IMG/VR virus record: IMGVR_UViG_3300031473_000068
Reading direction: 5' to 3' (one strand)
Length of the DNA stretch: 64,000 nt
DNA from: a virus
Part shown: positions 1 through 64,000 of the stretch, in pieces
Layout of the letters: every line of letters begins with the position of its first letter
Position numbering within the stretch: the first letter of the stretch is position 1
The notes under the pieces: model-generated
The model's database searches: none
What the model saw: the letters and a program-made list of their open reading frames with translations, nothing else
Told to the model about the DNA's origin: nothing
Position numbers and translations under genes: made by a program

Positions 1-1891
1 TCCTCAGTTTGCATCAAATGAGCAGTATGGGCTTGGATTGGAAGGGCTCGGCTTTTATAAGGTTCTCAGCGATAATTTTGATGCCACGGTCAGAGGTAAC
101 ATATACAGCTACGGTGGATGGAATTTGAATCTTTCTTCAATGTACCTGAAGCGTTATAAGTACAATGGCCGCTTAAACCTGGCAATACAAAATACTAAGA
201 TACTTAACAGCGGAGGTTACGCAAAAGAAGAATTCACAAAAAGCAAAACTTTCATGATAAACTGGAGCCATAGCAGGGACAGTAAGGCGAGACCGGGGAC
301 GAGTTTTTCAGCTAATGTAAATGCAGGAAGTACCAAGTTCAACAGGTATGTTTCCAATAACTCATTACAAAACTTTCAAAACAGTTTAAGTTCTTCAATA
401 AATTACACCAAAGACTGGGGTGGAAAATATAATCTTTCGGTTAGTGCAAACCATAGTCAGAATGGTAATTTAGGTTTAGTTAACCTTAATCTCCCCACGG
501 CCAGTTTTAATGTTGTAACTGTTTATCCGTTTCAAAGAAAAGAAGCGGTTGGCACACCAAAATGGTATGAAAAATTGGGCGTGGGGTATACCGGAAATTT
601 TCAGAACCAGATTTCTTTCTATGATTCCGCCTTAAGCTTTCGAAGGCTTTTAGATACTGCACAATACGGAGCTACCCATGTTATCCCCATTACTTTATCA
701 TTACCTCAAATAGGCTCAATCCAGCTTTCACCAAGCATATCTTATGAAGAACGCTGGTATGGTCAGAAATTTTTTCAAACGTGGGATACCAGCAGGAAGA
801 GAGTAGATACCACTATTTCAAGAGGTTTATATGCTTCGCGGCAAATGCAGTTTGGTATGTCTGCCAGTACCAGGATTTTTGGTACGTATCAATTTGGCAA
901 AACACATAAAATACAGGCGATACGCCATGAGATCAGACCAAGCTTAAGTGTTAATTACAGACCGGATATGCAAAAGGGAACTTACCATAATGTTCGAGTG
1001 GATAGTTCAGACATTGACCCTGTTTTCCGTCGCTATTCGCAATATGAGGGTGGGATTATAGGACCTTTTGGTGAAGGAAGGTTTGGAGGTATTGGCTTTG
1101 GCCTGGATAATACACTTGAAATGAAAGTCAGAAACAATAAAGACACATCAGAGGGAGGCACTAAAAAAATAAGGCTGATAGATGGGTTTGGTTTCAATGG
1201 TTCATATAATCTTATTCCTCAACGTAACGATACCTTTCCTTTAAGTAATATAAGTTTGTATGCCAGAAGTACACTATTTGAAAAAATAAATATAACAGCT
1301 TCTGCCAGTCTCGATCCATATAAAGTAGACTCACGGGGGGTTCGACGGTCAAAACTAATGTTGAAGGATAATCTATTTAAACCGGGAAGGATAACCAATG
1401 CAGGTATTGCAGTATCTACTTCGTTTCAAAGCAAGAGTAAAGATGGTAAAACGGATAAAGAAAGATTACCGGAAGATGATTATATGACGCCTGACGAGCA
1501 ACAGCGACAATTGGATTATGTAAGGAGCAACCCTGCTGAATATACCGACTTCAATATTCCATGGAGCTTACAATTATCGTTTTCTTTAAGCTACTCAAAG
1601 CAGTATGGCAGTAATCGAACAATGTTGTCAAGGGTTTACTCTAATTTAAGTATTAACGGCGATTTCAGTTTAACTCCCCGCTGGAAACTTGGCGGAAATA
1701 CTTACTTCGATTTTACTACCCGTAAAATACAGACCTTAACTATGTTTATAACGCGTGAAATGCACTGCTGGCAAATGGCAATAAACATTACCCCTGTAGG
1801 TCTCTATAGGTCTTTCAACGTCACAATAAATCCCAAATCAGGAATTTTACGAGACTTGAAGGTCAACAGATCGCGTTTTTTTTATCAGTAA
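1..1891 (+). CDS. lptD: Putative LPS-assembly outer membrane beta-barrel protein (Bacteroidota LptD-like), 5' truncated by window
   Basis: Open frame continues to position 2. Aromatic-rich beta-strand pattern and conserved C-terminal RxxHCWQMxINxTPxGxYRSFNxTIxxKSGILRDLK motif of Bacteroidota LptD-like proteins. Confidence 0.7.
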   Translation, partial: PQFASNEQYGLGLEGLGFYKVLSDNFDATVRGNIYSYGGWNLNLSSMYLKRYKYNGRLNLAIQNTKILNSGGYAKEEFTKSKTFMINWSHSRDSKARPGTSFSANVNAGSTKFNRYVSNNSLQNFQNSLSSSINYTKDWGGKYNLSVSANHSQNGNLGLVNLNLPTASFNVVTVYPFQRKEAVGTPKWYEKLGVGYTGNFQNQISFYDSALSFRRLLDTAQYGATHVIPITLSLPQIGSIQLSPSISYEERWYGQKFFQTWDTSRKRVDTTISRGLYASRQMQFGMSASTRIFGTYQFGKTHKIQAIRHEIRPSLSVNYRPDMQKGTYHNVRVDSSDIDPVFRRYSQYEGGIIGPFGEGRFGGIGFGLDNTLEMKVRNNKDTSEGGTKKIRLIDGFGFNGSYNLIPQRNDTFPLSNISLYARSTLFEKINITASASLDPYKVDSRGVRRSKLMLKDNLFKPGRITNAGIAVSTSFQSKSKDGKTDKERLPEDDYMTPDEQQRQLDYVRSNPAEYTDFNIPWSLQLSFSLSYSKQYGSNRTMLSRVYSNLSINGDFSLTPRWKLGGNTYFDFTTRKIQTLTMFITREMHCWQMAINITPVGLYRSFNVTINPKSGILRDLKVNRSRFFYQ

Positions 1892-1895
1892 AAAC

Positions 1896-2008
1896 TATTT
1901 TTCCCGCAGATTTCACAAATGGCGCCGATAGAGCGCAGATTTTGTTATTTTTATACTTCAATAATTTTCTTTTCTGGGGGTAATCAGCGTAACCTGCGGG
2001 AGACTTAT
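1896..2008. repeat. REP-like palindromic repeat, copy 1
   Basis: TATTTTTCCCGCAGATTT...TTTTATACTT..AATA..TTTCTTTTCTGGGG.TAATCAGCGT.A.CTGCGGGA.ACTTAT, with terminal CCCGCAG/CTGCGGG inverted arms; near-identical to 2408-2515. Confidence 0.8.
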
Positions 2009-2009
2009 C

Positions 2010-2385
2010 ATGACAGAAAAATGACATTTCTTTTATCGTACGTGGAGCAATATTTAATGTTTATAATGCTTTAGGTCGGTCTATCAGAGTCTGTTTATGA
2101 ACTTGCTTTAAAATATGAATTAGAAAAGTCAGGCTTACTTGTTGACTCTCAGGAACCGCTTCCTGTTGTATATAACAATGTAAAACTTGAAGGTGGATAT
2201 AGAATTGATCTATTGGTTAACAATAGTGTGATAATAGAAATTAAATCAGTAGAAAATCTTTCTAAGGTACACTATAAACAATTAATTCTTATCTAAAATT
2301 ATCAGGGAAAAAATTGGGGTTGCTAATCAACTTTAATACAGAAAATATTTCCAAATCAATTTTTCGGAACGTAAATAATTTATAA
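2010..2385 (+). pseudogene. GxxExxY family protein, frameshifted
   Basis: Reconstructs to MTENDISFIVRGAIFNVYNALG[PGLL]ESVYELAL...GYRIDLLV...IIEIKSVE...LGLLINFN. Frameshifts near 2020, 2077 and 2290. Confidence 0.85.
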
Positions 2386-2407
2386 TACTGCGAGTTGTGG
2401 GAACACT

Positions 2408-2515
2408 TATTTTTCCCGCAGATTTCGCTAATATCGCAGATTGAGTGCGGATTTATATTTTTATACTTTAATAAATTTCTTTTCTGGGGTAATCAGCGTT
2501 ATCTGCGGGACTTAT
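2408..2515. repeat. REP-like palindromic repeat, copy 2 (overlaps acyltransferase stop)
   Basis: Imperfect direct repeat of 1896-2008 with CCCGCAGAT/ATCTGCGGG inverted ends. Confidence 0.8.
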
Positions 2516-3257
2516 AATAGTCCCACATAATTTTAAAAACCTTTTCTTTCAAATCTTTACTTGATATACCTTCTGAGCTGACTGGTTCAAGAAAGTGCAT
2601 TTCAAGAGTATGTGGCCACAGGTAAAAAGTTTTATTGAGAGGTAAAACTTTTCCACTGTTAAATACAAGTGTTGGTATAATGTCTTTATGAGTCTCTACT
2701 GCCAGTTTAAAGGCTCCATTGTGAAAAGACTTTAAAGGATCAGAAGTCCGGTTTCTTGTTCCTTCAGCGTAAATAACCATATGCAATCCCTGTGACAAAG
2801 TTCTTTTCATGTCTTCAAAGCTCTGCCGACGGCTTTCTTCACTATCCCGGTCAACCAGCACTGTGCCGCGAATATATACCCATCGGAATATGGGAGTTTT
2901 TGAAAAAGATTTTTTCCCGATTGTTTTATTTGCTCCCGGTACAAAAGGGGTTGTAATGGGCACATCCATCAAAGAATTATGATTGCACACTGCTACATAA
3001 TTCTTTCCTTTTTCAAAGTTTTCTTTGCCAATAACCTTTAAAGGAGAACCAATTAAAGTCAACCATACTCTCATCCATACTTTTGTTATCTGTCTGAAGG
3101 TTTCAGTGCCTGCAGGCTCTTTTATCAGGAATGTAATGCAAACCGGAATAATTATAATAAGCAACGTAGCAATGAAAGACACTAAACCCCACAAAGCCCA
3201 GAAAGCTCCAAAAATATTTTTAAGAATTTTCATATTGTAAATGTAGCAGTCATTCAA
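2499..3257 (-). CDS. plsC: 1-acyl-sn-glycerol-3-phosphate (lysophospholipid) acyltransferase
   Basis: NHNSLMD (HX4D) and YAEGTR motifs, N-terminal TM helix. Confidence 0.85.
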   Translation of the reverse strand: MNDCYIYNMKILKNIFGAFWALWGLVSFIATLLIIIIPVCITFLIKEPAGTETFRQITKVWMRVWLTLIGSPLKVIGKENFEKGKNYVAVCNHNSLMDVPITTPFVPGANKTIGKKSFSKTPIFRWVYIRGTVLVDRDSEESRRQSFEDMKRTLSQGLHMVIYAEGTRNRTSDPLKSFHNGAFKLAVETHKDIIPTLVFNSGKVLPLNKTFYLWPHTLEMHFLEPVSSEGISSKDLKEKVFKIMWDYYKSRR

Positions 3258-3928
3258 TCAAGATTCCAGTCAATCACATCCTGCTTTTGTTTCATAAGAT
3301 AATTATTTGTTTTGCTGAAATGTCTGCAGCCAAAAAAGCCTTTTTCGGCACTAAAAGGTGAGGGATGAGCCGCCTTCAAAACATGATGCCGTGTTTCATC
3401 AATTAAAACTTGTTTTTCCTGTGCAAAACGTCCCCAAAGTAAAAAAACAATCCCTTCCTTTTCTTCTGATACCTTGCTTATAACCGCATTGGTAAATTCC
3501 ATCCAACCAATTTTTGAATGACTTGCAGGTTCATTTGCTCTAACGGTTAAAACGGCATTCAATAACAATACTCTCTGTGTTGCCCATTTGGTAAGGTTAC
3601 CTGTTTTGGGAATAGGCATACCAATATCACTGTTTAGTTCTTTAAAGATATTTATGAGCGACGGGGGAGGAGTAACGCCATCAGGCACTGAGAAACTTAA
3701 ACCATGAGCCTGACCATAACCATGATAAGGATCCTGCCCAAGTAAAACAACGTTCACCTTATCAAAAGGTGTCTTATCAAAAGCATTAAAAATGAGCGAG
3801 CCGGATGGGTAAATAGTTTTGCCTTGTGATTTCTCTACCTTTAGAAAAGTAACAATTTGTTGAAAATACGGTTTACCAAATTCCGTCTTTAAAACATTTT
3901 TCCAGCCTTCTTCTAATTTCACATCCAT
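3254..3928 (-). CDS. ung: Uracil-DNA glycosylase family 1
   Basis: GQDPYH, PPSLxNI, LLLNAVLTV and HPSPFS motifs. Confidence 0.97.
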   Translation of the reverse strand: MDVKLEEGWKNVLKTEFGKPYFQQIVTFLKVEKSQGKTIYPSGSLIFNAFDKTPFDKVNVVLLGQDPYHGYGQAHGLSFSVPDGVTPPPSLINIFKELNSDIGMPIPKTGNLTKWATQRVLLLNAVLTVRANEPASHSKIGWMEFTNAVISKVSEEKEGIVFLLWGRFAQEKQVLIDETRHHVLKAAHPSPFSAEKGFFGCRHFSKTNNYLMKQKQDVIDWNLD

Positions 3929-3968
3929 TTTTACTTAATTTTCGTTTGGATGCAAACTAATTAAAATT

Positions 3969-3976
3969 TACTTTTG
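3969..3976 (+). promoter_or_regulatory. Bacteroidota -7 promoter element (TAnnTTTG) of tRNA-Arg
   Basis: TACTTTTG 14 nt upstream of the tRNA 5' end. Confidence 0.65.
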
Positions 3977-3990
3977 CCACCTCTAAAACA

Positions 3991-4064
3991 GGTCCGGTAG
4001 CTCAGCTGAATAGAGCAGCAGCCTTCTAAGCTGCGGGTCATTGGTTTGAATCCAATCCGGATCA
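3991..4064 (+). tRNA. tRNA-Arg(TCT); probable prophage attachment site (attL)
   Basis: Cloverleaf GGTCCGG..., anticodon arm GCAGC-CTTCTAA-GCTGC, T-arm ATTGG-TTTGAAT-CCAAT; integrase gene 135 bp downstream. Confidence 0.95.
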
Positions 4065-4068
4065 CTAT

Positions 4069-4089
4069 AACCCCTCACAATGAGGGGTT
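4069..4089 (+). terminator. Hairpin terminator after tRNA-Arg
   Basis: AACCCCTCA-CAA-TGAGGGGTT followed by T-rich tract. Confidence 0.7.
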
Positions 4090-4149
4090 CTTTGTTTGAT
4101 AAATACCATATTATCACATAAAAAAGCATATTTCTTCGGCTTGACGCTG

Positions 4150-4157
4150 TACTTTTG
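4150..4157 (+). promoter_or_regulatory. Putative -7 element (TACTTTTG) for integrase
   Basis: Exact TAnnTTTG match about 40 nt upstream of int start. Confidence 0.45.
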
Positions 4158-4198
4158 TTCTACAGACCAAAAATGATTGTGGAACAAAATGGTAAAAT

Positions 4199-5317
4199 AT
4201 GCAGTATTCAATCACCCCGGTGCTTCATCCCTATGCTGATAAGAGCGGTCTTCACAAGTTAAATCTGCAGGTAATATATAATAGAAAGAAGGCTTACGCA
4301 CCTGCAAGTATTAAACTTAAGGAAGAATTTTGGGACAATGGTGTTATTGTTAAGCATCCTAACAGAAAAGTATTTTCGGATCTTCTCAACAAACAAAGAA
4401 ATGAAATTGAAAAACGATTAATTGAAGCTATAAGAGAGAACGCTTCTATCTCAAAGCAACGACTGGGTGAAATAGCCAAGGGTCAGAAAGAGGGAAAACA
4501 AATACTAATCACGGATTTTATTTTTGACCAGGTTAAGCTGCTTAAAGGGAGGCTCACAGAGGGACGGCTTAAACATTACAAGGTAATGGCAGGTAAGATT
4601 GAATATTTCAAAGAGGGTGCGACCTTTCGGGAAATATCAATAACCTGGTTAGGCGAATTTGAGGCATGGTTAAGGTCCAAAGGGCTGCATAGCAATACCG
4701 TACTGAGTAATATGAGTTTGCTCGTAGGAATATTTAATAAAGCTGCCGTTGCCGGCTTAATCAAAAAGGAACAGTTTGCAGGATACAAGCGGCCGCGGTA
4801 TACGCAAAAAATAAGCGAGTACCTTACCGAGGAAGAAATAAATAAACTGTTTGACCTGGTGAAAATTATTGAAAAGCCGGGTCATAAGCTTGCAGGTTAT
4901 TATTATATACTCAGTTGCCTGACAGGTTACCGCCTTAGCGACGCTAAGTCTTTTGATTATAAAAAAAACGTGCAGGACGGAAATTTAATTCTCCAGGCAA
5001 AGAAAAACAAAGCCATTGTTTCTACCCCAATATTTTCGCGGCTTGCTGAAGTGCTCGAGTATATAAAAGACAAACCTTTACATCTCAGTGAGGATAAAAT
5101 ACGGCAGTATATAAAAGAACTGTTTTCTTTAGTGGGTATTAACAAAGATATCTCTTATCATTCTTCCAGGCATAGCTACGCAATGCTTCTTATTAAAAAA
5201 GGATTCAGTATTGACGAGGTTGCCCAGGCTATTGGTGATACAGCGATAGTAGCGAAAGTATATGCCAAAATCAGCAACCCGCATTTACATAAAAAATTCA
5301 AAGAACTTTTAGGGTAA
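4199..5317 (+). CDS. int: Tyrosine recombinase/phage integrase
   Basis: GYRLSD (catalytic R), HSSRH (HxxR), VYAK (catalytic Y); Bacteroidota-type arm and SAM-like N-terminal domains. Confidence 0.93.
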   Translation: MQYSITPVLHPYADKSGLHKLNLQVIYNRKKAYAPASIKLKEEFWDNGVIVKHPNRKVFSDLLNKQRNEIEKRLIEAIRENASISKQRLGEIAKGQKEGKQILITDFIFDQVKLLKGRLTEGRLKHYKVMAGKIEYFKEGATFREISITWLGEFEAWLRSKGLHSNTVLSNMSLLVGIFNKAAVAGLIKKEQFAGYKRPRYTQKISEYLTEEEINKLFDLVKIIEKPGHKLAGYYYILSCLTGYRLSDAKSFDYKKNVQDGNLILQAKKNKAIVSTPIFSRLAEVLEYIKDKPLHLSEDKIRQYIKELFSLVGINKDISYHSSRHSYAMLLIKKGFSIDEVAQAIGDTAIVAKVYAKISNPHLHKKFKELLG

Positions 5318-5430
5318 AATCAGAAATTCATTTTAAAAAACTTTGGAAAATATTTGTTTATTCAGTAAACAATTTGTATATTTACATCAGATTAGCAATA
5401 ACGCTAAAACAACAATAAAAACTTTGCAAA

Positions 5431-5658
5431 ATGAACACTTTATTTCAAACAACAGCTGTAAACCCAATCTTCTCTACAAAAGGAAACGGTCAATTTGGAA
5501 ATGTAGTAAGAACCGGATGGGTTTCATGTAAATTAGGTAAAAGCAAAAAGCAAATTATTTCAGATGCTTTAAACAATTCTAATGTGCAGCAGGTTTACAA
5601 AAGAGGAAATAAAATTTATGCTTTTTATTTAAATGGAATAGAAAGTCAAATTGCTTAA
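5431..5658 (+). CDS. Hypothetical protein
   Basis: 75-aa ORF with A-rich leader, followed by terminator. Confidence 0.65.
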   Translation: MNTLFQTTAVNPIFSTKGNGQFGNVVRTGWVSCKLGKSKKQIISDALNNSNVQQVYKRGNKIYAFYLNGIESQIA

Positions 5659-5688
5659 CTCGCAGTTCCCGCAAAGTCTGCGGGTTTG

Positions 5689-5717
5689 GGGCAGGTTAAT
5701 AGCCTGCCCATTTTTTT
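5689..5717 (+). terminator. Rho-independent terminator
   Basis: GGGCAGG-TTAATAG-CCTGCCC-A-T7. Confidence 0.75.
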
Positions 5718-5876
5718 ATGAAAATTATAATTGATACAGATGTTTGGGTAACTCCTACCCGCTACGCATCTCAAAAAGGCGTAACTAAGCAGGTTGTAAA
5801 CAATTGGATCAAAAGAAATAAAATAACAACCTGGTTTATCCCGGAATTGGGGTTGAGATTAATAAAAACTAATTAA
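5718..5876 (+). CDS. Small HTH DNA-binding protein (excisionase-like), not in ORF track
   Basis: MKIIIDTDVWVTPTRYASQKGVTKQVVNNWIKRNKI...; TxxxYAxxxGVTxQxVxxWI HTH pattern, 52 aa. Confidence 0.6.
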   Translation: MKIIIDTDVWVTPTRYASQKGVTKQVVNNWIKRNKITTWFIPELGLRLIKTN

Positions 5877-5883
5877 CCCTTTT

Positions 5884-6201
5884 CTATTTTTTCAGCAACC
5901 TTAACCCTTCCTCAATTAACTCAATCCCGGAAGTCTTAGAAACATTCTTTATCTTAATATCCGTTAACCCGCAGATCCAGTCAAGTGAAGTATTATGCAG
6001 CCTGGCTGCAGCAACCATATTCTTAATAGTAAATCCTCTTTTCCCGGCTTTCACCATGCTGGCATTGCTGCTGTAGGCTCCTATCTTTTCGCACCAATCC
6101 ACATCACTATCAGCAATACGCTTCGCCAGTGCCTCAGCCAACAGCAACAGCATTCTTTTATCCCAAATATCCTGCTTACTATTTGATAATTTTTTTATCA
6201 T
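5884..6201 (-). CDS. XRE-like HTH regulator
   Basis: Likely start MIKKLSN at 6201; WCEKIGAYSSNASMVKAGKR...SLDWICG XRE-type pattern. Confidence 0.65.
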   Translation of the reverse strand: MIKKLSNSKQDIWDKRMLLLLAEALAKRIADSDVDWCEKIGAYSSNASMVKAGKRGFTIKNMVAAARLHNTSLDWICGLTDIKIKNVSKTSGIELIEEGLRLLKK

Positions 6202-6205
6202 TATG
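6183..6205. repeat. 23-bp direct repeat, copy 1 (TTGATAATTTTTTTATCATTATG)
   Basis: Exact match to 6770-6792. Confidence 0.85.
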
Positions 6206-6389
6206 TTTTTTGTGTAGTTTTGGGATAAAGATGTCATATGCCTGAACAAGCAATTCAACAAGTCATAATGAAAATTGAAGATGCTAATAGCTTTGTTTTG
6301 TCTGCAAATCTTACTAAGTCTCAAGTATCAGAGTTATTAACTGAAATAAAAAAATTGGAGCAGTCAATTATTAACAGGATCGAGTTTGA

Positions 6390-6629
6390 TTATTTAATTG
6401 GATAAAAAAGCATTTCTGTTGGCTCCAGTCTACTATTGTCAAGAGGTTCAATTACAGCAGATATTTGTTTGTCTGTAAAGAAAATAGACGTAATGGAATA
6501 AACGATTTTGTTCTCTTTGTCAAAATATTTGAAGCCCACACTTGGCGTAAAATCAATGTCTATGGTTTTAATAAAATTGAAAATACGCTGTCCGTCTTTT
6601 TGAGAAGCTGAATACAAATAGATTGTCAT
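6390..6629 (-). CDS. Hypothetical protein
   Basis: 79-aa ORF lying between the 23-bp repeats. Confidence 0.6.
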   Translation of the reverse strand: MTIYLYSASQKDGQRIFNFIKTIDIDFTPSVGFKYFDKENKIVYSITSIFFTDKQISAVIEPLDNSRLEPTEMLFYPIK

Positions 6630-6769
6630 AAATGTTCTTTTTAAAATTTTAAAATCTGTTATTTATGTCGGATAACGAAAGCCTTGAGTACGAAATCGTT
6701 GAAACTTCATATCCTGCTCCTGTTGTAATTAAATTTGACGGTGTCATATTTTACTGAGCCATTATCAAA

Positions 6770-6792
6770 TTGATAATTTTTTTATCATTATG
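6770..6792. repeat. 23-bp direct repeat, copy 2, embedded in a 49-bp imperfect palindrome (6755-6803)
   Basis: TGAGCCATTATCA (6755-6767) and TGATAATGGCTCA (6791-6803) are perfect inverted arms. Confidence 0.85.
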
Positions 6793-7039
6793 ATAATGGC
6801 TCATTGTTAGTTGGCTGGCTTAATTTAGGCTTATACGTTTTACCTTTTACTGTTGCAGATATAGAATTAATGCGGTCTGTATCAACTCCATTTTTATGTG
6901 CAATAAGAGAAAGCAATTCTGTTTGCGCCTGGAGGTTCTTTACGATCGTGTCAATCCTGAATATTGACCTGGTTAGAAGTACAGCAATTGCAAATACAAA
7001 TATGCCGAATATAACGGCTGCGATAATTGATCCTTCCAT
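6788..7039 (-). CDS. Small membrane protein (N-terminal TM plus coiled coil)
   Basis: Hydrophobic IIAAVIFGIFVFAIAVLL segment; co-oriented with the repressor. Confidence 0.7.
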   Translation of the reverse strand: MEGSIIAAVIFGIFVFAIAVLLTRSIFRIDTIVKNLQAQTELLSLIAHKNGVDTDRINSISATVKGKTYKPKLSQPTNNEPLS

Positions 7040-7239
7040 AAGTGTAGGTTTTTATTATTAAATGTTATAAAATCTAAATATTTTAGTTGTTTTTTGCTAA
7101 TAACCCTACTAACTTCACGCACTTCACTTCCAATTTTTTTGAAAAGCTGTTACCGAACGCCTGTTTTTCTTAATCTTAAAAAAACAGCTTGCTATGTCTA
7201 AGAAAAAAAAATCAAAAAAAAACTCATTTAAAAAGTGCA

Positions 7240-7617
7240 TTACTTCTTTTCGAGTTCGTTTTTCAGTGCCTTTATATTATCAGAATACATTAAACGAATT
7301 TGAGTATCTAAAACAAGGGGATCAGTATCTTCCAGTTTTGCCAAAATTCGAATCAAAATAGTTTTGTTAACCAGACTTAAAGCTTTGGTCTCCACTATTT
7401 GCTGAAATAAATCTTCTAATCCCATATCAATTTCCAGCTTTTCGGTTAGCCTAATGTCAAGTTTTGTATTTACAAGTTGAACAAAATCGTTCTCTAATTC
7501 TGCCCGGTTTGTATATGAATACAAATTCGCTCTTGTCATTCCTATTTTACTTGCTGCCTCTTCCATAGTAAGGCCCTTTATCTTAATTGCACGCCTAAAA
7601 TCTTTCCCTGTTATCAT
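7240..7617 (-). CDS. CI-like XRE repressor without peptidase domain
   Basis: GLTMEEAASKIGMTRANLYSY HTH; divergent from cro-like gene. Confidence 0.8.
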   Translation of the reverse strand: MITGKDFRRAIKIKGLTMEEAASKIGMTRANLYSYTNRAELENDFVQLVNTKLDIRLTEKLEIDMGLEDLFQQIVETKALSLVNKTILIRILAKLEDTDPLVLDTQIRLMYSDNIKALKNELEKK

Positions 7618-7665
7618 AAAATATTTTCAATATTCATTAACAAACCTTTAACTATTTATGTATTG

Positions 7666-7693
7666 TTTTGTAAATACAAAATGTATAGCTTTG
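7666..7693 (+). promoter_or_regulatory. Operator-like palindrome TTTTGTA-AA-TACAAAA and rightward -7 element TAGCTTTG
   Basis: 7-2-7 palindrome at 7666-7681; TAnnTTTG at 7686-7693, in the cI/cro intergenic region. Confidence 0.6.
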
Positions 7694-7730
7694 TTCTATT
7701 ACTACGAAATAAAAATACAAAATAAAACAA

Positions 7731-7964
7731 ATGGCAAGGCAATTAACCAAAGAGGCAAAATCAAAATTATTAGATGACGCATCCTTATATGCAGACATAT
7801 GCTTGCTTATAGGGGTAAAGCCAAATTCTCTTACACAACTTATTTATCGAAATTCTTCTTGGTTAACTAACCATGACGTGGTTTTAAAAATTGCTGAAGC
7901 TATGCATAAGCAAACCGAGGAAATATTGGAAGAAGCTGAAGAAAGCACAGTAGTCATGCCGTAA
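7731..7964 (+). CDS. Cro-like HTH protein
   Basis: First rightward gene divergent from cI; ICLLIGVKPNSLTQLIYRN HTH-like. Confidence 0.65.
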   Translation: MARQLTKEAKSKLLDDASLYADICLLIGVKPNSLTQLIYRNSSWLTNHDVVLKIAEAMHKQTEEILEEAEESTVVMP

Positions 7965-8090
7965 TCGCAGAATATGAAAAGCCCCCATGGGTCCCGGGCT
8001 GATGTGAAGGTTATGCCCGGGCTCATTTTCAAATACAATATGACTGTAGATTTTTATAAATGCTAGTGATCAGATTTAAAACTTTTGTTA

Positions 8091-8258
8091 ATGAATAAGG
8101 CAATGGAGAAGAATGATGAAGTTAAAACTATGCTATTAGAAGCCTGCCAGGCCGCATTAAACTGGGCCATCGACGACAAAGGCAACATGGACTTTATTGA
8201 TCTGGCAAATAACGTAATACCAAAACTTGAATCAGCCATTAAAAAAGCAACTGTATAA
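8091..8258 (+). CDS. Hypothetical protein (55 aa, not in ORF track)
   Basis: MNKAMEKNDEVKTMLLEACQAAL...; TAATG coupling to the next gene. Confidence 0.55.
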   Translation: MNKAMEKNDEVKTMLLEACQAALNWAIDDKGNMDFIDLANNVIPKLESAIKKATV

Positions 8259-8485
8259 TGTCAGACTTAGCAACACTTGAACGTAAGATCGAACGGCTGA
8301 TAAGTTCAATTGAAGCCATAAAACAGCAACAGGAGCTTTTGAATGAGGAAGAAGCAGCGAAATTTTTAGGCCTGACAAAAAAGGGCTTTCAGAATTTATT
8401 CTATGCCGGCAAGATCGCTCCTGACATGTACAAATTTGGCATCAACGGCAAGAGGATGTATTACAAAAACAAACTCACATTATGA
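8258..8485 (+). CDS. Excisionase-like HTH protein
   Basis: LLNEEEAAKFLGLTKKGFQNL HTH_17-like motif. Confidence 0.65.
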   Translation: MSDLATLERKIERLISSIEAIKQQQELLNEEEAAKFLGLTKKGFQNLFYAGKIAPDMYKFGINGKRMYYKNKLTL

Positions 8486-8609
8486 ATAATACAGATGATC
8501 TTATTTCCGAAGAAGAGTGCAACTATCTCTTAGCACTATGCAGCGCAGAAATACCTATGCTAAAAGCAAAAATTGAATTATTGGAATTAATAAAATCAAT
8601 AGAAGAATT

Positions 8610-8831
8610 ATGAACCTGTATATAAGTTCACTTGACAACGATAAAGACGAAAGCGGGGAAGTTGAAATCACCTGGTGTAATACCTGGGATGAACTTACCT
8701 GGGATGAGAAGGCTTATACCAGTGAGCAGAATGATATTATAGTTGATGCCATTAATAAGCGGTACCGCTATATACTTTCTCAAATAGAGAAGGAGGATAG
8801 AGAGGCGATGTGTGAGGCCGGAAGCTGGTAG
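8610..8831 (+). CDS. Acidic hypothetical protein
   Basis: 73-aa D/E/W-rich ORF in early operon. Confidence 0.6.
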   Translation: MNLYISSLDNDKDESGEVEITWCNTWDELTWDEKAYTSEQNDIIVDAINKRYRYILSQIEKEDREAMCEAGSW

Positions 8832-9028
8832 AAAAAAAGGGTTTATAAACTCATTGGTAAAATTATTTACCAATTAAAAATCAAATATCACAATGAAAAC
8901 AAAGATGGTCTCTATTGCAGTTAAAGTATTAATTACTTCTATGCCGATATTAAGTTTTTGGAGCGTAGTTAAGGACGTGTTGAGAGCAATTGGCAATGCT
9001 CATCCTATTTTTTAACGTCCCCCTAAAA

Positions 9029-9054
9029 AAGAGCCGTCGTGAATGGCGGCTCTT
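9029..9054 (+). terminator. Hairpin, putative terminator
   Basis: AAGAGCCGTC-loop-GGCGGCTCTT. Confidence 0.55.
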
Positions 9055-9086
9055 AATAAAATAATCAATGATGACAACATTCAAAA

Positions 9087-9287
9087 ATGATGAACTGCAA
9101 AAAATGTAATCGAGAAGCTAAAATGTTTTGGACAAACAAATCTAAAACAAATGGACATAGCGAAACGTTCCATCGTGATATGTGTCCTGAATGTTACGAA
9201 GAGGTGTATCGTAAAAAACCATTGACTTTGCATGAAATTAATGAACAAAGAAAAAAAACATCATGGGTAATCATCGGCAGCAAATGA
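9087..9287 (+). CDS. Small Cys-rich (CxxC...CxxC) protein
   Basis: CKKC and CPEC pairs. Confidence 0.6.
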   Translation: MMNCKKCNREAKMFWTNKSKTNGHSETFHRDMCPECYEEVYRKKPLTLHEINEQRKKTSWVIIGSK

Positions 9288-9610
9288 ATGATAAAGACAG
9301 GTTAGAATGGGATATTATGCAATACAATAAAAGGAAAGAAGCCCAGAGGGGGCATAATTACAAGTACTTAACTGATGACCTATGGAATAAATTAATTTCA
9401 GATGGTTATACTGAAACGACTTTTAGTAATGGAGAAAAAACAACGTTTTCAGAAAGTACAGCAGTCGGTGCAGTTCAAGAATTTAAAAGAAAATTTTATT
9501 ATGCTCGTATTATCTGTGTAGCTAATAAGCTAAGGATTAAGCAATATTCAGTTTGGTATAAAAAAGGCGTTCTTCTGCAAACATTAAACCTTAATAGCAA
9601 AAAATCATGA
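9284..9610 (+). CDS. Hypothetical protein
   Basis: ATGA overlaps with both neighbours. Confidence 0.6.
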   Translation: MNDKDRLEWDIMQYNKRKEAQRGHNYKYLTDDLWNKLISDGYTETTFSNGEKTTFSESTAVGAVQEFKRKFYYARIICVANKLRIKQYSVWYKKGVLLQTLNLNSKKS

Positions 9611-9873
9611 ACGGCTTAACCCTCCTGCAACTAAAAAAAGATCACGAAGAATGCCTTGACCTTCTGCGTCAAATGGGGGATAAGAAAAGGCTTATCCGGG
9701 CTGATAAGGATTACTGTAATTATTTCCTTGGTCAGACCGGGTATTGGTCTATTTTAAGAACACAAATGCTTGCTAAAAACGAGGCTGAGCTTGAGGCGCT
9801 GCAGAAGCAATATGAAGATGTGGCATGCGGGATAATTGATAAGATGTTTAAGGTTTTACAAAGTTCTTTTTAA
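9607..9873 (+). CDS. Hypothetical coiled-coil protein
   Basis: 88-aa ORF coupled to upstream gene. Confidence 0.6.
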   Translation: MNGLTLLQLKKDHEECLDLLRQMGDKKRLIRADKDYCNYFLGQTGYWSILRTQMLAKNEAELEALQKQYEDVACGIIDKMFKVLQSSF

Positions 9874-9883
9874 AATAAACATT

Positions 9884-10168
9884 ATGAAATTTATAGTCAG
9901 CAGTTTAGCTATTCGAAAGTTTCTTAAAGAAATTGATCTCGATGTTACGGATGGTGCTCATGAATTAGAAGTTCATATTAAAGAAAGGGAACTTTTTATG
10001 GGTAATAAAAAAATAAGTATTGAATCTTCTTTTGATTCTGATAAAGCTTTTGTAAGCGTTAAATCATTAAGAAAATTAAGTCAGATATGTGGTTTACTTA
10101 AAGAACAACCCATAGTTATTTTATTGGAGACAAATGAATGGATAAATATTCAATCAATAGTTATATAA
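9884..10168 (+). CDS. Hypothetical protein
   Basis: Likely start MKFIVSS. Confidence 0.6.
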   Translation: MKFIVSSLAIRKFLKEIDLDVTDGAHELEVHIKERELFMGNKKISIESSFDSDKAFVSVKSLRKLSQICGLLKEQPIVILLETNEWINIQSIVI

Positions 10169-10171
10169 GAA

Positions 10172-10594
10172 ATGACAACCATAATCATAATTGCCTTACT
10201 AATTAACATAATCGCAACCAGGTTAATTAACGCAAAGCCTAAAGAAAAATGTTGGGTTGACAGAACGGAAAATATTAAAATGACAATCGTAATCACAATT
10301 GTCTTACTCACTCACATAATCCTAAGCTTGTTTTTTAAAGCTAAAGGAAAGCCTAAAGAACAAAAGTATTGGGTTGACAGGCACGGCCGTATGTACGGCG
10401 AAGCAGAAAACAAAGACTATCAGGAAATAAAGAAACTTATTGATAGCTCAGATACGGTTATGAATTTAGATGGTCACCGGCATTCGTTAAGAAGGTATCG
10501 CATGATGTACGGGGATAATGCTTTGTATGAGGAATTGTGGGCAGAGTACGCAGCGCAGATGTGTGTGATTGATTGTTGGAGTGTAAAAAATTAG
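10172..10594 (+). CDS. Membrane protein with two TM-KPKE-WVDR units
   Basis: Internal repeat: TM...KPKEKCWVDR and TM...KPKEQKYWVDR. Confidence 0.55.
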   Translation: MTTIIIIALLINIIATRLINAKPKEKCWVDRTENIKMTIVITIVLLTHIILSLFFKAKGKPKEQKYWVDRHGRMYGEAENKDYQEIKKLIDSSDTVMNLDGHRHSLRRYRMMYGDNALYEELWAEYAAQMCVIDCWSVKN

Positions 10595-10709
10595 TATTGT
10601 AATTGAGATTAGGTAGAACTATTGGCCACACGGTTCATAAATTGTAAGTGCTACCCACAAGCCGAAATCAATTACAGTTTTTTAAAATGACGAATCAAAT
10701 ATTATATGC

Positions 10710-11075
10710 ATGAAGCAGAAAACAATAGAGGTACAAATACCCCTAATGTGTGGTGATGTGCAACTTACTTATATAATTGTTTGTAGAAACAAAAAGCAAG
10801 CCTGTGAATTGCTTGGTATTTCAAGGTATTACCTAAACAATTATGGTTACTGCAATGAGCCAAAAACTTCCGAAGCTATTAAAAATCCGTTTAGCAAGTT
10901 TGCATTTTTTGATAGTGGTTGGTTGAAAGAGTATAAGCCCGAATGGTACAGAAAAGTATTGCCTGCAAACGATATTGAAAACTATATATGGCAAATGAAA
11001 AAACTTTGTGCAGCAAACAAACCAAAGCAAAGTATTAATAATAAACTTGATTCATTTCAGCCCATGTATGTGTAG
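10710..11075 (+). CDS. Hypothetical protein
   Basis: 121-aa ORF. Confidence 0.6.
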   Translation: MKQKTIEVQIPLMCGDVQLTYIIVCRNKKQACELLGISRYYLNNYGYCNEPKTSEAIKNPFSKFAFFDSGWLKEYKPEWYRKVLPANDIENYIWQMKKLCAANKPKQSINNKLDSFQPMYV

Positions 11076-11115
11076 GGTGTGTGTCATAATTGGAGTGTAA
11101 AAAAAATTTTAAGAT

Positions 11116-11376
11116 ATGAATTACGAACAATTGAAAACATTTTGCAATTCTCTTACAGAAGAACAATTGCAGCAGGAAGTTTATCTATCACAAGTTGATG
11201 ATGCTGCTATAAAAGTTGAAAGAGCTATAGTATCAGAAGATGATAAGTATTTCGATCATTCTGATGCATTAGGTACTTTAGAAATGATTAAAGAAGAAGA
11301 TCCTGATGATTGGCAAGAGATTATTGCAGATGCAACATTATGTCCAAAAGGGACGGTTATGCTTTTAGATGAGTAA
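11116..11376 (+). CDS. Acidic hypothetical protein
   Basis: 86 aa, strongly D/E-rich. Confidence 0.7.
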   Translation: MNYEQLKTFCNSLTEEQLQQEVYLSQVDDAAIKVERAIVSEDDKYFDHSDALGTLEMIKEEDPDDWQEIIADATLCPKGTVMLLDE

Positions 11377-11545
11377 TGAATTTTAAAACTTTTTTCATAG
11401 CAATCGTTTAGAAAGTCCGCTCATTTCTATGGGTGGACAATATTGTAGAGAATAACATTTTTTTTTCATATATGGTAGTTTTAGTTTAAAAAAAGTTCCG
11501 GTTATTCTTGGCCGGAACTAAATATTGAAAATTCAAAAAAGAAAC

Positions 11546-11755
11546 ATGGAAATAATTAAAACATTCGGCAAAGCATCTAAGGAGGAAATTCTTGGAGGCG
11601 GCGTAGTAACAAGCGTTACATGGGAGCAATTACTGCCAGCCATATCTGAAATTATCAGATTGAGGGAGGATGAAATTATTGACGGTTTTAAGATTGACGA
11701 GGATCGTATTGCAATAAAATTAAGCAGAAAACGAGGACGCAAAACAAACATATGA
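11546..11755 (+). CDS. Hypothetical protein
   Basis: Likely start MEIIKTF. Confidence 0.6.
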   Translation: MEIIKTFGKASKEEILGGGVVTSVTWEQLLPAISEIIRLREDEIIDGFKIDEDRIAIKLSRKRGRKTNI

Positions 11756-11915
11756 AAAATAATTCCAGCTTCTCCATATTGCTTGTAAGAGCGGCTAAGA
11801 AAAAAGCTAAAATAAAATAAGAAGTGTAAGGTGCTGCCGATAAGCAAGCAGTTAAATGCCAGTTTCCCCTGAAGGATGAGGATAGGGTGCAGCCTTACAT
11901 TTTTAATAAAATAAT

Positions 11916-11941
11916 AAAGGCTGTACGGTAATACAGCCTTT
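11916..11941 (+). terminator. Hairpin, putative terminator
   Basis: AAAGGCTGTA-CGGTAA-TACAGCCTTT. Confidence 0.55.
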
Positions 11942-11984
11942 GAGCAACAATTTATAAACAAAAAACAAAACAAAAGTAAGCAAA

Positions 11985-12842
11985 ATGAGTAAGCAAAATG
12001 AAATAATGGCTTTGGCGACACAAGAATTGCCAACACTAAACGCCTTAGTAAAAATAAACACTGCACCAGGAACCGATGCATCAACAATTGCATTACAAGA
12101 GCTGGACTACCTACAGCAGCAGGCTATTGCAAAGCCTATAATATACGAGTGCGTGAAATCTCTGCCTGAGACTGTAATATCAGGTATTAAATACGTACTA
12201 AAAAACAACCTTTCATTTGACCCAAATGCTGGTTTGGTATATATCAAATCAAGAAACGTAGAAATCGGTGGACAATGGAAAAAGGCTTTGGAGGTTCAGC
12301 CTTCTGCCGACGGGTTAATATCTATTGCAAGACAATGCGGACGAATATTAGATGTAGACAGGCCGAGGGTGCTTAAAGATGATAAGGGGAAAGTAGTATC
12401 GGTAATAGCCCGGTTTTTAGTTCCATCTTTTGACGTAAACAGAAAACCGGTAGCAGAATGGAGAGAAAGAGAATATGACGAAAGTGACTTTAGCAGATGG
12501 AAGAATGCAAGTCATAAGGAAAACAGCAAAAACAAAAGTGATGCAGCCACAAAAGATTATTCAAATCCAAATTACAGAAGTTTTAACGGCGGCATTGATC
12601 CTGAGTTTGCCCGGGCAAAGGCTATAAGGCACGGATTGAAAAAACTTGGTACAAACCAAAACGAAACAAGAGCGACACAAATAATTACTTCAGCCGAAAA
12701 GAAAGTCATTGTTGACAATGGCGCTGATGAAGCTGCTATGCAGGACGAAACCGGACATGACTATATCAACCATGAAGAAGTAACTGCTTTAAATAATGTT
12801 GCTGTCACCTCTTACGAGGAAATGCAAATTCCTATACTATAA
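11985..12842 (+). CDS. RecT/Red-beta-like single-strand annealing protein
   Basis: NLSFDPNAGLVYI...QPSADGLISIARQCG pattern, AxAKAIRHGLK, acidic tail; next to exonuclease. Confidence 0.7.
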   Translation: MSKQNEIMALATQELPTLNALVKINTAPGTDASTIALQELDYLQQQAIAKPIIYECVKSLPETVISGIKYVLKNNLSFDPNAGLVYIKSRNVEIGGQWKKALEVQPSADGLISIARQCGRILDVDRPRVLKDDKGKVVSVIARFLVPSFDVNRKPVAEWREREYDESDFSRWKNASHKENSKNKSDAATKDYSNPNYRSFNGGIDPEFARAKAIRHGLKKLGTNQNETRATQIITSAEKKVIVDNGADEAAMQDETGHDYINHEEVTALNNVAVTSYEEMQIPIL

Positions 12843-13055
12843 GAACATGAAATTAAAGTTAAAAAATAATTCATATCTATTTAGTTGTATTTTTTTGAAA
12901 CTGCCATTTAGTTATGCAATTAGAGTTAAGTGTGAAAAAATTACAGATAATCCTCATCCACCATTTGTCGCGGTTGTAAACATATATAAGGTGAGTTTTT
13001 ATCTATGCAGGAAAACTTGCAAACCAATTTTTTATATTATAAAATAACAGATAAA

Positions 13056-14159
13056 ATGGAAACTCCGGCAATAAAACAAAATCATCAAAAAGCAGATGTC
13101 AACTTAGATTTAAAGCGACACGCTTGGGGAGAAATGGGGATAGTCGTTTACAAAAAAGAACTTGAATTTCAGGTACAGGCGCAGGCATCTCTTTCAAAGC
13201 TTGAAAACCCTCCTGCTGCAATTGAGGAAATACCGGCTGCTGAAATGGCTCTAAAAGAAGTAAAAGCAGACCAGGCAAAACTAATGGATGAGCGGAAGAA
13301 AATTACCGCTCAATTTGATGCAGTCACTCAAAGACTAATGGATCCGGAAAAATCATTTGCAGTACCTGTTGCAGATTTTTCTAATGCAATTATTAAGGTT
13401 ACGAAAGAACATGAAAAAAAAGAAGCTGAAAAGAAACTGAAAGGAGATGAAATTAATAGTATCAGGCAGCAAGTTTCTACAGAGGCAGCTAATTGGGATG
13501 CTAAATTTAAAAATATTACACTTGATAAAGTAGGTATTGCTTATGAATTTGCTTTGAATAAAGGAATAGAGTTTATAAAAATTGATGAATATTTAAGCAA
13601 GGTTAGTAATCAAATTACAGAAAGCACTTTTAAGCCTATTATTTCGTCACCAGTTATTAAGTATTGCACACCTGAAGAATTAGAAGAAATTATTGATGAA
13701 CTATTTATAATTTATCCTTTTAAATATGTTCAATTGTTTCAGGAAGAACTTAAAAAACGTTTTTCGGATTATGAAGTTGCTTTTAGCAACAAGCTGCAGG
13801 CTATTGAATTAGCAAAGCAAGAACAACAACGCAAAGGGCAGGAGATATTAGAGCAACAGCAAAACAAGGCAGCGGCGGCACAACTTGAAGCTATTGCAAT
13901 TGTGCATAGTATTGAGCCTGCTGGCATTAAAGCTCTAAAGAAATGCTATGAGGTGGATATGGAGGAAACTTATGATAATGCTATGAAAATACTTGCTGCA
14001 TTTCTTGCAAACAAGACAGCGTGTCAGCCTAAGACATCTACTAAAAAATGGTTTTCATTCTCGGCTGATAGTGCGGCTAAGGCATTGGCAAAAGTCAAAA
14101 GTGATGACAATAATTTTTCACCTGCTGGTATCATCTGGAAGGAGGTAGATAAATTATGA
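13056..14159 (+). CDS. Coiled-coil protein of recombination module
   Basis: Likely start METPAIK; long helical heptad pattern. Confidence 0.65.
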   Translation: METPAIKQNHQKADVNLDLKRHAWGEMGIVVYKKELEFQVQAQASLSKLENPPAAIEEIPAAEMALKEVKADQAKLMDERKKITAQFDAVTQRLMDPEKSFAVPVADFSNAIIKVTKEHEKKEAEKKLKGDEINSIRQQVSTEAANWDAKFKNITLDKVGIAYEFALNKGIEFIKIDEYLSKVSNQITESTFKPIISSPVIKYCTPEELEEIIDELFIIYPFKYVQLFQEELKKRFSDYEVAFSNKLQAIELAKQEQQRKGQEILEQQQNKAAAAQLEAIAIVHSIEPAGIKALKKCYEVDMEETYDNAMKILAAFLANKTACQPKTSTKKWFSFSADSAAKALAKVKSDDNNFSPAGIIWKEVDKL

Positions 14160-14434
14160 AAATAATAGCACAAACATCAGGAGGGTTTTTAATTGAATCA
14201 AACAGCGAAGAAATTGCTCAAATACTTGGGTTTTATTATTCCGGGTCTTCGGGTTGTCCAAAAATACAAACAGGTCTAATAATAAAGGTGAGTGACATGT
14301 TTAAAAGACTTGAGCAAATAAAATATAACAGCAAAAGAGTAAAAGAAACAAGATCAAAACTGAGGGAGATACTATTAACACTTGACAATCTTGAAACAAC
14401 ATTAGTCGAAGAAAATTTAGCAGATAAAGAATGA
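14156..14434 (+). CDS. Hypothetical protein
   Basis: ATGA-coupled ORF. Confidence 0.65.
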   Translation: MKIIAQTSGGFLIESNSEEIAQILGFYYSGSSGCPKIQTGLIIKVSDMFKRLEQIKYNSKRVKETRSKLREILLTLDNLETTLVEENLADKE

Positions 14435-15057
14435 TTACCTATTCAAATATTGTCAGATATGATGGCCTTCCTTTCGATGAGTACTTAAAGCTGCCAGCTT
14501 TATCTCACTCATTCCTGAAGCGTGAAAAAATGGGTATTACAGAAGACCTAAAAATGACAGATAATATCCGTATTGGCAGCTTGGTAGATGATATTATCAC
14601 GCAACCCTCTAAAGCTGATATGTATAGTCCTCTTTACCCTTATGCCCGCAACATTGCAGCGGTTATAAGAAACAGGTTTGGCAGTCTGATTAACCAATTT
14701 CAAAAGCAGGTAAGCTATACGGCAGATGCTTCTTTCGGAGACTTTACAATGCCGGTAAAAGGCAGATTGGACTTTCTTATACCTAATCTGGCTGTCATTG
14801 ATTTGAAAGTTACTATGTCAAAAGACTTGCGCGGCCTTATTGAATTTATGGGATATAAAAATCAGGACTGGCATTATTCAAAATTATCTATTGTGCCAAA
14901 TGCTTACCTCATGATTTATAGCATTCCGCTCAAAAAGACTGAGATAGTTAAGGTTGACTGCAGCAGTAATGACAATCCGTTCTGGGGAGATAAAATAACA
15001 AAATTTGGAAAGGTGCTTTATAAGCCAAACGACGAAATAAGATTAGTAACCCATTAA
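14431..15057 (+). CDS. PD-(D/E)xK exonuclease (RecE/DUF3799-like)
   Basis: GSLVD and KGRLDFL...VIDLK motifs. Confidence 0.75.
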   Translation: MITYSNIVRYDGLPFDEYLKLPALSHSFLKREKMGITEDLKMTDNIRIGSLVDDIITQPSKADMYSPLYPYARNIAAVIRNRFGSLINQFQKQVSYTADASFGDFTMPVKGRLDFLIPNLAVIDLKVTMSKDLRGLIEFMGYKNQDWHYSKLSIVPNAYLMIYSIPLKKTEIVKVDCSSNDNPFWGDKITKFGKVLYKPNDEIRLVTH

Positions 15058-15066
15058 AAGGCAATT

Positions 15067-15417
15067 ATGAATAAATGTCCGATTTGCGGTAAAGAAGTAG
15101 GCGTTTACCACGAAGTAACTTTTAAAGAGCCTTATGTACACAACAACCCTTACGATGGGATGCATTTATACGGTGCATTTTCTTCGCCAAAAGAAACTAT
15201 CTGTTATGAAAACAACTTTTTGCACTTTGCTTTTTACGATGCAGAAAACAACTTAACAGACCATAGGCTTATACAGCTTGGCGTTGAAAATCCAACTACA
15301 AAAAGCCCATCCGATGAATATTTTGAAATGTCGTTACAAGATTATGAGGATGAAAGAGACGATTTTGAATTTACAGAAAAATTTCAATTATCAAACGATG
15401 ATGACTTGCCATTCTAA
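15067..15417 (+). CDS. Acidic protein with N-terminal CPxCG and SSB-like DDDLPF C-terminus
   Basis: Sequence ends SNDDDLPF. Confidence 0.65.
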   Translation: MNKCPICGKEVGVYHEVTFKEPYVHNNPYDGMHLYGAFSSPKETICYENNFLHFAFYDAENNLTDHRLIQLGVENPTTKSPSDEYFEMSLQDYEDERDDFEFTEKFQLSNDDDLPF

Positions 15418-15478
15418 TCTTTTTTGATCCATACCGTTAAAAAAACATTGGAAAAAAAACTTAATAAAATAAACCACC

Positions 15479-15898
15479 ATGCCAGAAATTAAAACAGAAA
15501 AAAAATCACTCAGGTACGATTTCAAAGCGAGAGAGACACATGAAATGTCTATGCAGCTTGCCCAAAAAACTATTGAAGGGGTAGAGATTGAAAATGAATC
15601 TAAAGCTGTGCAATCGCAGTACACCTCGCGACTTAAAGTTGTTAAATCTGAAGTAGGTAAGCTATCCCGGCAAATACAAGACGGTTGGGAACTCAGGGAA
15701 ATAGAGTGTGATATTGAATATCACAAACCTGCTAAAGGTAAAAAGACTATTACCCGCAAGGATAATATGCACGAATGGGTTGAGCCAATGGAAAGCTGGG
15801 AGTGGACGCTTTTCAATCAACCAGAGGATGAAGATGATGCAGTTCAAGAGGCTGAGGTAGTAGTTGAAGATAACGGACCTAAATTATTGGAAAATTAA
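15479..15898 (+). CDS. Conserved phage hypothetical protein
   Basis: 139-aa ORF, coiled coil then acidic tail. Confidence 0.7.
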   Translation: MPEIKTEKKSLRYDFKARETHEMSMQLAQKTIEGVEIENESKAVQSQYTSRLKVVKSEVGKLSRQIQDGWELREIECDIEYHKPAKGKKTITRKDNMHEWVEPMESWEWTLFNQPEDEDDAVQEAEVVVEDNGPKLLEN

Positions 15899-16602
15899 TG
15901 ATAGGCATTTATAAAATAACAAGTCCAATGGGCAGGTTTTACATCGGACAAAGCCGGGATATCGAACGAAGGTTTGCTACTTATAAACGATTAAGCTGCA
16001 AATCTCAACCTAAACTTTACGCCTCGTTGGTTAAGTATGGTGTTAATAATCATTATTTTGAAGTATTGGTTGAATGCGAAGAAAGTGAACTTAATTATTA
16101 CGAAACTTTTTATATCCGCCAAAACCAAAGTTTTAGATCCCAAAACCTGAATTGCAGAATGGACGGGATTTATCAAATGGCGTCCGATGAGACAAGAAAA
16201 AAAATCAGCGAAATTAATAAAGGCAGGGTTGTTTCCGAAGAAACCAGACTAAAATTGAGTTTAAATGCAAAAGGTAAGCCATCGCCGAACAAAGGAAAAA
16301 AGGTGGCACCTGAGATTGTACAAAAGCAAAGGATAAAACTAATTGAAGGAGGAAAAGTTAAAGGGCCTAACAACCCTTTCTACGGTAAGACGCATAGCGA
16401 AGCAAACCTTAGCAAAATGCGCGGTAAATCTAAAGGAGTCGGCGGCTTAAATAATACAGCAAAACTTGTAATTAACACAGAGACGGGAATGTTTTACGAC
16501 TGTATAAAAGATGCTGCTGAGTCAATTCTATTGAAGCCCTACGTTCTTAGTAAAATGCTGAGAGGTGACAGGAAAAACAAAACATCATTTATTTATGCCT
16601 GA
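15898..16602 (+). CDS. GIY-YIG homing endonuclease with NUMOD3 and C-terminal NUMOD1-like motifs
   Basis: GIYKIT...YIGQS; SDETRKKISE/SEETRLKLS repeats; NPFYGKTHS. Confidence 0.88.
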   Translation: MIGIYKITSPMGRFYIGQSRDIERRFATYKRLSCKSQPKLYASLVKYGVNNHYFEVLVECEESELNYYETFYIRQNQSFRSQNLNCRMDGIYQMASDETRKKISEINKGRVVSEETRLKLSLNAKGKPSPNKGKKVAPEIVQKQRIKLIEGGKVKGPNNPFYGKTHSEANLSKMRGKSKGVGGLNNTAKLVINTETGMFYDCIKDAAESILLKPYVLSKMLRGDRKNKTSFIYA

Positions 16603-18157
16603 ACTAAGAATATATCAGCACCGGCTTATTGATGCACTGTCAAAGAAGGCAGCATTAGGCAAAAAAAGGCTTATTGCTCAACTCGCAACAGGCGGAGGTA
16701 AGACCGTGTGTTTTGCCGGATTGATACAAAGATTCTTAATTAAGCAACAAAAGAGGGTTGTAATTATTGTTCATAGGGAAGAGCTTTTAAAGCAAGCGGT
16801 AAGAACACTGTTTGAATGGTATAATATATCTGCGGCTCCTGTTACCGCAGATACAAATTATCTCCCTAATGTTATGGTGTACGTTGGTATGGTAGAAACC
16901 GTCAATAACAGGCTAAAGAAAAATCCTGCATATTTCGGTAATGTCGGATTGCTTATTGCCGACGAATGTCACGTTGGAAATCACAAGAAAGTATATGATT
17001 ATTTTAAAGAATCTATTATAATAGGATTTACTGCGACGCCAATATCCGGAAGCAAAAAAGATCCTCTAAAAAACTACTTTGAAGATATTTGCTGTGGCAT
17101 TGATATTCCCGATTTGATTGCAGAAAGAAGCCTGGTGCAGAACAGGACATACCATATACGAAATATCGAAAGAAAAAACCTTCTTATAAAAAATGGAGAA
17201 TTTGATGAGGCGCAAATGGGCTCTGTTTTTTCATCTTCAAAGCATGTACATAATTGTCTTAAAGCATATCGTGACTATTCAGAAGGTAAAAAGACGATCA
17301 TATTCAATTGCAACATAGCACACTCAAAAAAAGTTAATGATGCTTTTTTGAGTTACGGTTATCCATCCAAGCATTTGGATGGGGAGACCGACCATAAAGA
17401 ACGTGGCGAAATTCTACAGTGGTTTAAAAAAACACCGAATGCCATCTTAAATAATTGTTCAGTACTCACAACAGGATTCGATGAAACATCTATAATAACC
17501 GGAATTATTAACAGGTCAACAATGTCAACTTCCTTGTGGCTGCAGATGGCAGGAAGGATGGCGAGGCCTCACACCGGAAAAGAATATTTCCAAATCATTG
17601 ACATGGGCGGCAATGCTTTGTATCATGGCGACTGGTGCGAAAGCCGTGATTGGTCTGATATATTTTTCAATCCTGAAAAGCCAAAAGGACCCGGTGAAGC
17701 GCCTGTAAAAGCGTGTGTAAGCTGCAATGTCTTAATTCATCTTTCTCAACGAATTTGCCCTCACTGTGGCGCCTTAAACGCCCAGGCCGTTAAGTATGAT
17801 GAAGGTATTGTACAATTCGAACTCCTTTCCAGCCAAAAGCCTATTGATATTAATGTTAAGCAATTGATTGCCGAGCAGGCATGTAAGCTTAAAGCAGATG
17901 GTCAGCCTTACAAAGATATTTCGGTGTTGCACACTATTAAATACAAAATAATTATTCATGCTCAAAGAATTTGGCGGCTTAAAAAGATTGATGATAAGAC
18001 GGCTTATAAGCTTATTGTATTTTATGAGCAGCGCGTAAAAGACTGGGTTGATATCAAAGGTGAAAAGTATGCCTGGTGCAATAATATTGCTAAAGAGTGG
18101 ATGATGGCAGAACTAAAACGGACTTTTGATTGGGAACCGGTAAAATTAACAGCGTGA
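16595..18157 (+). CDS. SF2 DEAD/DEAH helicase (RadD/YejH-like) with zinc finger
   Basis: ATGGGKT, DECH, TATP, QMAGR; CVSC/CPHC. Confidence 0.9.
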   Translation: MPELRIYQHRLIDALSKKAALGKKRLIAQLATGGGKTVCFAGLIQRFLIKQQKRVVIIVHREELLKQAVRTLFEWYNISAAPVTADTNYLPNVMVYVGMVETVNNRLKKNPAYFGNVGLLIADECHVGNHKKVYDYFKESIIIGFTATPISGSKKDPLKNYFEDICCGIDIPDLIAERSLVQNRTYHIRNIERKNLLIKNGEFDEAQMGSVFSSSKHVHNCLKAYRDYSEGKKTIIFNCNIAHSKKVNDAFLSYGYPSKHLDGETDHKERGEILQWFKKTPNAILNNCSVLTTGFDETSIITGIINRSTMSTSLWLQMAGRMARPHTGKEYFQIIDMGGNALYHGDWCESRDWSDIFFNPEKPKGPGEAPVKACVSCNVLIHLSQRICPHCGALNAQAVKYDEGIVQFELLSSQKPIDINVKQLIAEQACKLKADGQPYKDISVLHTIKYKIIIHAQRIWRLKKIDDKTAYKLIVFYEQRVKDWVDIKGEKYAWCNNIAKEWMMAELKRTFDWEPVKLTA

Positions 18158-18561
18158 AATTAGAAAATCAGGTATGCAGTTTAGAACAGGCAAAAGAACT
18201 AAACGAGTTAGGGATAAAACGAGAAAGCTTATTTGTATGGAAATGTAATTCAAAACAGGATGCGGTTATTGACATACAAATGAAGCATTGGATCAGCCGT
18301 TATGCCGGGTTTGTAAAAAATCATTTTTTTTCTGCCTTTACTGTGGCTGAATTAGGAGTAATGCTACCTAACAAATATTTGAGCGGTAAGATTGATAACA
18401 ATATCTATAACTGCTGGCAATTTGATGATTTTATGCAAATTCGCACATATAATACTTATCAAAGTGAAACCGAATCTGAAGCACGCGCCTCCATGCTTAT
18501 TCATCTTTTAGAAAACAAGATTATCACGGCCGATGAAGTAAATAAAAGATTAACAGCATGA
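18154..18561 (+). CDS. Phage hypothetical protein
   Basis: GTG start overlapping helicase stop; VCSLEQAKELNELG...AFTVAELGVMLP. Confidence 0.65.
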   Translation: MKLENQVCSLEQAKELNELGIKRESLFVWKCNSKQDAVIDIQMKHWISRYAGFVKNHFFSAFTVAELGVMLPNKYLSGKIDNNIYNCWQFDDFMQIRTYNTYQSETESEARASMLIHLLENKIITADEVNKRLTA

Positions 18562-18773
18562 CCAAAGAGCAAGACCACCTGCAGCGTTTTATGTTTCGCG
18601 TACATAACATGCGTGAACTGCAAAAGAAGTATTTCGCCGGTAACAGAAATGTTTTTAACGATGCTAAGAAATCTGAGGTTGCTGTTGATAATGCACTAAA
18701 AAAGCTTTGCGGTGATCTGGGCTATAGCATGGAAGATATATCCAATAAATATGAACAAACCAAATTATTGTAA
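18558..18773 (+). CDS. Hypothetical protein
   Basis: ATGA-coupled ORF. Confidence 0.65.
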   Translation: MTKEQDHLQRFMFRVHNMRELQKKYFAGNRNVFNDAKKSEVAVDNALKKLCGDLGYSMEDISNKYEQTKLL

Positions 18774-19601
18774 ATGGCGAGAACTGTAAAAGCAGGACTT
18801 CAATATTTTCCTTTAGACGTTGATTTTTTTAACGATGATAAAATTGAGCTCATATCATCTCAATTCGGCTGTAAGGGAGAAAGTATTGCTATACGGCTGC
18901 TTTGCTTAGTATACCGCAACGGATATTACTACCAATGGGGACAAGATGAAAGCTTATTATTTGCGAAACGTGTGAGTAATGGAATTACTCATGAGTTAGT
19001 GAATGACGTAGTAAATGGATTGATTAAACGTGCTTTTTTTGACAAAAGTATTTTTGATTCGTTCGGCATCCTCACATCCAGGGGTATCCAAAAGAGGTAT
19101 ATCGAAGCCAAAGACCGGGCCAAGGAAGTCGTTTTTTTTGAAGAATTGCTTTTAATTGACAATAATGAAGCATTAAAGAACAATAATGTAACATTTATAT
19201 CAATAAATGATAACATTTGTACACAAAGAAAAGAAAAGAAAAGAAAAGAAGAGAAAAGTAAAGTAAAGGCTTCGCCAGATGATGCTGCAATAATTTTTCC
19301 TTTTGAATCTGAAAGCTTTAAAATACAGTGGCAGCATTGGAAGGAATACAAGCAAAAAGAACACCGGTTTAGTTACAAATCTCCTCAATCAGAACAGGCA
19401 TCACTTTACGATTTATCTAAAATTTCCAGCGGTGTTGAACAAACAGCCACGGAAATTATTCATCAAAGCATGGCGAATGGATGGAAAGGATTTTTTGAAC
19501 TCAAAAAAGACAAAAATGGAAAAAAACAACCAGCTTCAGAGGTATCAACCCAATCAGCATTCGATAAAATTGATAGGCACTTTACTAAAAATGGAGGTTG
19601 A
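18774..19601 (+). CDS. Replication initiator/replisome organizer (DUF4373/Lin1244-like)
   Basis: MARxxKxGLQYFPLDVDFFNDDKI...GILTSRGIQKRY; KEKKRKEEKSK linker. Confidence 0.85.
   Translation: MARTVKAGLQYFPLDVDFFNDDKIELISSQFGCKGESIAIRLLCLVYRNGYYYQWGQDESLLFAKRVSNGITHELVNDVVNGLIKRAFFDKSIFDSFGILTSRGIQKRYIEAKDRAKEVVFFEELLLIDNNEALKNNNVTFISINDNICTQRKEKKRKEEKSKVKASPDDAAIIFPFESESFKIQWQHWKEYKQKEHRFSYKSPQSEQASLYDLSKISSGVEQTATEIIHQSMANGWKGFFELKKDKNGKKQPASEVSTQSAFDKIDRHFTKNGG
19225..19258 (+). repeat. AAAAG tandem repeats in initiator gene (candidate ori/iteron tract)
   Basis: AAAGAAAAGAAAAGAAAAGAAAAGAAGAGAAAAG. Confidence 0.5.
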
Positions 19602-20157
19602 AAAAATTGATGGAAAAATGGAGTTGGTTGAAATTACAAGCCAACTGATGCCAAAAGGAATCCCAAAATTTTTAGACGTGGTAAAGTACCCCAAAATTGA
19701 AAATTTATTACCGGAATTAGGAAAATCAAAAATGCTGAAAGTTCTTTTCCTTATGATCAAAGACTTCTGTAACTCTATTAACGTTGTTCGCAACATGAAT
19801 GAAGACCAGATGATTGAAGGTGCGGCAATGCTTCTGGATGAATGTAGAAATTTTAGGCTTGAAGATTATGTGATGATGTTTTCAATGGCAAAGCGTGGTG
19901 ACCTGGTTGACATCCGGGACCGGATTGACATTCAAATGCTTTCCCAGATGATGGATCACTACTGGAATCGAAGGAATGTTGCAGCGGAAAGTGTGATATC
20001 TGGCGAGTTGAACCATTTAGAAAGCCTGGGAAACACCTCAAAACAAATAGAAAATTTTCATCCGCAAGACGCCAGGCTTATAAAATCCCTGGATAAGATT
20101 ACTGCCGCTTTTGAGGGTTGGAAAGAAATTGTAAAACCGGAATTACAAAGCCAATGA
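19516..20157 (+). CDS. Hypothetical protein, possible helicase loader
   Basis: Follows the initiator gene; likely start MEKNNQL. Function inferred from position only. Confidence 0.55.
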   Translation: MEKNNQLQRYQPNQHSIKLIGTLLKMEVEKIDGKMELVEITSQLMPKGIPKFLDVVKYPKIENLLPELGKSKMLKVLFLMIKDFCNSINVVRNMNEDQMIEGAAMLLDECRNFRLEDYVMMFSMAKRGDLVDIRDRIDIQMLSQMMDHYWNRRNVAAESVISGELNHLESLGNTSKQIENFHPQDARLIKSLDKITAAFEGWKEIVKPELQSQ

Positions 20158-20245
20158 AAGCGGTTATAAAAATTTGTTTGTGAAACAATGAACAACTTGA
20201 TCTATAGATAAACAAGTTTTTTGTTCAGGTGTAAAATCAACGAAA

Positions 20246-21073
20246 ATGATATATAGAGACCACTTCCAAAATTACAAGAGGCACAATATACCAAAAGCTC
20301 AACTTATCATTGCTGATATACCTTACAACCTTGGAAACCATGCCTATGCTTCAAGCCCTGCTTGGTATAAAGATGGAGATAATAGTAATGGAGAAAGTGC
20401 TTTAGCTGGTAAAAGTTTTTTTGATACTGATGAAGATTTTAGACCTGCCGAATTTATGCACTTTTGCAGCACAATGCTAAAGGCTGAAACTAAAACAAAA
20501 AAAGTTGAAGGTGAAGCAAGGCAAAAGGGAGATGCACCTTGTATGATTATATTTTGTGCTTTTGATCAACAAATGTATTTAATAGAATTAGCAAAAAGAT
20601 ACGGTTTGAATAATTACATAAACTTGGTTTTCCGTAAAAACTTTTCCGCACAAGTCTTAAAAGCAAATATGAAAATAGTTGGTAACTGTGAATATGGATT
20701 GGTTCTTTATCGTGATAGATTGCCAAAGTTTAGAAATAATGGCAAAATGATTTTTAATTGTATTGACTGGCCGAAAGATAATGACATCGAAAAGATACAC
20801 CCCACGCAAAAACCTGTTGAACTTTTAAAAAAGCTTATTGAAATATTTACAGATGAAGGAGACGTTGTAATTGATCCTGTGGCTGGTAGTGGTTCAACTT
20901 TGATAGCTGCTGAAAGAATTAATAGAAAAGGGTTTGGATTTGAAATAAAGAAAGAGTTTTTTACAAAAGCAAATATTTGGTTAGCGGAAGAAAAGCTAAT
21001 AAAAAAAGAAATAAAGGAACTTGGTTTTGCAAAGACTAAACTAAATAAGATTGCCCCTACGCTATGGTCTTAA
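20246..21073 (+). CDS. Amino (N6-adenine/N4-cytosine) DNA methyltransferase, beta class
   Basis: DIPY (motif IV variant), HPTQKP, DPVAGSGST (motif I). Confidence 0.88.
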   Translation: MIYRDHFQNYKRHNIPKAQLIIADIPYNLGNHAYASSPAWYKDGDNSNGESALAGKSFFDTDEDFRPAEFMHFCSTMLKAETKTKKVEGEARQKGDAPCMIIFCAFDQQMYLIELAKRYGLNNYINLVFRKNFSAQVLKANMKIVGNCEYGLVLYRDRLPKFRNNGKMIFNCIDWPKDNDIEKIHPTQKPVELLKKLIEIFTDEGDVVIDPVAGSGSTLIAAERINRKGFGFEIKKEFFTKANIWLAEEKLIKKEIKELGFAKTKLNKIAPTLWS

Positions 21074-21110
21074 ATGAACGTTGGTAACAATTATAGCTAA
21101 TCCGTCAAAC

Positions 21111-21287
21111 ATGAAAACCTGTATAACCTGCCCGCCTAATGAAGCTTTGAAGCCCTTAACCGATTTCTATATTGATCGCAGCTTTTTTGATAACAGGTCC
21201 AATGTCTGTAAACACTGTACTATCAAAAAGAAAAAGAAATTGTACCGGGATAAAAAGGCAGAGCGGGAAAAGTTTGCGATTATATAA
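21111..21287 (+). CDS. Small CxxC...CxxC protein
   Basis: CITC and CKHC; stop codon lies in the first attC-like inverse core. Confidence 0.6.
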   Translation: MKTCITCPPNEALKPLTDFYIDRSFFDNRSNVCKHCTIKKKKKLYRDKKAEREKFAII

Positions 21288-21417
21288 CGCTCGGCCCGCT
21301 TTGCGATGTGGCGGTATTTGAAAAACATCTGCTCCAAATTTATTCATAACTAAAATAGAATTACAAATGTCACAAACAACTACTTCCGCTGACATATTGC
21401 AAAACGGCATGTTAGCA
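21282..21417 (+). repeat. attC-like site 0
   Basis: ATATAAC...CCGCTTTGCGATGT/ACATATTGCAAAACGG...GTTAGCA. Confidence 0.75.
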
Positions 21418-22089
21418 GAAGCCTTAGTCCACCCGATATTATTTTCAAGTCAAATGGTACAGGCAATTTTACGAGGGAATAAAAGTCAGACGAGACGGGA
21501 GATAAAAGGCTGCAACGATTTTTCACACTCTAAATTAGTTATAGACCCTGAACTATGTGGCGAAGATAAAAACGGGGATATATACCCACTATTATCTAAA
21601 GGACTGCACGTTGATTTTGATTTCGGGGAATGGGTTGTAAAATGTCCTTATGGAAATGTTGGCGATATTCTTTGGGTTAGGGAAACATGGGCAGATAACA
21701 CTGCTTACTTTTTGTATAAAGCAAGTTGTGATAGTGACTTTTATGTTGATGAAAATTACCAAGAAACAAAGGAAAAAATTAAATGGAAGCCTTCGATATT
21801 CATGCCGAAAAAAGCCTGTCGGTTGTTTTTGAAAATTGCTGATATAAAGGTTCAACAATTAAATGATATATCAAACTGGGATGCAATGCAAGAGGGGGCT
21901 TTAATGTCCGATATACCAAAAAAAATATTGTCTAATGAAAATATGGCTAAGAAAATATCACAGAATGGTTTCAAGGTAGCTTTTAGATATGTGTGGGAAA
22001 AAATAAACGGCAAAGACAGTTGGGATAACAACCCGTGCGTATGGGCAATAAGTTTTCAAAAATGTGAACGCCCAAAAGGTTTCTGCTAA
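21367..22089 (+). CDS. ASCH-like/morphogenetic phage protein (cassette A gene)
   Basis: PILFSxxMVQAILxGxKSQTRR, CPYGxxGDxLWVRETW, WKPSIFMP, WDxNPxVW motifs. Confidence 0.75.
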   Translation: MSQTTTSADILQNGMLAEALVHPILFSSQMVQAILRGNKSQTRREIKGCNDFSHSKLVIDPELCGEDKNGDIYPLLSKGLHVDFDFGEWVVKCPYGNVGDILWVRETWADNTAYFLYKASCDSDFYVDENYQETKEKIKWKPSIFMPKKACRLFLKIADIKVQQLNDISNWDAMQEGALMSDIPKKILSNENMAKKISQNGFKVAFRYVWEKINGKDSWDNNPCVWAISFQKCERPKGFC

Positions 22090-22277
22090 CGTTTTAGGGC
22101 TTGGCGAAGAATGGGAATTTGAAATTCGTCCGCCCGGAACAAATGATGATTGAAAAACCAAAAGATGAAGATAACAACAAAAAGCTAAATAGATAATGTC
22201 AAAGCCGGATATACAGCCGAATAGAATTAATGATGTTGAGGATATTTACGTCCGCCCATTTTTTGCCAAACCCAATG
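21412..22277 (+). mobile_element. Integron-like gene cassette A (866 bp)
   Basis: Left end GTTAGCAGAAGCC is complementary to its own inverse core GGTTTCTGCTAAC (12/13). Confidence 0.75.
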
Positions 22278-22283
22278 TTAGCA
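22084..22283 (+). repeat. attC-like site 1
   Basis: TGCTAAC...GGGCTTGGCGAAGAATGGG/CCCATTTTTTGCCAAACCC...GTTAGCA. Confidence 0.8.
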
Positions 22284-22780
22284 GCCGTTGTTTGTCAGTA
22301 GTGCCTTTGAAATTGAAAGAAGCAAACGCATTTGTTGTTAAACATCATCGTCATCATGGGAAGGTTGTCGGTTATCAATTTGCTTTAGGAATTAAATATG
22401 AAAATAAAATTATCGGCGTTGCAATTTGCGGTCGTCCAATTGGAAGATTTTTAGATGACGGAAAGAAGATAGAAGTTCTTCGTCTTTGCATTGTTGAAGG
22501 AATTAAAAACGGCTGTTCAAAACTGTATGCAGCTTGCAGTCGTGTTGCAAAAGAAATGGGCTTTTTAAAAATTATTACTTACACATTACAGTCTGAAAGT
22601 GGTGTGAGTTTGAAAGCAAGTGGATGGCAATTAGAAGAAGAAAATGTCGGCGGTAAAGAATGGAACAGCTCTGTTGGCATCAGTCGCACAAGCGAAGTGT
22701 CTGATTTATTTGGAACTGTTCGCAAATACCCGAATGAAAAAAAGAAACGTTGGTCGAAGTCATTTTACAATGGCTGCTAA
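22196..22780 (+). CDS. XF1762-family (GNAT/Mom-like) protein (cassette B gene)
   Basis: EANAFVxxHHRHH, GVAICGRP, EVxRLC, NGCSKLY, ITYTLxSESGxSLKASGW. Confidence 0.75.
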   Translation: MSKPDIQPNRINDVEDIYVRPFFAKPNVSSRCLSVVPLKLKEANAFVVKHHRHHGKVVGYQFALGIKYENKIIGVAICGRPIGRFLDDGKKIEVLRLCIVEGIKNGCSKLYAACSRVAKEMGFLKIITYTLQSESGVSLKASGWQLEEENVGGKEWNSSVGISRTSEVSDLFGTVRKYPNEKKKRWSKSFYNGC

Positions 22781-22903
22781 CGTTTCAGCATTGCAAAAAG
22801 CAGGGAAATAGGAATACGCCTGCCCGATGCGATTTGTACAAAAGTTCATTAGTATTCCCATTGCTCAAAGCACAACGTCAGCCCTGCTTTTTGCAATGCC
22901 CTG
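22278..22903 (+). mobile_element. Integron-like gene cassette B (626 bp)
   Basis: Left end GTTAGCAGCCGTTG is complementary to CAATGGCTGCTAAC (13/14). Confidence 0.8.
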
Positions 22904-22909
22904 TTAGCG
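22775..22909 (+). repeat. attC-like site 2
   Basis: TGCTAAC, perfect 18-bp stem GCATTGCAAAAAGCAGGG/CCCTGCTTTTTGCAATGC, GTTAGCG. Confidence 0.85.
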
Positions 22910-23368
22910 GCTGTTAAATTTTGTCAATTATGTATGATTACGAAAATCAAGAACACTATGATTATGAAATGAATTGTCAAGCCGAAGCGGAAGCCGAAAT
23001 GGAGGCTATGCAAGCAGATGCAGATGCACAAGATGAACAGGACAAAATAGAGGCAGAAAGGGAAGCGGCTGATATGGAAATTGAGAACATAAATAATCGG
23101 ATTTATCAACTCCAAGACGAGTTAGATGATTTGAGATTTAGAAAACATGAAATTTTACGAAGTGTCCCTTAATAGCCGCTAACGTTCGGCGGCTTGCTGC
23201 TGGTTTTGAATTTAAAAATATAAATATGAGAACAAGAGTTGAATGGGTATCTGCTGCCCAAATTGAAGCAGAAAGACGGGTCAAAATGACGGAAGCTGGA
23301 TATGAAGTTGGGTTTGTTCATGGAGTTGATTGGATGTTCCGTCAGCAAAAATTGCAGCAAACCGGTTG
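22904..23368 (+). mobile_element. Integron-like gene cassette C (465 bp)
   Basis: Left end GTTAGCGGCTGTTAA is complementary to TTAATAGCCGCTAAC (14/15). Confidence 0.8.
22930..23172 (+). CDS. Highly acidic helical protein (cassette C gene)
   Basis: 80 aa with 25 D/E versus 7 K/R by manual count. Confidence 0.7.
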   Translation: MYDYENQEHYDYEMNCQAEAEAEMEAMQADADAQDEQDKIEAEREAADMEIENINNRIYQLQDELDDLRFRKHEILRSVP

Positions 23369-23374
23369 TTCTAA
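23177..23374 (+). repeat. attC-like site 3
   Basis: CGCTAAC...CGGCTTGCTGC/GCAGCAAACCG...GTTCTAA. Confidence 0.75.
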
Positions 23375-23528
23375 GCTGCGGGAATTGTTAGTACAAGAGT
23401 TGAATAGAATTATTGAAGTGACTGCACCTTACACTGAAAGCAGGCATGAAATAGTAAGATTAATTGAATACGGAGCATCTTTGGAAAGGGTTATAGTGCT
23501 GATGGATGCTCTTCCGCCCGTTGCTTAG
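23226..23528 (+). CDS. Hypothetical protein (cassette D gene, start inside attC3)
   Basis: 100-aa ORF with TAG stop inside the inverse core GCTTAGAAC. Confidence 0.6.
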   Translation: MRTRVEWVSAAQIEAERRVKMTEAGYEVGFVHGVDWMFRQQKLQQTGCSKLRELLVQELNRIIEVTAPYTESRHEIVRLIEYGASLERVIVLMDALPPVA

Positions 23529-23531
23529 AAC
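23369..23531 (+). mobile_element. Integron-like gene cassette D (its attC truncated after the inverse core)
   Basis: Left end GTTCTAAGCTGCGGG is complementary to CCCGTTGCTTAGAAC (13/15); no downstream stem found. Confidence 0.65.
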
Positions 23532-23748
23532 TAGTTAATATAAGACACTATGAACATTCAACTCATTGAAAAACAAAAGAAAAAATATAGGCTAAATATT
23601 AATGGCAACGATTGCTTTATTTATACCACTTGATTTATTTATAACGGGACTATTTCCTGTAAAAAAGATGTGAGGTTAATGGCTCACTTGGTTGGTATGT
23701 TAACAGAAAGTTCATTAGTTATAATAAAATAAAGAAGGCAATAAGAAA

Positions 23749-24159
23749 ATGAGTAATAATCTTCAGTGGCTTGAAACTATAAAAAATTCCCCTGTAGCAG
23801 CAAGAAATAAGCATTTGATTGCTGAAAAGAAGCCAAAGAAGTCAAAATATCATTCTCAAAAAATAGATGCCGATGGATTAACCTTTGACAGCAAGAAAGA
23901 ATATAAACGCTACAGGGAATTAAAGTTACTTCTTAAGGTGGGCGAGATAGGATTTTTAGCAAGGCAGGTAGAATATACGTTTCAAATAAAGGGCGGTAAG
24001 ATAGCTTCTTATTTTGCTGACCTTGTTTATACTGATGTAAAAACGGGTCAGATAATAGTAGAGGATGTAAAGAGTGAAGTGACACGGACTCTTCCGGTGT
24101 ACAGATTGAAACGTAAGCTTATGTGGCTTCAACATCGCATTAAGATAAGGGAGGTTTAA
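23749..24159 (+). CDS. DUF1064-family putative endonuclease
   Basis: FDSKKEYKRY...RQVEY...YxADxVY...VEDVKS...YRLKRKLM. Confidence 0.8.
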   Translation: MSNNLQWLETIKNSPVAARNKHLIAEKKPKKSKYHSQKIDADGLTFDSKKEYKRYRELKLLLKVGEIGFLARQVEYTFQIKGGKIASYFADLVYTDVKTGQIIVEDVKSEVTRTLPVYRLKRKLMWLQHRIKIREV

Positions 24160-24195
24160 TGTTTCAATTATTTAAAAACTTTAAAAGTAAAAATA

Positions 24196-24594
24196 ATGTT
24201 TGAAGTAAACTTAAAGTATCAAAAAACAGTAACGATGGTTACTGAAATATGTTGCAACTGTGGTATTGCATTTGGTATACCCTCTGACCTGCAAGAGCAT
24301 TTACAAAATGACCCGTCAAAATCATTCTATTGCCCCAATGGTCACGGACAACATTATTCAAAGAGTAAGGAAGTAAGATTGCGGGAAGAAGCCGAAAGAA
24401 AGTTGAAGCAGAAGGAAAACGAAATGGCAAACCTTGCAGCTACTAAAATTCAAATTGAAGAACAATTGAAAAAGTCAGAGCATAAACTAAAGCGGTTAAC
24501 TAACGGCGTTTGTCCATGCTGTAACCGTTCGTTTCCTAATTTGCAACAGCACTTAAAAAAGATGCACCCAGAGGTTGTGTCTAAAGGAAGGTAA
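24196..24594 (+). CDS. Zinc-binding protein with C-terminal C2H2-like finger
   Basis: CCNCG, CPNGH, CPCCNRSFPNLQQHLKKMH. Confidence 0.75.
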   Translation: MFEVNLKYQKTVTMVTEICCNCGIAFGIPSDLQEHLQNDPSKSFYCPNGHGQHYSKSKEVRLREEAERKLKQKENEMANLAATKIQIEEQLKKSEHKLKRLTNGVCPCCNRSFPNLQQHLKKMHPEVVSKGR

Positions 24595-24635
24595 CATGGT
24601 TTTGTAGCCGGTAATACAAACAATAATTATGACTA

Positions 24636-24845
24636 ATGGACATAAATTGGCAAAACGATATTGTAGATCAGTTGATTAAAAAAGAGCCAAACAGCACTGT
24701 TAAGGATTATATTATTGTGCTTAATGAAATTGTTAAGGTTGAGTATGCCACTATACTTGCTTCATACACTTCAAAAGAAATTACTGACTATGGAGTGAGG
24801 CTGACAAAAAATTACCGTGAAAGCATAAGAGAGATTGTTTGTTAA
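24636..24845 (+). CDS. Hypothetical protein
   Basis: 69-aa ORF. Confidence 0.55.
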   Translation: MDINWQNDIVDQLIKKEPNSTVKDYIIVLNEIVKVEYATILASYTSKEITDYGVRLTKNYRESIREIVC

Positions 24846-24963
24846 AAATATTATCAAATAGTTATACTTTTGATAATGGAACTATTACTCAAACTGCTTC
24901 AGGTCGCTGCAATATTTTTAATTGTAATTCTATTTCTAATTTTGATGTCAAAAATATTTTAGA

Positions 24964-25185
24964 ATGAATCAGGATAAAAAGTTAGTCGCTCACCGGCAAG
25001 ATCACCAGCGGGAAGTAAAATATATCGCTGACCGATACAAGATACCTTTTGAGAAAGTAGAGGAAGCAATGCTGTTGGCAGGAAAAAATGGCAAGTATGG
25101 ACGCAGCAGGACTAAGATTTATGAGAACCTCAGGGAGATGGGTTTTAAGGTTGGGGGTAAGAAGGTGCCGGATAAAGTGATTTAA
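24964..25185 (+). CDS. DUF3606-like small protein
   Basis: REVKYIADRYKIP...AMLLAG...SRTKIYENL pattern. Confidence 0.55.
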   Translation: MNQDKKLVAHRQDHQREVKYIADRYKIPFEKVEEAMLLAGKNGKYGRSRTKIYENLREMGFKVGGKKVPDKVI

Positions 25186-25229
25186 CTAAAAAGCTTTCAC
25201 GCTATGTGATTAGAGACATGAAACAAAAC

Positions 25230-25246
25230 TGATAATGTTATTATCA
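25230..25246. promoter_or_regulatory. Perfect 17-bp palindrome TGATAAT-GTT-ATTATCA (operator candidate)
   Basis: Directly upstream of the gene preceding terS. Confidence 0.45.
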
Positions 25247-25265
25247 AAAAGTTTTAATTTTGGAA

Positions 25266-25772
25266 ATGCTAAAGCCTGGCACTTGCGTTAAAATTGTTGA
25301 GTATTTAAAAAAGGAGCAGCCTTTGCTCATAAAAGATGCGGCAAAGCAGGTTGAAAAGATTGAGCCGCACTATCATTATTTTGGAAGAACGCTTTGCAAA
25401 ATATTTGGCGTTTTCTTAGAGCGACGCAACATTACAGAAGAATATATACAGGGCGTTAATATACCACGACAGGCAGTTGCAGAAAGGACTTTATTTATTG
25501 CAGTGGTACTATGGCTTTATTCTCCTGCCGTTTTCAATACTAAGGTTAGCTATAATGTAGAGGATGGCGTAAGGCATGAACTCGAAGGGATCCTTCTTTG
25601 TAATGAATCATGGATCAGTCAGCAGGTCTCCACAATAACTTCTTATTATAACAGCAATTACCAGGAATTCCGGGATATGGTTAACAGCTTGCTGGAATTT
25701 ATAAAGGCAGAAGTTAATGAGAAGAAAGTTATCGAAACCGAGCCTAAACCGGAAATAATATTGTTTCAATAA
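25266..25772 (+). CDS. Hypothetical protein, possible late-gene regulator
   Basis: Position immediately before terS; function inferred from position only. Confidence 0.55.
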   Translation: MLKPGTCVKIVEYLKKEQPLLIKDAAKQVEKIEPHYHYFGRTLCKIFGVFLERRNITEEYIQGVNIPRQAVAERTLFIAVVLWLYSPAVFNTKVSYNVEDGVRHELEGILLCNESWISQQVSTITSYYNSNYQEFRDMVNSLLEFIKAEVNEKKVIETEPKPEIILFQ

Positions 25773-25814
25773 AGTATTGTCAACATACCATAAAAAATAA
25801 AAACAAAACCATCA

Positions 25815-26342
25815 TTGGCAGCACCTAAAAATAATCAGTTTTGGAAATTAAGAAATAAGCACGGCAGAGAGAAATTATTTGCTTCGTCTCAATTATTATG
25901 GGTTGCTGCTACTGAATATTTCCAATGGTGCGACAATCATCCGTGGGAGAAAGTAGAGCAGGCCAAATTAGCCGCGAGACCTCACGTTGATGATAAAGGC
26001 AAGGTTACATTTCCAGATAGCATAATAAGGATGCCTACTCAACGGCCTTACACTTTAACTGGTTTATGCCTTTATTTAGATTGTAATACAGGGTATTTCA
26101 GGGACTTTAAAGGAAAGGCAACACAAGATTTTTCCTCGGTCATTACGCGTATAGAGGAAACTATATACACTCAGAAGTTTGAAGGCGCTGCTGTCGGAGC
26201 TTTTAATGCTAACATCATCGCAAGGGATTTAGGACTAAGAGAGAAAGTTGACGCTAATAATACAAACTACAACTACAACTACACCGAGATGACTCCGGAA
26301 GAAGTCAAAAAGTATAATGAGATATTGGAAAGCGAAGTATGA
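25815..26342 (+). CDS. terS: Terminase small subunit (P22 gp3-like)
   Basis: AAPKxNQFW, RPYTLTGLCLYL, GAAVGAFNANIIARDLGL; TTG start. Confidence 0.88.
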   Translation: MAAPKNNQFWKLRNKHGREKLFASSQLLWVAATEYFQWCDNHPWEKVEQAKLAARPHVDDKGKVTFPDSIIRMPTQRPYTLTGLCLYLDCNTGYFRDFKGKATQDFSSVITRIEETIYTQKFEGAAVGAFNANIIARDLGLREKVDANNTNYNYNYTEMTPEEVKKYNEILESEV

Positions 26343-26487
26343 CAAAAAGAAACGTTTTATATTTTAAAAAGAAGAATGCTCCTATGGATAGAATTAAGTT
26401 GCTCAAGAAACTTAGAGAGGTAAAAGACCCGATTAAAAAAAGACAGTTGCTTATAATTGTTACGAGGCATGGAAATAGATATAATTT

Positions 26488-27963
26488 ATGACCGAAACGC
26501 TCGACATAAACAAACTAAAAACAGCAAAGATTAAATGCTTAAAATCATTCTTGTTTTTTACCAGATATTTTTTCAAAGCGCAGTATAAAAGGAAATTTAT
26601 AGTAGGCAGGCACCATGAAATAGTTGCAGAAGCACTTGAGAGAGTTTTAACAGGGAAATGCAAAAGACTCATTATTGAAATAGCTCCACGTTTTGGTAAA
26701 ACGGAATTAGCTGTTAAATCATTTATAGCGTATGGTTTAGCCTTAAATCCATCCGCAAAATTTATACACCTTTCATATTCAGATAGCCTTGCACTGGACA
26801 ACAGTGAAGCAATAAAAGACCTTATAGACAGCGAAGAATATCAACTTTTATTTCCTCGCGTAAAAATAAAGAGAAATACAAACGCAAAAGATAAATGGTA
26901 TTCTACTGAAAACGGAGGTGTATTAGCGCGTGCAAGCGCAGGAAGCGTTACCGGTTTTGGAGCTGGAAAAGTTGATGAAGAAGATATTGACATTGACGAG
27001 TTTATACAGGATAAAAACAACTTCGCAGGGTGCATTGTCATAGACGATCCGATTAAAGTTGACGAAGCTGACAGTGATACAATACGTGAAAGGGTAAATA
27101 GTAGATTTGATAGCACGATAAGGACAAGGACAAACAGTAGAAACACACCAATTGTGCTTATAATGCAGAGAACACACCCTAATGATTTAGCTGGGTATTT
27201 GCAAAGAAAAGTGGAGCAAGATAAATGGGAGGTTATTAGCCTGCCTGTTATAAATCCAGACGGAACGGCATTGTGGCCATTTAAAATGACAGTTGAGGAG
27301 GCATTAGCTGCAAAACATGCAAATGAATTGGTTTTTGAACGACAGTACATGCAAAATCCTCAACCTCGCACCGGCCTTATGTTCCCTCTGCAAGACCTTT
27401 CTTTTTTTAATTATAATGAAATTGACAATCTTCTTAAAGATCCTGATCACAATTATATTTGTGCAGATCCTGCCGACCAGGGAGGAGATGATTTTGCAAC
27501 GATAGATACAAGGCTTATTGGCAACAAAATCTATATTCCTAATGTGATTTATAATACCGACGGTGAGGATATAAATGCGGCATCATTGGCAGAGTTGGTA
27601 TTAAAGACTAAGACAAGTAATGTAGGCATAGAAAGTGTAATGGGATGGAAAGAGACGGCTATAAAAATAAGGGAAGATTTGCAGACCAAAGGCTTTGAAG
27701 GTGAAGTACGAATGCTTCGCCCTCGTACTGGTAAGCTGGCAAGAATAAGTAACCGGGCTTCATTCATAAAAAATAATTTTGTTTTCAGAGATGATTATGA
27801 ACAATTGCCACAGTATGCAAAGTTTATTCGCAACTTAACCTCATATCTTAAAATACAGGAACCGGGCAAGATGAACAAACATGATGATGCACCCGATGTT
27901 TGCGAAATGGGAGCAGATTATTATGAAAAAAATTTTCCATCTTTATGGCCTGTTAAAATTTAA
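26488..27963 (+). CDS. terL: Terminase large subunit
   Basis: APRFGKT Walker A, VIDDP Walker B, DPADxGxD and HDDAPD nuclease motifs. Confidence 0.93.
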   Translation: MTETLDINKLKTAKIKCLKSFLFFTRYFFKAQYKRKFIVGRHHEIVAEALERVLTGKCKRLIIEIAPRFGKTELAVKSFIAYGLALNPSAKFIHLSYSDSLALDNSEAIKDLIDSEEYQLLFPRVKIKRNTNAKDKWYSTENGGVLARASAGSVTGFGAGKVDEEDIDIDEFIQDKNNFAGCIVIDDPIKVDEADSDTIRERVNSRFDSTIRTRTNSRNTPIVLIMQRTHPNDLAGYLQRKVEQDKWEVISLPVINPDGTALWPFKMTVEEALAAKHANELVFERQYMQNPQPRTGLMFPLQDLSFFNYNEIDNLLKDPDHNYICADPADQGGDDFATIDTRLIGNKIYIPNVIYNTDGEDINAASLAELVLKTKTSNVGIESVMGWKETAIKIREDLQTKGFEGEVRMLRPRTGKLARISNRASFIKNNFVFRDDYEQLPQYAKFIRNLTSYLKIQEPGKMNKHDDAPDVCEMGADYYEKNFPSLWPVKI

Positions 27964-27967
27964 AATT

Positions 27968-28138
27968 ATGAAACAAGATCATTTTATGAAAGCGCTGCAA
28001 AAGGATCAAGCAAAAGTTAAATCAAACGCAATAACTGTTAAGCCATTTCCGGGCAAAGTACAAAAGGCCAGGACTATGATTGATAAACTTGCTCATGCTA
28101 AAGTTGTTTCAGCTTCCATTAAAGGTTTTAAGGAATAA
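27968..28138 (+). CDS. Small basic hypothetical protein
   Basis: ATG 4 nt after terL stop. Confidence 0.5.
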   Translation: MKQDHFMKALQKDQAKVKSNAITVKPFPGKVQKARTMIDKLAHAKVVSASIKGFKE

Positions 28139-28155
28139 ATTGAAAGCAAAAAGTT

Positions 28156-28404
28156 ATGACAATTGAATTAACTGCCAGGCAGGTGCATCATATTTATCAA
28201 ACTTTGCCATTACCCGATAAATGGATATCGGACAAAGGGATAAACAGTGCTTATGTTGTTGCTTTAGACGACAATCTTTTCGATTCTTTTTCTTATAAAA
28301 ATCAAGTGTTTGACAACGATCCAATCGCAATACGATTTGAAATAGATACCCATGCCCAGCCTTACGAATGGAAGCCATGTATTGACATAATAATTAAGTC
28401 GTGA
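28156..28404 (+). CDS. Hypothetical protein
   Basis: 82-aa ORF. Confidence 0.6.
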   Translation: MTIELTARQVHHIYQTLPLPDKWISDKGINSAYVVALDDNLFDSFSYKNQVFDNDPIAIRFEIDTHAQPYEWKPCIDIIIKS

Positions 28405-28510
28405 CAGATAAACTGTTTTAGGCATCCTTATTTTTTAAAATAATTATTATTTACCTTGCATTTATTATAAAATTTTTTAGATTTATTATTTTAAAAACAA
28501 ACAAACAATC

Positions 28511-28675
28511 ATGCAAACAACAAAAGAAACCGTCATTACCACAAAAGAAACAGAGCAACCTGTAAAAGAAATCACAATTCAAAAGGGCAGTGATATTGAA
28601 CAGCAGTTGCCGGTTCCTAACACGGAAATAGAAAAGATCAGGGTAACTAATCCTGAAGACCTGCCGAAATCTTAG
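28511..28675 (+). CDS. Small hypothetical protein (54 aa, not in ORF track)
   Basis: MQTTKETVITTKETEQPVKEITI...; A-rich leader. Confidence 0.5.
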   Translation: MQTTKETVITTKETEQPVKEITIQKGSDIEQQLPVPNTEIEKIRVTNPEDLPKS

Positions 28676-28695
28676 GGTAATGTCTATCCGTTGAC
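28670..28695. repeat. 26-bp direct repeat, copy 1
   Basis: TCTTAGGGTAATGTCTATCCGTTGAC, identical at 29012-29037. Confidence 0.9.
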
Positions 28696-28736
28696 TCAAG
28701 GACTGGAATTTTACGAGAATTTTATAAAATAACAAT

Positions 28737-29036
28737 ATGATACCAGCAAAAGAATTAAAAAAATTAATAGGTTCAGGAATAGCTTTTCTTCATTGTAACA
28801 AGCTACCTGAAAGTGTATTAAGAGAATTGCTTATTCATGGTTATAGCTATAGGGAAGAAGTTACAGAAGAAGAAAAACAGATGACAATTATTAGTTGGGA
28901 TTACCCAAAAGAGAATATAGTATCGGGAGGTAATCCAGAGAAAGTTGAGAGTATAAAACAAACCTTGTTACTTTATAAAAAGACATCAGAAAAAAAAATA
29001 ACTACAAAACTTCTTAGGGTAATGTCTATCCGTTGA
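28737..29036 (+). CDS. Hypothetical protein between the 26-bp repeats
   Basis: 99-aa ORF whose stop lies in repeat copy 2. Confidence 0.6.
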   Translation: MIPAKELKKLIGSGIAFLHCNKLPESVLRELLIHGYSYREEVTEEEKQMTIISWDYPKENIVSGGNPEKVESIKQTLLLYKKTSEKKITTKLLRVMSIR

Positions 29037-29037
29037 C
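29012..29037. repeat. 26-bp direct repeat, copy 2
   Basis: Exact match to 28670-28695. Confidence 0.9.
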
Positions 29038-29056
29038 GAACGGTAAAACCATTATT

Positions 29057-29083
29057 AAGCATCCTCAAAAGGGGTGCTTTTTT
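29057..29083 (+). terminator. Rho-independent terminator
   Basis: AAGCATCCTC-AAAA-GGGGTGCTTTTTT. Confidence 0.65.
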
Positions 29084-29262
29084 ATTTATATAATAACACC
29101 TTCTTACTTATTACCATATCCGCAAAATAATCATTTTCGTAAAAATTAAATTTGTTTTCAAGCATAGTGATACTTAATGATAACCTTTCTGAAAGTCAAC
29201 AATTGTATCATAATATGTCTTAGCTCTTTGACATCCGCTTTTCTCATTTCAAAACAAAATTT

Positions 29263-29493
29263 ATGAAATGGCTTGCAAAGCATACAGAAGTCAACTATCC
29301 TCATGGTGCTACAAGATTGCAGCGACGTTTCGCCTTTGTGCCAATTTACATATCGGGTAAAATGGTATGGCTTGAAACATTTGAAATATTGCAGATGTAC
29401 GAAGAAGTGTCATATACAATAAAAATTGACGGCATCGAGACAATATTTAAAGTAGCAAAATGGCTTAATGTTTCTAAAAGAATAATTGAATGA
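29263..29493 (+). CDS. Hypothetical protein
   Basis: ATGA-coupled to portal gene. Confidence 0.65.
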   Translation: MKWLAKHTEVNYPHGATRLQRRFAFVPIYISGKMVWLETFEILQMYEEVSYTIKIDGIETIFKVAKWLNVSKRIIE

Positions 29494-30920
29494 AGATAAG
29501 TACCCGCGGGTGGGATAATGCATATATTCCAGACAAAGTTTTTGTTGAACGGTTACAACCTGCACCCGCTTTTGAGTACAGCGAAACGGCACCTTCTCAT
29601 TTATCTGCTATTGAAAATCTACTAAATGGTTTTTATGCAAGTCAGAATTATTTGCAGCTTTTCTATATGCTGCCTGAAATATTCGCACCTGTTCATGAAA
29701 TAGCAAGTCGTGTAAGTGACGCAACATGGCAACTGCGTTCATTTGCTAATGATGAAGTACTTTATACCGATGATAATTTTAACCGTTTGTTTTCCCAGCC
29801 TAATCCGCTCAATACAATGAGGCAAATGGTTTATCAGGCTGTATGTTATGAAATAGTAATCGGTAAAAATTTCTTTTTTAAGAATATCCCCAAAACATTG
29901 CCTAATCAATTATCCTCTATTGTAGCATGGTGGAATCTGCCTGCAAATAATGTAAATGCAGATATGATAAAGGGCTATGATGCTTATTCTGCCACTGCAA
30001 TTACAGATTTTGTTAATAATTACAAAATACCGGATAACAAGGGAGGATATAGAATTTTTGATGTTAATAACGTTTTGCCTATTGTTAATTACTCGCTCGG
30101 TAATCCTACAGATATAAATGCGGCTTCCAGCATGTTAAAAGGTGCTGATAAAGCTATAAAAAATCTAATACCTGTTTATGAAGCACGACATACCATATAC
30201 ATCAAACGCGGTGCAATGGGGTTTATGGCAAGCCGGAAAAAAGATGACAGTGGTATTGTGGCGCTTACATCCAAAGAAAAGAAAGATGCCATAAACGAAT
30301 TAAATTTCGATTACGGTCTGACAGGGGGGCGCGCTACGATTGGAGTGACTTCTGCACCGGTGGAATTTGTAAGAACGAATATGAGCATTTCGGAAATGGA
30401 GCCTTTTAATGAGACATTAGCCGATGCTGTAGCTATTTACAAAGTTTTAAGAGTACCACGGCATTTAGTTCCTTCAAAAGATAACAGCACTTTCGCTAAT
30501 GCAGATGCAGATTTGAAAAGTTTTTATTCTGATGTAATAATCCCTTGGGCAAAGCGATACGCTGAACTGTGGACAACATGGTTAGGTATTGACACTAAAT
30601 TAAATTATAAGAAGTATGTATATGCTGATTTTTCTCATATAGAAATACTTCACGAAAATAAAAAAGATAAAGCAGCAACCGATCAGATTCAGGGTGGTGT
30701 GATGCTTCAAAGGTTCAGTGCAGGTGTCGCGTCTCTAAACGATTGGTTGATATCATTAAGAGAAGAAGAAGTAAACCTGCCTATATATCAAAAGAAGCTG
30801 GGTGAAATGGATGAAACAGAGTTACAACTAATAAAAAGCTTTATAAACCTAAAAGTAAATGTCGCTACTTCAACAGAAGATAAAGGAAATCAAACTCCGG
30901 GCAGCACCGATCAATTATAG
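29490..30920 (+). CDS. Portal protein (HK97-like)
   Basis: QPNP motif, IAxxxxVPxxL...STFAN, size and position between terL and protease. Confidence 0.88.
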   Translation: MKISTRGWDNAYIPDKVFVERLQPAPAFEYSETAPSHLSAIENLLNGFYASQNYLQLFYMLPEIFAPVHEIASRVSDATWQLRSFANDEVLYTDDNFNRLFSQPNPLNTMRQMVYQAVCYEIVIGKNFFFKNIPKTLPNQLSSIVAWWNLPANNVNADMIKGYDAYSATAITDFVNNYKIPDNKGGYRIFDVNNVLPIVNYSLGNPTDINAASSMLKGADKAIKNLIPVYEARHTIYIKRGAMGFMASRKKDDSGIVALTSKEKKDAINELNFDYGLTGGRATIGVTSAPVEFVRTNMSISEMEPFNETLADAVAIYKVLRVPRHLVPSKDNSTFANADADLKSFYSDVIIPWAKRYAELWTTWLGIDTKLNYKKYVYADFSHIEILHENKKDKAATDQIQGGVMLQRFSAGVASLNDWLISLREEEVNLPIYQKKLGEMDETELQLIKSFINLKVNVATSTEDKGNQTPGSTDQL

Positions 30921-31842
30921 CACGGTCGCCATTAACGAACGTGGAGAATTGACCGATAATGATTTGGATAAGCGTATTATTAAAGGCTATCTGATTGTCT
31001 GGGGAGTAAAAAACGATTACGGAGAAAAGTGTATAAAAGGATGTTGTTCAAAATCAATCCGGGAAAGAGGCCCTCAAAGCAATGCAAAATATAAGATAAC
31101 ATTTCTCTGGCAGCATAAACAGGATGATCCCTTAGCATTATTTGCTAAGCTTGAAGAGGATGATTACGGGCTTTATTTTGAAACGTTACCTCTTGATGAT
31201 GTCCCAAATGCGGATCGTGCATTAAAGCAGGTACGGAGCAAAACTCTAAATCAATTTTCAGTAGGCTTTGATTATCTATGGGACAAAATGGAGTGGGATG
31301 AAAGCGATGAAAGCATTGTTATGAAAGAACTTGATTTGTTTGAAGGTTCTATCGTAACAATTGCCGCAAACAGAGAAACTTATGCATTACGAAGTAAAGA
31401 AAACCTGGAACTGCTTCATGATGACACACAAGATTTTATCACATCGCTTCCTCGTTCAAAACAACTGGAAGCGAGACAAATATTTGCCCGCCATAAGGAG
31501 CTTATTGTTAGGGAAATGGATATGACAAATGACTATTCCAATCCAAACATTGCGTTTATAGACAAGATGATACCACATCATCAGATGGCAATAGATATGA
31601 TTAATGAATTTAAAGCGAAGGTTAACAACGAGCCGCTAATAGGCATAATGAGTAACATATCTATTAGTCAAGCATCTGAAATAAAACAAATGAATAGTAT
31701 AAAAACAACTATAACTGCCCGTCATAAGACACTTTTAAATATTGAGCCGCTTGAGCAAAGCAACATAGCACTCGATAATGAAAAGCCGGATGAGAAAGGA
31801 GGCGTGAATTACAATTACTTAACAGAAAACTTTTCATTTTAA
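30859..31842 (+). CDS. HK97-type prohead protease with C-terminal DUF305-like insert
   Basis: FLWQH, GLYFE, FSVGF, LFEGSIV...AAN motifs; insert MIPHHQMAIDM. Confidence 0.88.
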   Translation: MSLLQQKIKEIKLRAAPINYSTVAINERGELTDNDLDKRIIKGYLIVWGVKNDYGEKCIKGCCSKSIRERGPQSNAKYKITFLWQHKQDDPLALFAKLEEDDYGLYFETLPLDDVPNADRALKQVRSKTLNQFSVGFDYLWDKMEWDESDESIVMKELDLFEGSIVTIAANRETYALRSKENLELLHDDTQDFITSLPRSKQLEARQIFARHKELIVREMDMTNDYSNPNIAFIDKMIPHHQMAIDMINEFKAKVNNEPLIGIMSNISISQASEIKQMNSIKTTITARHKTLLNIEPLEQSNIALDNEKPDEKGGVNYNYLTENFSF

Positions 31843-31843
31843 C

Positions 31844-33283
31844 ATGAAACAAAAATTTTTGAAATTTCCACAAAGAGCAATGCGTTTTGCGCCTCGCATT
31901 GAATCCCGCAGAATGGGCTTTAAGGCAGGTATGGATCATTTTCGCACAACTGCATATAGAGCAGATGGTGAAGTAGACGAAACTGCTTTGCTTGAGAAAG
32001 TAAAAGCTGCAGCACGTACCGAAATGGAAACCCGGGGTTTCCAAAATGCCGACCAGGTAAAAAGTGTTGTTGATACCATTCTCGCAAACATGCCACTTGA
32101 TGCTTTGCGCAAGTACAACGACGATAAAACCATACTTGAGACATCAGTTCGCAATATTGCCGGCGAAGTAGAAAAACTAAATAACCGGGCGTCTAAAGTA
32201 GCAGAAGCGAAGGCTAATGCTATTGTGGAGGCAATGGATAGTAAACTGCCAGGAGAAGACAAAACGCAATGGGAAAAAGTTGAGCTCGCCATGCGCAGCA
32301 GAGGTGGAAGCAACCATCAGGATGTTGTACACCTTAATGTACGTGCAGCGGCTACAATGACACTGGCTAATACCGTAGATGACACAACATTTACCGTACC
32401 TGTCACAATAGTGGAAAGCATGTCAATGGCCGAGTTTGTTCCTAAACGCAGAGGCAATCAGTTTATATACGACATAGCTGACAGAACTGTTTTAGATGAG
32501 ATTACACAATATAAAACATGGCTGGAAGAAGGCGTTGAACAAGGTTCCTTTGCTATTGTAGCAGAAGGCGCCGTTAAGCCTCTTGTTTCAAGTGGTTTGG
32601 TAAGAAATTTCGCTCAGGCAAAAAAGGTTGCAGGAAAATACGTTGTCACAGAAGAATTTGTAAAATTTAGAAAGGAAGCGTTCAATATTATTCGCAGAAT
32701 CATTAACGATAAAATGCTTCGTGATTATGCTGCAATACTTGTTGTTGATCTTAACGCCCAGGCTTCCAACTATGTAGGCACTTCTTTGGATGATCAGATA
32801 GCAGCTCCCACCGATTATGATGCTATCGGGGCAGTGGCTTCTCAAATTGAAACATTAAATTTTAATCCTGATGTGTTGATTATACATCCGCAGGATAAGT
32901 GGAGGTTGGCACTTGAGAAGGATACCCAGGGTCGTTATTTTATGATGATCCCGATGGTAGGACCGGACAATACAGTGACCATGATGGGCTTCCGGGTAGT
33001 AACGTCAACTTATCAAACATTAGGCTCATTCACACTAGGTGAAAGTAATTTGTTTAAGATAGAAGAAGAACCTATTACCGTTCGTATGGGTTATGGCATC
33101 AGCGTTACTTACACTACCGTTTCCGGAACTGCAGTTGTGCAGGATGTTATATCTGATTTCGACAGCAACAAAATGAGGGTAATTATAGAAACATGGTTTA
33201 ACGATTGGTTACCTACTCCTTATATCGGTTCATACGTCAAAGCATCGTTTGCGACCGTAAAAGCTGCGTTACTTAAACCTTAA
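31844..33283 (+). CDS. Major capsid protein (HK97 fold)
   Basis: Follows protease; N-terminal coiled delta-like region, VAEGAVKP motif, terminator downstream. Confidence 0.88.
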   Translation: MKQKFLKFPQRAMRFAPRIESRRMGFKAGMDHFRTTAYRADGEVDETALLEKVKAAARTEMETRGFQNADQVKSVVDTILANMPLDALRKYNDDKTILETSVRNIAGEVEKLNNRASKVAEAKANAIVEAMDSKLPGEDKTQWEKVELAMRSRGGSNHQDVVHLNVRAAATMTLANTVDDTTFTVPVTIVESMSMAEFVPKRRGNQFIYDIADRTVLDEITQYKTWLEEGVEQGSFAIVAEGAVKPLVSSGLVRNFAQAKKVAGKYVVTEEFVKFRKEAFNIIRRIINDKMLRDYAAILVVDLNAQASNYVGTSLDDQIAAPTDYDAIGAVASQIETLNFNPDVLIIHPQDKWRLALEKDTQGRYFMMIPMVGPDNTVTMMGFRVVTSTYQTLGSFTLGESNLFKIEEEPITVRMGYGISVTYTTVSGTAVVQDVISDFDSNKMRVIIETWFNDWLPTPYIGSYVKASFATVKAALLKP

Positions 33284-33297
33284 TTTAATAATAAATA

Positions 33298-33326
33298 AAG
33301 GGAAAACGCGCTTTGTGTTTTCCCTT
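33298..33326 (+). terminator. Hairpin after capsid gene
   Basis: AAGGGAAAAC...GTTTTCCCTT. Confidence 0.6.
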
Positions 33327-33340
33327 CAACAAATTATATC

Positions 33341-33751
33341 ATGCCACAAGATTTTATGACAGAAGCGAACGGACAACCTATGAGTCCTCAAAAGCTAAAA
33401 AGCTTGCAGGAACAAGCCAAAAGAAACGGGGAAGTTTTCCCCTACGATATGACAACCGTATATGCGTCCTCTAAGCTTGTTCAAAGCAATTCATTGCCGG
33501 AAATTACGAAGGCCGGCCAGCCAATGGATGTCCACACAGCGATTGCCGAAAAAATGTTCGCTTCAGGTAAAGCAACTAAAGATCAACCCAAAGAAGCACA
33601 ACCGACAGAGGAAGAAATCGTTAAAGGTTTTATTCAAAAAATTGCATTGGCAAAAACAATTGACGAGGTAAATGCATTGGTTCCCGAAACCGAAAAGAGG
33701 AAGCCCGTTAAAGAAGCGGCAGTTAAGAGGCTTAATGAGTTAGCAAAATAA
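33341..33751 (+). CDS. Head-associated hypothetical protein
   Basis: Position after major capsid gene. Confidence 0.6.
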   Translation: MPQDFMTEANGQPMSPQKLKSLQEQAKRNGEVFPYDMTTVYASSKLVQSNSLPEITKAGQPMDVHTAIAEKMFASGKATKDQPKEAQPTEEEIVKGFIQKIALAKTIDEVNALVPETEKRKPVKEAAVKRLNELAK

Positions 33752-33752
33752 T

Positions 33753-34601
33753 ATGCCGCTCATTGACCATACTTATTTTATCGGTGAGTTAAACATACCT
33801 AACACCGATAAACCGGAAGTCTTTGAAGAATTGATGCATTTCATTGCTGTATATGAAGAAAAGTTCTTTAACGAGGTTTTCGGATATAGTTTTTATAAAG
33901 CCTTTAAAACCGGAATATCCGCAGAAGATGTCGACCAGCAAAGGTGGATTGACCTGTTACTGGGAACAGAGTACGGTAATAGTTACTGGAAAGGGTTGCT
34001 GCAAAACGCATCGATAACATCCGGAAGTTCTTTGAATGGGTACGATTATAAGCCGCCCCAACTTATCCGGGTGGGTGTGACTACAGATGCAAACGGAAAT
34101 GTAATAATTGCTGCGGATTCGGTTTCAGTAACAAAATCTGACTGGATTGGCTGGGATGTCATTATTGAGAAAATCGGCTTTGGAACAATGAAAGTTAACA
34201 TTGACTATAACTATGACAAAGGTCTTGGTAAGGTTGATTTAACCGATAATGTGTTTGTTCAGGATGAATTTTATTTTGTAGAGTTTCAACTAAACAAAAC
34301 TACATCCGGCCCTTCTGTATCGTCAACGCTTAAAAAAAGCATGATAGCGAACTATGTGTATTACTGGTATATGCGCAATGGAGTTTCAACTACGACAGGA
34401 ACTGGTGAAGCAAAGAACAAAACCGAAAATGCATTTGCAGTAAGTTCCGCTGATAAAATGATAAGAGCGTGGAATGAAATGGTTGAACAAGTTTGGGAAT
34501 TATCGGGTTATCTTAATTATTCTGCTCTTATGTATACCGACTGGAATCCGAGTATGATTTTAAGAAATGTTTACCGTAAAATTAATGCATTTGGGATATG
34601 A
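33753..34601 (+). CDS. Head-tail adaptor-like protein with an internal inserted module
   Basis: LIDxTYFIGELxIP...SMIANYVYYWY pattern of Bacteroidota siphophage connectors. Confidence 0.65.
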   Translation: MPLIDHTYFIGELNIPNTDKPEVFEELMHFIAVYEEKFFNEVFGYSFYKAFKTGISAEDVDQQRWIDLLLGTEYGNSYWKGLLQNASITSGSSLNGYDYKPPQLIRVGVTTDANGNVIIAADSVSVTKSDWIGWDVIIEKIGFGTMKVNIDYNYDKGLGKVDLTDNVFVQDEFYFVEFQLNKTTSGPSVSSTLKKSMIANYVYYWYMRNGVSTTTGTGEAKNKTENAFAVSSADKMIRAWNEMVEQVWELSGYLNYSALMYTDWNPSMILRNVYRKINAFGI

Positions 34602-35410
34602 CCGGGGATGAAGTATTGTATATCGTTGATATTATCAGAGAAGTAGTAGAGGCAGTAAGTACAAAACTTACTCCTCAGTTGCAGGCAGTACAACCAACTA
34701 TAACCGGCGTTCATTATTTGGTAGGTCATCATACAGAGATAAGATCCCGGTTGCAGGGATTATCAAAAATGCAAACAGGAAAATTTGACAGGTACCCGTT
34801 AATAGCTCTTTTTCAGGATTTTACATTAAGAAGAGGTCGCAGTGAAGGTTACTTCGGATATGCCCCGCTTCAACTGATGATATTATATCATACAAAAAAA
34901 GAAAGCTATACTGAGGAAAGGTACGCTACAGTTTTTAAGCCTATACTTGAACCGATTAAAGTCGAATTTGAGAATCAGCTATACAAGCATAAAAATGTGG
35001 TTTATCAATATAAGGCACAAAGAGAGATAGACGAAACCGAAAGACCACATTGGGGAGCGCCTGCGAAGTACGGCAATGAAGGATATATACTGGACGATGT
35101 TTTAGACGGGATTGAATTATTTATACCAAAAGTAACTTTTAAACAAGATGACTGTTCCGTTAATCCGCTTTTGAGAGGTCGCAGCGGAATAAGTGCTACT
35201 CCTATACCTTATCCATTTAAAAAAAGGTTGCCTTTTGCTTATAGTCAAACTATTGCTGCATCTGAACATCTTTTACAGTCTATAAGCGGAATAACTGTAC
35301 TTACTCCATCGAAAGCTGAAATAGAGGTGTACACTGAAATCAGAGAAAACAAAACGGTGTATATAGAAAGTAACGCTTCCTTATTAAATCATGAGATAAT
35401 AATTTTTTAA
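34598..35410 (+). CDS. Tail terminator/completion-like protein with C-terminal extension
   Basis: YPLIALFQD, RYxxVFKPILxPI; position in the neck region. Confidence 0.55.
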   Translation: MTGDEVLYIVDIIREVVEAVSTKLTPQLQAVQPTITGVHYLVGHHTEIRSRLQGLSKMQTGKFDRYPLIALFQDFTLRRGRSEGYFGYAPLQLMILYHTKKESYTEERYATVFKPILEPIKVEFENQLYKHKNVVYQYKAQREIDETERPHWGAPAKYGNEGYILDDVLDGIELFIPKVTFKQDDCSVNPLLRGRSGISATPIPYPFKKRLPFAYSQTIAASEHLLQSISGITVLTPSKAEIEVYTEIRENKTVYIESNASLLNHEIIIF

Positions 35411-35411
35411 A

Positions 35412-36152
35412 ATGGCAATTAAAACACAAGGTGCTGGTTTAGACTTTTTAAAAGTCGGTGTTATAAAAGATGCGCTTTCAAACCCTTTAACGACAACCCT
35501 TAAAAATACACTTGCCACTACATTAGGAGCAGCACATAAAGGACTGATAGTTTATGACACAGATTTACTAAGGCTTCAATCGTGGAATGGTACGGCCTTC
35601 GTTGATCCACCATCTGCGCAAACAGGTTTAACACCTAAAGGGAATGTGGCTTTTAATGCAACGGTTCCTGTATCTCCAATAATAGGTGATCTATATGTTT
35701 TTAGTTCTGCAGGTTCAAACACCTGGCAGGGTACTAACGTTGTACAGGTTGGTGATCAGGTTTATTGGGATGGCACAACCTGGCAATTTATCCAAGGCAA
35801 TACCGTTTCCTCTACGGAAGCTATCGCAGGCATTATTGCTATAGCAACACAAGCACTGACAAACACCGGTACAGACGATTCTACAGCAATTACTCCTTTA
35901 AAATTGGCGACATTTATAGGAGCGACTAAGAAGCTGGCTAAAACATATTTTGTTTCCTCGGTAACTACTGTAGCTGATACGCCACTTACAATAAATCATG
36001 CTTTAGCTCTTCAAAACAGAGATGCTTTCGTTTTAAGTTTTAAAGTTGGTAATTCTGACGAGGGTGTAGATTATGATAGCGTGGATGTAAATAATTGCAC
36101 AATAACTACAGGAAGTGCAAGGACAGGGAGTGTTTTTATAACAGGATATTAA
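35412..36152 (+). CDS. Fibre/decoration-like structural protein
   Basis: STEAIAGIIAIATQA...DDSTAITPLKL tail-fibre repeat motif. Confidence 0.55.
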   Translation: MAIKTQGAGLDFLKVGVIKDALSNPLTTTLKNTLATTLGAAHKGLIVYDTDLLRLQSWNGTAFVDPPSAQTGLTPKGNVAFNATVPVSPIIGDLYVFSSAGSNTWQGTNVVQVGDQVYWDGTTWQFIQGNTVSSTEAIAGIIAIATQALTNTGTDDSTAITPLKLATFIGATKKLAKTYFVSSVTTVADTPLTINHALALQNRDAFVLSFKVGNSDEGVDYDSVDVNNCTITTGSARTGSVFITGY

Positions 36153-36156
36153 TTTT

Positions 36157-36717
36157 ATGGCGAGTAAAAGATCAAGCGTATTAACAGAGCAAGCTCAATT
36201 AAGTGCCGATCCTTCGTCGCCTGTTGCAGGCTATTCAGTAATCTTTCCAAAGTCAGACGGTAAGTGGTATGCTAAAAATTCTGACGGAACGGTAACAGAG
36301 GTGACAAGTTCAATTATCCCAAAACAAACACTGGGTATTTCGCTGGGTAATTCTACTTATGCTGCTGCAACTTTAGTATATCAGTCTCTTTTAGGCTCAA
36401 GTTCAGGAGCAAGTAATTCAGTAGAAACAACAAAACAACTTGCCTGGATTCTTCCAGGCACTTTTAATGCTTTGTATGTTTACATGCATTCCGCTCAACC
36501 GTCTACAGGCTCAATTACTTTTACATTAAGAAAAGGCGGAGCCGCAACTGCATTAAAAGTTATTGTTCCACTTAGTGGTGCAGCAGGTTTATATACTGAT
36601 CTTACAAACAGTGTTACAAACTTAGCCGGAGACCAAATGTCTTTGGAGATAAACAATGCAGCTTCAGGTACTTCCGGTGGAGTTAGGGGTTTTACATTAG
36701 TGCATACACCTACATAA
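36157..36717 (+). CDS. Structural hypothetical protein (S/T/G-rich, beta-rich)
   Basis: Composition and position. Confidence 0.55.
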   Translation: MASKRSSVLTEQAQLSADPSSPVAGYSVIFPKSDGKWYAKNSDGTVTEVTSSIIPKQTLGISLGNSTYAAATLVYQSLLGSSSGASNSVETTKQLAWILPGTFNALYVYMHSAQPSTGSITFTLRKGGAATALKVIVPLSGAAGLYTDLTNSVTNLAGDQMSLEINNAASGTSGGVRGFTLVHTPT

Positions 36718-36729
36718 AATTTATAACAC

Positions 36730-37140
36730 ATGTCAATAAATAATTTAAGCCGCCAAACAGGAAATAACGGTGAAGAATACGGGCAATGGGAAACCACTGA
36801 TGCTATTTTATATCCGGTAATATACATTCCTGTATCGGATAAAGAAGCCGGTAAACTCATAATAGATTTCAATGGAGTGAATATTAATACAGTAGCTGCT
36901 GCCGACAGATACATTATTATCAGGTTTAAAAAGGTAAATAATGTCATTTCACTTATAGGCCGTATGGCACCTTTCAATAACGCGGATACAGGGATGACAG
37001 CGGTTGATGTTACCATTTCTGCTTCAACTGATAATACCCAGATTATACTGTCTGTAACTGGTATAGCTAATACAGCAGTCAGACATAGCATTCAAGTGAA
37101 TAAATTGTCAAGTGCCATAAGTTCTGGTGGTTACGGATAA
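36730..37140 (+). CDS. Structural hypothetical protein
   Basis: Beta-rich 136-aa ORF. Confidence 0.55.
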   Translation: MSINNLSRQTGNNGEEYGQWETTDAILYPVIYIPVSDKEAGKLIIDFNGVNINTVAAADRYIIIRFKKVNNVISLIGRMAPFNNADTGMTAVDVTISASTDNTQIILSVTGIANTAVRHSIQVNKLSSAISSGGYG

Positions 37141-37248
37141 TAAACACTATCTTAAAATTTATAACACATCAAAGAGTGTTAACCAATAAAAAGAAAATAG
37201 AAAAAAACCTTAAATAAATTCGGAAATATTTTAAAAACAAAATAAAAA

Positions 37249-38166
37249 ATGGCATCAGCACTCATAACTCCATGCGACGTTACCGAAGAAGAAAGTTTTA
37301 ATACCGGTATTGAAGGCAACTGTGCACTGGGAGTTGCAGCAGGTATTATCATTGTTAATTCAACGGATACATGGACAAAAGCAGATATGGCCGATCCGGA
37401 TGCTTTTATAAAAGCGAGGATACATGCCGGTACTTCTCAACGATTCAGGCCTGTATTCCAGGGGATATTTGATTTTGCCTATGCTAAAGAAAGTGATCAG
37501 ACAGAAGCAAATCCAATTAAAGGTACTACCAGGGTTACACGACCCGGTGGCCTTACCTTCACTTATACCTGGGAGGGTGGACTTTGCTTAGCAGGAAGGC
37601 TCGCAGCAGTGCAGGGTAAAAGTTACCGTTATATTCCTTTTGACTCTGATAGCCAGTTTCTGTTAAATAAAAATCTGGATGGCACATATAGCGGACTTGA
37701 AAGTTCTGATATTACAGCCAATTACAATCCTTTTACGCCTGGCTCTTCAGCAAAAAGCATATTGGTTTTAAACACTCCTTACAAAAAATACGTACGTGCT
37801 GAATTGTTTAAAGCCAATGTTGATTTAACAGACCTGAACGGCCTGATAGATGTTGACATAATCAAAGCAGCAGCAGCCACCACCACGAAGCTTATAATTG
37901 GCGTACAGACACAATGCAAGAAAACTGATTTAATTGCAAAGTACCCAACTGCTATAGCTGATCTTGATTTGTACATAGTTACAAATAAAGCAACCGGCGC
38001 AGTAGTAACACCAACGGCAGCAGCAGTTGTCGGCGGTCGCATAGAGCTTACAGGAACGTATGTAACAGGGCAAACCTATATCGTTACCGGTTCGGCGCCA
38101 TCTGTATGGCTGGCAAACCTTATCGAAGGTTATGATGCAACAAATCCGGTAGAAATAACTGTATAA
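37249..38166 (+). CDS. Major tail tube protein
   Basis: Size, position, beta-rich sequence, C-terminal Ig-like extension. Confidence 0.7.
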   Translation: MASALITPCDVTEEESFNTGIEGNCALGVAAGIIIVNSTDTWTKADMADPDAFIKARIHAGTSQRFRPVFQGIFDFAYAKESDQTEANPIKGTTRVTRPGGLTFTYTWEGGLCLAGRLAAVQGKSYRYIPFDSDSQFLLNKNLDGTYSGLESSDITANYNPFTPGSSAKSILVLNTPYKKYVRAELFKANVDLTDLNGLIDVDIIKAAAATTTKLIIGVQTQCKKTDLIAKYPTAIADLDLYIVTNKATGAVVTPTAAAVVGGRIELTGTYVTGQTYIVTGSAPSVWLANLIEGYDATNPVEITV

Positions 38167-38177
38167 AACATAGAACA

Positions 38178-38384
38178 ATGCTAAAAAATAAGACCAAAGT
38201 AAACGGTGCCTCTGTAAATCTTTCAGAAATTGCAAAGCTTAAAAGCATAGATGAGCTTAAAACACTTGAGATATTTTCCGAAGACGCGGACGCTTCAAAT
38301 CAAAAGGTTTGGGATGCTGCTCAGGAGTTTAAGGCTAAAGTCGAACCGCCTAAAGCCGAACCGCCTAAAGTAGTCAAAAAGTAG
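38178..38384 (+). CDS. Small tail-assembly-associated protein
   Basis: Follows tail tube gene; 15-bp tandem duplication encoding EPPKA/EPPKV. Confidence 0.6.
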   Translation: MLKNKTKVNGASVNLSEIAKLKSIDELKTLEIFSEDADASNQKVWDAAQEFKAKVEPPKAEPPKVVKK

Positions 38385-38415
38385 TAATGGTTATTGAATA
38401 TGGATTAAAAATGGG

Positions 38416-38446
38416 AAAGTCGGCCTGATTACGGCTGACTTTTTTT
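38416..38446 (+). terminator. Rho-independent terminator
   Basis: AAAGTCGGC-loop-GCTGACTTTTTTT. Confidence 0.75.
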
Positions 38447-38450
38447 ATAA

Positions 38451-38924
38451 ATGCTAAACCGCCTAAAAAATAAAATCGCCGCTCTGCAAAAGTTTTCTTT
38501 TGGGGATGAACTAAAGAAAATAGTTGAGGATAATAAAGATAAGTTAGCGGATCTGCAAAGAGATCAATTAGTAAAAGGTAAAGACAGTAATAATAATTAC
38601 ATAAAATTAAAAGATAATCATTCTTACGGTGGAGGTTATAGGCCTTTTACTATTAATGAAAAACAAAGATACGGTAAAGGTACAGGAGCAATAGTAGGTC
38701 ATATTACCTGGTTTATGACAGGCAAATTGCATGAATCAATAAGGGCATTTATATCGGGGGATAAGTTTAGACTAAAATCACATGATTTCAAATTCGAAAA
38801 ATTGATTATTAGAAGTGGTGAAGAAGCGATCGGACTTAATGCAGACAGCAGACGTGAGTTTGTGACTGAAGTTACGCGGCCAAACATTTTAAAGGTTTAT
38901 CAGGAGAAGGTGGCAGGTGTTTAA
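38451..38924 (+). CDS. HK97 gp10-like neck/tail completion protein
   Basis: DQLxxGxD...YRPFTxxxK...TxFxTGxLxxS...GL pattern. Confidence 0.65.
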   Translation: MLNRLKNKIAALQKFSFGDELKKIVEDNKDKLADLQRDQLVKGKDSNNNYIKLKDNHSYGGGYRPFTINEKQRYGKGTGAIVGHITWFMTGKLHESIRAFISGDKFRLKSHDFKFEKLIIRSGEEAIGLNADSRREFVTEVTRPNILKVYQEKVAGV

Positions 38925-38927
38925 TTT
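38917..38927. repeat. Left inverted repeat GTGTTTAATTT
   Basis: Reverse complement at 39575-39585. Confidence 0.7.
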
Positions 38928-39556
38928 GTATGCACTTTATTAGTCATTTGCCTGGCCGAACTGATCATAACGGCAAGCCGGGCGACAGAAGTTCTTTCTT
39001 CATCAATTTTAAAACCTAAAGCTTCTAAACTATTAAGCTGTTCATAGAAGGTTTTAATTGAGTAAGATACCTTTTTGTTTGCCGTTGAATCCGTAATAAA
39101 TTGGTTAAAGTCTTTAAGCAATTCTTCTAACTGCACCTCTTTAAGTTTCTCGCGGGTTTGGGCGTTTTGGACTTGTGTGTGAAGATCATTGATATCATTA
39201 TTAAAAACTAAAGAAATGCCAATCTTCCTGAGCCTTTCAATTGCTTCAAAAGCTTGCGGCAATAGCTCTGTAAAGACACTCGTTTTAATGTAACGGATAT
39301 TTTCATTCAGAATAAAAAAACATGATTTGGCACGTTCTATCCTGCTATATAAAGCATTTATCTTTTTTTGTTTTGTGATTTCAGGCATTTCCGTACCTGA
39401 CAAGTCTATAAACTCAGTCAAAATATTATCCCATGCATACAATAATTCATCTGCGGCCGGTTCGCCTTCAATTATCAGTGCCCCTAAATTATTATCAAAT
39501 TCACAAGAGATAAATATCCTGATACTGCATTCCGAGGCCTTGCTTATTAATTTCAT
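38921..39556 (-). CDS. Pre-tape-measure (tail assembly chaperone-like) protein in inverted orientation
   Basis: Only long ORF here; helical; FIxC...LIIEG...AWxxIxxEF and GFKID patterns resemble Bacteroidota pre-TMP proteins (from memory). Confidence 0.55.
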   Translation of the reverse strand: MKLISKASECSIRIFISCEFDNNLGALIIEGEPAADELLYAWDNILTEFIDLSGTEMPEITKQKKINALYSRIERAKSCFFILNENIRYIKTSVFTELLPQAFEAIERLRKIGISLVFNNDINDLHTQVQNAQTREKLKEVQLEELLKDFNQFITDSTANKKVSYSIKTFYEQLNSLEALGFKIDEERTSVARLAVMISSARQMTNKVHTN

Positions 39557-39574
39557 AAGATATAAATATACAAA

Positions 39575-39585
39575 AAATTAAACAC
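39575..39585. repeat. Right inverted repeat AAATTAAACAC
   Basis: Perfect reverse complement of 38917-38927. Confidence 0.7.
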
Positions 39586-39592
39586 AAAAGCA

Positions 39593-42500
39593 ATGGAGCA
39601 GGATATACTCGATATTGGTTTTAATGTTAAAAAAGCAGAGGCAGAAAAAAATCAAATCATTGCTTATTTTAATGAAGTGCTCTCTTATGAAAACAAGTTT
39701 ACAGGCCTGCAAAAGATATTCAATAATCCAAATTCTAATCTAAGCGATTTTAAAAAGGCAAATGAGGAATTTAAAAAGACAATAAACGAGAACCTTGCTT
39801 TATCAAAAACTTATACCCAGCAGCTTAAGGAAGAAGCAAAGCAACAGGCTGCATCCGCTCAAGCTACGGCAGCTAATGAAAAAGCCAAACGGGAGTTACT
39901 AAAGACCGACCAGGAAACAGCTAAAACGCAGACTTCCAGGGAAAGGGCGACGGCCTCACTTCTAAAAACTCAGCAGGAACAATTAAAGATCGATAATGCT
40001 GATATTAAAATTACCAGGGAAAAGATAAAAAATGAGACAGAGGAACAGAGGTTAGCTCAGGCACAACTGCGCACAGCAGCGCTGCGGGTGGCAGAAAGCA
40101 ATAAGGCATTAGCAATAGATAAGAAAGAAGCAAAGGCCATTGAAGAATTATCCAACGATTACAAACAACTTTCACTGGCCTATGCAGATGCAGCGTTAAA
40201 GGCAAAAAATCTTGCACTGCAGCAGGGCAATAATTCAGCAGCAGCGAAAACTGCCTTAGCGAATGCCAACGCTCTTGGCAACAAATTAAAAGAGGTTGAT
40301 GCACTTACAGGTTCTTTTAATCGTAATGTAGGTAACTACCCTAAATTTGATGCGATAGCTAATTCATTAGGCAGTCTGTTAAAAGGTGCTGGTTTGGCTA
40401 TAGGACTATCCACTGTAACTAATTTTCTTTCATCTTCTGTAGACGAAGCTAATCAGGCCGAGCAGGCTACTACCCGTTTCAGAAATGCGCTGCAAAACAT
40501 TGCCCGTGAAGATGTATTTGACAGGCTAAGCGCAAAAGCAAAATCATTTGTTGATACTTTTCGGTATTTGGATAACGACGACGTAACAGAGGTATTTCAG
40601 CAACTTATTACTTATGGCAAGCTTACTGAAAAACAGATCACGGACCTTACACCGGTTATTGTAAATTTCGCTGCTAAGTCAGGGCTATCGCTAAATGAAA
40701 GTGCTTCGGTAATTATAAAAGCTCTGGAAGGCAATGCCCGGGCTCTTAAAGATTATGGTATAAGTATAAAAGATGGTTCAACTGTTACAGAGCGGTTAGG
40801 TATAATAATGACCGACCTAAAACCAAAAGTGGAAGGTGCGGCAGAGGCATTTCAAAAAACGTCGGCAGGGATTAAAGCAATTGCAACACAGGACATTGCT
40901 AATCTTAAAGAAGAAATAGGGAACAAGCTATTACCCTATTTAGGACAGTTTTATAAGGCTATATCTGAAATCGTTTCAGGGTTCGGAATAATGACAACCT
41001 TCGTTAATGATAAGATTATAGCACCTATTTCAAATGCTTTATCTGTATCGAAGGCATTATTTACTTCCGGATTTTCAGGAGCAAATAAAAGACTGGATGA
41101 AATCACTCAGGAAAGCGAGGCTATTGAACGCAGCATTAAAACACAAAAAGAATTAGCAAAGGTTAGAAAGGTTGTCAATGAGGTTGCTAATGACGCTGCC
41201 GCTAAACCTTTAAAACAACAAAAGGAAATACTGGAAAGCTACCAAAAATTAAAGGAGGCATCATTTAAAACCTATAATGATTTAGCGTCTCGTGGTGAAC
41301 AACTTTCGGATAAGGGTAAGGCTGCGGCAAAAGAATTGTACTTCCAAAGTCAAGCTGTTGTTGCGCTTCAGAAAACAATTGCACAAACCCAGGATAAATC
41401 AATTTTAGGGATTGGCGATCCGGGTAAAGCTGCTAAAAAAGAAAAAGCCCATATCAAAAGCATTGCCGATGCGATCGCCGAACTGCGCAACGAGTTAAAA
41501 GCCCTGCAATCAGAGCAAGACCAGGGCATCATTACTTTTTCAGAAGCGGATACCAAACGAGCCGAAAGGTACAAATCCACTATAGAAGAAATTTTCAAGC
41601 TTAAAGCCAGCGATAAAAGTAAGGAAACGGCAGCAGTAAATCTGGGTTTGGAGCTTAACCCTATCACTCAAAGGATATTAGAAAGGCAGATACATGAACT
41701 GGTAGAAAAGCTTAATAGCAAAGGTGAAAAGATTAATCTGTTAGCGCCTCCGGATCCGGCTAAGTTTGAACAGGAACAAACAAAAGTGTATGAAGCTTCC
41801 ATTCAATTCAGGCAAAAGGTTGCAGAGAAAGATTATGCTCAGCAGCAGGACAGGTTGTTAAGACAATTTTCACAAGGCAAAATAAGCCGTAAAGAGTATG
41901 AACAGGACTTGCTTAATATTCAGGAAGCTTATGCTGAAAAAACAATTCAGTTACAAATCGATGAATATACCGCTTCTCTTAAATACGCCTTTACCGGTGT
42001 AGAAAATACTCAGGAAAACGCAGATAAGCGCTTAGAAATTGAAAAGAAATTAGCAGAGGCTCAACTGCAATTAGACCAAAGGATTTCGGATAGCCATAAG
42101 AAAACTAACGATAAAAGGAGAGAAGATTTAGTTAAGTTTCTAAGTGATGCTCAGGTAATATTTAACCAGGTGGCAGATGTAATAGGCGGGGTAGTTAATA
42201 TCGGTGTTACTAACCAAAAAAATGCTTTGCAGGATTTAGAAGATCAAAGGCAAAAAACCTATCAGCAGGAGGTTGACCGGATACAAAACTCCGTTTTAAG
42301 CGAGCAGGACAAATCGGATAAAATAAAAGTATTAGAGGCAAAGCGACAGGCACAGAAAGAAGAATTTGATCGTAAGAACAGGGAAGCTGACCGAAGGAAA
42401 GCGGCATTTGATAAGCAACAGGCGATATTCAACATTATATTAGAGGGTACTATTGCCGTTGTAAAAGCAGCAGGTAGAAGCCTGTTTGAAGCTATTGCTG

Positions 42501-42922
42501 TGGGTGTCTTATTTGCTGCAAAACTCGCCGTTCTAATTGCTACGCCTTTGCCGAAGTATGCGAAGGGAATTAAAAACAAAGCCGCTGACAGCTTTGGTAT
42601 TGCCGGTGAGGCTGGTCCCGAAGTTATAAAGTTGCCCGGCAAAGAGTCGTTTATTGTTGAAAAAGAAACAATAATGTACATGCCCAAAGGAACCGACATT
42701 ACCCCGCTTTCAAAAGAAGGTATTAATGAAATTATGTATCGCAGCATGGCAAGGCAAACCGCCCAGGTCATAAACTTTAATAACAAAAGCGATAAGTCAG
42801 AACATCTTTTAATGGAGTTAATAAATGAAACACGAAAGGGCAATTCAAAGAAAAGCAGCTTTCAGTTTAATTTTCGGCATGATCCGTCCTGGACTGCTTA
42901 TAAAAATAAATATTATAGCTAA
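39593..42922 (+). CDS. Tail tape measure protein
   Basis: 1109 aa, A/K/E/Q-rich helical, C-terminal PLPKYAKG...AGEAGPE motif. Confidence 0.92.
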   Translation: MEQDILDIGFNVKKAEAEKNQIIAYFNEVLSYENKFTGLQKIFNNPNSNLSDFKKANEEFKKTINENLALSKTYTQQLKEEAKQQAASAQATAANEKAKRELLKTDQETAKTQTSRERATASLLKTQQEQLKIDNADIKITREKIKNETEEQRLAQAQLRTAALRVAESNKALAIDKKEAKAIEELSNDYKQLSLAYADAALKAKNLALQQGNNSAAAKTALANANALGNKLKEVDALTGSFNRNVGNYPKFDAIANSLGSLLKGAGLAIGLSTVTNFLSSSVDEANQAEQATTRFRNALQNIAREDVFDRLSAKAKSFVDTFRYLDNDDVTEVFQQLITYGKLTEKQITDLTPVIVNFAAKSGLSLNESASVIIKALEGNARALKDYGISIKDGSTVTERLGIIMTDLKPKVEGAAEAFQKTSAGIKAIATQDIANLKEEIGNKLLPYLGQFYKAISEIVSGFGIMTTFVNDKIIAPISNALSVSKALFTSGFSGANKRLDEITQESEAIERSIKTQKELAKVRKVVNEVANDAAAKPLKQQKEILESYQKLKEASFKTYNDLASRGEQLSDKGKAAAKELYFQSQAVVALQKTIAQTQDKSILGIGDPGKAAKKEKAHIKSIADAIAELRNELKALQSEQDQGIITFSEADTKRAERYKSTIEEIFKLKASDKSKETAAVNLGLELNPITQRILERQIHELVEKLNSKGEKINLLAPPDPAKFEQEQTKVYEASIQFRQKVAEKDYAQQQDRLLRQFSQGKISRKEYEQDLLNIQEAYAEKTIQLQIDEYTASLKYAFTGVENTQENADKRLEIEKKLAEAQLQLDQRISDSHKKTNDKRREDLVKFLSDAQVIFNQVADVIGGVVNIGVTNQKNALQDLEDQRQKTYQQEVDRIQNSVLSEQDKSDKIKVLEAKRQAQKEEFDRKNREADRRKAAFDKQQAIFNIILEGTIAVVKAAGRSLFEAIAVGVLFAAKLAVLIATPLPKYAKGIKNKAADSFGIAGEAGPEVIKLPGKESFIVEKETIMYMPKGTDITPLSKEGINEIMYRSMARQTAQVINFNNKSDKSEHLLMELINETRKGNSKKSSFQFNFRHDPSWTAYKNKYYS

Positions 42923-42924
42923 CA

Positions 42925-45900
42925 ATGGCAATTCCCACCAATATATTTTTATATGCGATACTCGATAAAGACAACAACTCTTATTATGAAGCAGGAGACG
43001 GTTCGATAATTCTGTCAGCGCAGCCGAGGTTTTTAAAAAGCAAACCTATAGGCTGGAAGGAGATTGAGCTGTCTTTTGACACAGTAGATAAATATTTTTC
43101 AAACGTAAAGGCTTTATCCGTTCCGCTTCAATATGTTTTCGATGGTGCACAAATACTGCGCTGGTTACTGTATAAGAAGAAGGGAATTTTTGAGGAATGC
43201 TATTGCGCCGTTTTCAAATGGAACAGTGAAACGGGTATACATGAACTGGAATATAAAGGCCAGATAGACTTATCAAAAACAACAGATGATCCTAAAATAG
43301 GAGTGACAGTAAATGCCAAAGAAGGCGGGCTGCAAAGTGATTTAGATGCTTATGAAAGTATTACCTATGAATTGCCATTGGACAGAACAAATCCTGATGT
43401 TGTAAAAGTTTTGTTTGATGGAGTGATACTCAAGGATGTCTTCAATTACCGGTCTTATGAAATACAAACAGACGTTACGGCTGCTAATTACATAAGTGAG
43501 ACTCAGCATGGTATTGATAAACCTTATGTAATTGTTCCGCTTACTTTTTTAAACAATGAAGGTGACAGTGTTGGCGTCACGCATGGTGACCCTACTATAG
43601 AAACATTTCACGACTTAACTTTTTTTGATACATCAAGCAATGATTTCTTTGAAAATCTTTCATCATTGCCGATGATTTTAAATATTAATACCGATTATAA
43701 ATTTAGCTTAACAAATAAGTATAATTATAGCAATATAGTAAGCCGTGAAAATTTTAAGGCTTTTATTTTTATAAAACATTTCTATGGATTAGAAACTATT
43801 GAAGTTGCAAATTTTGCTCTAAACATTCCTGATGCTGGCACATATACCATACCTATTAATACTTCTATAGAAGTTCCTGCTAATAGTAAACTGTTCTTTG
43901 TATTCCGGTTTCCTACCGAGGCAGAATTGCAACTTTATAGCCCTTTAGCGCCTGATTTAAAATACCAGGTCACATTTGATGAGAACATTTTTAAAGCGAT
44001 TTTCGATAGCCTTAATCCACCCGCAACAGTATATGCTTTACGGCCCTTAGATATTGCAAATCAATTAGTAAAAAAATGGAACCCCAAATACTCTGTTCAA
44101 AGCGATTTTTTATCACTGCGCAATAATATTACTGCCACTTCCGGACAGGCTTTAAGAGGTTTGCAAGGCGCAGTTCTTAAATGGTCATTTAAAGACTGGT
44201 TTGATGAATATAATTTCCTGTATTGTTTATGTACAAATATTATTGGCAATGTTATTTACATTGACCGAAGGCCTGACAGATACAACGTGACAACCGATAC
44301 AACAATTTTAGATTTAGGTACAGTCTCAAATATTAAAATAAAACCGGGATCAAAGATTTATACATCGGTCAAAACGGGCTGGCCGGATCAGGATTATAAT
44401 GAGCGTAATGGTAAATATGAGTTTAATTCAACTGCAGAATGGAAACTGCCGGTAAATTCAAAAGGAGACGTGCTAAATCTTATCGGTAAAGCCCGCGCTG
44501 ACTGTTACGGCATAGAATTTATCCGGGGAAAATTAAACAATAAAGACACTACGGATAACAAGGGTGACAATGAAGTCTTTTTAGTAAATATTGACAACCT
44601 AAATCCATCGGGGGAAGCTCAGCAAATTGAAATATCGCTAGGTAAAGAGGCGCAGCAGTCGGCAGCACTCGGGGTTATTAACTTTGATTATACTATCAGC
44701 CAAAGTGATGACATAAGAAATTATATTTACGTCAACAGTGCACAAACATCTTTCACATACAGAAATGCCACACCGTTTTTAACCCGTTTCCAGGCTTCTT
44801 TTTACGGAAATAAACCTGCAGGCGTAGAAGCATCTTTCGACTTAACTATAAATGGCCTTGTTTTCAGCACAAGGGTTGTGGCAGCAGCAGAAACTACTTT
44901 TAGAATTGCTTTTGATGTATCTGTACCGCTTCAATTAAATGATGTTGTTGAATTCATAAGCAATAATGAAGCGGTCAATATCACAACAGGGGGCTTAAGC
45001 ATTCAAATTTTGGCGGGTGATAATGCATTAACCTATAATTTAAAACGTGTGGTTTATGACAGTATTACTGGGTTGCCCACGCCTAACGTTGCAGGTCCCG
45101 GCGCCGCTTTTAATATTGAGGAAATGACCCCGGCACGAAAGCTTCGAAACTGGTCGAGCTATCTTCACTCTCTTTTGTTTCAGCTTCCTGATGAAAAAAT
45201 TACATTTCAGACTTCGCCAAAAAATAAAGAGCTAAGCACAACAATAAATGAGGTTGCTATTTCTGAAAAAGCTGATTTGCCGGTATCAAATCTGGACAGT
45301 CCTTTTTTTCTTAACTACACAGATTCATTTTTAACGAAAGTCCCATTAGCCTTCAGCAAAACGCTTTCTAATCTTAAAAATGCAGGAAATGTCAAAACAA
45401 TGTACAATGGTTTTGAAATATTCCTTTTGCCCCTGGGAAAGATGGCCTCAAGGCCAGCGACAAATGAAGCTCAGGAATGGGAGTTATTGCTATCAGCGTA
45501 CAATGACCTCAATACTCTTTACCAGCTATCACAGGAAGGTCTTTATTTATCAGACGGAAATAATCATACTATGAGAATATCAGTTTTCAATCCCGTTCAT
45601 TTTGTTCATTATGATAAGCAACTGAACGCCCGTTTTAAGTATAAAGATATTTTTGACGACTGGGTTCATCACCGCAACGCTCAATTTTATGAGCAGCCGC
45701 ATTACTTTCAAAAATGGGAACTTGCAGATCCTATTGTACTTCAATTCATCACCAATGGTATCGGGCAGATAGAACTTTATGTCTATGATTGCTGGGCTCA
45801 CCAGGTGGGAACGGCCATTGCCTCTGTAATAATGTTAAACCCGGCGGTAAGTACGCCAACTGTGCTGCAGCAAATAACAGTCAACCCAGCCGATTATGGG

Positions 45901-46476
45901 GAAGGCAATTACTTGTTCGTCCTTAAATCGAATGGTACCGCCCTTGCCATTTCCGAATGGCAAAACTTTGCCGAAAAACAGGATGGCACTTATGCAATTG
46001 ATTATTTTAATTCTTACAATAAGCTGAACGGATATTTTGCGGGTTGGAGGCCGATGATACGCTTAGAAGCTATGTGGGATATTGAAATAGGGGAGGGAAG
46101 TTCAACCGATTATGAAGACGAAGAAAGCAGCGAAACTTTAGCGTTCAATACATACACTAACAAGAAAATTTATTTCGGTTATGAGCAGGGGCATCCGGAA
46201 TGGATGCAGATTAAACTAAATAATATATTGCGCTTAGATAATACAAGCATTGAAGGCACTCATATCTACTTACCAGCTAACAGCAAATGGGAAATCATCA
46301 AAACTTCAGGTATTCCGCTGTTCAAATACTCAATTGATCTCAGGCGTGCAAACAGCAGCATGGACTTCAGTGTGTATGCTGATATCAACGATACTGTGGC
46401 AGCAATATATACCGTTGACGCAGAAGCTTACGGCGATGCACCCGGAATAATAAAGGTTGAAATTGATGACAATTAA
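42925..46476 (+). CDS. Distal tail/baseplate hub protein
   Basis: 1183 aa, directly after TMP; PxGW N-terminal motif. Confidence 0.7.
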   Translation: MAIPTNIFLYAILDKDNNSYYEAGDGSIILSAQPRFLKSKPIGWKEIELSFDTVDKYFSNVKALSVPLQYVFDGAQILRWLLYKKKGIFEECYCAVFKWNSETGIHELEYKGQIDLSKTTDDPKIGVTVNAKEGGLQSDLDAYESITYELPLDRTNPDVVKVLFDGVILKDVFNYRSYEIQTDVTAANYISETQHGIDKPYVIVPLTFLNNEGDSVGVTHGDPTIETFHDLTFFDTSSNDFFENLSSLPMILNINTDYKFSLTNKYNYSNIVSRENFKAFIFIKHFYGLETIEVANFALNIPDAGTYTIPINTSIEVPANSKLFFVFRFPTEAELQLYSPLAPDLKYQVTFDENIFKAIFDSLNPPATVYALRPLDIANQLVKKWNPKYSVQSDFLSLRNNITATSGQALRGLQGAVLKWSFKDWFDEYNFLYCLCTNIIGNVIYIDRRPDRYNVTTDTTILDLGTVSNIKIKPGSKIYTSVKTGWPDQDYNERNGKYEFNSTAEWKLPVNSKGDVLNLIGKARADCYGIEFIRGKLNNKDTTDNKGDNEVFLVNIDNLNPSGEAQQIEISLGKEAQQSAALGVINFDYTISQSDDIRNYIYVNSAQTSFTYRNATPFLTRFQASFYGNKPAGVEASFDLTINGLVFSTRVVAAAETTFRIAFDVSVPLQLNDVVEFISNNEAVNITTGGLSIQILAGDNALTYNLKRVVYDSITGLPTPNVAGPGAAFNIEEMTPARKLRNWSSYLHSLLFQLPDEKITFQTSPKNKELSTTINEVAISEKADLPVSNLDSPFFLNYTDSFLTKVPLAFSKTLSNLKNAGNVKTMYNGFEIFLLPLGKMASRPATNEAQEWELLLSAYNDLNTLYQLSQEGLYLSDGNNHTMRISVFNPVHFVHYDKQLNARFKYKDIFDDWVHHRNAQFYEQPHYFQKWELADPIVLQFITNGIGQIELYVYDCWAHQVGTAIASVIMLNPAVSTPTVLQQITVNPADYGEGNYLFVLKSNGTALAISEWQNFAEKQDGTYAIDYFNSYNKLNGYFAGWRPMIRLEAMWDIEIGEGSSTDYEDEESSETLAFNTYTNKKIYFGYEQGHPEWMQIKLNNILRLDNTSIEGTHIYLPANSKWEIIKTSGIPLFKYSIDLRRANSSMDFSVYADINDTVAAIYTVDAEAYGDAPGIIKVEIDDN

Positions 46477-46582
46477 AATTTTCGGATAGAATTTAGTAAG
46501 AAACCAACTTTGATATAACTGCTTTTTACTTGTTATAACAATTCATTCAATCATTTTTTATGATAGCATATTTTGCTTGCGA

Positions 46583-47935
46583 ATGTCCTTTAATCTTACC
46601 ACTACATCTAATTCTTCCACCAACAGGCACCGCGTTAATCTTTACGACCGCTCCTCTGACGGTACTTTAATTCAAAAAGCATCGCTAACACAAAACCCGC
46701 CCCATCCTGAGCGGACATGGACGTTTACCGATCTTATACCAGGTAAAAATTACCGGTACGAATGGATTGAAATTGATAGTAACGATCAGACTCTACAAAC
46801 ATACGCATCTCAAAATTTTACAACGCTGTCCGGCGGCAGTACAAAAATAAAACTGCCTAAGGAGGTTATTGCAGATTTTACTCCCGGTATTACAAGTGGC
46901 GCATCCTCTTTTACAATGGATGGCGCCACGGGGAAAGACGACTGGCGCGGGTGGGATATTCATTTGGAAAAAATTGGTTTTGGCACACAGTTTACCGAAG
47001 AAAATTACACTTATAACAAGGACACCGGTATATTAACTTTAACTGACCAACTCTCACCTTTTGAAAAGCTATATATTGAATTTATCCCGCAAATAGTAAC
47101 AAGTGCAGCCGTGGCCGGAAGTTCGGCATTCACTGGTGTCCGGTTAATCACTGCCAGTGGTGCAATACTCGCATCTGATTTTGGCACAAATAAAATACTA
47201 GTAAAAGGCGCAACGAATTTCATTAACCTTACACTGCCCGCTATAAATACTATCCCCGAATTTCTGCTTTTGCATATTGAGACTGGCAGGGGCAGTCATA
47301 AATCAGTTACTATTACCAGCACCACACCCAGTGCAATTGACTGGCTTGAAGGTGCAAGAACAAAACTGTACATGGGCATCTGCGAGTCGTTAATTATATA
47401 CCGGTATGGAAATGAAATAAGAGTTGACAGCAGTGACGGCAATTTCAAAACGGTTGGTGAAATAATCAGCGATGATGCCGTTGCAAATAAAGTGTATAAC
47501 AAAACTGAGCTTAACGGAGCGATATTAAGCAATCAGGATTATGCACGCCTGTATTATGATTATGTTTTAAACCTGCCTGCAGAGCAAACAATCAGCTTCG
47601 ATAACTGGTATATCACTCCGCAAAGATATTCTCTTGCCAATAACATTGGACAATTCCATGTACCTGACAGAATGAACTTATTTGAGAGAGCGGTAGACGC
47701 TGCCGGGGAGCGCTATCCTGGTTATTATCAGCCGGCTACAGTAGGACCACACATACATCCTTATCTGACAGGAGATAAACCAGGCATTTCTGATAATGCC
47801 AACGACCGCAATGTTATGGTTCCTATCTCGGGAGAAAGCGAAATGGCTAAATACACCGATACCAATAGCGGCGCCGGAAGTGGCACAGAGACCAAGCCAG
47901 AAAACTACAGTACAAGAAGGTATGTAAGAACATAA
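46583..47935 (+). CDS. Tail fibre-like protein with tail-collar-like C-terminus
   Basis: FN3-like N-terminus; FxVPDxxxxFxR...QxxxVGPHxH...ETKPxN pattern. Confidence 0.65.
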   Translation: MSFNLTTTSNSSTNRHRVNLYDRSSDGTLIQKASLTQNPPHPERTWTFTDLIPGKNYRYEWIEIDSNDQTLQTYASQNFTTLSGGSTKIKLPKEVIADFTPGITSGASSFTMDGATGKDDWRGWDIHLEKIGFGTQFTEENYTYNKDTGILTLTDQLSPFEKLYIEFIPQIVTSAAVAGSSAFTGVRLITASGAILASDFGTNKILVKGATNFINLTLPAINTIPEFLLLHIETGRGSHKSVTITSTTPSAIDWLEGARTKLYMGICESLIIYRYGNEIRVDSSDGNFKTVGEIISDDAVANKVYNKTELNGAILSNQDYARLYYDYVLNLPAEQTISFDNWYITPQRYSLANNIGQFHVPDRMNLFERAVDAAGERYPGYYQPATVGPHIHPYLTGDKPGISDNANDRNVMVPISGESEMAKYTDTNSGAGSGTETKPENYSTRRYVRT

Positions 47936-48007
47936 TTTTAATAACACTTAATGTTAAGTAACAAATCAGCCCTTAACGGTCAAAAGTGCAAAGTTATTTT
48001 TACGAAT

Positions 48008-48556
48008 ATGAAAAACATAATAATAGCTTTTTGTTTTCTGCTTTTTTCCTGTCAGAAGACTGATTGTCCTGATGGCAGGTATCATAAGCCGGGGACATGC
48101 CCGGAAGCAGAACCTGCCACTCCTGTTATAAGCAAAATTAGTGTTCAGCTTTTGCTCAATGATAAAGGTGGTGCAGAAAATACTGCTGATGGTGTTGTTT
48201 GCTCGTTTAGCAAAGATTATTCGTACAATATTGGCGATGAAGACAGCTATAAGTGGAATAATTATCAGGAGAATTTGGCTATAATAAAAGATACAAATGC
48301 TCTTTCGATCAATGGCCAGCCTTTGCCTAAAAGCGGCTCAGACACTATTTTCTTAAAGATATGGAATTATAAACAAGACAGGTATGTCCTTAAAATTAAT
48401 GAAGAAAACTTTCCTAAAAATGTGAAAGTATATGTTTACGATGCCTGGGAAAAAAGGACAGAGTGGGTTCATAAAGAATACAATATTTATTATACAACGC
48501 TTACACCGGAGGAAGCCAATGATTACAGGTTCTCACTAATCGTTGAAAAAATATGA
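48008..48556 (+). CDS. Lipoprotein
   Basis: MKNIIIAFCFLLFS-C lipobox. Confidence 0.7.
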   Translation: MKNIIIAFCFLLFSCQKTDCPDGRYHKPGTCPEAEPATPVISKISVQLLLNDKGGAENTADGVVCSFSKDYSYNIGDEDSYKWNNYQENLAIIKDTNALSINGQPLPKSGSDTIFLKIWNYKQDRYVLKINEENFPKNVKVYVYDAWEKRTEWVHKEYNIYYTTLTPEEANDYRFSLIVEKI

Positions 48557-48602
48557 TGATGAAGTTTTTGCTGATTATATCATTAATGATTTTTATAACA
48601 CA

Positions 48603-50057
48603 ATGAAATTATTATTCTCACTTCTCCTATTAATAACCGTTTCATCACAAGCTCAATTCCCGGGGAGTTTTTCAAAGCCAAACTCCAGCCGGGGTATTGA
48701 GTATAATGGACTAATGGCAGACAGAGAATTGTATATCCCGGTCATTGATACAACTTTTACTCCGCTTAGACAAGGAATTTTGGTTCAAAGGCCCCAGGAT
48801 ACTATCGAGCACAATTTTATTATTTACGGTTGGAACGGATTACAATGGTTGGCTATTTCAAGTGGTGGTAGTGTCGTTGTAGACTCATCTGGCTCAATAA
48901 TAGAACAAGACCCTATATTTTTATCCCACGTTGCAAGCAGTATTACCGCTGCCGATACGGCAAGATGGAATGAACGGTTCAGGCAGAACACTACATATAA
49001 TTATACTGATGGATATTTTTTTGACGGCGATTATAGTGAAGCGAATCCACTGAGAATTAACCTGGACAATTTTTATGAGCGATATCAGGTGGACAGCGCA
49101 ATTGCTGCAAATAAAGCTGATACAGATAGTGCTATCGAACAAATTCAAAGTTCCAGCGGCAGCGGTACAGTAACAAGTGTCGCACTCACGATGCCGGGGG
49201 TGATATTTAATTCAACCGTCCCCGGTTCTCCTGTTACCACTTCGGGAACCTTAGCACCTACACTGGCGACTCAGTCTGCTTATCGTTTATTTGGTACAGG
49301 CAGCACAGCTTCTACACCTTCATGGCTTGCCTCAATTGACAGTAATTATATACCTGCTTTGCATTCGGAAGCTTATTACAATACGAAGTACGGCAGCGGA
49401 AGCGGAGGAGCTAATTCTAATATTGGCTTAGGATACAGATGGGCTGTTCCAAATACGAATAATATAAAGACATCTTTTGCGGGCTATGGAATTATAAAGG
49501 ATAGTACAACAAATGCAAATGGAATAACTGACATTATTGATAGTGCCACCCTTTTAAACGGCTACGTCAGTAATGTTACATTAAATACTCCAAGTGTTAT
49601 TTATACACCGGTAAACTTTTTAGTATCAGGACATACAGCAACCGGAACGTTATCCTTAATATCACAACCTGCCAATCAATTTTTAGCTTCACCAGCCGGG
49701 GGCAGTGGAACACCAACATTCAGGTCTATAACTTCTGCCGATCTGAATGTCAAACAAACACATACAACGGGCACATCTGTAACACTTAATAATGCAACCA
49801 CATGGCTTGTAGTAAATCCTGCTTCTGTACTTTCCGCTTTGTCGGTAACTATGCCTGCGACACCAACAGATGCACAAAGGATTGAAATAAGCTTCGGGGG
49901 TACATTGTCAACCGGGGAAGTTGTTACCACGTTAACCCTTGCAGCTAATACAGGACAGGCTATATTGGAAAGCAGTACGCCCACAACGGTGGCTGCCGGA
50001 GAAACGATTGCCTATAGATATAACTCAAGTAATTTAAAATGGTATCGAATTAACTAA
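48603..50057 (+). CDS. Secreted fibre-like S/T/G-rich protein
   Basis: Signal peptide MKLLFSLLLLITVSSQA|Q; repeated GTVTSVALT/GYVSNVTLN fibre motifs. Confidence 0.65.
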   Translation: MKLLFSLLLLITVSSQAQFPGSFSKPNSSRGIEYNGLMADRELYIPVIDTTFTPLRQGILVQRPQDTIEHNFIIYGWNGLQWLAISSGGSVVVDSSGSIIEQDPIFLSHVASSITAADTARWNERFRQNTTYNYTDGYFFDGDYSEANPLRINLDNFYERYQVDSAIAANKADTDSAIEQIQSSSGSGTVTSVALTMPGVIFNSTVPGSPVTTSGTLAPTLATQSAYRLFGTGSTASTPSWLASIDSNYIPALHSEAYYNTKYGSGSGGANSNIGLGYRWAVPNTNNIKTSFAGYGIIKDSTTNANGITDIIDSATLLNGYVSNVTLNTPSVIYTPVNFLVSGHTATGTLSLISQPANQFLASPAGGSGTPTFRSITSADLNVKQTHTTGTSVTLNNATTWLVVNPASVLSALSVTMPATPTDAQRIEISFGGTLSTGEVVTTLTLAANTGQAILESSTPTTVAAGETIAYRYNSSNLKWYRIN

Positions 50058-50061
50058 AGAC

Positions 50062-50427
50062 ATGACATTACAGGAAACTATAGACAAAATTGATTTAGCA
50101 CACTACATACTTACATCGGGTGCAAATACCTATACGGCTACCGTAAGTCCGTCTTTGAAAAGTTATGTGACAGGTAAACCATTCTTTGCAAAATTCACCA
50201 ATGCCAATACCGGCCCAAGTACACTTAGCATAGATGGATTACCTGCAAAAAATATTTATAAGTCTTTAGCCGTACCGCTTGTAGCAGGAGATATACCAGC
50301 CAATTCTTTAATAGAAATAGTTTATGACGGTACGGCTTTTCAGGTTATTGGCGGAGCGGTTTTATTTGTAACGGTAAGTCAAAAAATAAATTCTGCTGCG
50401 GCGAATTTTGTTCAAACAATAATATAA
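50062..50427 (+). CDS. Tail-fibre-associated domain protein
   Basis: ANTYT...KFTNANTGPSTLSIDGL...AGDI...YDGTAFQ motif common in phage fibres. Confidence 0.6.
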   Translation: MTLQETIDKIDLAHYILTSGANTYTATVSPSLKSYVTGKPFFAKFTNANTGPSTLSIDGLPAKNIYKSLAVPLVAGDIPANSLIEIVYDGTAFQVIGGAVLFVTVSQKINSAAANFVQTII

Positions 50428-50434
50428 AAATCAA

Positions 50435-50878
50435 ATGTCAGCAACAAACTCAAACACGGTTTTATATGCTACAAGAGGAGCAAGGTATCCCGTAATTAAC
50501 ATAGCTTCCGGCACTGCTGCTAATACCATATCGTTGTTAGCTACAGCCGATCCTACTTATGGTTCCATAATAACAGATATTCTTTTTAGAAGTGCTGATG
50601 CAACGGCCAGGGTTTTTGATATTATAATGTGCGCAACAGGCAGTCAGGCTACTCCTGAAAATGCAAGAGTAGCTATAACAATAGCTTTATCTTCAGGTAA
50701 TAATGGAACGACTCCTAAAGCATCATTTGCAGCGATAGCACCTGCACAATTTGATATAGATTTAGCTGGAAACAGGGTCATTAGTTTAGAAGCTGGTCAA
50801 AGCATTTATGTAAAAAATCTTTCATTAACTACGGGAGCCATTTTTGTTGAAGCTAAAATAAGAGATTACGCTCCATGA
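50435..50878 (+). CDS. Hypothetical beta-rich protein
   Basis: 147-aa ORF. Confidence 0.6.
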   Translation: MSATNSNTVLYATRGARYPVINIASGTAANTISLLATADPTYGSIITDILFRSADATARVFDIIMCATGSQATPENARVAITIALSSGNNGTTPKASFAAIAPAQFDIDLAGNRVISLEAGQSIYVKNLSLTTGAIFVEAKIRDYAP

Positions 50879-52758
50879 GTATAGGAATTTCTACCATACC
50901 GACACCTTATATACACGTAGCTGTTAAACGAAGAAAACAGACGTGGTATTCTATTGCTAATGGCAACTGGACAGATAAAAATACTTGGGTAAGTAATTCA
51001 ATAAGGCGATTTGACTTTCCTCAAACGGGGGATGATGTTTATATTAATGATTCGGTAACCTGTAATGCCTCTGCTGTTTTAAATAATTTATACATAAGTG
51101 GCAATTTGTTATTTGACAGCACTGCGCGAACATTAACAGTAAATGGAGATATACAAGCAAATGGGTCAGTTAATATGTCAAATGCAGCCCATAATCTTAT
51201 TCTAAAAGGTGTGAATAATAATATCACGAATTTCACAAGAGGGACAACTGCTACTATAACGTATTCACGTTTTGGAGATCAGGATATAATGGATTTACAA
51301 TACACGAATTTAACTATTTCTGGTGGTGCAGGAACTGGATCATCTCTTTATTATGGTACAAAAAAGCCAACAGCAAATCTAACAACACAAGGCAATCTGA
51401 CTGTATTAACATCAACTTTACAATTGGGTGATAACAACCTTACAGTAAATGGATTTTTGCAGAATACACAAGGTCAGATACTGAAAAGCGGAGGAGGCAA
51501 CGTTTTAATTGTTGGATTATTGGATATGGGTTTTCAAGCAGGGCACGTTCTTGATTTCAGTGTTGGCAATCCCACGGTGGAACTTAGAGGAGGTATTAGT
51601 GTAGTTTTAGACCCCGCCATTATATTTAAAACAGGAACAAGTCTTTGGACGTTCACAACAAATAGCCAAAGCATATCAGGAGTAGGGGTGATGACATCTG
51701 GAGTTAAAACGTTTGATTGTCCTATATTGATTTCAGGAGCTATAACCATATCTGTCGCATCAACTATGGCCATGTTATATAACAATGCGATAAATGGTAA
51801 TAATGCTTCGAGCACTTTCTCTAATAAAGGAAATTTATATACATCAACACCAACACTTCCCATGGTTGTTGGAGTATTTGATTATAAAAATACAACGACC
51901 TCATTAATAGGTTATATAATAACATCGAACCATACACTTCCTTTTAGCAATTACGAAGGGCTTATGATTGGCGGAGGCACAGGAGTAACCGTCAACTTAG
52001 CAGGCAATACAACAATCCGTCGATTGCAGGTGGGAACAGTTTTAGCTGGATTGACTAATACTAATAATAATACTACTAATGCGACTTTGCAATTGTCGTC
52101 ATTTGATATTTCAGTTACCTCAACCACTTCCATATTAGGTTCATCATTGCTGAAAAGCGGTGCAGGAAACGTATTATTTGGGGAGTTGTTGGATATGAGT
52201 GCAAATTCAACTCAAACTTTAGATTTCAGTGTTGGCAATCCCACGGTGGAACTTAGAGGAGGTATTACATTCAATACTGAAGGACCGGTATTAAAAACAG
52301 GAACAGGCCAATGGTCATTTACCACAAATAATCAAAGTGTCTCAAATGCTGTCATTAATGTTTCATCCCCCGCATCAACATTTATATTTGATGCACCTAT
52401 ACTCATTTCTGGCGCAATAACCCTGACAGTAACTCAGGCAGCAAGTTTTGTTTCAAACGTAGTATTTAAAAATAATGTTACGGGAAACAATGCATCAAGC
52501 ACATTGGATAACAGAACAACGATAAACTATCAGTATGTAATTGCTCCAATGCTTACCGGCATCCTTCAAACAAATGCAGCAGCTAACACATTCCTATATA
52601 ACAGAGCAGGAGATCAGGATATAAAAGGAGGCACATACAGAACCTTAACCCTTGCAGGAAGCGGAATAAAAACTTTGCAGGGAAATGTGGTAGCAGCAAC
52701 AGCTTATACTCTTACTGCACCGGCAACTTTAAACTTAAACGGCTTTACACGAACCTAA
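50875..52758 (+). CDS. Beta-helix/autotransporter-passenger-like repeat protein
   Basis: SIANGNWT...W N-terminus; two about 220-aa internal repeats containing LDFSVGNPTVELRGGI. Confidence 0.65.
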   Translation: MSIGISTIPTPYIHVAVKRRKQTWYSIANGNWTDKNTWVSNSIRRFDFPQTGDDVYINDSVTCNASAVLNNLYISGNLLFDSTARTLTVNGDIQANGSVNMSNAAHNLILKGVNNNITNFTRGTTATITYSRFGDQDIMDLQYTNLTISGGAGTGSSLYYGTKKPTANLTTQGNLTVLTSTLQLGDNNLTVNGFLQNTQGQILKSGGGNVLIVGLLDMGFQAGHVLDFSVGNPTVELRGGISVVLDPAIIFKTGTSLWTFTTNSQSISGVGVMTSGVKTFDCPILISGAITISVASTMAMLYNNAINGNNASSTFSNKGNLYTSTPTLPMVVGVFDYKNTTTSLIGYIITSNHTLPFSNYEGLMIGGGTGVTVNLAGNTTIRRLQVGTVLAGLTNTNNNTTNATLQLSSFDISVTSTTSILGSSLLKSGAGNVLFGELLDMSANSTQTLDFSVGNPTVELRGGITFNTEGPVLKTGTGQWSFTTNNQSVSNAVINVSSPASTFIFDAPILISGAITLTVTQAASFVSNVVFKNNVTGNNASSTLDNRTTINYQYVIAPMLTGILQTNAAANTFLYNRAGDQDIKGGTYRTLTLAGSGIKTLQGNVVAATAYTLTAPATLNLNGFTRT

Positions 52759-52770
52759 AAAATAAAACAA

Positions 52771-53193
52771 ATGGCGGCAATCACTTCAGTAAATCTGACA
52801 CTTCAAACAAGGGATTGGGAAACCTTGGTAGGAGTAATATCTAACAGCAACGACCCGGATATTCAGGACCTGCAATTTTCTTTGCAAACATACTATAAAG
52901 CTCAGGCAACAAAGCCTCAAGGTACAGATGCCATTGCTATTGCAACCACAGAGGAGACGGTAATAAAGCTATCAACCTTTCTATACGGAAATACGGTGTA
53001 TAATGTAACGAAAGATAGCGGCACAAGCCCTTTTGCAAGGATAATGACAGCCATAAGATCTGCTAATAATATAGCAGATAACTATATAAGTAATCAATTG
53101 GCAATAAACGATAATAACTATAACCTGGTGTCAACCAATGTAAGAAAAAACGGACGCAGAGTCATTTTACTGAAACAGTATGACAACAATTAA
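52771..53193 (+). CDS. Hypothetical protein
   Basis: 140-aa ORF. Confidence 0.6.
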   Translation: MAAITSVNLTLQTRDWETLVGVISNSNDPDIQDLQFSLQTYYKAQATKPQGTDAIAIATTEETVIKLSTFLYGNTVYNVTKDSGTSPFARIMTAIRSANNIADNYISNQLAINDNNYNLVSTNVRKNGRRVILLKQYDNN

Positions 53194-53346
53194 AGTATTA
53201 CAGAAGAAATAAGACCGCCAAAAAATATAACACTCAGACTAAAGTAACAAATCAGCCCTGTACCTCTACACGTTGAAAAGTATATTTATAGCAAATGCAA
53301 ACCATGCAGCTACGGTATACGTGAATTATTCCTGTAAAAAAAACAT

Positions 53347-53988
53347 ATGAGATCTTTATCAATATTATTATTATTATTTATTGCATGTTCTATGCGTGCA
53401 CAGATCAAAATTCCTGCTCGTATAGAATGTGAAACACCTTCATCATACCGGGGTGGCTTATTGGTTAATGACACAACCAGCCCTGGCAGCGGTGGCACTT
53501 TTGTCTGGATGAAAGATTACAATTGGATGAGTTATTACCTGAACATAGCTTTTGCCGGTAAATACATATTCAAATTTAGGGTAGCCGCTGAAGCAGCAGG
53601 CGCACAAACACAAATACGGAAAAGCGATGGCTCTCTAATAGGAACCTTCACTACGCCTGCAACCGGTGGCTCACGAATTTGGCAAACGGTATCTGATACG
53701 GTAGATTTTGCTGCGGGTAAACAAACGATAAGAATAATTAATGCAAGCGGGCAAAACAATATAGACTGGTTTGAGATAGATGCCTCCCCACCTGCAGCAC
53801 CGCAATTTGTAACAAGGCAATATTTCGATAGTGTGATCAATGTTATAAGCAAAAAGAAAATATTTTTTGATGGAAGGATATTCACAGGAATGAAAGACAA
53901 TGACAATTCAATTCTCATTGGTGACAGCACAAATGCAATAACAATTCCGGCTTTAATCCCGCCAATTACGAATAACGCAGAACAATAA
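53347..53988 (+). CDS. Secreted carbohydrate-binding (CBM6/CBM35-like) protein
   Basis: Signal peptide ...CSMRA|Q; IECE, DWxxY, GxYxFxFRVA, TGGxxxWQTV, NIDWF motifs. Confidence 0.8.
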   Translation: MRSLSILLLLFIACSMRAQIKIPARIECETPSSYRGGLLVNDTTSPGSGGTFVWMKDYNWMSYYLNIAFAGKYIFKFRVAAEAAGAQTQIRKSDGSLIGTFTTPATGGSRIWQTVSDTVDFAAGKQTIRIINASGQNNIDWFEIDASPPAAPQFVTRQYFDSVINVISKKKIFFDGRIFTGMKDNDNSILIGDSTNAITIPALIPPITNNAEQ

Positions 53989-56900
53989 TGAAAAAACTAT
54001 TAATAATTTTATCTCTGTTCATTGCAAGGGAAAGCTTCGCAACTGCTTATTATTTCAGCGATATAAGCGGAGACGACAACCGTACATCGACCCAGGCTAA
54101 AAGTCCTTCTACACCCTGGAAAACCGTTGCTAAACTTAATACCTTTTTTGCAAGTCTTCTGCCTGGTGACAGTGTTCTTTTTAAGCGTGGCGAGACTTTT
54201 TCGGGAGCGGCGATTACGGTTAAGAAGTCCGGATTAGCCGCTGCACCAATAGTTATAGGCAGCTATGGCACTGGCCCGAGACCTATAATAACCTCGCTTA
54301 TTCCGCTTTCAGGATGGACCGTACCTAATTCTGCAAAACCAAATGTTTGGGAAAGTTCCACTATAATAAATATTAAACCGAAGATCGTTTTTCAGAACGG
54401 GAATATTTTGCCGATAGGTCGCTGGCCAAATTTGAGTGACACACTCAAAGGTTACCTGAAATGGGATAATGCAACAGCAGGTACTTTTTACGATAACAAT
54501 TTACCGGCCTCACCTTCCTGGGCGGGAGCGCGGGTAGTTCTGAGGAAATTGCATTGGATATTGGAAGTTGATTCTATAACTTCCCATACTTATAGCAGCA
54601 CCCTGGGTTCCAAAATAACTTATACTCTTGATCCGGGGGACACACGGGTGCCTTATTCAAAAGGTTATTGGATTCAAGGCAGCTTGCTTACCCTTGATCA
54701 GCAAGGCGAGTGGTACTATAATCCAGGCACTAAAAAGCTAAGCTTATACTCTGCTTCATCGCCTTCCGGTGTTGGCGTGGCCTCGCTAAATTCATTATTT
54801 ACTTCCAGTTCGTATAGTTTCATAAAAGTCAGAGACCTTGAATTTCGCTGTGCTAATGATTACACAATAAATATCAGCAGTGTATCGTCAGGTGGTTTTG
54901 AAATTAATAATTGCATCATCAATGGCTCCGGCACAAGAGGTATTAATGTAAGCAATGGAGGAAATATAATAATTCAAAACGATACTATATTAAACAGTCT
55001 TAGCTACGGATTATATCTTAATATCACTAACGGGAAAGTATTAAGAAATTATATCAGAAATTCAGGGGCAATACCCGGAATGGGTGAAAACGGAAGCAGT
55101 AGTTATAAAGGAATTTATTTCGATGGAGCCAATAACCTGGTTCAGTATAATCATGTTATCAATTCCGGTTACATGGGTATCATGTTTACATCGACAACAG
55201 GCACCAAAGTATTAAATAATTTTGTCGATACGTTTGGTTTTGCAAAAGACGATGGCGGCGGAATTTATACACGGGGCAATTCTATTATCAGCGCTGAAGT
55301 ATCAGGCAATATAGTGGGTAACGGAATTGGTGTACCCGAGGGTACGGGAACTACATACAAACAAGTGGTAGGTCTTTACGGAGATGATGGCGCACGGAAT
55401 ATAAAATGGGACGGCAACACCGTCTTTAATATACCTTTCCGGGCCATATATCCTCATGGAACGCAACGTGATACAATAATTAATAACACTACCTACAACA
55501 CTTCAAATGGGATATATTTCGCAGATGATGGCTTAGGCGACACATACTTGTACAACAGGATTACGGGTAATATTTTGTACTCTCCTTTCAAGCAAAAGGC
55601 CATGGGAATGGCGCAGTTAACTGCCACAGAAATGAATGCACTTGGAAGGGTCGACTCTAACTATTATGCTACCCCGCTAAATTTGGGAGATGTTGTTCAT
55701 GCTGATTATAGTCCTTATGCTTTTAGTGTTTCATCATGGCAATCTGCCGTGACACAAGACGATCACACCAAAGTTGCACCTGTTACCTATACTTCGCAAT
55801 ATACTTCTGACACTTCTGTTTTATTTCTAATCAACCCTTCAGAAATAAATAAAAGGTTCACTCTTTCTGGTAAGCATTACAAAGACATAAGAGGAACAAA
55901 ATATTTATATGATACGATCAATATAAAACCTTATGGTTCGGCAATTCTATTTAGAGATACAGGAATAGTTAGAGGAAGTACACCGCCGCCTGCACAAAGT
56001 CCGGTTGTAAGCATAACAAGTCCGCTTAACAATGCCACATTTACCGCCCCCGCTACAGTTGCACTTGCTGCATCTGCAAGTGACCCTGATGGGACCATAA
56101 GTAAAGTTGAGTTTTACAGAAGCACTACATTAATAGGCTCAGTGACCACGGCCCCTTATGCGTATAATTGGGTAAATCCAACGGCGGGAACATACCAGAT
56201 AACTGCCAAAGCTTATGATAATTCAGGACTAACAACAACTTCAGGAAGCATAACCATAACGGTACTGGCTGCAGGTAATACTGCTCCCGCGATTTCACTT
56301 ACAGGGCCGGTTAATGGTGCGCAGTTTACAGCACCGGCGTCAATTCCTTTAACAGCAACCGCTTCTGATGCTGATGGAACTATAACTAAAGTGGAGTTTT
56401 ATAATGGTGGTGCTCTGCTTTATACTGATGTCACAAGCCCGTACTCATATACATGGGCATCTGTTCCGGTGGGAAGTTATAATATTACTGCTAAGGCCAC
56501 CGATAATTTAGGAGCTATTTCTTCCACTTCGGCTACCACTGTTACAGTGTCAGCTACGCCTGTACCGCCCGTTGTAAGTATGACAAGCCCGGCAAATAAT
56601 GACCAATTTACGGCTCCGGGAACTATTGTACTATCTGCTTCAGCCAGTGATCCGGACGGTACAATAACTAAGGTTGAATTTTATAACGGCACCACCCTAG
56701 TTTATTCAGACTTAACAGCTCCTTATACCTACACCTGGAATAGTGTGGCAGTAGGTACTTATAGCCTTACCGCTAAAGCTTTTGATAGTCAAAATTTAAC
56801 CACAACATCAGGAACTGTAACGGTTTCTGTAGCTACAAGCCCTTCATTAAATGCACCGCCGTCGGTGGATCTTACGGCACCTGTTACAGGCTCAATTTTT

Positions 56901-58616
56901 ACAGCCCCTGCAAGTATAACAATCAGTGCTAACGCCTTTGACGGGGATGGCACAATTGCAAGTGTTTCTTTTTATAATGGCAGCACCCTGCTTAATACAG
57001 ACGCAGCAAGTCCATACACTTATACATGGAGCGGCGTTGCAGCAGGGAACTATAACATTACCGCTAAAGCCACCGATAACTTAGGAGCAATAACGACTTC
57101 AAATATTTCTTCCATTACTGTAAAAGCGGCCGCTTCTTACCCAACGGTGTCTTTAACCAGCCCTGCAATAAACCAAACATATACGGCACCCGCTACGATA
57201 CGAATTTCAGCAAATGCAAGCGATGCAGGTGGTACAATAACTAAAGTGGAGTTTTATAATGGTGGCGGTTTATTGCGTACGGAATTCGCTGCACCATATC
57301 TATGGGATTGGCTAAGTGTACCGGCAGGTACTTATTCTATAACTGCAAAAGCTTATGACAACTCAGGTTTGATAACTACCTCCGGCGCAGTTTCTACAGT
57401 TGTTAAAAGTGCTGTAGTAAACAAAAAACCAGTTGTAGAATTAACTGCACCCGTGAGCGGAGATTTGTATGCTGTTCCAGCTTCCATTGACATTGCAGCA
57501 ACCGCATCTGACAGCGACGGCACCATAAAATCTGTTTCTTTTTATGCCGGCTCGAGTTTGCTTAAAACTGATACAACAAGCCCTTATGGTTTTACATGGA
57601 ATAACCCTCCGGCGGGAACCTATAATGTTACGGCCAAAGCAACGGACAATAGCGGAGCTGTTACAAGCTCCAATACTTCTGCCATTACGGTATATGTACC
57701 GGATGTGCCACCCGTTGTAAGTATAACATCCCCTTCGGCAGATGCAGTATATACCGAACCTGCAGATGTTACAATATCTGCGACGGCAAGTGATGCAGAC
57801 GGGACAATAAAAAAAGTAGATTTTTACAATCTTGACAGCTTATTGTATTCAGACAGTACAGCGCCATACTCTTTTATTTGGAGTGGTATTATTGCAGGAA
57901 ATTACAGTATAACGGCTGTTGCTGCAGATAATGTCGGCAGCATAACAACCAGTACAATCGTACCATTCATTGTAAATCCGGTTGTAATTAATCAGCTTCC
58001 CACAGTAGCGATAACCTCGCCTGTAAATAATGCAACATTTACCGCGCCGGCCAATTTTACAATAAGTGCAACAGCAAGCGACCCTGATGGAGCTATAGCA
58101 AGAGTTGATTTTTATTACGGTGACGTGCATTTAGGACAGTCGCCTGATACTACAGCCCCGTACACACTAAGTGTTACAGGACTGCTTGCGGGAACATATC
58201 CTCTCAGAGCCGAAGCGACAGACAACCGGGCAGGAGTAACGGTATCATCAACTTCATTAATAACTGTTAATGCACCCGTAATTAATATTCCTCCTACTAT
58301 AGAATTTATCCAGCCTTCAAACAATCAAATTTATAAAAAGTGGGCAACTGTGGTCATGAGTGTCAACGCTAGTGCCTACAGTGGTAAAACAGTTAGCAGG
58401 GTAGAATTTTATAATGGATCAACCTTGCTGTATAAAGACTACGCTTCGCCTTATACTTTCACCTGGACAAAAGTAAACAGAGGTGCATATACAATAATAG
58501 CAAAAGTTATTGACAGCAACGGATTAAGCGCAGAGGTAAGCCGGGATATAACTGTAGAAAATATTAATTACAGCACGATACAAGTACAAACAAGTTCAAC
58601 GGCCATAATACGGTAA
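53988..58616 (+). CDS. Secreted right-handed beta-helix protein with nine tandem bacterial Ig-like (Big_7-like) domains
   Basis: Signal peptide ...ESFA|T; YYFSxxxGDD...PWKT, PGDSVLFKRG, DGGGIY; 9 x PxVxxTSP...ASDxDGTIxKVEFY...PY...W...GxYxITAKAxDN. Confidence 0.88.
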   Translation: MKKLLIILSLFIARESFATAYYFSDISGDDNRTSTQAKSPSTPWKTVAKLNTFFASLLPGDSVLFKRGETFSGAAITVKKSGLAAAPIVIGSYGTGPRPIITSLIPLSGWTVPNSAKPNVWESSTIINIKPKIVFQNGNILPIGRWPNLSDTLKGYLKWDNATAGTFYDNNLPASPSWAGARVVLRKLHWILEVDSITSHTYSSTLGSKITYTLDPGDTRVPYSKGYWIQGSLLTLDQQGEWYYNPGTKKLSLYSASSPSGVGVASLNSLFTSSSYSFIKVRDLEFRCANDYTINISSVSSGGFEINNCIINGSGTRGINVSNGGNIIIQNDTILNSLSYGLYLNITNGKVLRNYIRNSGAIPGMGENGSSSYKGIYFDGANNLVQYNHVINSGYMGIMFTSTTGTKVLNNFVDTFGFAKDDGGGIYTRGNSIISAEVSGNIVGNGIGVPEGTGTTYKQVVGLYGDDGARNIKWDGNTVFNIPFRAIYPHGTQRDTIINNTTYNTSNGIYFADDGLGDTYLYNRITGNILYSPFKQKAMGMAQLTATEMNALGRVDSNYYATPLNLGDVVHADYSPYAFSVSSWQSAVTQDDHTKVAPVTYTSQYTSDTSVLFLINPSEINKRFTLSGKHYKDIRGTKYLYDTINIKPYGSAILFRDTGIVRGSTPPPAQSPVVSITSPLNNATFTAPATVALAASASDPDGTISKVEFYRSTTLIGSVTTAPYAYNWVNPTAGTYQITAKAYDNSGLTTTSGSITITVLAAGNTAPAISLTGPVNGAQFTAPASIPLTATASDADGTITKVEFYNGGALLYTDVTSPYSYTWASVPVGSYNITAKATDNLGAISSTSATTVTVSATPVPPVVSMTSPANNDQFTAPGTIVLSASASDPDGTITKVEFYNGTTLVYSDLTAPYTYTWNSVAVGTYSLTAKAFDSQNLTTTSGTVTVSVATSPSLNAPPSVDLTAPVTGSIFTAPASITISANAFDGDGTIASVSFYNGSTLLNTDAASPYTYTWSGVAAGNYNITAKATDNLGAITTSNISSITVKAAASYPTVSLTSPAINQTYTAPATIRISANASDAGGTITKVEFYNGGGLLRTEFAAPYLWDWLSVPAGTYSITAKAYDNSGLITTSGAVSTVVKSAVVNKKPVVELTAPVSGDLYAVPASIDIAATASDSDGTIKSVSFYAGSSLLKTDTTSPYGFTWNNPPAGTYNVTAKATDNSGAVTSSNTSAITVYVPDVPPVVSITSPSADAVYTEPADVTISATASDADGTIKKVDFYNLDSLLYSDSTAPYSFIWSGIIAGNYSITAVAADNVGSITTSTIVPFIVNPVVINQLPTVAITSPVNNATFTAPANFTISATASDPDGAIARVDFYYGDVHLGQSPDTTAPYTLSVTGLLAGTYPLRAEATDNRAGVTVSSTSLITVNAPVINIPPTIEFIQPSNNQIYKKWATVVMSVNASAYSGKTVSRVEFYNGSTLLYKDYASPYTFTWTKVNRGAYTIIAKVIDSNGLSAEVSRDITVENINYSTIQVQTSSTAIIR

Positions 58617-58617
58617 A

Positions 58618-59553
58618 ATGAATATACTTGAAATACCAATATTACCAGTAGCTAATTCACTTATTCAAATTTTGATAGGTGTAGCCTTAGTTATAAATAT
58701 TGCAATAAGCTTAAGTTCAGTAAAAATCAAGAAGTTTATTCCGTTCCTAAGAAATCAATCAATTGAAATTATAGAAGAAAAGGTATGCAGTTTCGAAGAA
58801 TCAGCATATCCAAAAATAGTGACAGATGAGCGTGGTATAGTTTCAAGTGTTAACAAAGAGGCAGAGAAATTATTCGGATATAATGAAATAGAATGGCGTG
58901 GAAATAATCTTGATAGAATAATACCAGAAAGATTTAAGCAAGCTCATAACGAAGGAATAAAAAGAATGATAGGTAAGCCACTCGAGAGTAAAACCTTTAA
59001 TTTATTTGCTATTAATAACCATGGTAAAGAATTTCCTATTGAATTAATACTTAGAAAGAAATTTTATTATGGCCGGGCTTTTTATATTGCTGCGATGCGT
59101 GATATGATTAAGGAAGTTGAATTTAAAATACAATGTGAAAAAGAAATTGACTTAATAAAATTTAAACTTTCTATCGTTGACAAAGGAGAGGAAATTGGTA
59201 ACCACAGCAGTTGGGTATTAAATATAAAAACAGGAAAAGTAAAGGCAAGTGATGGATATAAAAAAATTACACATGCAGATTTTGAATTGGAGTTTGATCT
59301 TGGTGACATTATAAATAAAATTTGGGAAGAAGATGTAGAAATTATAAATAACGCTGTCTATGGAGCAACGGTTGAAGGTAAAAACTATGATATAAAGTAT
59401 AGAATGTACCGTGGTGATGACGTAAAGGTTTTATACTTGCACGGCAGGGGAATAGTAACAAAAGATGAGAATGGAATACCAATATTTTTGCAGGGTTCAA
59501 CATCTCTACTAAAAGTAATGACTATCAGGGAAGCGGAAAATAATCCAATATAA
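58618..59553 (+). CDS. Membrane-anchored PAS-PAS protein without output domain
   Basis: N-terminal TM; NKEAEKLFGY...IIPERFKQAH...GKEFPIEL (FixL-like PAS); second PAS/PAC YDIKYRM...GRG. Confidence 0.8.
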   Translation: MNILEIPILPVANSLIQILIGVALVINIAISLSSVKIKKFIPFLRNQSIEIIEEKVCSFEESAYPKIVTDERGIVSSVNKEAEKLFGYNEIEWRGNNLDRIIPERFKQAHNEGIKRMIGKPLESKTFNLFAINNHGKEFPIELILRKKFYYGRAFYIAAMRDMIKEVEFKIQCEKEIDLIKFKLSIVDKGEEIGNHSSWVLNIKTGKVKASDGYKKITHADFELEFDLGDIINKIWEEDVEIINNAVYGATVEGKNYDIKYRMYRGDDVKVLYLHGRGIVTKDENGIPIFLQGSTSLLKVMTIREAENNPI

Positions 59554-59554
59554 A

Positions 59555-59932
59555 ATGAGTGATAATCAATACCATGACGGTTCTTTTATGGCTTGGGCAT
59601 CAGCGGGATTTACTGCCATATTGGGAGCTATAGGATATTTGTATAAGGATTATACTGGCAAACAACAAAGAGATGTCACGTTAAAAGAGTCTACGGCTAA
59701 ATTAAGAGCAATTGAAAATGCAACTGCTGAGGCAACAATAACCAGACTAAATAAAGAAATAGAAAGGATCACTTCAGCGTATGAAAAATTGATTATAGTT
59801 AGTGATAAGCAGGTAACAGCAATTGAAGAAGTAACAAAAGATAAGGAATCTACTTTAAAAGAATTGAATGACATAAAAATTCAGATACAAAAATTAAATA
59901 ACGAACTGGCTTTCTATAAAATAAAAAAATAA
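59555..59932 (+). CDS. TM plus coiled-coil protein (holin or inner-spanin candidate)
   Basis: Single N-terminal TM then long heptad repeat; lysis region. Confidence 0.55.
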   Translation: MSDNQYHDGSFMAWASAGFTAILGAIGYLYKDYTGKQQRDVTLKESTAKLRAIENATAEATITRLNKEIERITSAYEKLIIVSDKQVTAIEEVTKDKESTLKELNDIKIQIQKLNNELAFYKIKK

Positions 59933-59937
59933 AAATT

Positions 59938-60351
59938 ATGGTACAAACATTCTGGTCAAAGTATAAGGTACTTATTTCAGGAGCAGTAACGGCCACTTTT
60001 ACTGCCTTAGCTCCAATGCTTTTAACCCCTTCGCACGAATGGAATAGTAAAGCTCTTATTGTTGCCGGATGCCTTGCCATGGGAGCTTTTTTATCGCAGG
60101 AAGCAAGGGGTAAAAACTGGACGATACTTGGTCAGGTCGCAGCCGGCGTTATCGCTTTCTCATCCGCTTATGAAGGTGATTTTGATGTGCCTCGTATGGT
60201 GATGGCCATTGCAATCGCTGCTTTTGCAATTCCATTACCTCCGGTAAAACTGTCCTCGTATGAACATTCCGAACCTATAGTGGAAGCAAAGCGGGAGGCA
60301 GAAGCTATGAACGAAGAAGGGAAAAAAATTAATTCTTTAAGAGAGTCATGA
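59938..60351 (+). CDS. Multi-TM holin-like protein
   Basis: About 4 hydrophobic segments and charged C-terminus, upstream of lysozyme. Confidence 0.55.
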   Translation: MVQTFWSKYKVLISGAVTATFTALAPMLLTPSHEWNSKALIVAGCLAMGAFLSQEARGKNWTILGQVAAGVIAFSSAYEGDFDVPRMVMAIAIAAFAIPLPPVKLSSYEHSEPIVEAKREAEAMNEEGKKINSLRES

Positions 60352-60428
60352 CAACTTTAGACAAAATTAAAATCACATTATTGCTTATAGTCCTTGCGGT
60401 TATAGGATATCTTTTTATTAACACTTAA
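60348..60428 (+). CDS. Tiny single-TM peptide (26 aa, not in ORF track)
   Basis: MTTLDKIKITLLLIVLAVIGYLFINT; ATGA-coupled. Confidence 0.45.
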   Translation: MTTLDKIKITLLLIVLAVIGYLFINT

Positions 60429-60440
60429 AAATCAAATATT

Positions 60441-60932
60441 ATGTTCTTAGACAAATTCTTATCAAAAATCGGTGACGTGTTTTCCAGTCTTTTTAATTCA
60501 GCAAAAAAAACATGGGTCAAACTTAGCCCTGAAGTTCAAAATGCGATGCTGCATGGCTCTGCGGTTTTTGCAGCGATAAATAAATTCAGAGATGCAGCAC
60601 CTGATTTTATTATTGATTTCCTTACAAAAAAATATCCTGATTTACCAGTAGAAAAACTGTTTGACGGTCTTACAAAAGTTTCATTAGCATTAAACATTGC
60701 TGAAGGTATTAATAGTCCAGACTTAGAAACAACAATAAAAAATCTTCAGGCTTATTTTGCCAGCAAAAAAGATGATGGTAAAATATGGGCAACGCTTTCA
60801 CATGCAGCAGCAAGTATTTTAGCTGTTATACTTGCGCCAGCAGGAACTAAAGTAGCTGTTGTGATTTCCTTAATCGAATATGTTTTCCAGGATAAAGTTA
60901 AAGGAGACATGGAAGAAAAGGAAGCTGCTTAG
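60441..60932 (+). CDS. Hypothetical protein with C-terminal hydrophobic helices
   Basis: 163-aa ORF in lysis region. Confidence 0.65.
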   Translation: MFLDKFLSKIGDVFSSLFNSAKKTWVKLSPEVQNAMLHGSAVFAAINKFRDAAPDFIIDFLTKKYPDLPVEKLFDGLTKVSLALNIAEGINSPDLETTIKNLQAYFASKKDDGKIWATLSHAAASILAVILAPAGTKVAVVISLIEYVFQDKVKGDMEEKEAA

Positions 60933-60963
60933 ATTTTACAACAGATCAGTTGTGGTAAGTAAT

Positions 60964-60996
60964 AAAAAAAAAGCCATCCTTCGGAAAGAATGGCTT
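60964..60996 (-). terminator. Rho-independent terminator for the antisense tRNA-like gene
   Basis: Minus strand AAGCCATTCTT-TCCG-AAGGATGGCTT followed by poly-T. Confidence 0.8.
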
Positions 60997-61024
60997 CAAT
61001 TTAAGCGCCGGGCTTGCTTCCCAG

Positions 61025-61095
61025 TTGCGGGAACGGGAATTGAACCCGTGACTAAGGCTTATGAGACCTTCGAGATACCGCTTCTCCATCCCGAA
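61025..61095 (-). tRNA. tRNA-Met(CAT)-like gene with acceptor-stem mismatch
   Basis: TTCGGGA TG GAGA AGCGGTA TCTC G AAGGT CTCATAA GCCTT AGTC ACGGG TTCAATT CCCGT TCCCGCA A; U2/C71 mismatch; no encoded CCA. Confidence 0.8.
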
Positions 61096-61098
61096 CAA

Positions 61099-61106
61099 CA
61101 AAGGTA
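61099..61106 (-). promoter_or_regulatory. Bacteroidota -7 element TACCTTTG for the tRNA-like gene
   Basis: Exact TAnnTTTG 3 nt upstream of tRNA 5' end; TTTG 23 nt further upstream. Confidence 0.65.
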
Positions 61107-61119
61107 AAATATTTTTTCT

Positions 61120-61599
61120 ATGGCAACATCAAAAATAATAGTACCCTGCGCCGAAATAAAAGCAATGTCAGAAAAAGGCATTTCTTTTCTTATTAATGAA
61201 GAAGGATTAAGATTAAAGCCTTATTTGGATAGTGTCCATATACCCACAATCGGCATTGGGAATACATTTTACGAGAATGGCATAAGGGTAACAATGAAAG
61301 ATAAGGCCATCACAAAAGAGAGGGCAAAATCATTATTTAGAACTGTATTACATGCTTATGAAAAAGCTGTATGGAGCAATACTGTAGATACTATTAATCA
61401 GAACCAGTTTGATGCTCTTACCTCATTATGTTATAATATAGGCATACAAAGTTTCAAAGGCTCTACTGTATTAAGAAGGGTAAACGTAAATCAGAACGAC
61501 GTGCTTATAATAAAAGCTTTTGAGATGTGGAAGTTTGCGGGAGATAAGCCCGTATTACTTGCGAGACGAAAAAGAGAGGCTGAATTATATTTCAGTTAA
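61120..61599 (+). CDS. Endolysin, GH24 phage lysozyme
   Basis: E-x8-D-x5-T triad (EEGLRLKPYLDSVHIPTIGIG), NQFDALxSxxYNIG, RRxxEAxLY. Confidence 0.93.
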   Translation: MATSKIIVPCAEIKAMSEKGISFLINEEGLRLKPYLDSVHIPTIGIGNTFYENGIRVTMKDKAITKERAKSLFRTVLHAYEKAVWSNTVDTINQNQFDALTSLCYNIGIQSFKGSTVLRRVNVNQNDVLIIKAFEMWKFAGDKPVLLARRKREAELYFS

Positions 61600-61605
61600 C
61601 CACAA

Positions 61606-62175
61606 ATGAATAAACTTCTGCTTTTAATTTTAATTTTAATTTTTACTTCCTGCACCAAAGCAGCAATAGAACCTTTGACTGAACCTGACACTAAAATTTC
61701 AGAATACAGAAGTCTAAGTACATTATATCCAATATATCAGCAAAGCACTCGTATAAGTCTATGGCTGCTTTTTGACAGTTCTAATTACATCGAGGCGAGA
61801 GCAGATTACGCTGAGCTTCATTTAAGCGATACACTTAGCAATTCAATTACAAGTGCTGATGAAATTAAAACATGGAGTGGATATGATCATCTGGCAATAT
61901 ATCACAATGATGCTTTTAAGTATCTGTCTAAAGAGTATCGGCAATACCTTCCAGATACGATACAGCTTAATACTTACCGGTTATTAAGGGAGCATTATTG
62001 GATTAGAGCCATTGCTAACAATGTACCTTCTGTTTTTAAAATTTACTTACTCGATACTTACACGGGAGAGAAAATACTGCTACCTGGAAATAATATAAGT
62101 ACATGGTATCTATTTAAAACACGGGCTATTAATTATAGATTCCGGTTAATAATAGAAAGAAATGTCATTTCTTGA
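61606..62175 (+). CDS. Lipoprotein (possible outer-spanin position; paralogue of 48008-48556)
   Basis: LILIFTS-C lipobox; shared DTIxL...KxYxxD...YRFxLI domain. Confidence 0.65.
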   Translation: MNKLLLLILILIFTSCTKAAIEPLTEPDTKISEYRSLSTLYPIYQQSTRISLWLLFDSSNYIEARADYAELHLSDTLSNSITSADEIKTWSGYDHLAIYHNDAFKYLSKEYRQYLPDTIQLNTYRLLREHYWIRAIANNVPSVFKIYLLDTYTGEKILLPGNNISTWYLFKTRAINYRFRLIIERNVIS

Positions 62176-62368
62176 ATGTTATAGGGGTATGCCTGATGAA
62201 GAACCGAAAGCCCGGGCAGAAAGATTATTGCAGAAGTTTGGAAGCAAAGAGTTAGTTGAATTTCATATAAATGAATTACGAAATCAAAGTTTTTTTATCC
62301 AGTTTAGCAAAAATTATTTTATATACTTAGACAAGGTGGAAAGTGAATTAAACCTATTAATAGACTAG
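62162..62368 (+). CDS. Hypothetical protein
   Basis: 68-aa ORF. Confidence 0.5.
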   Translation: MSFLECYRGMPDEEPKARAERLLQKFGSKELVEFHINELRNQSFFIQFSKNYFIYLDKVESELNLLID

Positions 62369-62384
62369 ACTAAACAAAATAAAA

Positions 62385-63272
62385 ATGAAAAAATTACTCC
62401 CTTTCCTACTGATTTTAATTTCATGCAGCAAGCAATTGCCATCAATATCATGGAGAAAAGCCATACTAACTTCGGCACTCGTACAAGCACCTACAAGACC
62501 TGACCATATTATTTATGTCTGGTTTGAAAATAAAGCTTATAGCAACATTGTAGGAAGTAGTAATGCACCCTATATTAATTCACTTATAGCTAAAGGCACT
62601 CTTTTCACTAATGCGCATGGTGTTACACACCCTTCGTACCCGAACTACATTGCTTGGTTCTCCGGCAGCACTCAGGGAATTACTAATGACAACTGCATAG
62701 ACGGCACACCAAAAATCGGAACAACTATTTATAATCAATTAGCAGCCAAAGGAGTTGATTTCCGTTGGTATTCAGAAGGACTTCCTTCTATTGGCAGTAC
62801 AATATGTTCATCCGGTTACTATCGAGAAAAGCACAATCCAACTACTATATTTTCACAAGTTCCAACTTCCAAAAACAGGCCGTTTTATCTTTTAGATGAT
62901 GCACTAAAAGACACTGTGAAAATGCTTGCTATGCCTCCTGTTATATGTGTGACACCTAACATGATTGATGACATGCATGATGGCACAATTCAGCAAGGTG
63001 ACGCATGGTTAAAGTTGCACTTCAAACCGTACATTGATTGGGCTATGACTCACAACAGTATGTTAGTAGTTCTTTTTGACGAAGATAATAAGTTGGAAGG
63101 TAATAAAATACCAGTTGTAATGATTGGACAACATGTGAAGCAGAACTTTCAACTTGTTGGAACTTATAATCTTTACTCATTTACTAAGTTGACCTGTTCA
63201 CTTTTTGGTGCAAGCACTACATGGGCAACGAATGTTAATAATGCAACAATACCAACGGGATGGGAAAACTAA
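62385..63272 (+). CDS. Phosphoesterase/acid phosphatase (SapM-like, alkaline phosphatase superfamily) lipoprotein
   Basis: LLILIS-C lipobox; DHIxxVWFENK, HPSxPNY, KHNP, DMHDG, FDE motifs. Confidence 0.88.
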   Translation: MKKLLPFLLILISCSKQLPSISWRKAILTSALVQAPTRPDHIIYVWFENKAYSNIVGSSNAPYINSLIAKGTLFTNAHGVTHPSYPNYIAWFSGSTQGITNDNCIDGTPKIGTTIYNQLAAKGVDFRWYSEGLPSIGSTICSSGYYREKHNPTTIFSQVPTSKNRPFYLLDDALKDTVKMLAMPPVICVTPNMIDDMHDGTIQQGDAWLKLHFKPYIDWAMTHNSMLVVLFDEDNKLEGNKIPVVMIGQHVKQNFQLVGTYNLYSFTKLTCSLFGASTTWATNVNNATIPTGWEN

Positions 63273-63285
63273 TGCAGTTACTATT

Positions 63286-63516
63286 ATGAAAAAGTATTCA
63301 GAAATTTTTTTTGTTTCAAAAGCAAGTGAGTTTTTAGAAAAAATGCCTATAGGGATCTATCCCTTAAACACAGTAGGAATGACTGGTTATAAGTGTGGAT
63401 GCGGTTCATATCAAGACGGTGATGCACCTTGTAAAAATCATCCAACATGGGCAATAAATTACGGCAATAATGTTGGTGTTGTCTATGCTTGCGATAAACA
63501 TGCGGGAGAATTTTAA
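63286..63516 (+). CDS. Small Cys/His-rich hypothetical protein
   Basis: CGCG...CKNH...CDKH. Confidence 0.55.
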   Translation: MKKYSEIFFVSKASEFLEKMPIGIYPLNTVGMTGYKCGCGSYQDGDAPCKNHPTWAINYGNNVGVVYACDKHAGEF

Positions 63517-63619
63517 AAACACAGTCAATTGAAAGGGAAAACTAATTTACTCATGAAAAAACTTCTGATAACGTTTGCAGAGGGTGAAGAATACGAGCAG
63601 AAATAATAAAAATTAAATA

Positions 63620-64000
63620 ATGATTTATCAAAACACGTGGAATCTTACTGGCACCGAGCAGCAGCAACAGATTGTCAAAGAAGCATTAGACAAAATTATG
63701 TTCCCCTGGGAAAAACTTAAGTTGCCCAATGCGCCGGTGGAAATAGGATGGGATAACCTAAACGTCACCTACGAAAAAAGACAGCATACAGAGAGTCAAG
63801 CACCGGAACCGCTTTTAGGAATGATAAACGGCAGAAAGTATACTTTAGGTGTATTTTATCCGGGTATTGGCAGCATTTTTATTGACAATGATTTAGTGAA
63901 GTATCCGGCAGAGGCGCAAACTACTGTGAGTGCAGAAATTGCTCATTCGGCTGATGAATTTTACATGAACAATTCAATGCGGAAATCCATAATGCTATTG
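63620..64000 (+). CDS. Hypothetical protein, 3' truncated (not in ORF track)
   Basis: Open frame MIYQNTWNLTGTEQQQQIVKEALDKIMFPWE...SAEIAHSADE runs to window end. Confidence 0.6.
   Translation, partial: MIYQNTWNLTGTEQQQQIVKEALDKIMFPWEKLKLPNAPVEIGWDNLNVTYEKRQHTESQAPEPLLGMINGRKYTLGVFYPGIGSIFIDNDLVKYPAEAQTTVSAEIAHSADEFYMNNSMRKSIMLL

Follow-up and report, generated by a model that had tools for sequence, protein, structure and literature searches.

Positions 21080-23531 of the window, by which we mean the complete stretch of 64,000 nucleotides of viral DNA that was analyzed, probably constitute an orphan array of five gene units belonging to an integron-like cassette system of Bacteroidota, with an Xer/IntI-like recombinase supplied in trans. 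The region holds five co-directional units and four sites. A preliminary description had read it as a phage-borne CALIN-like array; the mobile-cassette-like units with attC-like sites are retained here, whereas the enzyme and the crossover as first read are not. Since the prophage lacks a matching recombinase, the array is CALIN-like.

On inspection, five early genes are kept apart by four AAC...GTT hairpins, S1 to S4, located on the + strand at 21282-21417, 22084-22283, 22775-22909 and 23177-23374, in agreement with the preliminary description. Upstream lies an N6/N4 DNA methylase gene (20246-21073), the stop codon of which directly precedes the first AAC^G core (AACGTT; 21077-21079, + strand; ^ marks the junction), after which there is no hairpin. 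The five units, all on the + strand, follow each other without interruption. U0 (21080-21288) carries a small HNH/endonuclease-VII-like zinc-finger gene (ORF to 21287), ends in TATAAC and is devoid of a hairpin; its gapped inverted flanks (approximately 21092-21113 and 21270-21287) match weakly, as read by eye with three indels. U1 (21289-22090) consists of the S1 hairpin and a gene of phrog_874, a family of unknown function (21367 or 21409 to 22089), whose stop codon TAA lies inside the following core. U2 (22091-22781) combines S2 with a Mom-like DNA-modification gene (22196-22780), U3 (22782-23183) combines S3 with a small coiled-coil gene (22931-23172), and U4 (23184-23531) combines S4 with a 100-amino-acid ORF (23226-23528) that ends at the terminal core GAAC (23528-23531, AAC at 23529-23531; + strand), beyond which no hairpin is present. 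No relatives of the phrog_874 protein, the Mom-like protein or the helicase were found among the viral contigs searched.

The weakest member of the set is S1 (AAC 21286-21288, GTT 21411-21413), in which AAC is followed by 7 nt, an imperfect stem, a loop, the returning stem, CAT and GTT; its loop contains an A-rich leader and an ATG at 21367. In S2 (AAC 22088-22090, GTT 22277-22279), the L box GGCTTGGCGAAG pairs with TTTTGCCAAACC, and a near-identical L box occurs in sites of Flavobacterium phages and Chitinophagaceae chromosomes. S3 (AAC 22779-22781, GTT 22903-22905) has a perfect 18-bp stem, and a 23-nt part of its loop is 91% identical to the loop of a chromosomal site. The R' of S4 (AAC 23181-23183, GTT 23368-23370), GTTCTAAGC, pairs with the terminal AAC flank and not with its own R''. 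The asymmetric spacers (6-7 nt past AAC, 3-4 nt ahead of GTT) and the loops of about 150 nt that had been described before were both found again, the latter in S2 and S4, which measure about 190 nt each in total. ATG codons at 22196 and 23226 lie within the loops of S2 and S4, respectively, so that the loops of S1, S2 and S4 probably hold the start codon of the downstream gene. An NTG ahead of GTT was rejected as a general start codon, being in frame only at S1 and at one site of mumin6-1 and out of frame at S2.

The cassette hallmark reported in the preliminary description is strong. Past each GTT, a stretch of 12 nt agrees with the reverse complement of the 12 nt that lead up to the following AAC at 11, 11, 11 and 10 of 12 positions (the last figure, for S4 and the terminal AAC at 23529, was counted by hand), whereas each site matches its own AAC flank at only 3, 6, 7 and 3 of 12 positions and every other pairing reaches at most 7. 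The remainder of R' thus belongs to the next cassette, which is the boundary signature of integron cassettes. The same hallmark is present in two further loci (L024 and L021) and in phage P12002L.

A full unit consists of a folded-DNA recombination site followed by its gene, which ends in its own ...TAAC. The site runs from ...TAAC^G through 5-6 nt and an L stem into a variable loop, and then through the second L stem and 2-3 nt with a final T to GTTA.... The two ends of one unit pair together, like the R''/R' boxes of attC in a circular cassette. In the mechanism that we propose, an Xer/IntI-like tyrosine recombinase would cut the gene-sense strand, in folded form, at TAAC^G or directly beside it, and the same recombinase would excise, insert and reorder units. 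As none is encoded by the prophage, the enzyme would come in trans from the Segetibacter host or a co-infecting element. The data demonstrate the anatomy, the site family with its covariation and, in relatives, the breakpoints at the core and the linkage to the recombinase, while the chemistry, the strand that is cut and any activity in this particular prophage are inferred.

Structural scans support the individual sites to different degrees. A search for AAC..GTT hairpins on both strands of the 64 kb returned S3 (24.5), S2 (23.5) and S1 (17.0), which have one common geometry, as the top three, the next candidate scoring 15.5. Ten shuffles reached 16.5-20, so by structure only S2 and S3 stand clear; the ungapped scanner missed bulged sites and S4. 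Arm duplex energies were -33.2, -30.0 and -23.6 kcal/mol for S3, S2 and S1, respectively, against shuffles to -21 to -24 kcal/mol in a scan with high background. Bottom-strand folding, which the preliminary description had called for, was significant for S3 (z -3.9) and not for S1 (-0.45), S2 (-0.92) or S4 (-1.18). S2 and S4 were folded on the bottom strand only; on the top strand, whole-site folding gave z -4.4 for S3 and -0.01 for S1. Core heptamers alone are not enriched within the window, an Rfam search of the sites yielded only chance-level matches and no family, and nhmmer half-site profiles detected no sites beyond their own training set. A weak AAC...GTT palindrome at 23643-23720 was discarded, as it has no support from the covariance model R1.

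This model was built from 12 sites, all from other phages. Applied to the window, it matched S2 (32 bits), S3 (29 bits) and S4 (21 bits), all on the + strand, with no further match at E ≤ 1; S1 is weak under R1 (8.7 bits). There were no matches in six control loci of terminase relatives. In the 12 aligned phage sites, 92% of cells are paired versus 69% after shuffling and 33-44% in slid controls, compensatory changes occur in 10 of 11 L-stem pairs, and the covariation score of 0.63 versus 0.20 was reached by none of 500 shuffles. Consequently, the inner imperfect repeat is held by structure and not by sequence, as in attC. AAC and GTT are invariant in all 12 sites and TAAC/GTTA is found in 10 of them. 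The paired outer boxes RYYYAAC/GTTRRRY of attC are present, although the full 7-mers fit loosely (e.g., GCTAAC, GTTAGC), and one stem position shows a conserved C.A mismatch, with no evident extrahelical base. The family also occurs in cultured Polaribacter, Cellulophaga and Flavobacterium phages, and R1 matches were found in 31 of 121 Chitinophagaceae genomes and in 29 of 151 Bacteroidota genomes. Observations that count against the cassette reading include the low score of S1 together with whole-site folds of S1, S2 and S4 that are no better than shuffles, and the fact that gene orientation relative to the site is reversed between phages, where both run in the same direction, and chromosomes, where they are opposite as in classical integrons.

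Evidence for movement comes from nine Flavobacterium phage genomes, belonging to Muminvirus and the closely related Lillamyvirus and Hattifnattvirus, which are 97-100% identical where aligned but among which units have been gained, lost, replaced and reordered; this holds even for Muminvirus isolates that are about 99.9% identical. Within -1 to +30 nt of a TAAC^ junction lie 181 of 196 homology endpoints (92%), compared with 20% of random positions; for -1 to +4 nt these values are 41% and 4%. Few endpoints are located at the T^GTTA edge in the near-identical Muminvirus genomes, and many reach 20-30 nt into 5' arms that are similar. In L024 and L021/L022 the break is exactly at AAC^, and at one indel the common sequence is only the 7 nt TAACGTT. 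The crossover at G^TT that had been proposed for the window therefore does not hold on the gene-sense strand, where the breaks of the relatives fall at TAAC^G, the 5' edge of the hairpin; it is recovered only as G^TT read on the complementary strand. Breaks at TAAC^G imply that the moving unit is a hairpin plus its downstream gene, and, viewed on the complementary strand, this unit has the canonical cassette order of ORF plus attC, with the crossover at G^TT.

Within the prophage itself, comparison of the window with two other copies revealed no variation (100% identity), and the assembled contigs of two public runs containing the prophage yielded neither joints nor circles. Those runs do show an assembly break within the loop of S2 and fragments of this site in other contigs. 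The four closest terminase relatives have no early genes in common with the window and no sites, and thus provide no synteny comparison for this phage.

In line with the preliminary description, no IntI accompanies the array. The only tyrosine recombinase in the window is the prophage integrase (4199-5317, + strand; Arm-DNA-bind_5, SAM_5 and Phage_integrase domains), adjoined by a tRNA-Arg (3991-4065); it falls outside the array-associated recombinase family and hence is context, probably not part of the cassette system. The 10 kb past the window end contain no tyrosine recombinase either. Chromosomal sites are often adjoined by an Xer/IntI-like recombinase with SAM_4 and catalytic domains and without the IntI insertion, measuring about 270 amino acids in phages and 380-430 amino acids, including an N-terminal extension, in chromosomes; in the arrays of relatives, lengths of 379-404 amino acids were recorded. 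These array-linked recombinases skip positions ∼178-237 of the IntI model and score almost equally on XerC, XerD and IntI models. The family is present in 50 of 121 genomes, and site-positive genomes carry it more often in both genome sets (odds ratio 3.6, p=0.003; odds ratio 5.8, p=5e-5). Sites and recombinase are found on one contig, no more than 25 kb apart, in about 20 genomes, and in viral contigs all 13 R1 matches, from four loci, are followed on the same strand by such a recombinase within about 8 kb. In three Chitinophagaceae arrays (L135, L139 and L140), the recombinase is upstream of the co-directional array, while the chromosomal arrays L136 and L138 have none nearby. A 403-amino-acid ORF heading L138 turned out to be a succinyl-CoA ligase, and a 403-amino-acid integrase beside L141 belongs to another family. 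All five Segetibacter genomes searched encode a recombinase with the two-stretch match to the IntI model that marks the family; that of S. koreensis is 44% identical to the array-linked ones and is on a different contig from the R1 match in this genome.

The core breakpoints could instead arise by microhomology or homologous recombination at the sole conserved intergenic sequence. An alternative sees in the hairpins chiefly RNA elements that serve the early operon (leader or insulator, RNase processing, translation start) and has ordinary recombination of this kind shuffle the genes, as in the promoter-stem-loop (PeSL) cassettes of T4-type phages. This explanation, which we consider unlikely, draws on the phage sites being always gene-sense, with a sense strand that folds better and has G.U-type wobbles, on the conserved A-rich leader and probable start codon in the loops of S1, S2, S4 and many relatives, on the many breakpoints running into similar 5' arms, and on half-sites with a 5' arm only. 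The leaders and probable start codons do allow an RNA-level role, and co-directionality of the phage genes with the site means that the site doubles as a 5' leader. However, one and the same site strand gives the better fold in phages (19 of 28 sites), where it coincides with the gene-sense strand, and in chromosomes (24 of 32 sites), where the genes are encoded opposite to it; the folding bias is thus tied to the site and not to transcription. Moreover, the paired ends of a unit flank the entire ORF, and in RNA such a pairing would be melted again and again by translation. The indel with only 7 nt in common, the linkage of the sites to a tyrosine recombinase in chromosomes and phages and the lack of an Rfam match argue in the same direction.

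A further possibility, to which we assign a low probability, is that the modules are moved by housekeeping XerC/XerD, like pdif modules of Acinetobacter, or are small terminal-inverted-repeat transposons. Each unit indeed has inverted ends, the linked recombinase scores on XerC and XerD models almost as on IntI, and the T-GTTA edge may loosely resemble a XerD arm. Beyond GTTA/TAAC, however, the unit ends differ in sequence, which speaks against a sequence-specific transposase. Likewise, the conserved part is a covarying folded stem rather than a 28-bp dif-like duplex, and the linked recombinase is a distinct family rather than the universal Xer pair. The pdif modules of Acinetobacter plasmids are single genes between 28-bp duplex Xer sites, exchanged among replicons, and the PeSL of T4-type phages are intergenic stem-loops of early regions that contain an early promoter and recombine by homology. 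The array resembles both in having single-gene modules between short conserved sites that are swapped among replicons or phages; to our knowledge, neither displays complementarity between the two ends of one gene or a dedicated linked recombinase.

Still less probable are classical attC sites, that is, a true CALIN on which a canonical IntI encoded by the host or by some other element acts. The likeness to integrons and CALINs is considerable, comprising folded single-strand sites with AAC...GTT outer boxes like RYYYAAC/GTTRRRY, an imperfect inner stem with a variable loop, structure kept while sequence varies, complementary cassette ends, arrays of single promoterless genes, the existence of orphan arrays without integrase, and a crossover compatible with G^TT on one strand. 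Canonical attC sites have spacers of about 5 and 6 nt, extrahelical bases and a length of approximately 57-141 nt. The sites of the window depart from this geometry, with spacers of 6-7 and 3 nt, a long outer pairing (12-30 nt), loops to about 150 nt that can hold a probable start codon and, in two of the four, a length of about 190 nt, while the family has its conserved C.A mismatch in place of extrahelical bases. Furthermore, the phage genes are reversed, so that the better-folding strand is the sense strand. A host-encoded IntI, as the preliminary description had envisaged, was not found: no protein reached the TIGR02249 cut-off in the five Segetibacter genomes, and neither the window nor the 10 kb beyond it contains a tyrosine recombinase other than the prophage integrase. 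Phage CALINs, including a phage attC cluster without integrase, have been published (Qi et al. 2023; PMC9892861), with two sites treated as IntI attC. P12002L_attC1 of a Polaribacter phage was called by HattCI alone and is the only one of six phage sites without verified IntI1 recombination (PMC9892861). It is a compact member of the site family described here, with the same geometry, and P12002L shares with the window a methylase and Mom-like cargo. This failure of IntI1 fits a different enzyme, yet is no positive evidence for one. Taken together with the near absence of integrons from Bacteroidetes (PMC9024848) and the missing IntI insertion in the linked recombinases, it makes classical IntI unlikely to be the enzyme acting on these sites. 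The accessible part of Qi et al. (2023; PMC9892861) makes no mention of the at least 10 further P12002L sites, of the chromosomal arrays of Bacteroidota and their recombinase, or of breakpoints. Finally, chance or ordinary terminator-like intergenic palindromes without a common function, in keeping with the shuffle-level folds of S1, S2 and S4 and the unenriched core heptamers, are a negligible explanation in view of the hallmark matrix, the independent R1 matches, the near-identical L boxes in distant phages and chromosomes, and the covariation.

A related layout is known from rAID-1 of Bacteroidales, where an array of short, co-directional genes follows an XerD-like tyrosine recombinase and the authors described the repetitive intergenic sequences as 'reminiscent of integrons' (Ross et al. 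2019; bioRxiv 10.1101/471110). By layout, the Chitinophagaceae arrays that carry the site type of the window and have the recombinase upstream are similar. The definition of rAID-1 places a recombinase at least 44% identical to BF9343_RS08045 at the array head (bioRxiv 10.1101/471110). The window contains at least two co-directional short genes with repetitive intergenic sequences, as rAID-1 does, but its array lies in a prophage, without recombinase, with DNA-modification-type cargo and with the gene orientation relative to the site reversed. Instead of orphan immunity genes, it carries HNH-like, phrog_874, Mom-like, coiled-coil and unknown genes; immunity-type cargo (SUKH, DMP19) was seen only in the chromosomal array L136, which has no adjacent recombinase.

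Taken one step further than the cassette array itself, these data would be compatible with one 'mirror integron' common to phages and chromosomes of Bacteroidota, a tentative generalization that we rate slightly below an even chance. Its Xer/IntI-like recombinase, lacking the IntI domain, would cut the strand antisense to the genes in chromosomes and the sense strand in phages, so that each phage cassette would bring its own 5' leader in the form of the site, whose loop would often contain the start codon. Prophages such as this one and virulent phages without the enzyme would borrow it from the host or from co-infecting phages and with it would rearrange their methylase, Mom-like and other anti-restriction genes on an ecological time scale, a picture suggested by the Muminvirus isolates.

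If the cassette reading is correct, it would provide a concrete mechanism, at the level of individual sites, by which the early regions of Bacteroidota phages become mosaic, and explain the fast turnover of DNA methylase and other DNA-modification genes in these phages; in the Flavobacterium phages of the Baltic, methylase content and plating efficiency go together (PMC7077304). It would also join rAID-type arrays and published phage 'CALINs', predict a directly testable enzyme-site pair, and extend integron-type gene capture to a phylum thought to be nearly devoid of integrons.

The hairpin array lies in a prophage integrated at tRNA-Arg (3991-4065), whose integrase (4199-5317) has Arm-DNA-bind_5, SAM_5 and Phage_integrase domains. 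Sequence similarity identifies the host as Segetibacter (Chitinophagaceae), since the flanking LptD shares 81% identity with the S. koreensis protein. The array forms part of the early operon and is flanked by an N6/N4 DNA methylase gene (20246-21073) and a DUF1064 resolvase-like gene (23749-24159). Elsewhere, the prophage carries a free-standing GIY-YIG and NUMOD3 homing-endonuclease gene (15898-16602, plus strand), directly 5' of the helicase gene and overlapping it, and, in the lysis region, a tRNA-Met(CAT) gene (61024-61095, minus strand; ARAGORN). On a contig running past the window end (L177 10889-16216, about window 63273-68600), approximately 13 more small ORFs follow the lysis genes, a stretch with no model match and no recombinase; beyond them host genes start (carbamoyltransferase, PIG-L and a two-component system).

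The four hairpins of the preliminary description are present: S1 (21286-21413), S2 (22088-22279), S3 (22779-22905) and S4 (23181-23370). A scan of both strands of the 64 kb for every AAC...GTT pair ranked S3, S2 and S1 as the top three sites, which share one common geometry. Only S2 and S3 beat every shuffle, and whole-site folding is significantly above that of shuffled sequence for S3 only. The strongest evidence internal to the window is the boundary signature. As claimed for the cassette hallmark, the 12 nt after GTT agree at 11, 11, 11 and 10 positions with the reverse-complemented 12 nt that precede the next AAC, versus 3, 6, 7 and 3 for the site's own AAC flank and at most 7 for every other pairing. 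The array ends at an AAC without a hairpin (23529-23531) and probably starts at an AACGTT core (21077-21082) right after the methylase stop codon. In both rock-metagenome runs, assembled contigs stop within the S2 loop (22093-22200); the S2 5' arm and leader piece are found again in many other contigs, whose summed depth is higher; there the upstream genes differ, and the sequences diverge right at CTAACG|.

Breakpoints in related phages define the exchanged unit. The two further copies of this prophage that were set against the window are identical to it, and the public runs, represented by contigs only, give no sign of movement in the prophage itself. Among nine Flavobacterium phage genomes (Muminvirus and its close relatives Lillamyvirus and Hattifnattvirus; 97-100% identical where aligned), gene units are present or absent, inserted, replaced or reordered. 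Cassette gain and loss in relatives is as anticipated, but the junctions are not at G^TT, where the preliminary description had placed the crossover: in gene sense, eight hand-checked junctions are exactly TAAC|G(TT), and in one deletion the shared sequence is the 7 nt TAACGTT only. Across all genome pairs, 181 of the 196 homology endpoints fall -1 to +30 nt from a TAAC| junction, compared with 20% of random positions, and 41% fall within -1 to +4 nt, compared with 4%; of the others, five are at the opposite edge, T|GTTA. Likewise, the homology of viral contig L024 to L021 and L022 (93-99% identical) stops precisely at AAC|, one side carrying two N6/N4 methylase units and the other a single C5 methylase unit. 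What is exchanged is therefore a hairpin together with the gene downstream of it, with TAAC at the end. On the complementary strand it reads as a canonical cassette (ORF plus attC) whose crossover is G|TT. Microhomology at the sole conserved intergenic sequence could also produce breakpoints at the core. Two multi-gene blocks (297/168/129-nt and 102/228/156/171-nt genes) have opposite orders in mumin6-1 and in hattifnatt, snusmum and sniff (L031, L039-L042), and some mumin sites are 5' half-sites, from recombination within the hairpin.

Near-identical sites stand beside unrelated genes in viral contigs L013 and L021-L024, reached via terminase relatives. Half of S2 agrees with Flavobacterium phage sequences at 25 of 26 positions (BLAST). 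Polaribacter phage P12002L has at least 10 such sites, all gene-sense, between methylase, Mom-like and small genes, and its unit ends are complementary along up to 30 nt. Phage 'CALINs' were reported by Qi et al. 2023 (PMC9892861); in that paper P12002L_attC1, a compact member of our site family, was predicted by HattCI alone, and among six phage sites it was the only one for which recombination by IntI1 was not verified. It also matches Cellulophaga phage phi17:1 (BLAST). Both P12002L arrays (L030 29150-29260 and 36940-37320, minus strand) are closed, directly after AAC, by a 65-nt element that is the published P12002L_attC2, oriented opposite to the other sites and recombined by IntI1 (PMC9892861). 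Covariation is strong in an alignment of 12 sites from other phages, which also has a conserved C.A mismatch. R1, the covariance model trained on this alignment, recovered S2, S3 and S4 in the window and nothing more; S1 belongs only weakly (8.7 bits), and six control loci gave no match. The search of Bacteroidota phages and hosts proposed earlier, run with this model, found sites in both.

A role of the sites at the RNA level is allowed: phage sites are always gene-sense, many of their loops contain a conserved A-rich leader and ATG (21367, 22196 and 23226 in the window), and homology of the downstream proteins starts near or past GTT. However, better folding of the same site strand is seen in 19 of 28 phage sites and also in 24 of 32 chromosomal sites, whose genes lie on the opposite strand, so that strand preference tracks the site and not transcription. 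This asymmetry favours a folded-DNA substrate, as does the fact that unit ends pair across entire ORFs. A short motif, (G/T)NACAAATG, is repeated up to three times in the loops of S1, S3 and loci L013, L123, L129 and L131. Its ATG is a probable start codon in phages; as the motif is antisense to genes in chromosomes, it may bind a protein.

Integrons are hardly known from Bacteroidetes (PMC9024848), and the IntI-like enzyme supposed to act in trans was not found as such: no protein in five Segetibacter genomes reaches the IntI cut-off. R1 sites occur in 31 of 121 Chitinophagaceae genomes and in 29 of 151 from Bacteroidota; their L boxes (inner stem sequences) are near-identical to that of S2. 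Several chromosomal arrays adjoin a tyrosine recombinase family (379-404 aa, 44-46% mutual identity) with SAM_4 and catalytic domains, whose best models are 'tyrosine recombinase/integron integrase', IntI and XerC/D, all under cut-off, the model match skipping the IntI insertion region. Sites and recombinase co-occur by genome (odds ratios 3.6, p=0.003, and 5.8, p=5e-5) and lie within 25 kb of each other in about 20 genomes. In viral contigs L155 and L160, six and five sites, respectively, each preceding a small gene, lie immediately 5' of, and on the same strand as, a 271-aa recombinase related to the family core. No matching recombinase is present in the window, in 10 kb past its right end or in the complete genomes of P12002L, mumin6-1 and phi17:1. 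All five Segetibacter genomes searched encode a recombinase with the two-stretch IntI-model match of the array-linked family, which makes supply in trans plausible.

In chromosomes, short co-directional genes, separated by repetitive intergenic sequences, follow the recombinase. This layout, together with the SUKH and DMP19 cargo of one array that has no adjacent recombinase, agrees with the published description of rAID-1 (bioRxiv 10.1101/471110). That array, with six sites (L136, G047:C1:1596600-1616500; cargo SUKH/SMI1, DMP19 and DUF3997), has no recombinase within 80 kb and is therefore a chromosomal orphan. Gene orientation relative to the site is reversed between phages and chromosomes. 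Qi et al. 2023 (PMC9892861) and rAID-1 (bioRxiv 10.1101/471110) anticipate part of this system. The integron-like cassette reading was right in kind, with crossover point, unit and enzyme now corrected, and the cassette system of the window would represent a variant form of an integron-like system.

Follow-up and report, generated by a model that had tools for sequence, protein, structure and literature searches.

An integrase-less array in a putative Bacteroidota prophage, three of whose four cassette genes appear to start inside their own attC-like sites

The segment at 21286-23531 of the window (the whole 64,000-nucleotide stretch analysed here) is probably an integrase-less array of four integron-type cassettes in the early region of a Bacteroidota prophage. 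Comparison with related loci suggests, with a probability that we place at about 0.7, that each cassette comprises its own attC-like site, ATG, leader, gene and stop codon, and that these move as one unit. The main features are as follows (slashes within motifs mark crossover points).

21081..21287, + strand: Zn-ribbon ORF, whose stop codon (TATAA/C) forms the left boundary of the array
21286..21417, + strand: attC-like site S1, consisting in order of AAC, 5' arm, loop with ATG 21367, 3' arm and GTTAGCA
21288..22089, + strand: cassette 1, S1 and the phrog_874-family ORF 21367-22089
22088..22283, + strand: attC-like site S2, of the ~190-nt class
22090..22780, + strand: cassette 2, S2 and the Mom-like / XF1762-family ORF 22196-22780
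22779..22909, + strand: attC-like site S3, with an 18-bp perfect stem (22788-22805 / 22882-22899)
22781..23182, + strand: cassette 3, S3 and the 80-aa coiled-coil ORF 22930-23172
23181..23374, + strand: attC-like site S4, of the ~190-nt class, with arms 23190-23208 / 23346-23364 and 3' core GTTCTAAGC
23183..23530, + strand: cassette 4, S4 and ORF 23226-23528 (100 aa), with right boundary GCTTAGAA/C

Anatomy of the array

The hairpins that precede ORFs 21367, 22196 and 23226 each extend from the stop codon of the previous ORF (TAAC or TAGAAC) to GTTAGC or GTTCTAAGC, and the stop codon of cassette 1 (TAA) itself sits within GCTAAC. ORF 21367-22089 opens with MSQTTTSADILQNGMLAEA; the Mom-like ORF contains ...FFAKPNVSSRC and has its conserved domain from approximately residue 32; ORF 23226-23528 contains ...QKLQQTGCSKL, has almost half of its length within S4, and yielded no homologues in a protein search. 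No ATG-led ORF runs through S3, and the ORF of cassette 3 starts outside the hairpin, 27 nt 3' of GTT. We found no further attC-like site upstream of the Zn-ribbon ORF, and a proposed fifth site at 23523-23705 was rejected, as it does not fold. The array is followed by DUF1064 and zinc-finger genes.

Across the 64 kb scanned, exact matches to GTTAGCRGC occur at the four gene ends only, and the first 12-13 nt after the G/TT of each gene are the reverse complement of that gene's own last 12-13 nt, with one mismatch. With the folding described below, these patterns make the hairpin anatomy more than a product of chance. The cores pair as GCTAAC with GTTAGC at three junctions and as TATAAC with GTTAGC at S1, while cassette 4 is flanked by the core pair GCTTAGAAC with GTTCTAAGC. 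They correspond to the attC cores R'' (RYYYAAC) and R' (GTTRRRY), the latter approximately, because the third R is C in the window. Like attC sites, the elements possess imperfect L''/L' arms, an unpaired spacer between arms and cores, and a capacity for single-strand folding (weak in S1). Folding is strongest for S3 (z = -4.7 to -6), which forms a 6/3-nt bulge and the 18-bp stem, and is also evident for S4 (z = -2.9); S1 and S2 fold weakly as isolated strands. The cores are closed in the minimum-energy folds of S2 and S4, and the pair score of S1 is 11 for the + strand versus 9.5 for the - strand. When the arms were inspected for the extrahelical bases that set strand choice in attC sites, what was seen was a family-wide wobble/mismatch asymmetry between the arms, and the S3 stem was found to be perfect. 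A search of Rfam returned no family matching the sites.

No intI gene or attI site adjoins the array in the window. The window encodes a single tyrosine recombinase (4199-5317), a phage integrase of the arm-binding type, and its TIGR02249 score is 30.7 bits, with a cut-off of 265 bits.

The hairpin moves with the gene that follows it

The clearest view of the mobile unit comes from P0004, a phrog_874 homologue of 247 aa with a 20-aa leader, which is present in eight contigs beside four upstream neighbours and at least four downstream neighbours. The shared block, ~820 nt at 99-100% identity, runs from just after the AAC of the upstream gene to 2 nt beyond the homologue's own TAA. In a survey of 138 loci using shared blocks of at least 93% identity, 26 block ends fell at the AAC end, none at the GTT end, and five just inside the 5' arm, counts that represent roughly a dozen independent junctions; several ends scored as lying elsewhere proved to be AAC ends on reading by eye. 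One junction (L001 versus L003) lies ~25 nt beyond GTT, and so not every exchange takes place at AAC. Crossover in these relatives is located within the AAC/GTT triplet, as for attC, and the same rule applies in one bacterial array, where copies of one site stand behind four different left cores, indicating crossover at AAC there too.

Given the different neighbourhoods of the P0004 blocks and the position of the junctions at the AAC end, the hairpin does not belong to the previous cassette: the gene is linked to the site upstream of it, whereas in the classical layout it is linked to the site downstream. The initial annotation had proposed that an attC-like site supplies the start codon and an N-terminal leader, borrowed from the preceding cassette. 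The comparative data argue for the first part of this proposal and against the second. Crossover had also been placed at G/TT, on the gene's side of the hairpin, yet related arrays are joined at AA/C, beside the previous stop. Likewise, cassette order had been thought to switch reading frames or swap N-termini, with leaders not expected to recur in homologues elsewhere. Hairpin, ATG, leader and gene instead move together, and the P0004 leader is identical in four unrelated upstream contexts, rather than being derived from another mobile unit. As a cassette carries its own start and spares its neighbour's stop, its excision, insertion or reordering should not alter frame or N-terminus. An order-dependent translational switch, if true, would be a new regulatory principle, but the data argue against it here.

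We infer that the junction rule of the relatives also holds for the four cassettes of the window, for which no near-identical relative was found and whose boundaries are drawn from the family rule. Searching the phage database at the DNA level with the window gave matches to the methyltransferase only, and a related-locus search in viral contigs with the window's phrog_874-family protein returned no relative. Among sequencing runs, two DNA data sets from a rock metagenome, probably the source of the window, and no RNA data set were found.

Start codons and leaders

As the initial annotation had noted, each of ORFs 21367, 22196 and 23226 opens with an ATG that lies in the loop of the preceding hairpin, and its reading frame continues through the 3' arm. 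Recomputation gave the same codon positions for the G of GTT (3 at 21411, 1 at 22277 and 2 at 23368), and we likewise found no in-frame ATG after GTT in the Mom-like or 23226 ORFs, and a start beyond the hairpin (22930) for the one remaining cassette ORF. After GTT, the Mom-like gene offers only TTG 22292 and GTG 22301, the start candidates of the 23226 ORF are limited to TTG/GTG, and in the 21367 ORF a further in-frame ATG is located exactly at GTT (21409-21411). Bacteroidetes do not use Shine-Dalgarno sequences, and what matters for initiation is that the mRNA is unstructured and has A at -3 (PMC6847099). Each of the loop ATGs is surrounded by A-rich sequence, A occupies position -3 in two of them, and the predicted fold (obtained with DNA parameters) places ATG 22196 within unpaired bases; both features are absent from ATG 21409 and TTG 22292. 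We infer that translation does begin at the loop ATGs.

Relatives provide further evidence on the leaders. In the long-loop class, an ATG lies 41-42 nt before GTT and is in frame with the gene in all 11 cassettes that have a long ORF, a distance of 42 placing the G at codon position 1 and a distance of 41 at position 3. P0045 and the window share the same GTTAGCAGAAGC core, which is read as V-S-R-S in the former and M-L-A-E-A in the latter; the two are separated by a 1-nt indel, and each is in frame with a loop ATG. P0004, P0045 and P0126 contain no ATG, GTG or TTG between GTT and the conserved domain. Among 12 Mom-like homologues, leaders of 12-50 codons are open, and their loop part is unalignable. 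In a phage array of 11 cassettes that sits beside its recombinase, six genes start inside their own site. Judged from these sequence patterns, the leaders look translated. The leader peptide itself is a by-product, as the reading frame of one and the same DNA motif differs between cassettes, and a role for leaders as capsid-targeting or signal peptides was rejected on the same grounds.

It is nevertheless conceivable, albeit unlikely, that the leaders are artefacts of gene calling, with translation starting from or after GTT (at ATG 21409, TTG 22292/GTG 22301, or a TTG/GTG in cassette 4) and the loop ATGs being incidental. PHROG/Pfam profile matches begin at residue 15 (ATG 21409) and approximately residue 32 (TTG 22292), and most family members lack a leader, such that shorter products are possible. 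Most homologues begin 2-6 residues ahead of conserved PILFS or P-x-x-L-K motifs, several cassettes have ATG/TTA at the crossover, R' is often GTTATG, and P0013 has a GTG exactly at the start used by many homologues (MKPILFST), suggesting that some called leaders may be over-extensions. However, an alternative start codon is missing from several homologues, every one of the 11 cassettes above has its loop ATG in frame, indels are compensated in frame, leaders remain open even though their loop parts have diverged beyond alignment, and the internal start candidates have poor start context. In practice, variable N-terminal extensions are to be expected from gene callers, which is relevant when expressing such genes.

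The site family in phages and bacteria

The sites belong to a family with common arms GGCTTGGCGAAG and TTTTGCCAAACC, represented by ~34 sites from viral contigs and 38 from Bacteroidota genomes. Scans with 14-15-base patterns gave many chance matches in GC-rich genomes, and matches were retained only where a matching 3' arm was present. S2 aligns over its full length, at 72-78% identity, with attC sites of a Ferruginibacter array beside an IntI-like gene, and copies of S3 (~80% identical) precede unrelated genes in viral contigs. Arrays of the same family adjoin an Xer/IntI-like recombinase gene in two Bacteroidota genomes and two phage contigs. With the sites taken as the reference for orientation, 33 flanking long ORFs in viral contigs are plus and 4 minus, compared with 10 plus and 36 minus in bacterial contigs; by this measure of sequence orientation, phage cassettes are mirror-image integron cassettes.

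A putative Xer/IntI-like recombinase, absent from the window, would carry out the recombination. The recombinases beside the related arrays score 181-183 bits against the 265-bit cut-off of TIGR02249 and 200-210 bits against the 220-bit cut-off of NF040815, and leave model positions ~181-238 of TIGR02249 (the IntI-specific insertion) unmatched. They therefore neither reach the curated IntI cut-off nor show the insertion in the catalytic domain, and their best solved relatives are XerA (5hxy) and IntI4 (2a3v). The gene from a 169-kb phage contig lies at L265 9695-10507, and that from Ferruginibacter at L262 9514-10749.

A different account, which we consider improbable, treats the inverted repeats as hairpins of operon mRNA that serve stability, processing or translational control, with modules swapped by homologous recombination at conserved linkers. 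In phages the better-pairing strand (counting G-T wobbles) is the sense strand, so that mRNA would fold; the loops share a conserved motif, AATAGAATTAC, and one junction lies outside the cores. Yet sites of this family are densely arrayed next to a tyrosine recombinase, both in bacteria and in two phage contigs, bacterial genes lie on the other strand, where the element cannot be a sense-mRNA signal, and the junctions are sharply confined to AAC. An RNA role in phages could exist alongside recombination. Inside the loops, no convincing Bacteroidetes promoter was recognised by eye; cassette-borne promoters are reviewed in PMC8876359.

Least credible of all is the proposal that the preceding cassette's hairpin, with crossover at G/TT, donates ATG and leader to whatever follows: it would accord with the classical layout of an attC downstream of each gene, with an element in L009 that is ~90% like the P0004 hairpin and joined, with a similar leader, at GTTAGC to an unrelated 165-aa gene, with the S3-type hairpins that also precede unrelated genes, and with the position-dependent fusions of class 1 integrons such as gcuF1-blaOXA-28 (reviewed in PMC8876359), but similar hairpins on different genes are expected in any homogeneous attC family and need no GTT crossover, and both the recent exchange junctions and the four different neighbours upstream of one identical leader and gene stand against it.

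A tentative mechanism

Under the self-contained arrangement that we favour, a cassette would begin straight after the stop of the previous gene (crossover ...TAA/C) and continue with 5' arm, loop, 3' arm, GTT core, gene body, and its own stop within the next AAC core. The gene's ATG would lie in an A-rich unpaired loop in three of the four cassettes, and the ribosome would read the 3' arm and GTT core as a leader of 14-47 codons before reaching the conserved protein. The reading frame of the core (1, 2 or 3) may be an accident of each cassette's history, as selection seems to act on an open frame from loop ATG to gene and not on the peptide.

More broadly, we see the odds as evenly balanced that Bacteroidota phages keep a mirror-image cassette pool of their own, in which the site is 5' with the folding strand as sense strand, a loop ATG has evolved in an A-rich context in approximately half of cassettes, each cassette forms a translation unit of its own that could be inserted anywhere in a phage operon, and recombination relies on a small Xer/IntI-like enzyme that lacks the IntI insertion. 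The recombinase gene directly follows the array in some phages, and the cargo includes DNA-modification genes (Mom-like genes and methyltransferases) and a Tad3-family gene.

Comparison with known systems

In sedentary chromosomal integrons, inverted cassettes with their own promoters occur, for example toxin-antitoxin cassettes. The phage cassettes resemble these in having a gene that runs against the canonical direction and expression that would be independent of Pc, but inverted toxin-antitoxin cassettes are a scattered minority within canonical arrays, whereas the phage arrays are inverted as a whole and have a loop with an ATG. To our knowledge, no ORF of an inverted cassette of sedentary chromosomal integrons has been reported to begin inside attC, and our literature search found no paper describing a layout in which a gene starts inside its own attC-like hairpin.

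In class 1 integrons, the ORF-11 leader of attI1 is an upstream sequence that supplies translation initiation to a cassette gene. Similarly, in gcuF1-blaOXA-28 upstream sequence gives initiation or an N-terminal extension (PMC8876359, section 3.3), as do the sites described here. The donor in both of these cases is another cassette or attI, which makes expression position-dependent; here it is the cassette's own site, and expression would not depend on position.

Clusters of attC sites without an integrase (CALINs) occur in phage genomes (Qi et al. 2023, PMC9892861), and the array shares with these, and with integron cassettes, AAC/GTT cores and imperfect inverted arms with an unpaired spacer. 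As in integron cassettes, the two cassette ends are complementary and stop codons lie within the core; as in phage CALINs (PMC9892861), an integrase-less array in a phage carries cargo that includes DNA-modification genes. Three differences stand out. The genes of the window lie on the strand that is antisense in related bacterial arrays, and consequently the site precedes its gene and holds its start codon; two of the sites are ~190 nt long, compared with 57-141 nt in usual attC sites; and the related arrays adjoin a recombinase of Xer/IntI-like type, which falls short of the IntI cut-off and has no match at the IntI-specific insertion. Complete integrons are almost absent from Bacteroidetes in published integron surveys (PMC9024848), and this site family with its Xer-like recombinase may therefore escape current tools. 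By serving at once as 5' leader, start codon and N-terminal coding sequence, such a site would make phage cassettes competent for expression with neither a Pc promoter nor a Shine-Dalgarno sequence, and the opposite strand orientation in phages and bacteria within one site family hints at two cassette pools sharing one recombination chemistry.

The prophage and its cassette array

The window is a prophage of Bacteroidota type, equipped with replication genes and carrying an array of four small genes:

4199-5317, arm-binding tyrosine integrase
20246-21073, DNA methyltransferase
between 21286 and 23531, plus strand, array of four small genes: gene 1, phrog_874-family protein; gene 2, Mom-like/XF1762-family protein; gene 3, 80-aa coiled-coil protein; gene 4, 100-aa orphan
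25815, small terminase, with structural genes downstream of it

One imperfect inverted repeat stands ahead of gene 1 and three more lie between the genes (attC-like sites S1 to S4), each beginning within the preceding stop codon (TAAC) and ending in GTTAGC or GTTCTAAGC. Single-strand folding is very strong for S3, moderate for S4 and weak for S1 and S2. For each array gene, the first 12-13 nt after G|TT are the reverse complement of that same gene's last 12-13 nt, an end complementarity that is the hallmark of integron-type cassettes, and a motif scan found exact GTTAGCRGC nowhere in the 64-kb window outside the array's gene ends. Elsewhere in the window, an ORF at 15898-16602 matches a GIY-YIG group I intron-type endonuclease (TIGR01453, 99.6 bits) and overlaps the start of a helicase ORF (16565-18157). 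It could be a homing endonuclease, either free-standing or carried by an intron.

Cassette boundaries

The initial annotation followed the classical layout, in which an attC of its own trails every gene, the hairpin ahead of a gene belongs to the previous cassette and crossover occurs at G|TT; junctions in related loci instead fall at the AAC end. The clearest case is P0004, a 247-aa phrog_874 homologue present on at least 24 contigs, whose 20-aa leader (the peptide read from the loop ATG through the 3' arm and core) ends V-S-R-S, the GTTAGCAGAAGC core in another frame. Across eight contigs, four different neighbours precede it and at least four different ones follow it, and the shared block (~820 nt, 99-100% identity) begins just past the AAC at which the upstream gene stops, includes the whole hairpin, ATG, leader and gene, and stops 2 nt past its own TAA. 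End positions were surveyed for every high-identity block shared between any of the 138 fetched loci: 26 coincided with a detected site's AAC end, none with a GTT end, and 5 lay just within the 5' arm; the remainder fell at spots unannotated by the detector, several being AAC ends by eye. One exchange junction lies ~25 nt past GTT. In a Chitinophagaceae array the same site is preceded by four different left-hand cores, so that crossover is at AAC there too. From the shared blocks and the survey, we conclude that the mobile unit in these relatives is the site plus its gene, with crossover at AA|C on the coding strand. We infer the window's own boundaries by applying this rule, because none of its four cassettes has a near-identical relative among the related loci:

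21288-22089, cassette 1
22090-22780, cassette 2
22781-23182, cassette 3
23183-23530, cassette 4

An IS605-family TnpB gene (121-1293 in locus L008) adjoins one P0004-containing array; sister contigs have a NUMOD3 homing-endonuclease gene in that place.

Start codons and leaders

The observation that three ORFs (21367, 22196 and 23226) start in the hairpin loop and read the core in three frames proved right in every checkable detail: their ATGs sit between both arms, reading continues through the 3' arm and GTT core, and the G of GTT is codon position 3, 1 and 2, respectively. The cassette 3 ORF starts 27 nt downstream of its site.

The window's DNA probably stems from a rock metagenome; the sequencing runs listed as containing it are two DNA runs and no RNA run. 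Comparative evidence favours translation of these leaders. Sites fall into length classes, of which the ~115-nt class has a conserved ATG 41-42 nt ahead of GTT and the ~83-nt class lacks it; wherever a long-class cassette has a long ORF, that ORF shares its frame with the loop ATG (11 of 11), the G standing at codon position 1 when the spacing is 42 and at position 3 when it is 41. P0045, a homologue of the cassette 1 gene, shares with it the core and the following L-V-H-P-I-L-F in different core frames; the two are a 1-nt indel apart, each in frame with a loop ATG. No ATG, GTG or TTG lies between GTT and the conserved domain in P0004, P0045 or the Mom-like P0126, and leaders are open in 12 Mom-like homologues though their loop-derived parts are unalignable. 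Of 25 stringently detected, de-duplicated cassettes with an ORF across the core, 18 carry a loop ATG in the frame of that ORF (7 of them without an alternative start nearby), and 6 of 11 cassettes in a phage array beside its recombinase start within their own site. Loop ATGs lie in A-rich sequence, and the predicted fold leaves the stretch holding the one at 22196 unpaired; this fits known initiation in Bacteroidetes (PMC6847099). Against translation, matches to the family profiles start at residue 15 (ATG 21409) and near residue 32 (TTG 22292), and the homologue P0013 has GTG at the canonical start. In cassette 1 both ATGs may be in use. In many sites of other loci (L020-L138, e.g. L058, L074) the core is GTTATG next to the gene and CATAAC next to the stop; this palindromic core itself encodes ATG and TAA, which equips some cassettes with two or three built-in alternative starts in different frames.

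The conserved leader ends (A-K-P-x-V, M-L-A-E-A and N-R-I-T) are conserved DNA in translation: they come from the 3' arm (GCCAAACC), from the core and from a loop motif (AATAGAATTAC) that reads N-R-I-T in some cassettes and S-I-E-L in others:

21346-21357, 22180-22190 and 22222-22231, loop motif in the window; also in long-class loops of L058, L074, L081 and others

The motif often occurs twice, as a direct repeat on either side of the ATG, and is conserved whatever the reading frame; bacterial copies have it too. It may be a protein-binding site or a promoter element. At the position of AGATAATGTCA in the window, bacterial S2 copies have AGAATTACGTC; point changes have thus given the phage copy its ATG. 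Given this and the reading of conserved DNA in different frames, the peptide is most likely a tolerated by-product, with selection on the open frame only.

Site family and recombinase

A pattern scan for S2-type sites (arms GGCTTGGCGAAG and TTTTGCCAAACC), retaining only hits with a matching 3' arm, returned ~34 in viral contigs and 38 in bacterial genomes (Chitinophagaceae, Ferruginibacter, Flavobacterium, Mucilaginibacter, Riemerella and others). Arrays with a recombinase gene nearby are:

L260, 1-10815, Chitinophagaceae MAG, dense chromosomal array beside a ~410-aa Xer/IntI-like recombinase
L262, 1-10749, Ferruginibacter MAG, the same
L265, 424-10507, viral contig, 11-12 sites with recombinase homologue
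L263, 190-4567, viral contig, 6 sites with recombinase homologue

The Chitinophagaceae genome holds ~20 sites in a 9-kb array, with the gene for a 407-aa tyrosine recombinase ~450 nt from where the array ends; the Ferruginibacter genome has the same layout, with IS30 and IS110 transposases inserted in its array, and S2 aligns with sites of this array at 72-78% identity over the full 190 nt, loop included. Against NF040815 (annotated tyrosine recombinase/integron integrase) the bacterial recombinase reaches 200-210 bits, and against TIGR02249 it reaches 181-183 bits; each value falls short of the curated cut-off, and no profile match spans the IntI-specific insertion. Among solved structures, XerA and IntI4 are closest to it. 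Integron surveys to date report hardly any complete integrons in Bacteroidetes (PMC9024848).

Bacterial cassette genes are encoded on the complement of the strand bearing GGCTTGGCGAAG as 5' arm and point away from the recombinase gene, the canonical arrangement, whereas phage arrays, the window's included, have their genes on the GGCTTGGCGAAG strand. Of the long ORFs flanking confirmed sites in viral contigs, 33 are plus and 4 minus; for bacterial contigs the counts are 10 and 36. Viral contigs of 169 kb and 90 kb encode 276-301-aa homologues of the bacterial recombinase (38-39% identity), 0.8-1 kb past the last site and in the orientation of the cassette genes, making L265 and L263 candidate complete 'phage integrons'. 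No recombinase homologue adjoins the window's array, which is therefore an integrase-less array; a 2023 paper described such arrays (CALINs) in phages (PMC9892861). In a related array (L009, 5297-5887), a Tad3-family (PF25185) cassette directly upstream of a Mom-like one fits a counter-defence flavour of the cargo.

Comparison with class 1 integrons

The P0004 element has a ~90% identical counterpart ahead of a 165-aa gene, and S3-type sites stand ahead of different genes; similar hairpins before unrelated genes are the look of a homogeneous attC family, and the related loci showed no recent junction at G|TT. The proposed switch, in which cassette order sets frame and N-terminus, does not hold. 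Every cassette brings an ATG and leader of its own, and the neighbour's TAA survives the crossover; a change of cassette order can therefore neither shift a gene's frame nor exchange N-termini. The position-dependent fusions then envisaged are known in class 1 integrons (PMC8876359), but not in this array.

Follow-up and report, generated by a model that had tools for sequence, protein, structure and literature searches.

The minus-strand gene P0001 (38921–39556), which separates the gene for a 157-aa tail protein from the tape-measure (TMP) gene in a Bacteroidota prophage, is best explained as an ancient, fixed inversion of a single gene encoding a TMP-binding assembly factor, with the perfect 11-bp inverted repeat (IR) at its borders being probably coincidental. 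We put the probability of this account as a whole at roughly 0.75. Its parts carry different weight: that the gene is a fixed ancient inversion and not a phase switch is very likely, and binding of its product to TMP is predicted, from a computed complex, with odds slightly better than even. All positions given below refer to the full 64,000-nucleotide stretch of DNA that was analyzed (the window).

The sequence facts from which the preliminary description of this DNA had argued, namely a minus-strand ORF with a perfect 11-bp IR at its borders, were all confirmed on recount. P0001, defined by its ORF and translation (211 aa), stands alone in the head-tail region, where every other minus-strand ORF is nested in a plus-strand gene. 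Upstream of it, on the plus strand, are a 305-aa gene (37249–38166), which is placed at the major tail (tube) protein position by synteny alone and matches no Pfam or PHROG family, a 68-aa gene (38178–38384) with a sub-threshold match to the lambda gpG chaperone N-terminus (PF06894, E 0.0039), and the 157-aa gene (38451–38924), which matches the ‘tail protein’ family phrog_6195 (E 3e-18). The 157-aa gene and P0001 are convergent, and their 3′ ends share 4 nt (TTAA, 38921–38924). On the other side is the 1109-aa TMP gene (39593–42922, plus strand), assigned by its size, its position and its alignment with eight relatives, which diverges from P0001 across a spacer of 36 nt between the two starts. 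The GC content of P0001 (0.35–0.38) is the same as that of the neighboring genes, and no terminator-like site was found 3′ of it. That the 68-aa and 157-aa genes might be fused by read-through was also considered, and rejected on account of several intervening stops.

A word-indexed protein search retrieved P0001 alone, and its family was obtained from an exhaustive HMMER search, which yielded 120 cluster representatives at E ≤ 1e-3, all of about 190–260 aa. Neither P0001 nor 61 of its relatives matched any Pfam, PHROG or NCBIfam family, and PADLOC likewise returned no family for P0001; the PADLOC JetC and NCBIfam Cap4 hits, far under their cut-offs, and the matches to Pfam Laminin_II and similar entries were rejected as coiled-coil noise. 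An AF2 model calculated from a 61-sequence family alignment reached a pLDDT of 95.8 and is all-helical with a long helical hairpin, compared to a pLDDT of 41, which is useless, when starting from the single sequence. Searches with this model and with the family profile led to no characterized protein: PDB profile matches were found at E > 0.01 only, Foldseek gave nothing against the PDB at E ≤ 0.001, and BFVD and AFDB fold searches returned only uncharacterized phage or bacterial proteins. In VIA wide, the best matches (Z up to 9.9) are to flagellin D0/D1, designed bundles and other generic helical hairpins, at a score under the level that the tool treats as meaningful for helical proteins. 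An atlas search gave only viral clusters labeled ‘hypothetical protein’, and tblastn of P0001, P0016 and P0033 against the phage collection gave no matches. In Elizabethkingia phage TCUEAP2, Parabacteroides phage PD691P6 and Bacteroides phage B124-14, the genes that are annotated ‘tail assembly chaperone’ or that precede TMP did not resemble the family profile, in a comparison that is weak because each template was a single sequence.

In 19 of 19 contexts examined, out of the 120 representatives, the family gene adjoins the TMP gene, and the flanking ORFs proved to be TMP N-termini (with alignments that start at residue 1) and tail-protein homologues wherever blastp was decisive; the downstream ORF in L021 had no match. 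The surrounding order is retained as well, with homologues of the 157-aa tail protein flanking the family gene (the one in Pseudanabaena phage Pan5 is annotated ‘tail completion protein’), a 60–75-aa gene where the window has its 68-aa gene, and a 305–317-aa gene at the tube-protein position. Two family members belong to named phages, these being Pan5 gp13 (UXO94055.1, ‘hypothetical protein’; hhalign 99.5%, E 2e-22) and gene 82 of Rhodobacteraceae phage LS06-2018-MD05, which is annotated ‘head scaffolding protein’ (hhalign 98.1%). A profile search of genome contigs with a narrower family alignment gave no loci. These observations bear out the earlier suggestion that P0001 is a pre-TMP protein: its family occupies the position before TMP in siphophage tail modules, and does so co-oriented with the operon in more distant phages.

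The orientation of the gene in this slot divides the 19 contexts almost evenly, with 10 inverted (the window, L004, L005/6, L007, L013, L014, L015, L017, L018 and L019) and 9 co-oriented (L008, L009, L016, P0030, L020, L021, P0061, Pan5 and LS06-2018-MD05). The nine loci that share the layout of the window are also the nearest relatives of P0001, at 27–40% protein identity, and each of them carries the gene in this slot in the inverted orientation. The reading frame is uninterrupted in 10 of 10 inverted loci, and the spacer between the family gene and TMP measures 19–75 nt in nine of them, with the starts overlapping by 35 nt in the remaining one (L015). In the co-oriented relatives, the family gene has its own ATG, which overlaps the upstream stop. 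The searches turned up no cultured phage in the inverted clade.

In a maximum likelihood tree of 69 family members, a single orientation change suffices to explain this distribution. The 10 inverted rows all belong to a single clade with 31 members (support 90/94), and all four co-oriented rows known at the time form its sister clade (94/82). One change was sufficient in 200 of 200 bootstrap trees, compared to 2 of 500 label shuffles. The outgroup members P0028, P0050 and P0061, which were looked up after the tree had been built, are co-oriented, and the inverted orientation is therefore the derived state.

A promoter-like box conserved in the inverted loci provides a further indication that this state is a settled one. 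The preliminary description had offered, as an alternative to a switch, a fixed inversion with its own promoter-like TTGTATATTTA, and this alternative fits: TATATTTA (39563–39570, minus strand; −14 to −7 of the P0001 ATG) is an instance of a −7-like box found in 9 of the 10 inverted loci. The Bacteroidota −7 consensus is TAnnTTTG, and the relaxed motif TAnnTTT(A/G) occurs at most 45 nt upstream of the ATG in these nine loci, compared to 0 of 10 on the other strand; shuffled sequences gave a mean of 1.4 and a maximum of 6 of 10 loci in 2000 trials, such that 9 was never reached. The box begins at −12 to −14 in six loci, its final base is A and not the consensus G in eight of the nine, and no −33 element was found at canonical spacing to it. 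TATATTTA is thus a candidate promoter of P0001, and would imply a nearly leaderless mRNA; judging from the conserved upstream box, the inverted locus appears adapted to its inverted state. A scan for sigma-70-type promoters returned chance-level counts, with a model that is not applicable to Bacteroidota. We note that the AT-rich spacer carrying the box doubles as the translation initiation region of TMP on the other strand. The plus strand has no exact TAnnTTTG from 29147 to 40342, which agrees with transcription arriving at TMP by read-through of the late operon.

As to what the protein does, a complex model of P0001 with TMP residues 1–420 scored 0.65, compared to 0.00 for the best of three controls. 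As a rough calibration using our own alignments, the 0.65 mark was attained by 58 of 80 solved complexes and by 2 of 110 mismatched pairs. At least 34% of the contacts were common to three runs, with a partner pLDDT of at least 77, and the modeled interface pairs a helix at TMP residues 15–67 (39635–39793) with residues 47–108 of P0001, the predicted contacts including those of TMP 26–43 with P0001 64–82. The balance thus tilts slightly toward P0001 being a TMP-binding assembly factor, and, taking the position of the gene together with this one computed complex, a chaperone role is the most likely one for it.

Turning to the repeat itself, the left arm, GTGTTTAATTT (38917–38927), spans the overlapping stop codons of the convergent gene pair, and the right arm, AAATTAAACAC (39575–39585), lies within the 36-nt divergent spacer, 8–18 nt upstream of the TMP ATG and 19–29 nt upstream of the P0001 ATG. 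Read from the window sequence, the two arms are perfect reverse complements, 647 nt apart. Pairs of this kind are as such background in the window, which holds 74 inverted 11-mer pairs at a spacing of 300–2000 nt, compared to roughly 50 expected from a composition-based estimate. The placement of this particular pair is another matter: a perfect IR of at least 11 nt whose arms both fall −60/+30 nt around the two ends of a single ORF arose in 0.3% of the 5000 shuffled sequences and at 1 of 1655 sliding control positions, which is mildly surprising for a single gene and unremarkable when many windows are scanned. Among the nine sister loci that are inverted like the window, the best perfect IR at the gene ends is 5–8 nt long, the typical range for shuffles and sliding placements of the window, and none of the nine has one longer than 8 nt there. 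Coincidence is an uncomfortable account of the IR, because the per-gene chance is about 0.1–0.3%. Nevertheless, the 11-bp IR is most likely coincidental in this phage, and does not drive a programmed inversion.

The preliminary description had raised, from this repeat, the possibility of an invertible ON/OFF switch. On such a reading, a recombinase would flip the 647-bp segment between the arms, and the tail operon would alternate between a broken form and a canonical one. In its favor, the arms sit precisely at the gene borders with a per-gene chance of about 0.003, flipping would produce a tidy operon, and some known invertons have equally short repeats (9 bp in the E. coli fim switch). The flip arithmetic itself held on recount: the upstream TAA (38922–38924) survives, the ATG of P0001 follows 21 nt past it, and its TAA would land at 39579–39581, 11 nt ahead of the TMP ATG (39593). 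What stands against a switch is that the inverted state is common to ten loci, related at 27–40% protein identity, of which nine lack the repeat, that one orientation change explains the family tree, and that a promoter-like box is conserved for the inverted orientation. No invertase was found among 30 ORFs of the window that were scanned with Pfam, where the lone recombinase is the prophage integrase (4199–5317). Both junctions are bridged in the window orientation by contigs of four runs from three studies, as well as by three further assemblies, from ENA and JGI, and none of the contigs of the four runs has a flipped junction; we note that this evidence consists of assembled contigs, which lose rare variants such as a low-frequency flipped subpopulation, and that two of the runs (X1 and X2) are possibly the source sample itself and so not independent. 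The two soil runs (X3 and X4) hold a roughly 90–95%-identical variant in the same orientation as the window. Most of the grounds on which the preliminary description would have abandoned the switch (an inverted gene at this position in every one of the nearest homologues, here also without any flanking IR, and no flipped junction) were thus found; this reading is already largely refuted, and we regard it as highly improbable.

The repeat could also act at the level of RNA, with its arms pairing in the late transcript and looping out the 647-nt antisense stretch, which may bring the stop of the 157-aa gene beside the TMP start or mask the TMP initiation region. Both arms are indeed on the plus transcript, one over the upstream stop and the other 8–18 nt before the TMP ATG, and their placement is improbable by chance; yet the IR is missing from all nine sister loci, in which TMP expression meets the same obstacle, and an AU-rich 11-bp stem around a 647-nt loop would be weak, which leaves such pairing very unlikely. 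The gene itself could instead be a moron or lysogeny gene, dispensable for tails, that for example excludes superinfecting kin through their incoming TMP. This would be in line with its opposite strand, its own promoter-like box and its location in a prophage with an integrase, and the predicted binding to the TMP N-terminus could in principle hit an incoming phage. A dispensable gene would not be expected to recur at the same place in each of the 19 related tail modules; nine of these, that of the isolated siphophage Pan5 among them, have it in-operon and tightly packed; its GC content follows its neighbors, it has no terminator of its own, and no defense family rose above noise for P0001. 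We therefore consider this role unlikely. Finally, the inversion may itself be functional, either with a weak, leaderless antisense promoter, which runs into late transcription, throttling or timing the synthesis of P0001 so that only the few copies required for each tail are made, or with expression from the prophage targeting the TMP of superinfecting kin, and with the IR perhaps also pairing in the late transcript, a combination that we view as conceivable but doubtful. A throttling antisense promoter would then take the role of the G/GT frameshift ratio of lambda-like phages.

Returning to an ancient, fixed inversion with a coincidental repeat, the history of the locus can be outlined as follows. 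In the ancestor, the family gene would have been co-directional with its neighbors, overlapping the gene for a tail protein of about 150 aa by 1–11 nt (mostly 4), with its end lying anywhere between an overlap and 24 nt ahead of the TMP start. At the base of a single clade, to which the window prophage belongs, exactly this ORF would then have been inverted in place and fixed, after which it converged on the upstream tail gene, with a shared TTAA, and diverged from the TMP gene. The -7-like box conserved in the spacer makes a promoter of its own probable for P0001, such that the gene would probably be transcribed from a nearly leaderless start against the flow of the late operon, and late transcription would read through the region to reach TMP. 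On the evidence of the modeled complex, the central helical hairpin of P0001 most likely binds the N-terminal TMP helix, and the protein most likely serves tail assembly as a TMP chaperone or cap, of which few copies would be needed per tail.

This analysis removes a tempting false positive, and indicates that a short perfect repeat around a misoriented gene does not amount to a phase switch when relatives keep the orientation without the repeat. It also defines an unannotated and widespread siphophage family in the tail-chaperone slot, predicted to grip the N-terminal TMP helix and found beside TMP in a Bacteroidota prophage, a cyanophage, a Rhodobacteraceae phage and many uncultured phage contigs. 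For phages that have no recognizable G/GT frameshift pair, the family provides a testable candidate for the missing chaperone. The inversion of one core late structural gene in place, long retained together with a promoter-like signal, is a rare event, and offers a natural experiment on the weight of operon co-orientation for virion assembly genes.

Compared with known invertible elements (fimS, the Hin/Gin/Cin family and the Bacteroides promoter invertons), the window has a segment between short perfect inverted repeats whose flip would alter operon logic, but no invertase accompanies it, the repeat is missing in relatives of the same orientation, all assemblies show one orientation, and a whole coding gene, not a promoter, would flip. 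P0001 resembles phage morons, such as lambda bor, which is transcribed against its neighbors, in being a reverse-oriented gene with its own promoter-like signal in the late region, and differs from them in being a core member of every tail module examined, of ordinary composition and with no terminator of its own. Like the siphophage chaperones (lambda gpG/gpGT, Phage_TAC), P0001 is encoded between the tube-protein region and TMP, is likewise small and helical with a predicted binding to TMP, and belongs to a family that was ancestrally co-transcribed and closely coupled to its neighbors. Unlike them, it matches no Pfam or PHROG TAC family and has a predicted contact with the extreme N-terminal TMP helix only; in the inverted clade, moreover, the gene is antisense to the operon, and a −1 frameshift product as in lambda G/GT is impossible, because P0001 is on the strand opposite its upstream neighbor. 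The closest parallels in named phages are Pan5 and LS06-2018-MD05, where, in the same order as in the window, a gene of about 300–317 aa, one of about 60 aa and a tail protein gene of about 144 aa are followed by the family gene and a TMP-sized gene; unlike in the window, the family gene of these phages lies on the operon strand and overlaps the start of the TMP-sized gene.

The DNA examined here, from a rock metagenome, is a prophage in which host genes (LptD, acyltransferase, and UDG) lie ahead of a Bacteroidota-type tyrosine integrase gene (4199–5317), and plus-strand genes for replication, terminase, portal, protease, capsid, tail, and lysis come after it. A GIY-YIG and NUMOD3 homing-endonuclease-like gene (15898–16602) occupies the early region, with a ResIII/DEAD helicase gene (16565–18157) directly downstream, and the prohead protease gene (30859–31842) carries Peptidase_S78 and DUF305 Pfam matches in the precomputed annotation of an identical contig. 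Of the minus-strand ORFs in the 29–60 kb structural region, all but one are nested in a plus-strand gene. The exception, at 38921–39556, encodes a 211-aa protein (P0001), the ATG of which is separated by 36 nt from that of the 1109-aa tape-measure protein (TMP) gene at 39593. Its stop codon shares a palindrome, TTAA (38921–38924), with that of the upstream plus-strand gene for a 157-aa tail protein.

This ORF is enclosed by two 11-bp arms, GTGTTTAATTT (38917–38927) and AAATTAAACAC (39575–39585), which are perfect reverse complements. The preliminary description suggested that the gene may be an invertible ON/OFF switch or, alternatively, a fixed inversion carrying a promoter-like sequence; its account of the sequence was confirmed when we rechecked the window, and the spacers of 21 and 11 nt that it calculated for the flipped state are correct upon re-derivation. 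By themselves, inverted 11-mers are at background level here (37% GC); the window holds 74 such k-mer pairs at spacings of 300–2000 nt, close to the prediction from base composition, and the 1.7-kb stretch containing the repeat also holds an exact 11-nt direct repeat. Repeats located at the two ends of a particular ORF are less common: with both arms required to fall within −60/+30 nt of these ends, a perfect inverted repeat of at least 11 nt arose in 0.3% of the 5000 shuffles and 1 of the 1655 sliding control placements. The coincidence is real, if modest, and is to be balanced against the comparison with relatives.

The decisive evidence is the comparison of genomic contexts across relatives. 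In all 19 contexts recovered for members of the P0001 family, the gene adjoins the 5′ end of a TMP-sized gene (roughly 890–1330 aa), and the usual order upstream is a gene of ∼300–317 aa, one of ∼60–75 aa, and one of ∼150 aa that is a homologue of the 157-aa tail protein of the window; where blastp decided, it identified the flanking ORFs as tail-protein homologues and as TMP N-termini, with the alignments of the latter starting at residue 1. In a soil variant (run X3, record 3; roughly 90–95% identical), 228 nt at 38557–38786, inside the 157-aa tail protein gene, are replaced by 201 unrelated letters, suggesting that the middle of that gene is mosaic or hypervariable. The family gene is inverted relative to both neighbors in 10 contexts (the window, L004, L005/6, L007, L013, L014, L015, L017, L018, and L019), the proteins of which are only 27–40% identical to P0001, and in most of these loci the stop codons overlap by the 4-nt TTAA, as they do in the window. 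We note that at L015 35 nt (4542–4576) are common to the 5′ ends of the inverted gene and the divergent TMP gene, where the start may be miscalled, and that at L017 (1022–3965) the TMP region is split into ORFs of 261, 223, and 489 aa. The remaining nine contexts are co-oriented: L008, L009 (an IMG/VR contig), L016, P0030, L020, L021, P0061, the isolated cyanophage Pseudanabaena phage Pan5 (gp13; hhalign 99.5%, E 2e-22), and Rhodobacteraceae phage LS06-2018-MD05 (gene 82; hhalign 98.1%). Here, the family gene typically overlaps the upstream stop by 1–11 nt, mostly 4, and it either runs into the TMP start or stops up to 24 nt short of it.

A single change of orientation suffices on a maximum-likelihood tree built from 69 family members, and likewise on all 200 bootstrap trees. 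All inverted rows belong to one 31-member clade (support 90/94), the co-oriented rows known at that point lie in its sister clade (support 94/82), and three members of the outgroup branches, looked up after the tree was built, are co-oriented. This is explained most simply by a single ancient in-place inversion of exactly the P0001 ORF, which was then inherited.

Set against this, the phase-switch interpretation is not supported. At the nine other inverted loci, the best perfect inverted repeat near the gene ends spans just 5–8 nt, which is what the shuffles and sliding placements of the window typically yielded, and no invertase was found among the 30 window ORFs scanned with Pfam. Identical contigs in ENA, JGI, and Logan assemblies have the same orientation as the window, as do contigs of the roughly 90–95%-identical variant from soil metagenomes. 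Across 38000–40500, in four runs from three studies (two runs possibly being the source sample), every contig piece crossing 38917–38927 or 39575–39585 keeps this orientation, and no strand-changing joint was reported at the repeats; this is supportive rather than conclusive, because contigs may miss a rare subpopulation. One 89-nt contig from soil run X4 (record 12, depth 3.3) is a fold-back that reads 39561–39585 on the plus strand and continues with the complement from 39622 down to 39561. Its junction differs from the one predicted by the proposed flip, and the contig resembles an artifact of the library or of unitig assembly at low depth, although the junction falls at exactly the last base of the right arm (39585). 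The 11-bp repeat is best read as coincidence, yet its placement is improbable (about 0.1–0.3% per gene). Taken together, these results fit most of what the preliminary description named as grounds against its switch reading, the exception being that P0001 does occupy the chaperone slot.

The alternative that it offered is supported, namely that the inversion is fixed and the gene has a promoter of its own. A promoter-like box recurs among the inverted loci. In the window this is TATATTTA (39563–39570, on the strand of the P0001 gene), part of the longer TTGTATATTTA pointed out previously, and it resembles the Bacteroidota −7 element (consensus TAnnTTTG); its position would imply a nearly leaderless mRNA. 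Of the 10 inverted loci, 9 (all except L015) have a TAnnTTT(A/G) box on the strand of the gene, no more than 45 nt upstream of the ATG, and in six it starts at −12 to −14. The opposite strand never carries it, and 2000 shuffles produced it in 1.4 loci on average and in 6 at most. On the plus strand, the last exact TAnnTTTG, at 29147, is just upstream of the portal gene and none follows up to 40342, so that the portal-to-TMP block fits a single long late transcript. As there is also no terminator-like site after the P0001 gene, we infer that late transcription would pass antisense through this gene and on into the TMP gene, and that P0001 would be read from its own promoter. The whole would amount to an unusual, anciently fixed single-gene inversion within a late operon, involving no new mechanism.

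P0001 has no family match above noise in Pfam, PHROG, NCBIfam, or PADLOC, nor do 61 relatives scanned singly. At E ≤ 1e-3, an exhaustive HMMER search yielded 120 cluster representatives, almost all of which are full-length (about 190–260 aa). The AlphaFold2 model (61-member alignment, pLDDT 95.8) is all-helical, with long helices at 58–92 and 122–162; structure searches returned only generic helical hairpins or uncharacterized phage proteins, including those of Olleya phage Harreka_1 and a Flavobacterium phage, and the protein atlas only viral "hypothetical protein" clusters. The family is new, unannotated, and TMP-associated.

The position of the gene points to a tail assembly factor, and the earlier suggestion of a pre-TMP chaperone-like protein draws support from both the slot beside TMP and a complex model. 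Modeling P0001 (61-row alignment) with TMP residues 1–420 (9-row alignment) gave a score of 0.65, against 0.00 for the best of three controls; in the calibration of the tool, which is rough here given our own alignments, this mark was attained by 58 of the 80 solved complexes and by 2 of the 110 mismatched pairs. Three runs had at least 34% of contacts in common, with a partner pLDDT of at least 77, and the confident predicted interface joins TMP 15–67 to P0001 47–108. The model supports, rather than shows, binding of P0001 to the N-terminal helix of TMP. Outside this interface, in the small N-terminal domain, the cysteines C10 and C18 (39503–39529, minus strand) and an FDNNL-like motif are (nearly) invariant in the 12 closest members. 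Weak expression from within an antisense setting could be tolerated for a factor of which each tail needs only a few copies, and this may explain the survival of the inversion. In contrast to the classical G/GT chaperones, P0001 lacks a family match, frameshift fusion is impossible in its inverted clade, and its predicted contact is the extreme N-terminal helix of TMP.

Follow-up and report, generated by a model that had tools for sequence, protein, structure and literature searches.

An initiator-type tRNA(CAU) gene of a phage-borne subtype in a compact, reverse-oriented unit ahead of a prophage endolysin gene

The window, by which we mean the whole 64-kb stretch of DNA that was analysed, opens with host genes at 1-3990 (LptD, an acyltransferase and UDG), followed by an intact tRNA-Arg(TCT) gene at 3991-4065 (63.2 bits), a tyrosine integrase at 4199-5317 and, downstream of the integrase, a prophage with terminase, portal, capsid and tail genes. 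The element is a Bacteroidota (Chitinophagaceae-like) prophage of about 58 kb or more, integrated at tRNA-Arg(UCU), and its host is a soil or rock Bacteroidota from the neighbourhood of the Chitinophagaceae. The closest LptD among the 401 Bacteroidia genomes sampled is 62% identical, and some homologues of the endolysin are labelled Niabella; of the five genomes closest by LptD, one (G190) was found to carry an initiator tRNA, and a divergent one. A 73.5-kb contig of an ENA assembly is identical to the window over their overlap.

From about 59.5 kb, the prophage carries a lysis-like block that encodes a coiled-coil protein (125 aa), a protein of 137 aa in which two or more hydrophobic segments are seen, a 163-aa protein, a GH24 endolysin and a lipoprotein. 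The preliminary description had placed a tRNA gene in this block between a holin-region gene and a lysozyme, and it is the second neighbour that stands: the gene at 61120-61599 on the plus strand, whose start codon lies 24 nt from nt 1 of the tRNA, encodes a GH24 phage lysozyme (PF00959, 1e-30; phrog_7 endolysin, 2e-39). The first neighbour, at 60441-60932 on the plus strand and the last gene before the tRNA unit, encodes the 163-aa protein with a C-terminal hydrophobic segment; it has homologues at 43-60% identity and, in a Pfam/PHROG-type domain search, no family match. The 187-nt gap between the two is filled exactly by a spacer, a terminator, a trailer, the tRNA gene and a promoter box. 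No plus-strand TAnnTTTG box was found between 59490 and the endolysin, which therefore probably depends on late rightward transcription that reads through the tRNA unit.

The tRNA gene itself, hereafter tRNA(CAT), occupies 61025-61095 on the minus strand, with nt 1 at 61095 and the discriminator A73 at 61025, and it is a tRNA of the initiator-type family; ARAGORN, Rfam, covariance models and a table of its pairs place it in a phage-borne subtype of that family. ARAGORN, one of the checks that the preliminary description had proposed, calls a tRNA-Met(cat) at 61024-61095(-), and the Rfam tRNA family RF00005 matches 61025-61095(-) over the full model (1-71) with 55.5 bits (E 3e-9, gathering score 29), so that the claimed minus-strand cloverleaf is secure. 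As read from the sequence, the acceptor stem consists of U1-A72, U2×C71, C3-G70, G4-C69, G5-C68, G6-C67 and A7-U66, the D stem of G10-C25, A11-U24, G12-C23 and A13-U22, and the anticodon stem of A27-U43, A28-U42, G29-C41, G30-C40 and U31·G39; the anticodon loop is CUCAUAA, the variable loop AGUC (4 nt) and the T loop UUCAAUU. The pairs singled out beforehand (U1-A72, U2×C71, A11-U24, G29-C41, G30-C40 and U31·G39) can all be read there, as can the missing CCA, A73 being followed by CUG. The lack of an encoded CCA is normal for this host, since the host's own tRNA-Arg gene likewise has none. Measured against the Rfam model, 2:71 is the sole non-canonical pair; the 20 other stem pairs are intact, the conserved U8, A14, G18-G19, U33, G53, U54-U55-C56, A58 and C61 are all present in the sequence and the Rfam alignment, and the cloverleaf is the minimum-energy fold. 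The stretch 60800-61300 is identical between contigs of two sequencing runs (rock metagenome, DNA), and U2 is thus not an assembly slip.

The signals around the gene give it the look of a self-contained unit. The promoter element reported directly upstream is there: TACCTTTG, at 61106-61099(-), lies 3 nt before nt 1 and is an exact match to TAnnTTTG, the Bacteroidota sigma-A '-7' box, as which it would presumably act. A second exact match and putative box, TATTTTTG, lies distally at 61130-61137(-) and overlaps the first endolysin codons on the opposite strand. TAnnTTTG occurs 71 times on the two strands of the window, and at this density, only about one box per 1.8 kb of strand, the presence of two of them no more than 43 nt upstream of the tRNA is unlikely to be due to chance. 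Boxes of the form TACTTTTG precede the host tRNA-Arg gene and the integrase gene. In Flavobacterium, the TAnnTTTG box is located at -12 to -5 (PMC9723704), and given that placement, the proximal box would direct a start at 61094, tRNA nt 2, give or take 2 nt, and thus a nearly leaderless transcript. Such a start is awkward and would be workable only if transcription began at nt 1; otherwise, the distal box would be used, giving a leader of about 30 nt for removal by RNase P. At the other end, a 26-nt trailer (60998-61023, minus strand) separates the tRNA from the strong terminator that had been noted downstream, identified here by a terminator scan and fold energies as a 12-bp hairpin (60997-60970) with a 4-nt loop and a U9 tract, together 60961-60997 on the minus strand. 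On the minus strand, the 64 nt of 60960-61023 fold with -18.3 kcal/mol, chiefly through this hairpin; the plus-strand hairpin reaches -9.5 kcal/mol and is followed by CAAU, with no U tract, and the hairpin is accordingly predicted to work as a terminator on the minus strand only. Before the tRNAs of the relatives, no TAnnTTTG was found at a similar spacing, and the arrangement of promoter and terminator is not conserved in any of them.

Comparisons with cellular tRNAs place the gene among initiators. In an unbiased BLAST search of 301 Bacteroidia genomes, its full-length matches were initiator-type tRNAs only, at 74-78% identity, and these carry A11-U24, three G-C pairs, G2-C71, C3-G70 and A73; elongator tRNA-Met aligned to it in the 3' half only. 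Identity is highest to a phage-borne gene, L155 (84.7%), and amounts to 68-82% for the other members of the subtype described below, 59-78% for cellular initiators, 53-73% for elongator tRNA-Met and 48% for Ile2-type tRNAs (L138, L140). Covariance models give the same order: 86.4 bits with the phage-subtype model R3, which was built without the query sequence, 69.2 bits with the cellular initiator model and 37.5 bits with the elongator Met model R2, whose consensus structure is poor so that its score is mostly sequence-based. With R3, the members of the subtype itself score 91-99 bits and cellular initiators 78-86 bits, and the 86.4 bits of tRNA(CAT) equal or exceed what cellular initiators reach.

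Held against what defines an initiator, the gene shows the CAU anticodon, A73 and a purine11-pyrimidine24 pair (A11-U24). Three further features are absent in full or in part. In place of three consecutive G-C pairs at 29:41, 30:40 and 31:39, it has G-C, G-C and U·G; position 1:72, unpaired in the typical initiator, is a Watson-Crick U1-A72; and of the formyltransferase determinants G2-C71 and C3-G70, the first is replaced by U2×C71, though C3-G70 is present. Initiators of the E. coli type have a mismatch at 1:72. Among the cellular Bacteroidia initiators sampled, however, this position varies (C×A, U-A, U×U, A×A and A-U), and U1-A72 itself is found in the initiator of a Sphingobacterium MAG (L066). 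Put together, the likeness to bacterial initiator tRNA-fMet (E. coli metY/metZWV; Bacteroidia L066-L070 and L072) extends over the CUCAUAA loop, A11-U24, G29-C41, G30-C40, C3-G70, the acceptor 3' strand UCCCGCA and A73, while the differences are U31·G39 for G31-C39, A13-U22 for C13-G22, a 4-nt variable loop without G46, U2×C71 for G2-C71 and the paired U1-A72. As for the anticodon stem, G30 is the crucial base of the E. coli initiator, and E. coli initiators whose third G-C pair has been turned into AU, GU or CG still sustain growth (PMC5389676); by analogy, the GC/GC/U·G stem would therefore be compatible with initiation.

The preliminary description had called the identity of this tRNA hybrid. 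That is a fair description, but most of the features in question are, on comparison of sequences, not peculiar to this gene; they are traits of a recurrent phage-borne lineage, with U2×C71 alone private. We define this subtype by A13-U22, by G29-C41/G30-C40/U31·G39 and by the lack of G46 in the variable loop, the acceptor and the D arm being initiator-like, and tRNA(CAT) fits all of these traits. The pattern of its D arm and anticodon arm was found by scanning in 34 IMG/VR contigs, and a narrower form of it in 11 metagenome contigs; the exact-core pattern of tRNA(CAT) had no match in viral or metagenome contigs. Two of the genomic BLAST matches share the D stem GAGA/UCUC, and the one of these that also has U31·G39 sits in a phage-like array of nine tRNAs. 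The subtype arm occurs in one of 401 Bacteroidia genomes, namely in this same array (the tallies of Bacteroidia genomes take in two unpublished genomes, G095 and G181, and no claim uses their sequence), and in the samples searched, the subtype is apparently restricted to phages. The search pattern fixes the three subtype traits, whose presence in the matches is thus by construction; independent of it are A11-U24, what the acceptor looks like, the setting in arrays and the fact that cellular genomes almost lack the subtype. Members of the subtype have C1×A72 or U1-A72, G2-C71, C3-G70, A73 and A11-U24 and retain G29-C41, G30-C40, the CUCAUAA loop and a 3' acceptor strand like that of initiators, and they depart from cellular initiators in A13-U22, U31·G39 and a variable loop that lacks G46 and is often the 4-nt AGUC. 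The change at 13:22 and the loss of G46 may well be coupled, as would fit a 13-22-46 base triple.

Most members of the subtype are found in tRNA arrays of large phages, and these arrays carry, in addition, a separate elongator-like Met and/or Ile2-like CAT tRNA, which argues that the subtype fills the initiator slot. In one array (L131), it stands alongside another initiator-like CAT tRNA, and for that reason its role is not certain. Compared with initiator-type tRNAs of phage arrays (L099:4431-4501, L153:970-1041 and L155:931-1002), tRNA(CAT) shares the three subtype traits and 79-85% identity but is solitary, antisense to its neighbours and equipped with Bacteroidota-type boxes and a terminator of its own; it further differs in U2×C71, in a T arm of the host Bacteroidia type and in the lack of the CCA that many array copies encode.

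Two features are private to this copy. Of 23 aligned relatives of the initiator type, 22 have G2, and U2 occurs in tRNA(CAT) only, so that U2×C71 goes back to one derived substitution; it affects a pair, 2:71, that belongs to the determinant for formyltransferase (PMC5389676). The other feature is the 3' third of the gene. Over nucleotides 44-69 (26 nt), it equals an elongator tRNA-Met of Bacteroidia (L071), 20 nt including the variable loop are identical to the tRNA-Thr(GGU) of many Bacteroidia, and nucleotides 10-46, 37 in a row, are identical to the phage-type L155:931-1002. Because the 3' third matches host-type tRNAs and nt 10-46 match L155, the gene appears to be a mosaic or else to have converged on the host-type T arm; the host-identical third suggests that the gene has either recombined with tRNA genes of the host or adapted to these. 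Relative to L155, both sides of 7:66 and of 49:65 have changed in a compensatory manner, and the structure has thus been maintained. The acceptor of L155 has a mismatch as well, C5×U68.

The history of the unit at this junction was sought in the relatives, of which only a few among those compared contain both flanking genes. With blastn, 59500-63500 had no match in 50,697 phage records. Among 58 IMG/VR loci whose endolysins are 40-55% identical, not one has an antisense tRNA upstream of the endolysin; a tRNA was likewise absent upstream of endolysins 69-75% identical in all seven contigs, one of which spans only 50 nt upstream, and absent in all five contigs downstream of the gene homologous to that of the 163-aa protein (43-60%). 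In L275, which has both flanking genes, the gap is equally large but is occupied by a small ORF and a hairpin, and in three other contigs with both genes, the gap is 40 nt. A scan of genome contigs with the endolysin returned one distant match, at 47%, in a Sphingobacterium MAG. Since none of the relatives compared showed the promoter-tRNA-terminator unit next to its homologues of the flanking genes, the unit looks like a recent, lineage-specific, moron-like insertion. As for attR, the tRNA-Arg 3' end does not recur elsewhere in the window or in the adjoining 3.6 kb. We rejected the idea that tRNA(CAT) is an attachment-site remnant of the present integration, and no integrase adjoins it.

Overall, we consider it rather probable, at about 0.6, that tRNA(CAT) is a genuine and functional phage tRNA(CAU) of the initiator type, which in its compact reverse-oriented unit supplements the initiator pool of the infected or lysogenic cell. 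The unit consists of one or two putative sigma-A '-7' boxes, the tRNA, the 26-nt trailer and the intrinsic terminator. Most likely, host RNA polymerase would transcribe the tRNA, its 3' trailer would be trimmed and CCA then added by a host enzyme, MetRS would charge it through the CAU anticodon and A73, and the charged molecule would join the cell's other initiators; that the gene is expressed and its product charged, formylated and used to initiate translation is what we infer. Counted against this explanation are U2×C71, the closed U1-A72, the awkward start from the proximal box, the lack of conservation of the signals and the coexistence of two initiator-like genes in L131.

The first of these points is the main reason for keeping an unlikely alternative, namely that a recently acquired phage initiator-type tRNA has lost G2-C71 and is becoming a pseudogene, the signals around it being leftovers. 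The near-universal G2 of the relatives and the part of 2:71 in the Fmt determinant would fit such decay, as would the evident dispensability of the tRNA for this group of phages, none of whose examinable junction ends (endolysins at 69-75%, 163-aa homologues at 43-60%) has one; that its closest relative, L155, also has a mismatched acceptor can be added on the same side. Yet the other 20 stem pairs and the conserved tertiary nucleotides are intact, as are the hairpin with its U9 terminator and the two '-7' boxes, and one substitution does not suffice as evidence of relaxed selection. Moreover, phage tRNAs that work often have a single mismatch and reduced stability (PMC12482277).

Among the roles proposed in the preliminary description, a backup against anticodon nucleases is the most interesting and an attractive one. 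It is a special case of the supplementary initiator favoured above: the gene would be a spare whose U31·G39 and core changes resist tRNases such as VapC-type PIN toxins and keep initiation going during infection. We regard it as rather improbable. The subtype is phage-restricted in the samples and differs from cellular initiators at 31:39, right beside the loop, and the VapC cleavage site was reportedly placed next to position 39 by Winther and Gerdes in 2011. The anticodon loop of initiator tRNA is cleaved by VapC of Salmonella, Shigella and Leptospira (PMC5175351). The tRNAs of phages are often changed at the target sites of nucleases and are known to escape anticodon nucleases; phages facing VapC, on the other hand, are generally without tRNA-fMet (PMC10264068). 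In the present case, the anticodon loop CUCAUAA is unchanged, and no tRNase was identified in the host or the window. More doubtful still is the fuller version, in which the subtype as a whole is a defence-evasive initiator, with its U·G third pair and rebuilt 13:22:46, expressed here nearly leaderless and independently of RNase P. Were it true, lysogens and infected cells would go on initiating translation while the cellular initiator tRNA is under attack.

The position of the gene invites a different kind of explanation, in which an antisense RNA or a transcriptional roadblock dampens the endolysin in the lysogen and the tRNA shape is incidental or serves to stabilise the RNA. The unit is convergent to the late and lysis genes, its '-7' boxes (61099-61137) overlap the start of the endolysin (ATG at 61120) in such a way that polymerase binding and convergent transcription could interfere with read-through, and the endolysin is probably dependent on read-through. 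Nevertheless, this is very unlikely, and so is the silencing of leaky endolysin mRNA earlier suggested: the tRNA transcript would be complementary to 60961-61095 only, leaving 25 nt to the ATG of the endolysin; once folded, a tRNA pairs poorly as an antisense RNA; and the weak plus-strand hairpin, followed by CAAU, is not terminator-like. In addition, the same type of tRNA occurs in other phages in same-strand arrays and unrelated contexts, and the relatives with endolysins of 69-75% identity do without a tRNA upstream. Scarcely credible, finally, is a decoding tRNA of another identity, either elongator tRNA-Met or the lysidine-type tRNA-Ile(CAU) also put forward at the outset (Ile2, with C34 converted to lysidine): the CAU anticodon is common to all three classes, 26 nt of T arm and 3' acceptor strand equal those of the elongator L071 and U1-A72 is closed, but A11-U24 stands where Bacteroidia tRNAs of the elongator Met and Ile2 types show C11-G24 (Y11-R24 in elongator tRNA-Met), the elongator model gives 37.5 bits against 69-86 bits for the initiator-type models, the Ile2 type, at 48% identity, differs in its GGAC.C acceptor and its GACUCAUAAUC anticodon arm with another anticodon stem, and phage arrays pair the subtype with separate elongator-like and Ile2-like CAT tRNAs.

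Seen among phage genes at large, tRNA(CAT) is fairly ordinary cargo, of a variant type that carries, in this copy, a private, defect-like substitution. It is common for phages to have tRNA genes, and an initiator tRNA in a phage is no surprise, given that canonical initiator-type anticodon arms were found in more than 112 IMG/VR contigs. What the analysis adds is that seemingly private oddities define an under-described variant of the initiator, one that recurs and is apparently confined to phages. The subtype breaks the rule of '3 G-C / three R:Y pairs' at the third pair and offers a natural test case both for what initiation needs of the anticodon stem and for whether tRNA-targeting defences shape the tRNAs of phages. 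The prophage gene, for its part, self-contained and inserted in reverse just before the endolysin, neatly exemplifies a tRNA 'moron'.

Two known systems come close to the arrangement. In mycobacteriophages with tRNA-dependent lysogeny, a phage tRNA replaces the host tRNA gene destroyed by integration (PMC10865867). The likeness is that of a tRNA gene in a temperate phage, possibly relevant in the lysogen; here, in contrast, the tRNA-Arg(UCU) at the integration site stays intact and the phage tRNA has a different anticodon, and it is because the target tRNA is intact that we rejected tRNA-dependent lysogeny for this prophage. In lambdoid and Stx phages, ileZ-argN-argO lie between Q and stx/lysis, on the same strand as the late operon with which they are co-transcribed, and are elongator tRNAs for rare codons. 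There, too, tRNA genes of a temperate phage stand where the late or lysis region begins, whereas tRNA(CAT) is of the initiator type, lies on the opposite strand and has its own signals.

Among the cellular initiator tRNAs of Bacteroidia (loci L066-L070, L072 and L144), position 1:72 is variable and takes the forms CxA, U-A, UxU, AxA and A-U, and the anticodon stem of the one at L144 holds just two G-C pairs, which come after U29-A41. The elongator tRNA-Met of the same class, as parsed at 18 loci (L071, L074 and 16 others), carries G1.U72, an anticodon stem whose lowest pair is mismatched (A31xC39) and the anticodon loop UUCAUAA, a pattern that holds in 17 of the 18 genomes.

Phages also carry a third kind of CAT tRNA, found at L131:3994-4070, L012:2073-2146 and L013:3521-3594, which combines an initiator-like acceptor with A1xA72, an anticodon stem of CGAGC/GCUCG and an irregular D arm. 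At L131, it occurs alongside both a phage-type initiator-like tRNA and an Ile2-like tRNA; at L012 and L013, an endolysin gene lies ~400 nt downstream on the same strand. The closest relative of the window's endolysin (75% identity) is preceded by a gap of equal size (L275:93-280) that lacks the tRNA unit; a perfect hairpin and a short ORF for a hydrophobic product take its place.

At the integration site, the host tRNA-Arg(TCT) gene is preceded at a distance of 14 nt by a TACTTTTG box (window positions 3969-3976), and a second such box, at 4150-4157, precedes the start codon of the integrase by 41 nt. The right end of the prophage, attR, was not found in the window or in the next 3.6 kb (L060).

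In the genome closest to the window's host by LptD (G036), ten divergent tRNA genes (Asp, Gln, His, Arg, Ile-tat, Leu, Met-cat, Ile-gat, Lys and Asn) stand together at L141:818-1777; the cluster resembles a tRNA array of a prophage, here in a host related to the window's. A conserved phage array of Arg-tct, Met-cat, Tyr, Asn, Trp and Phe/Leu is seen in IMG/VR and metagenome contigs (L098, L146-L154); in some of its tRNAs, ARAGORN reads anticodons of two or four bases, such as 'Pro|Ser (gg)' and 'His|Pro (atgg)', and the acceptor stem of its CAT tRNA, as called, pairs poorly. Finally, eight tandem tRNA-like genes, each of ~76 nt and spaced by ~130 nt, occupy positions 320-1311 of L270 (G217:C1:994400-995900), after tRNA-Gly(TCC) and tRNA-Thr(GGT); ARAGORN gives them the label 'tRNA-???' and marks their anticodon loop as abnormal, and their variable loop and T arm are those of tRNA-Thr(GGT).
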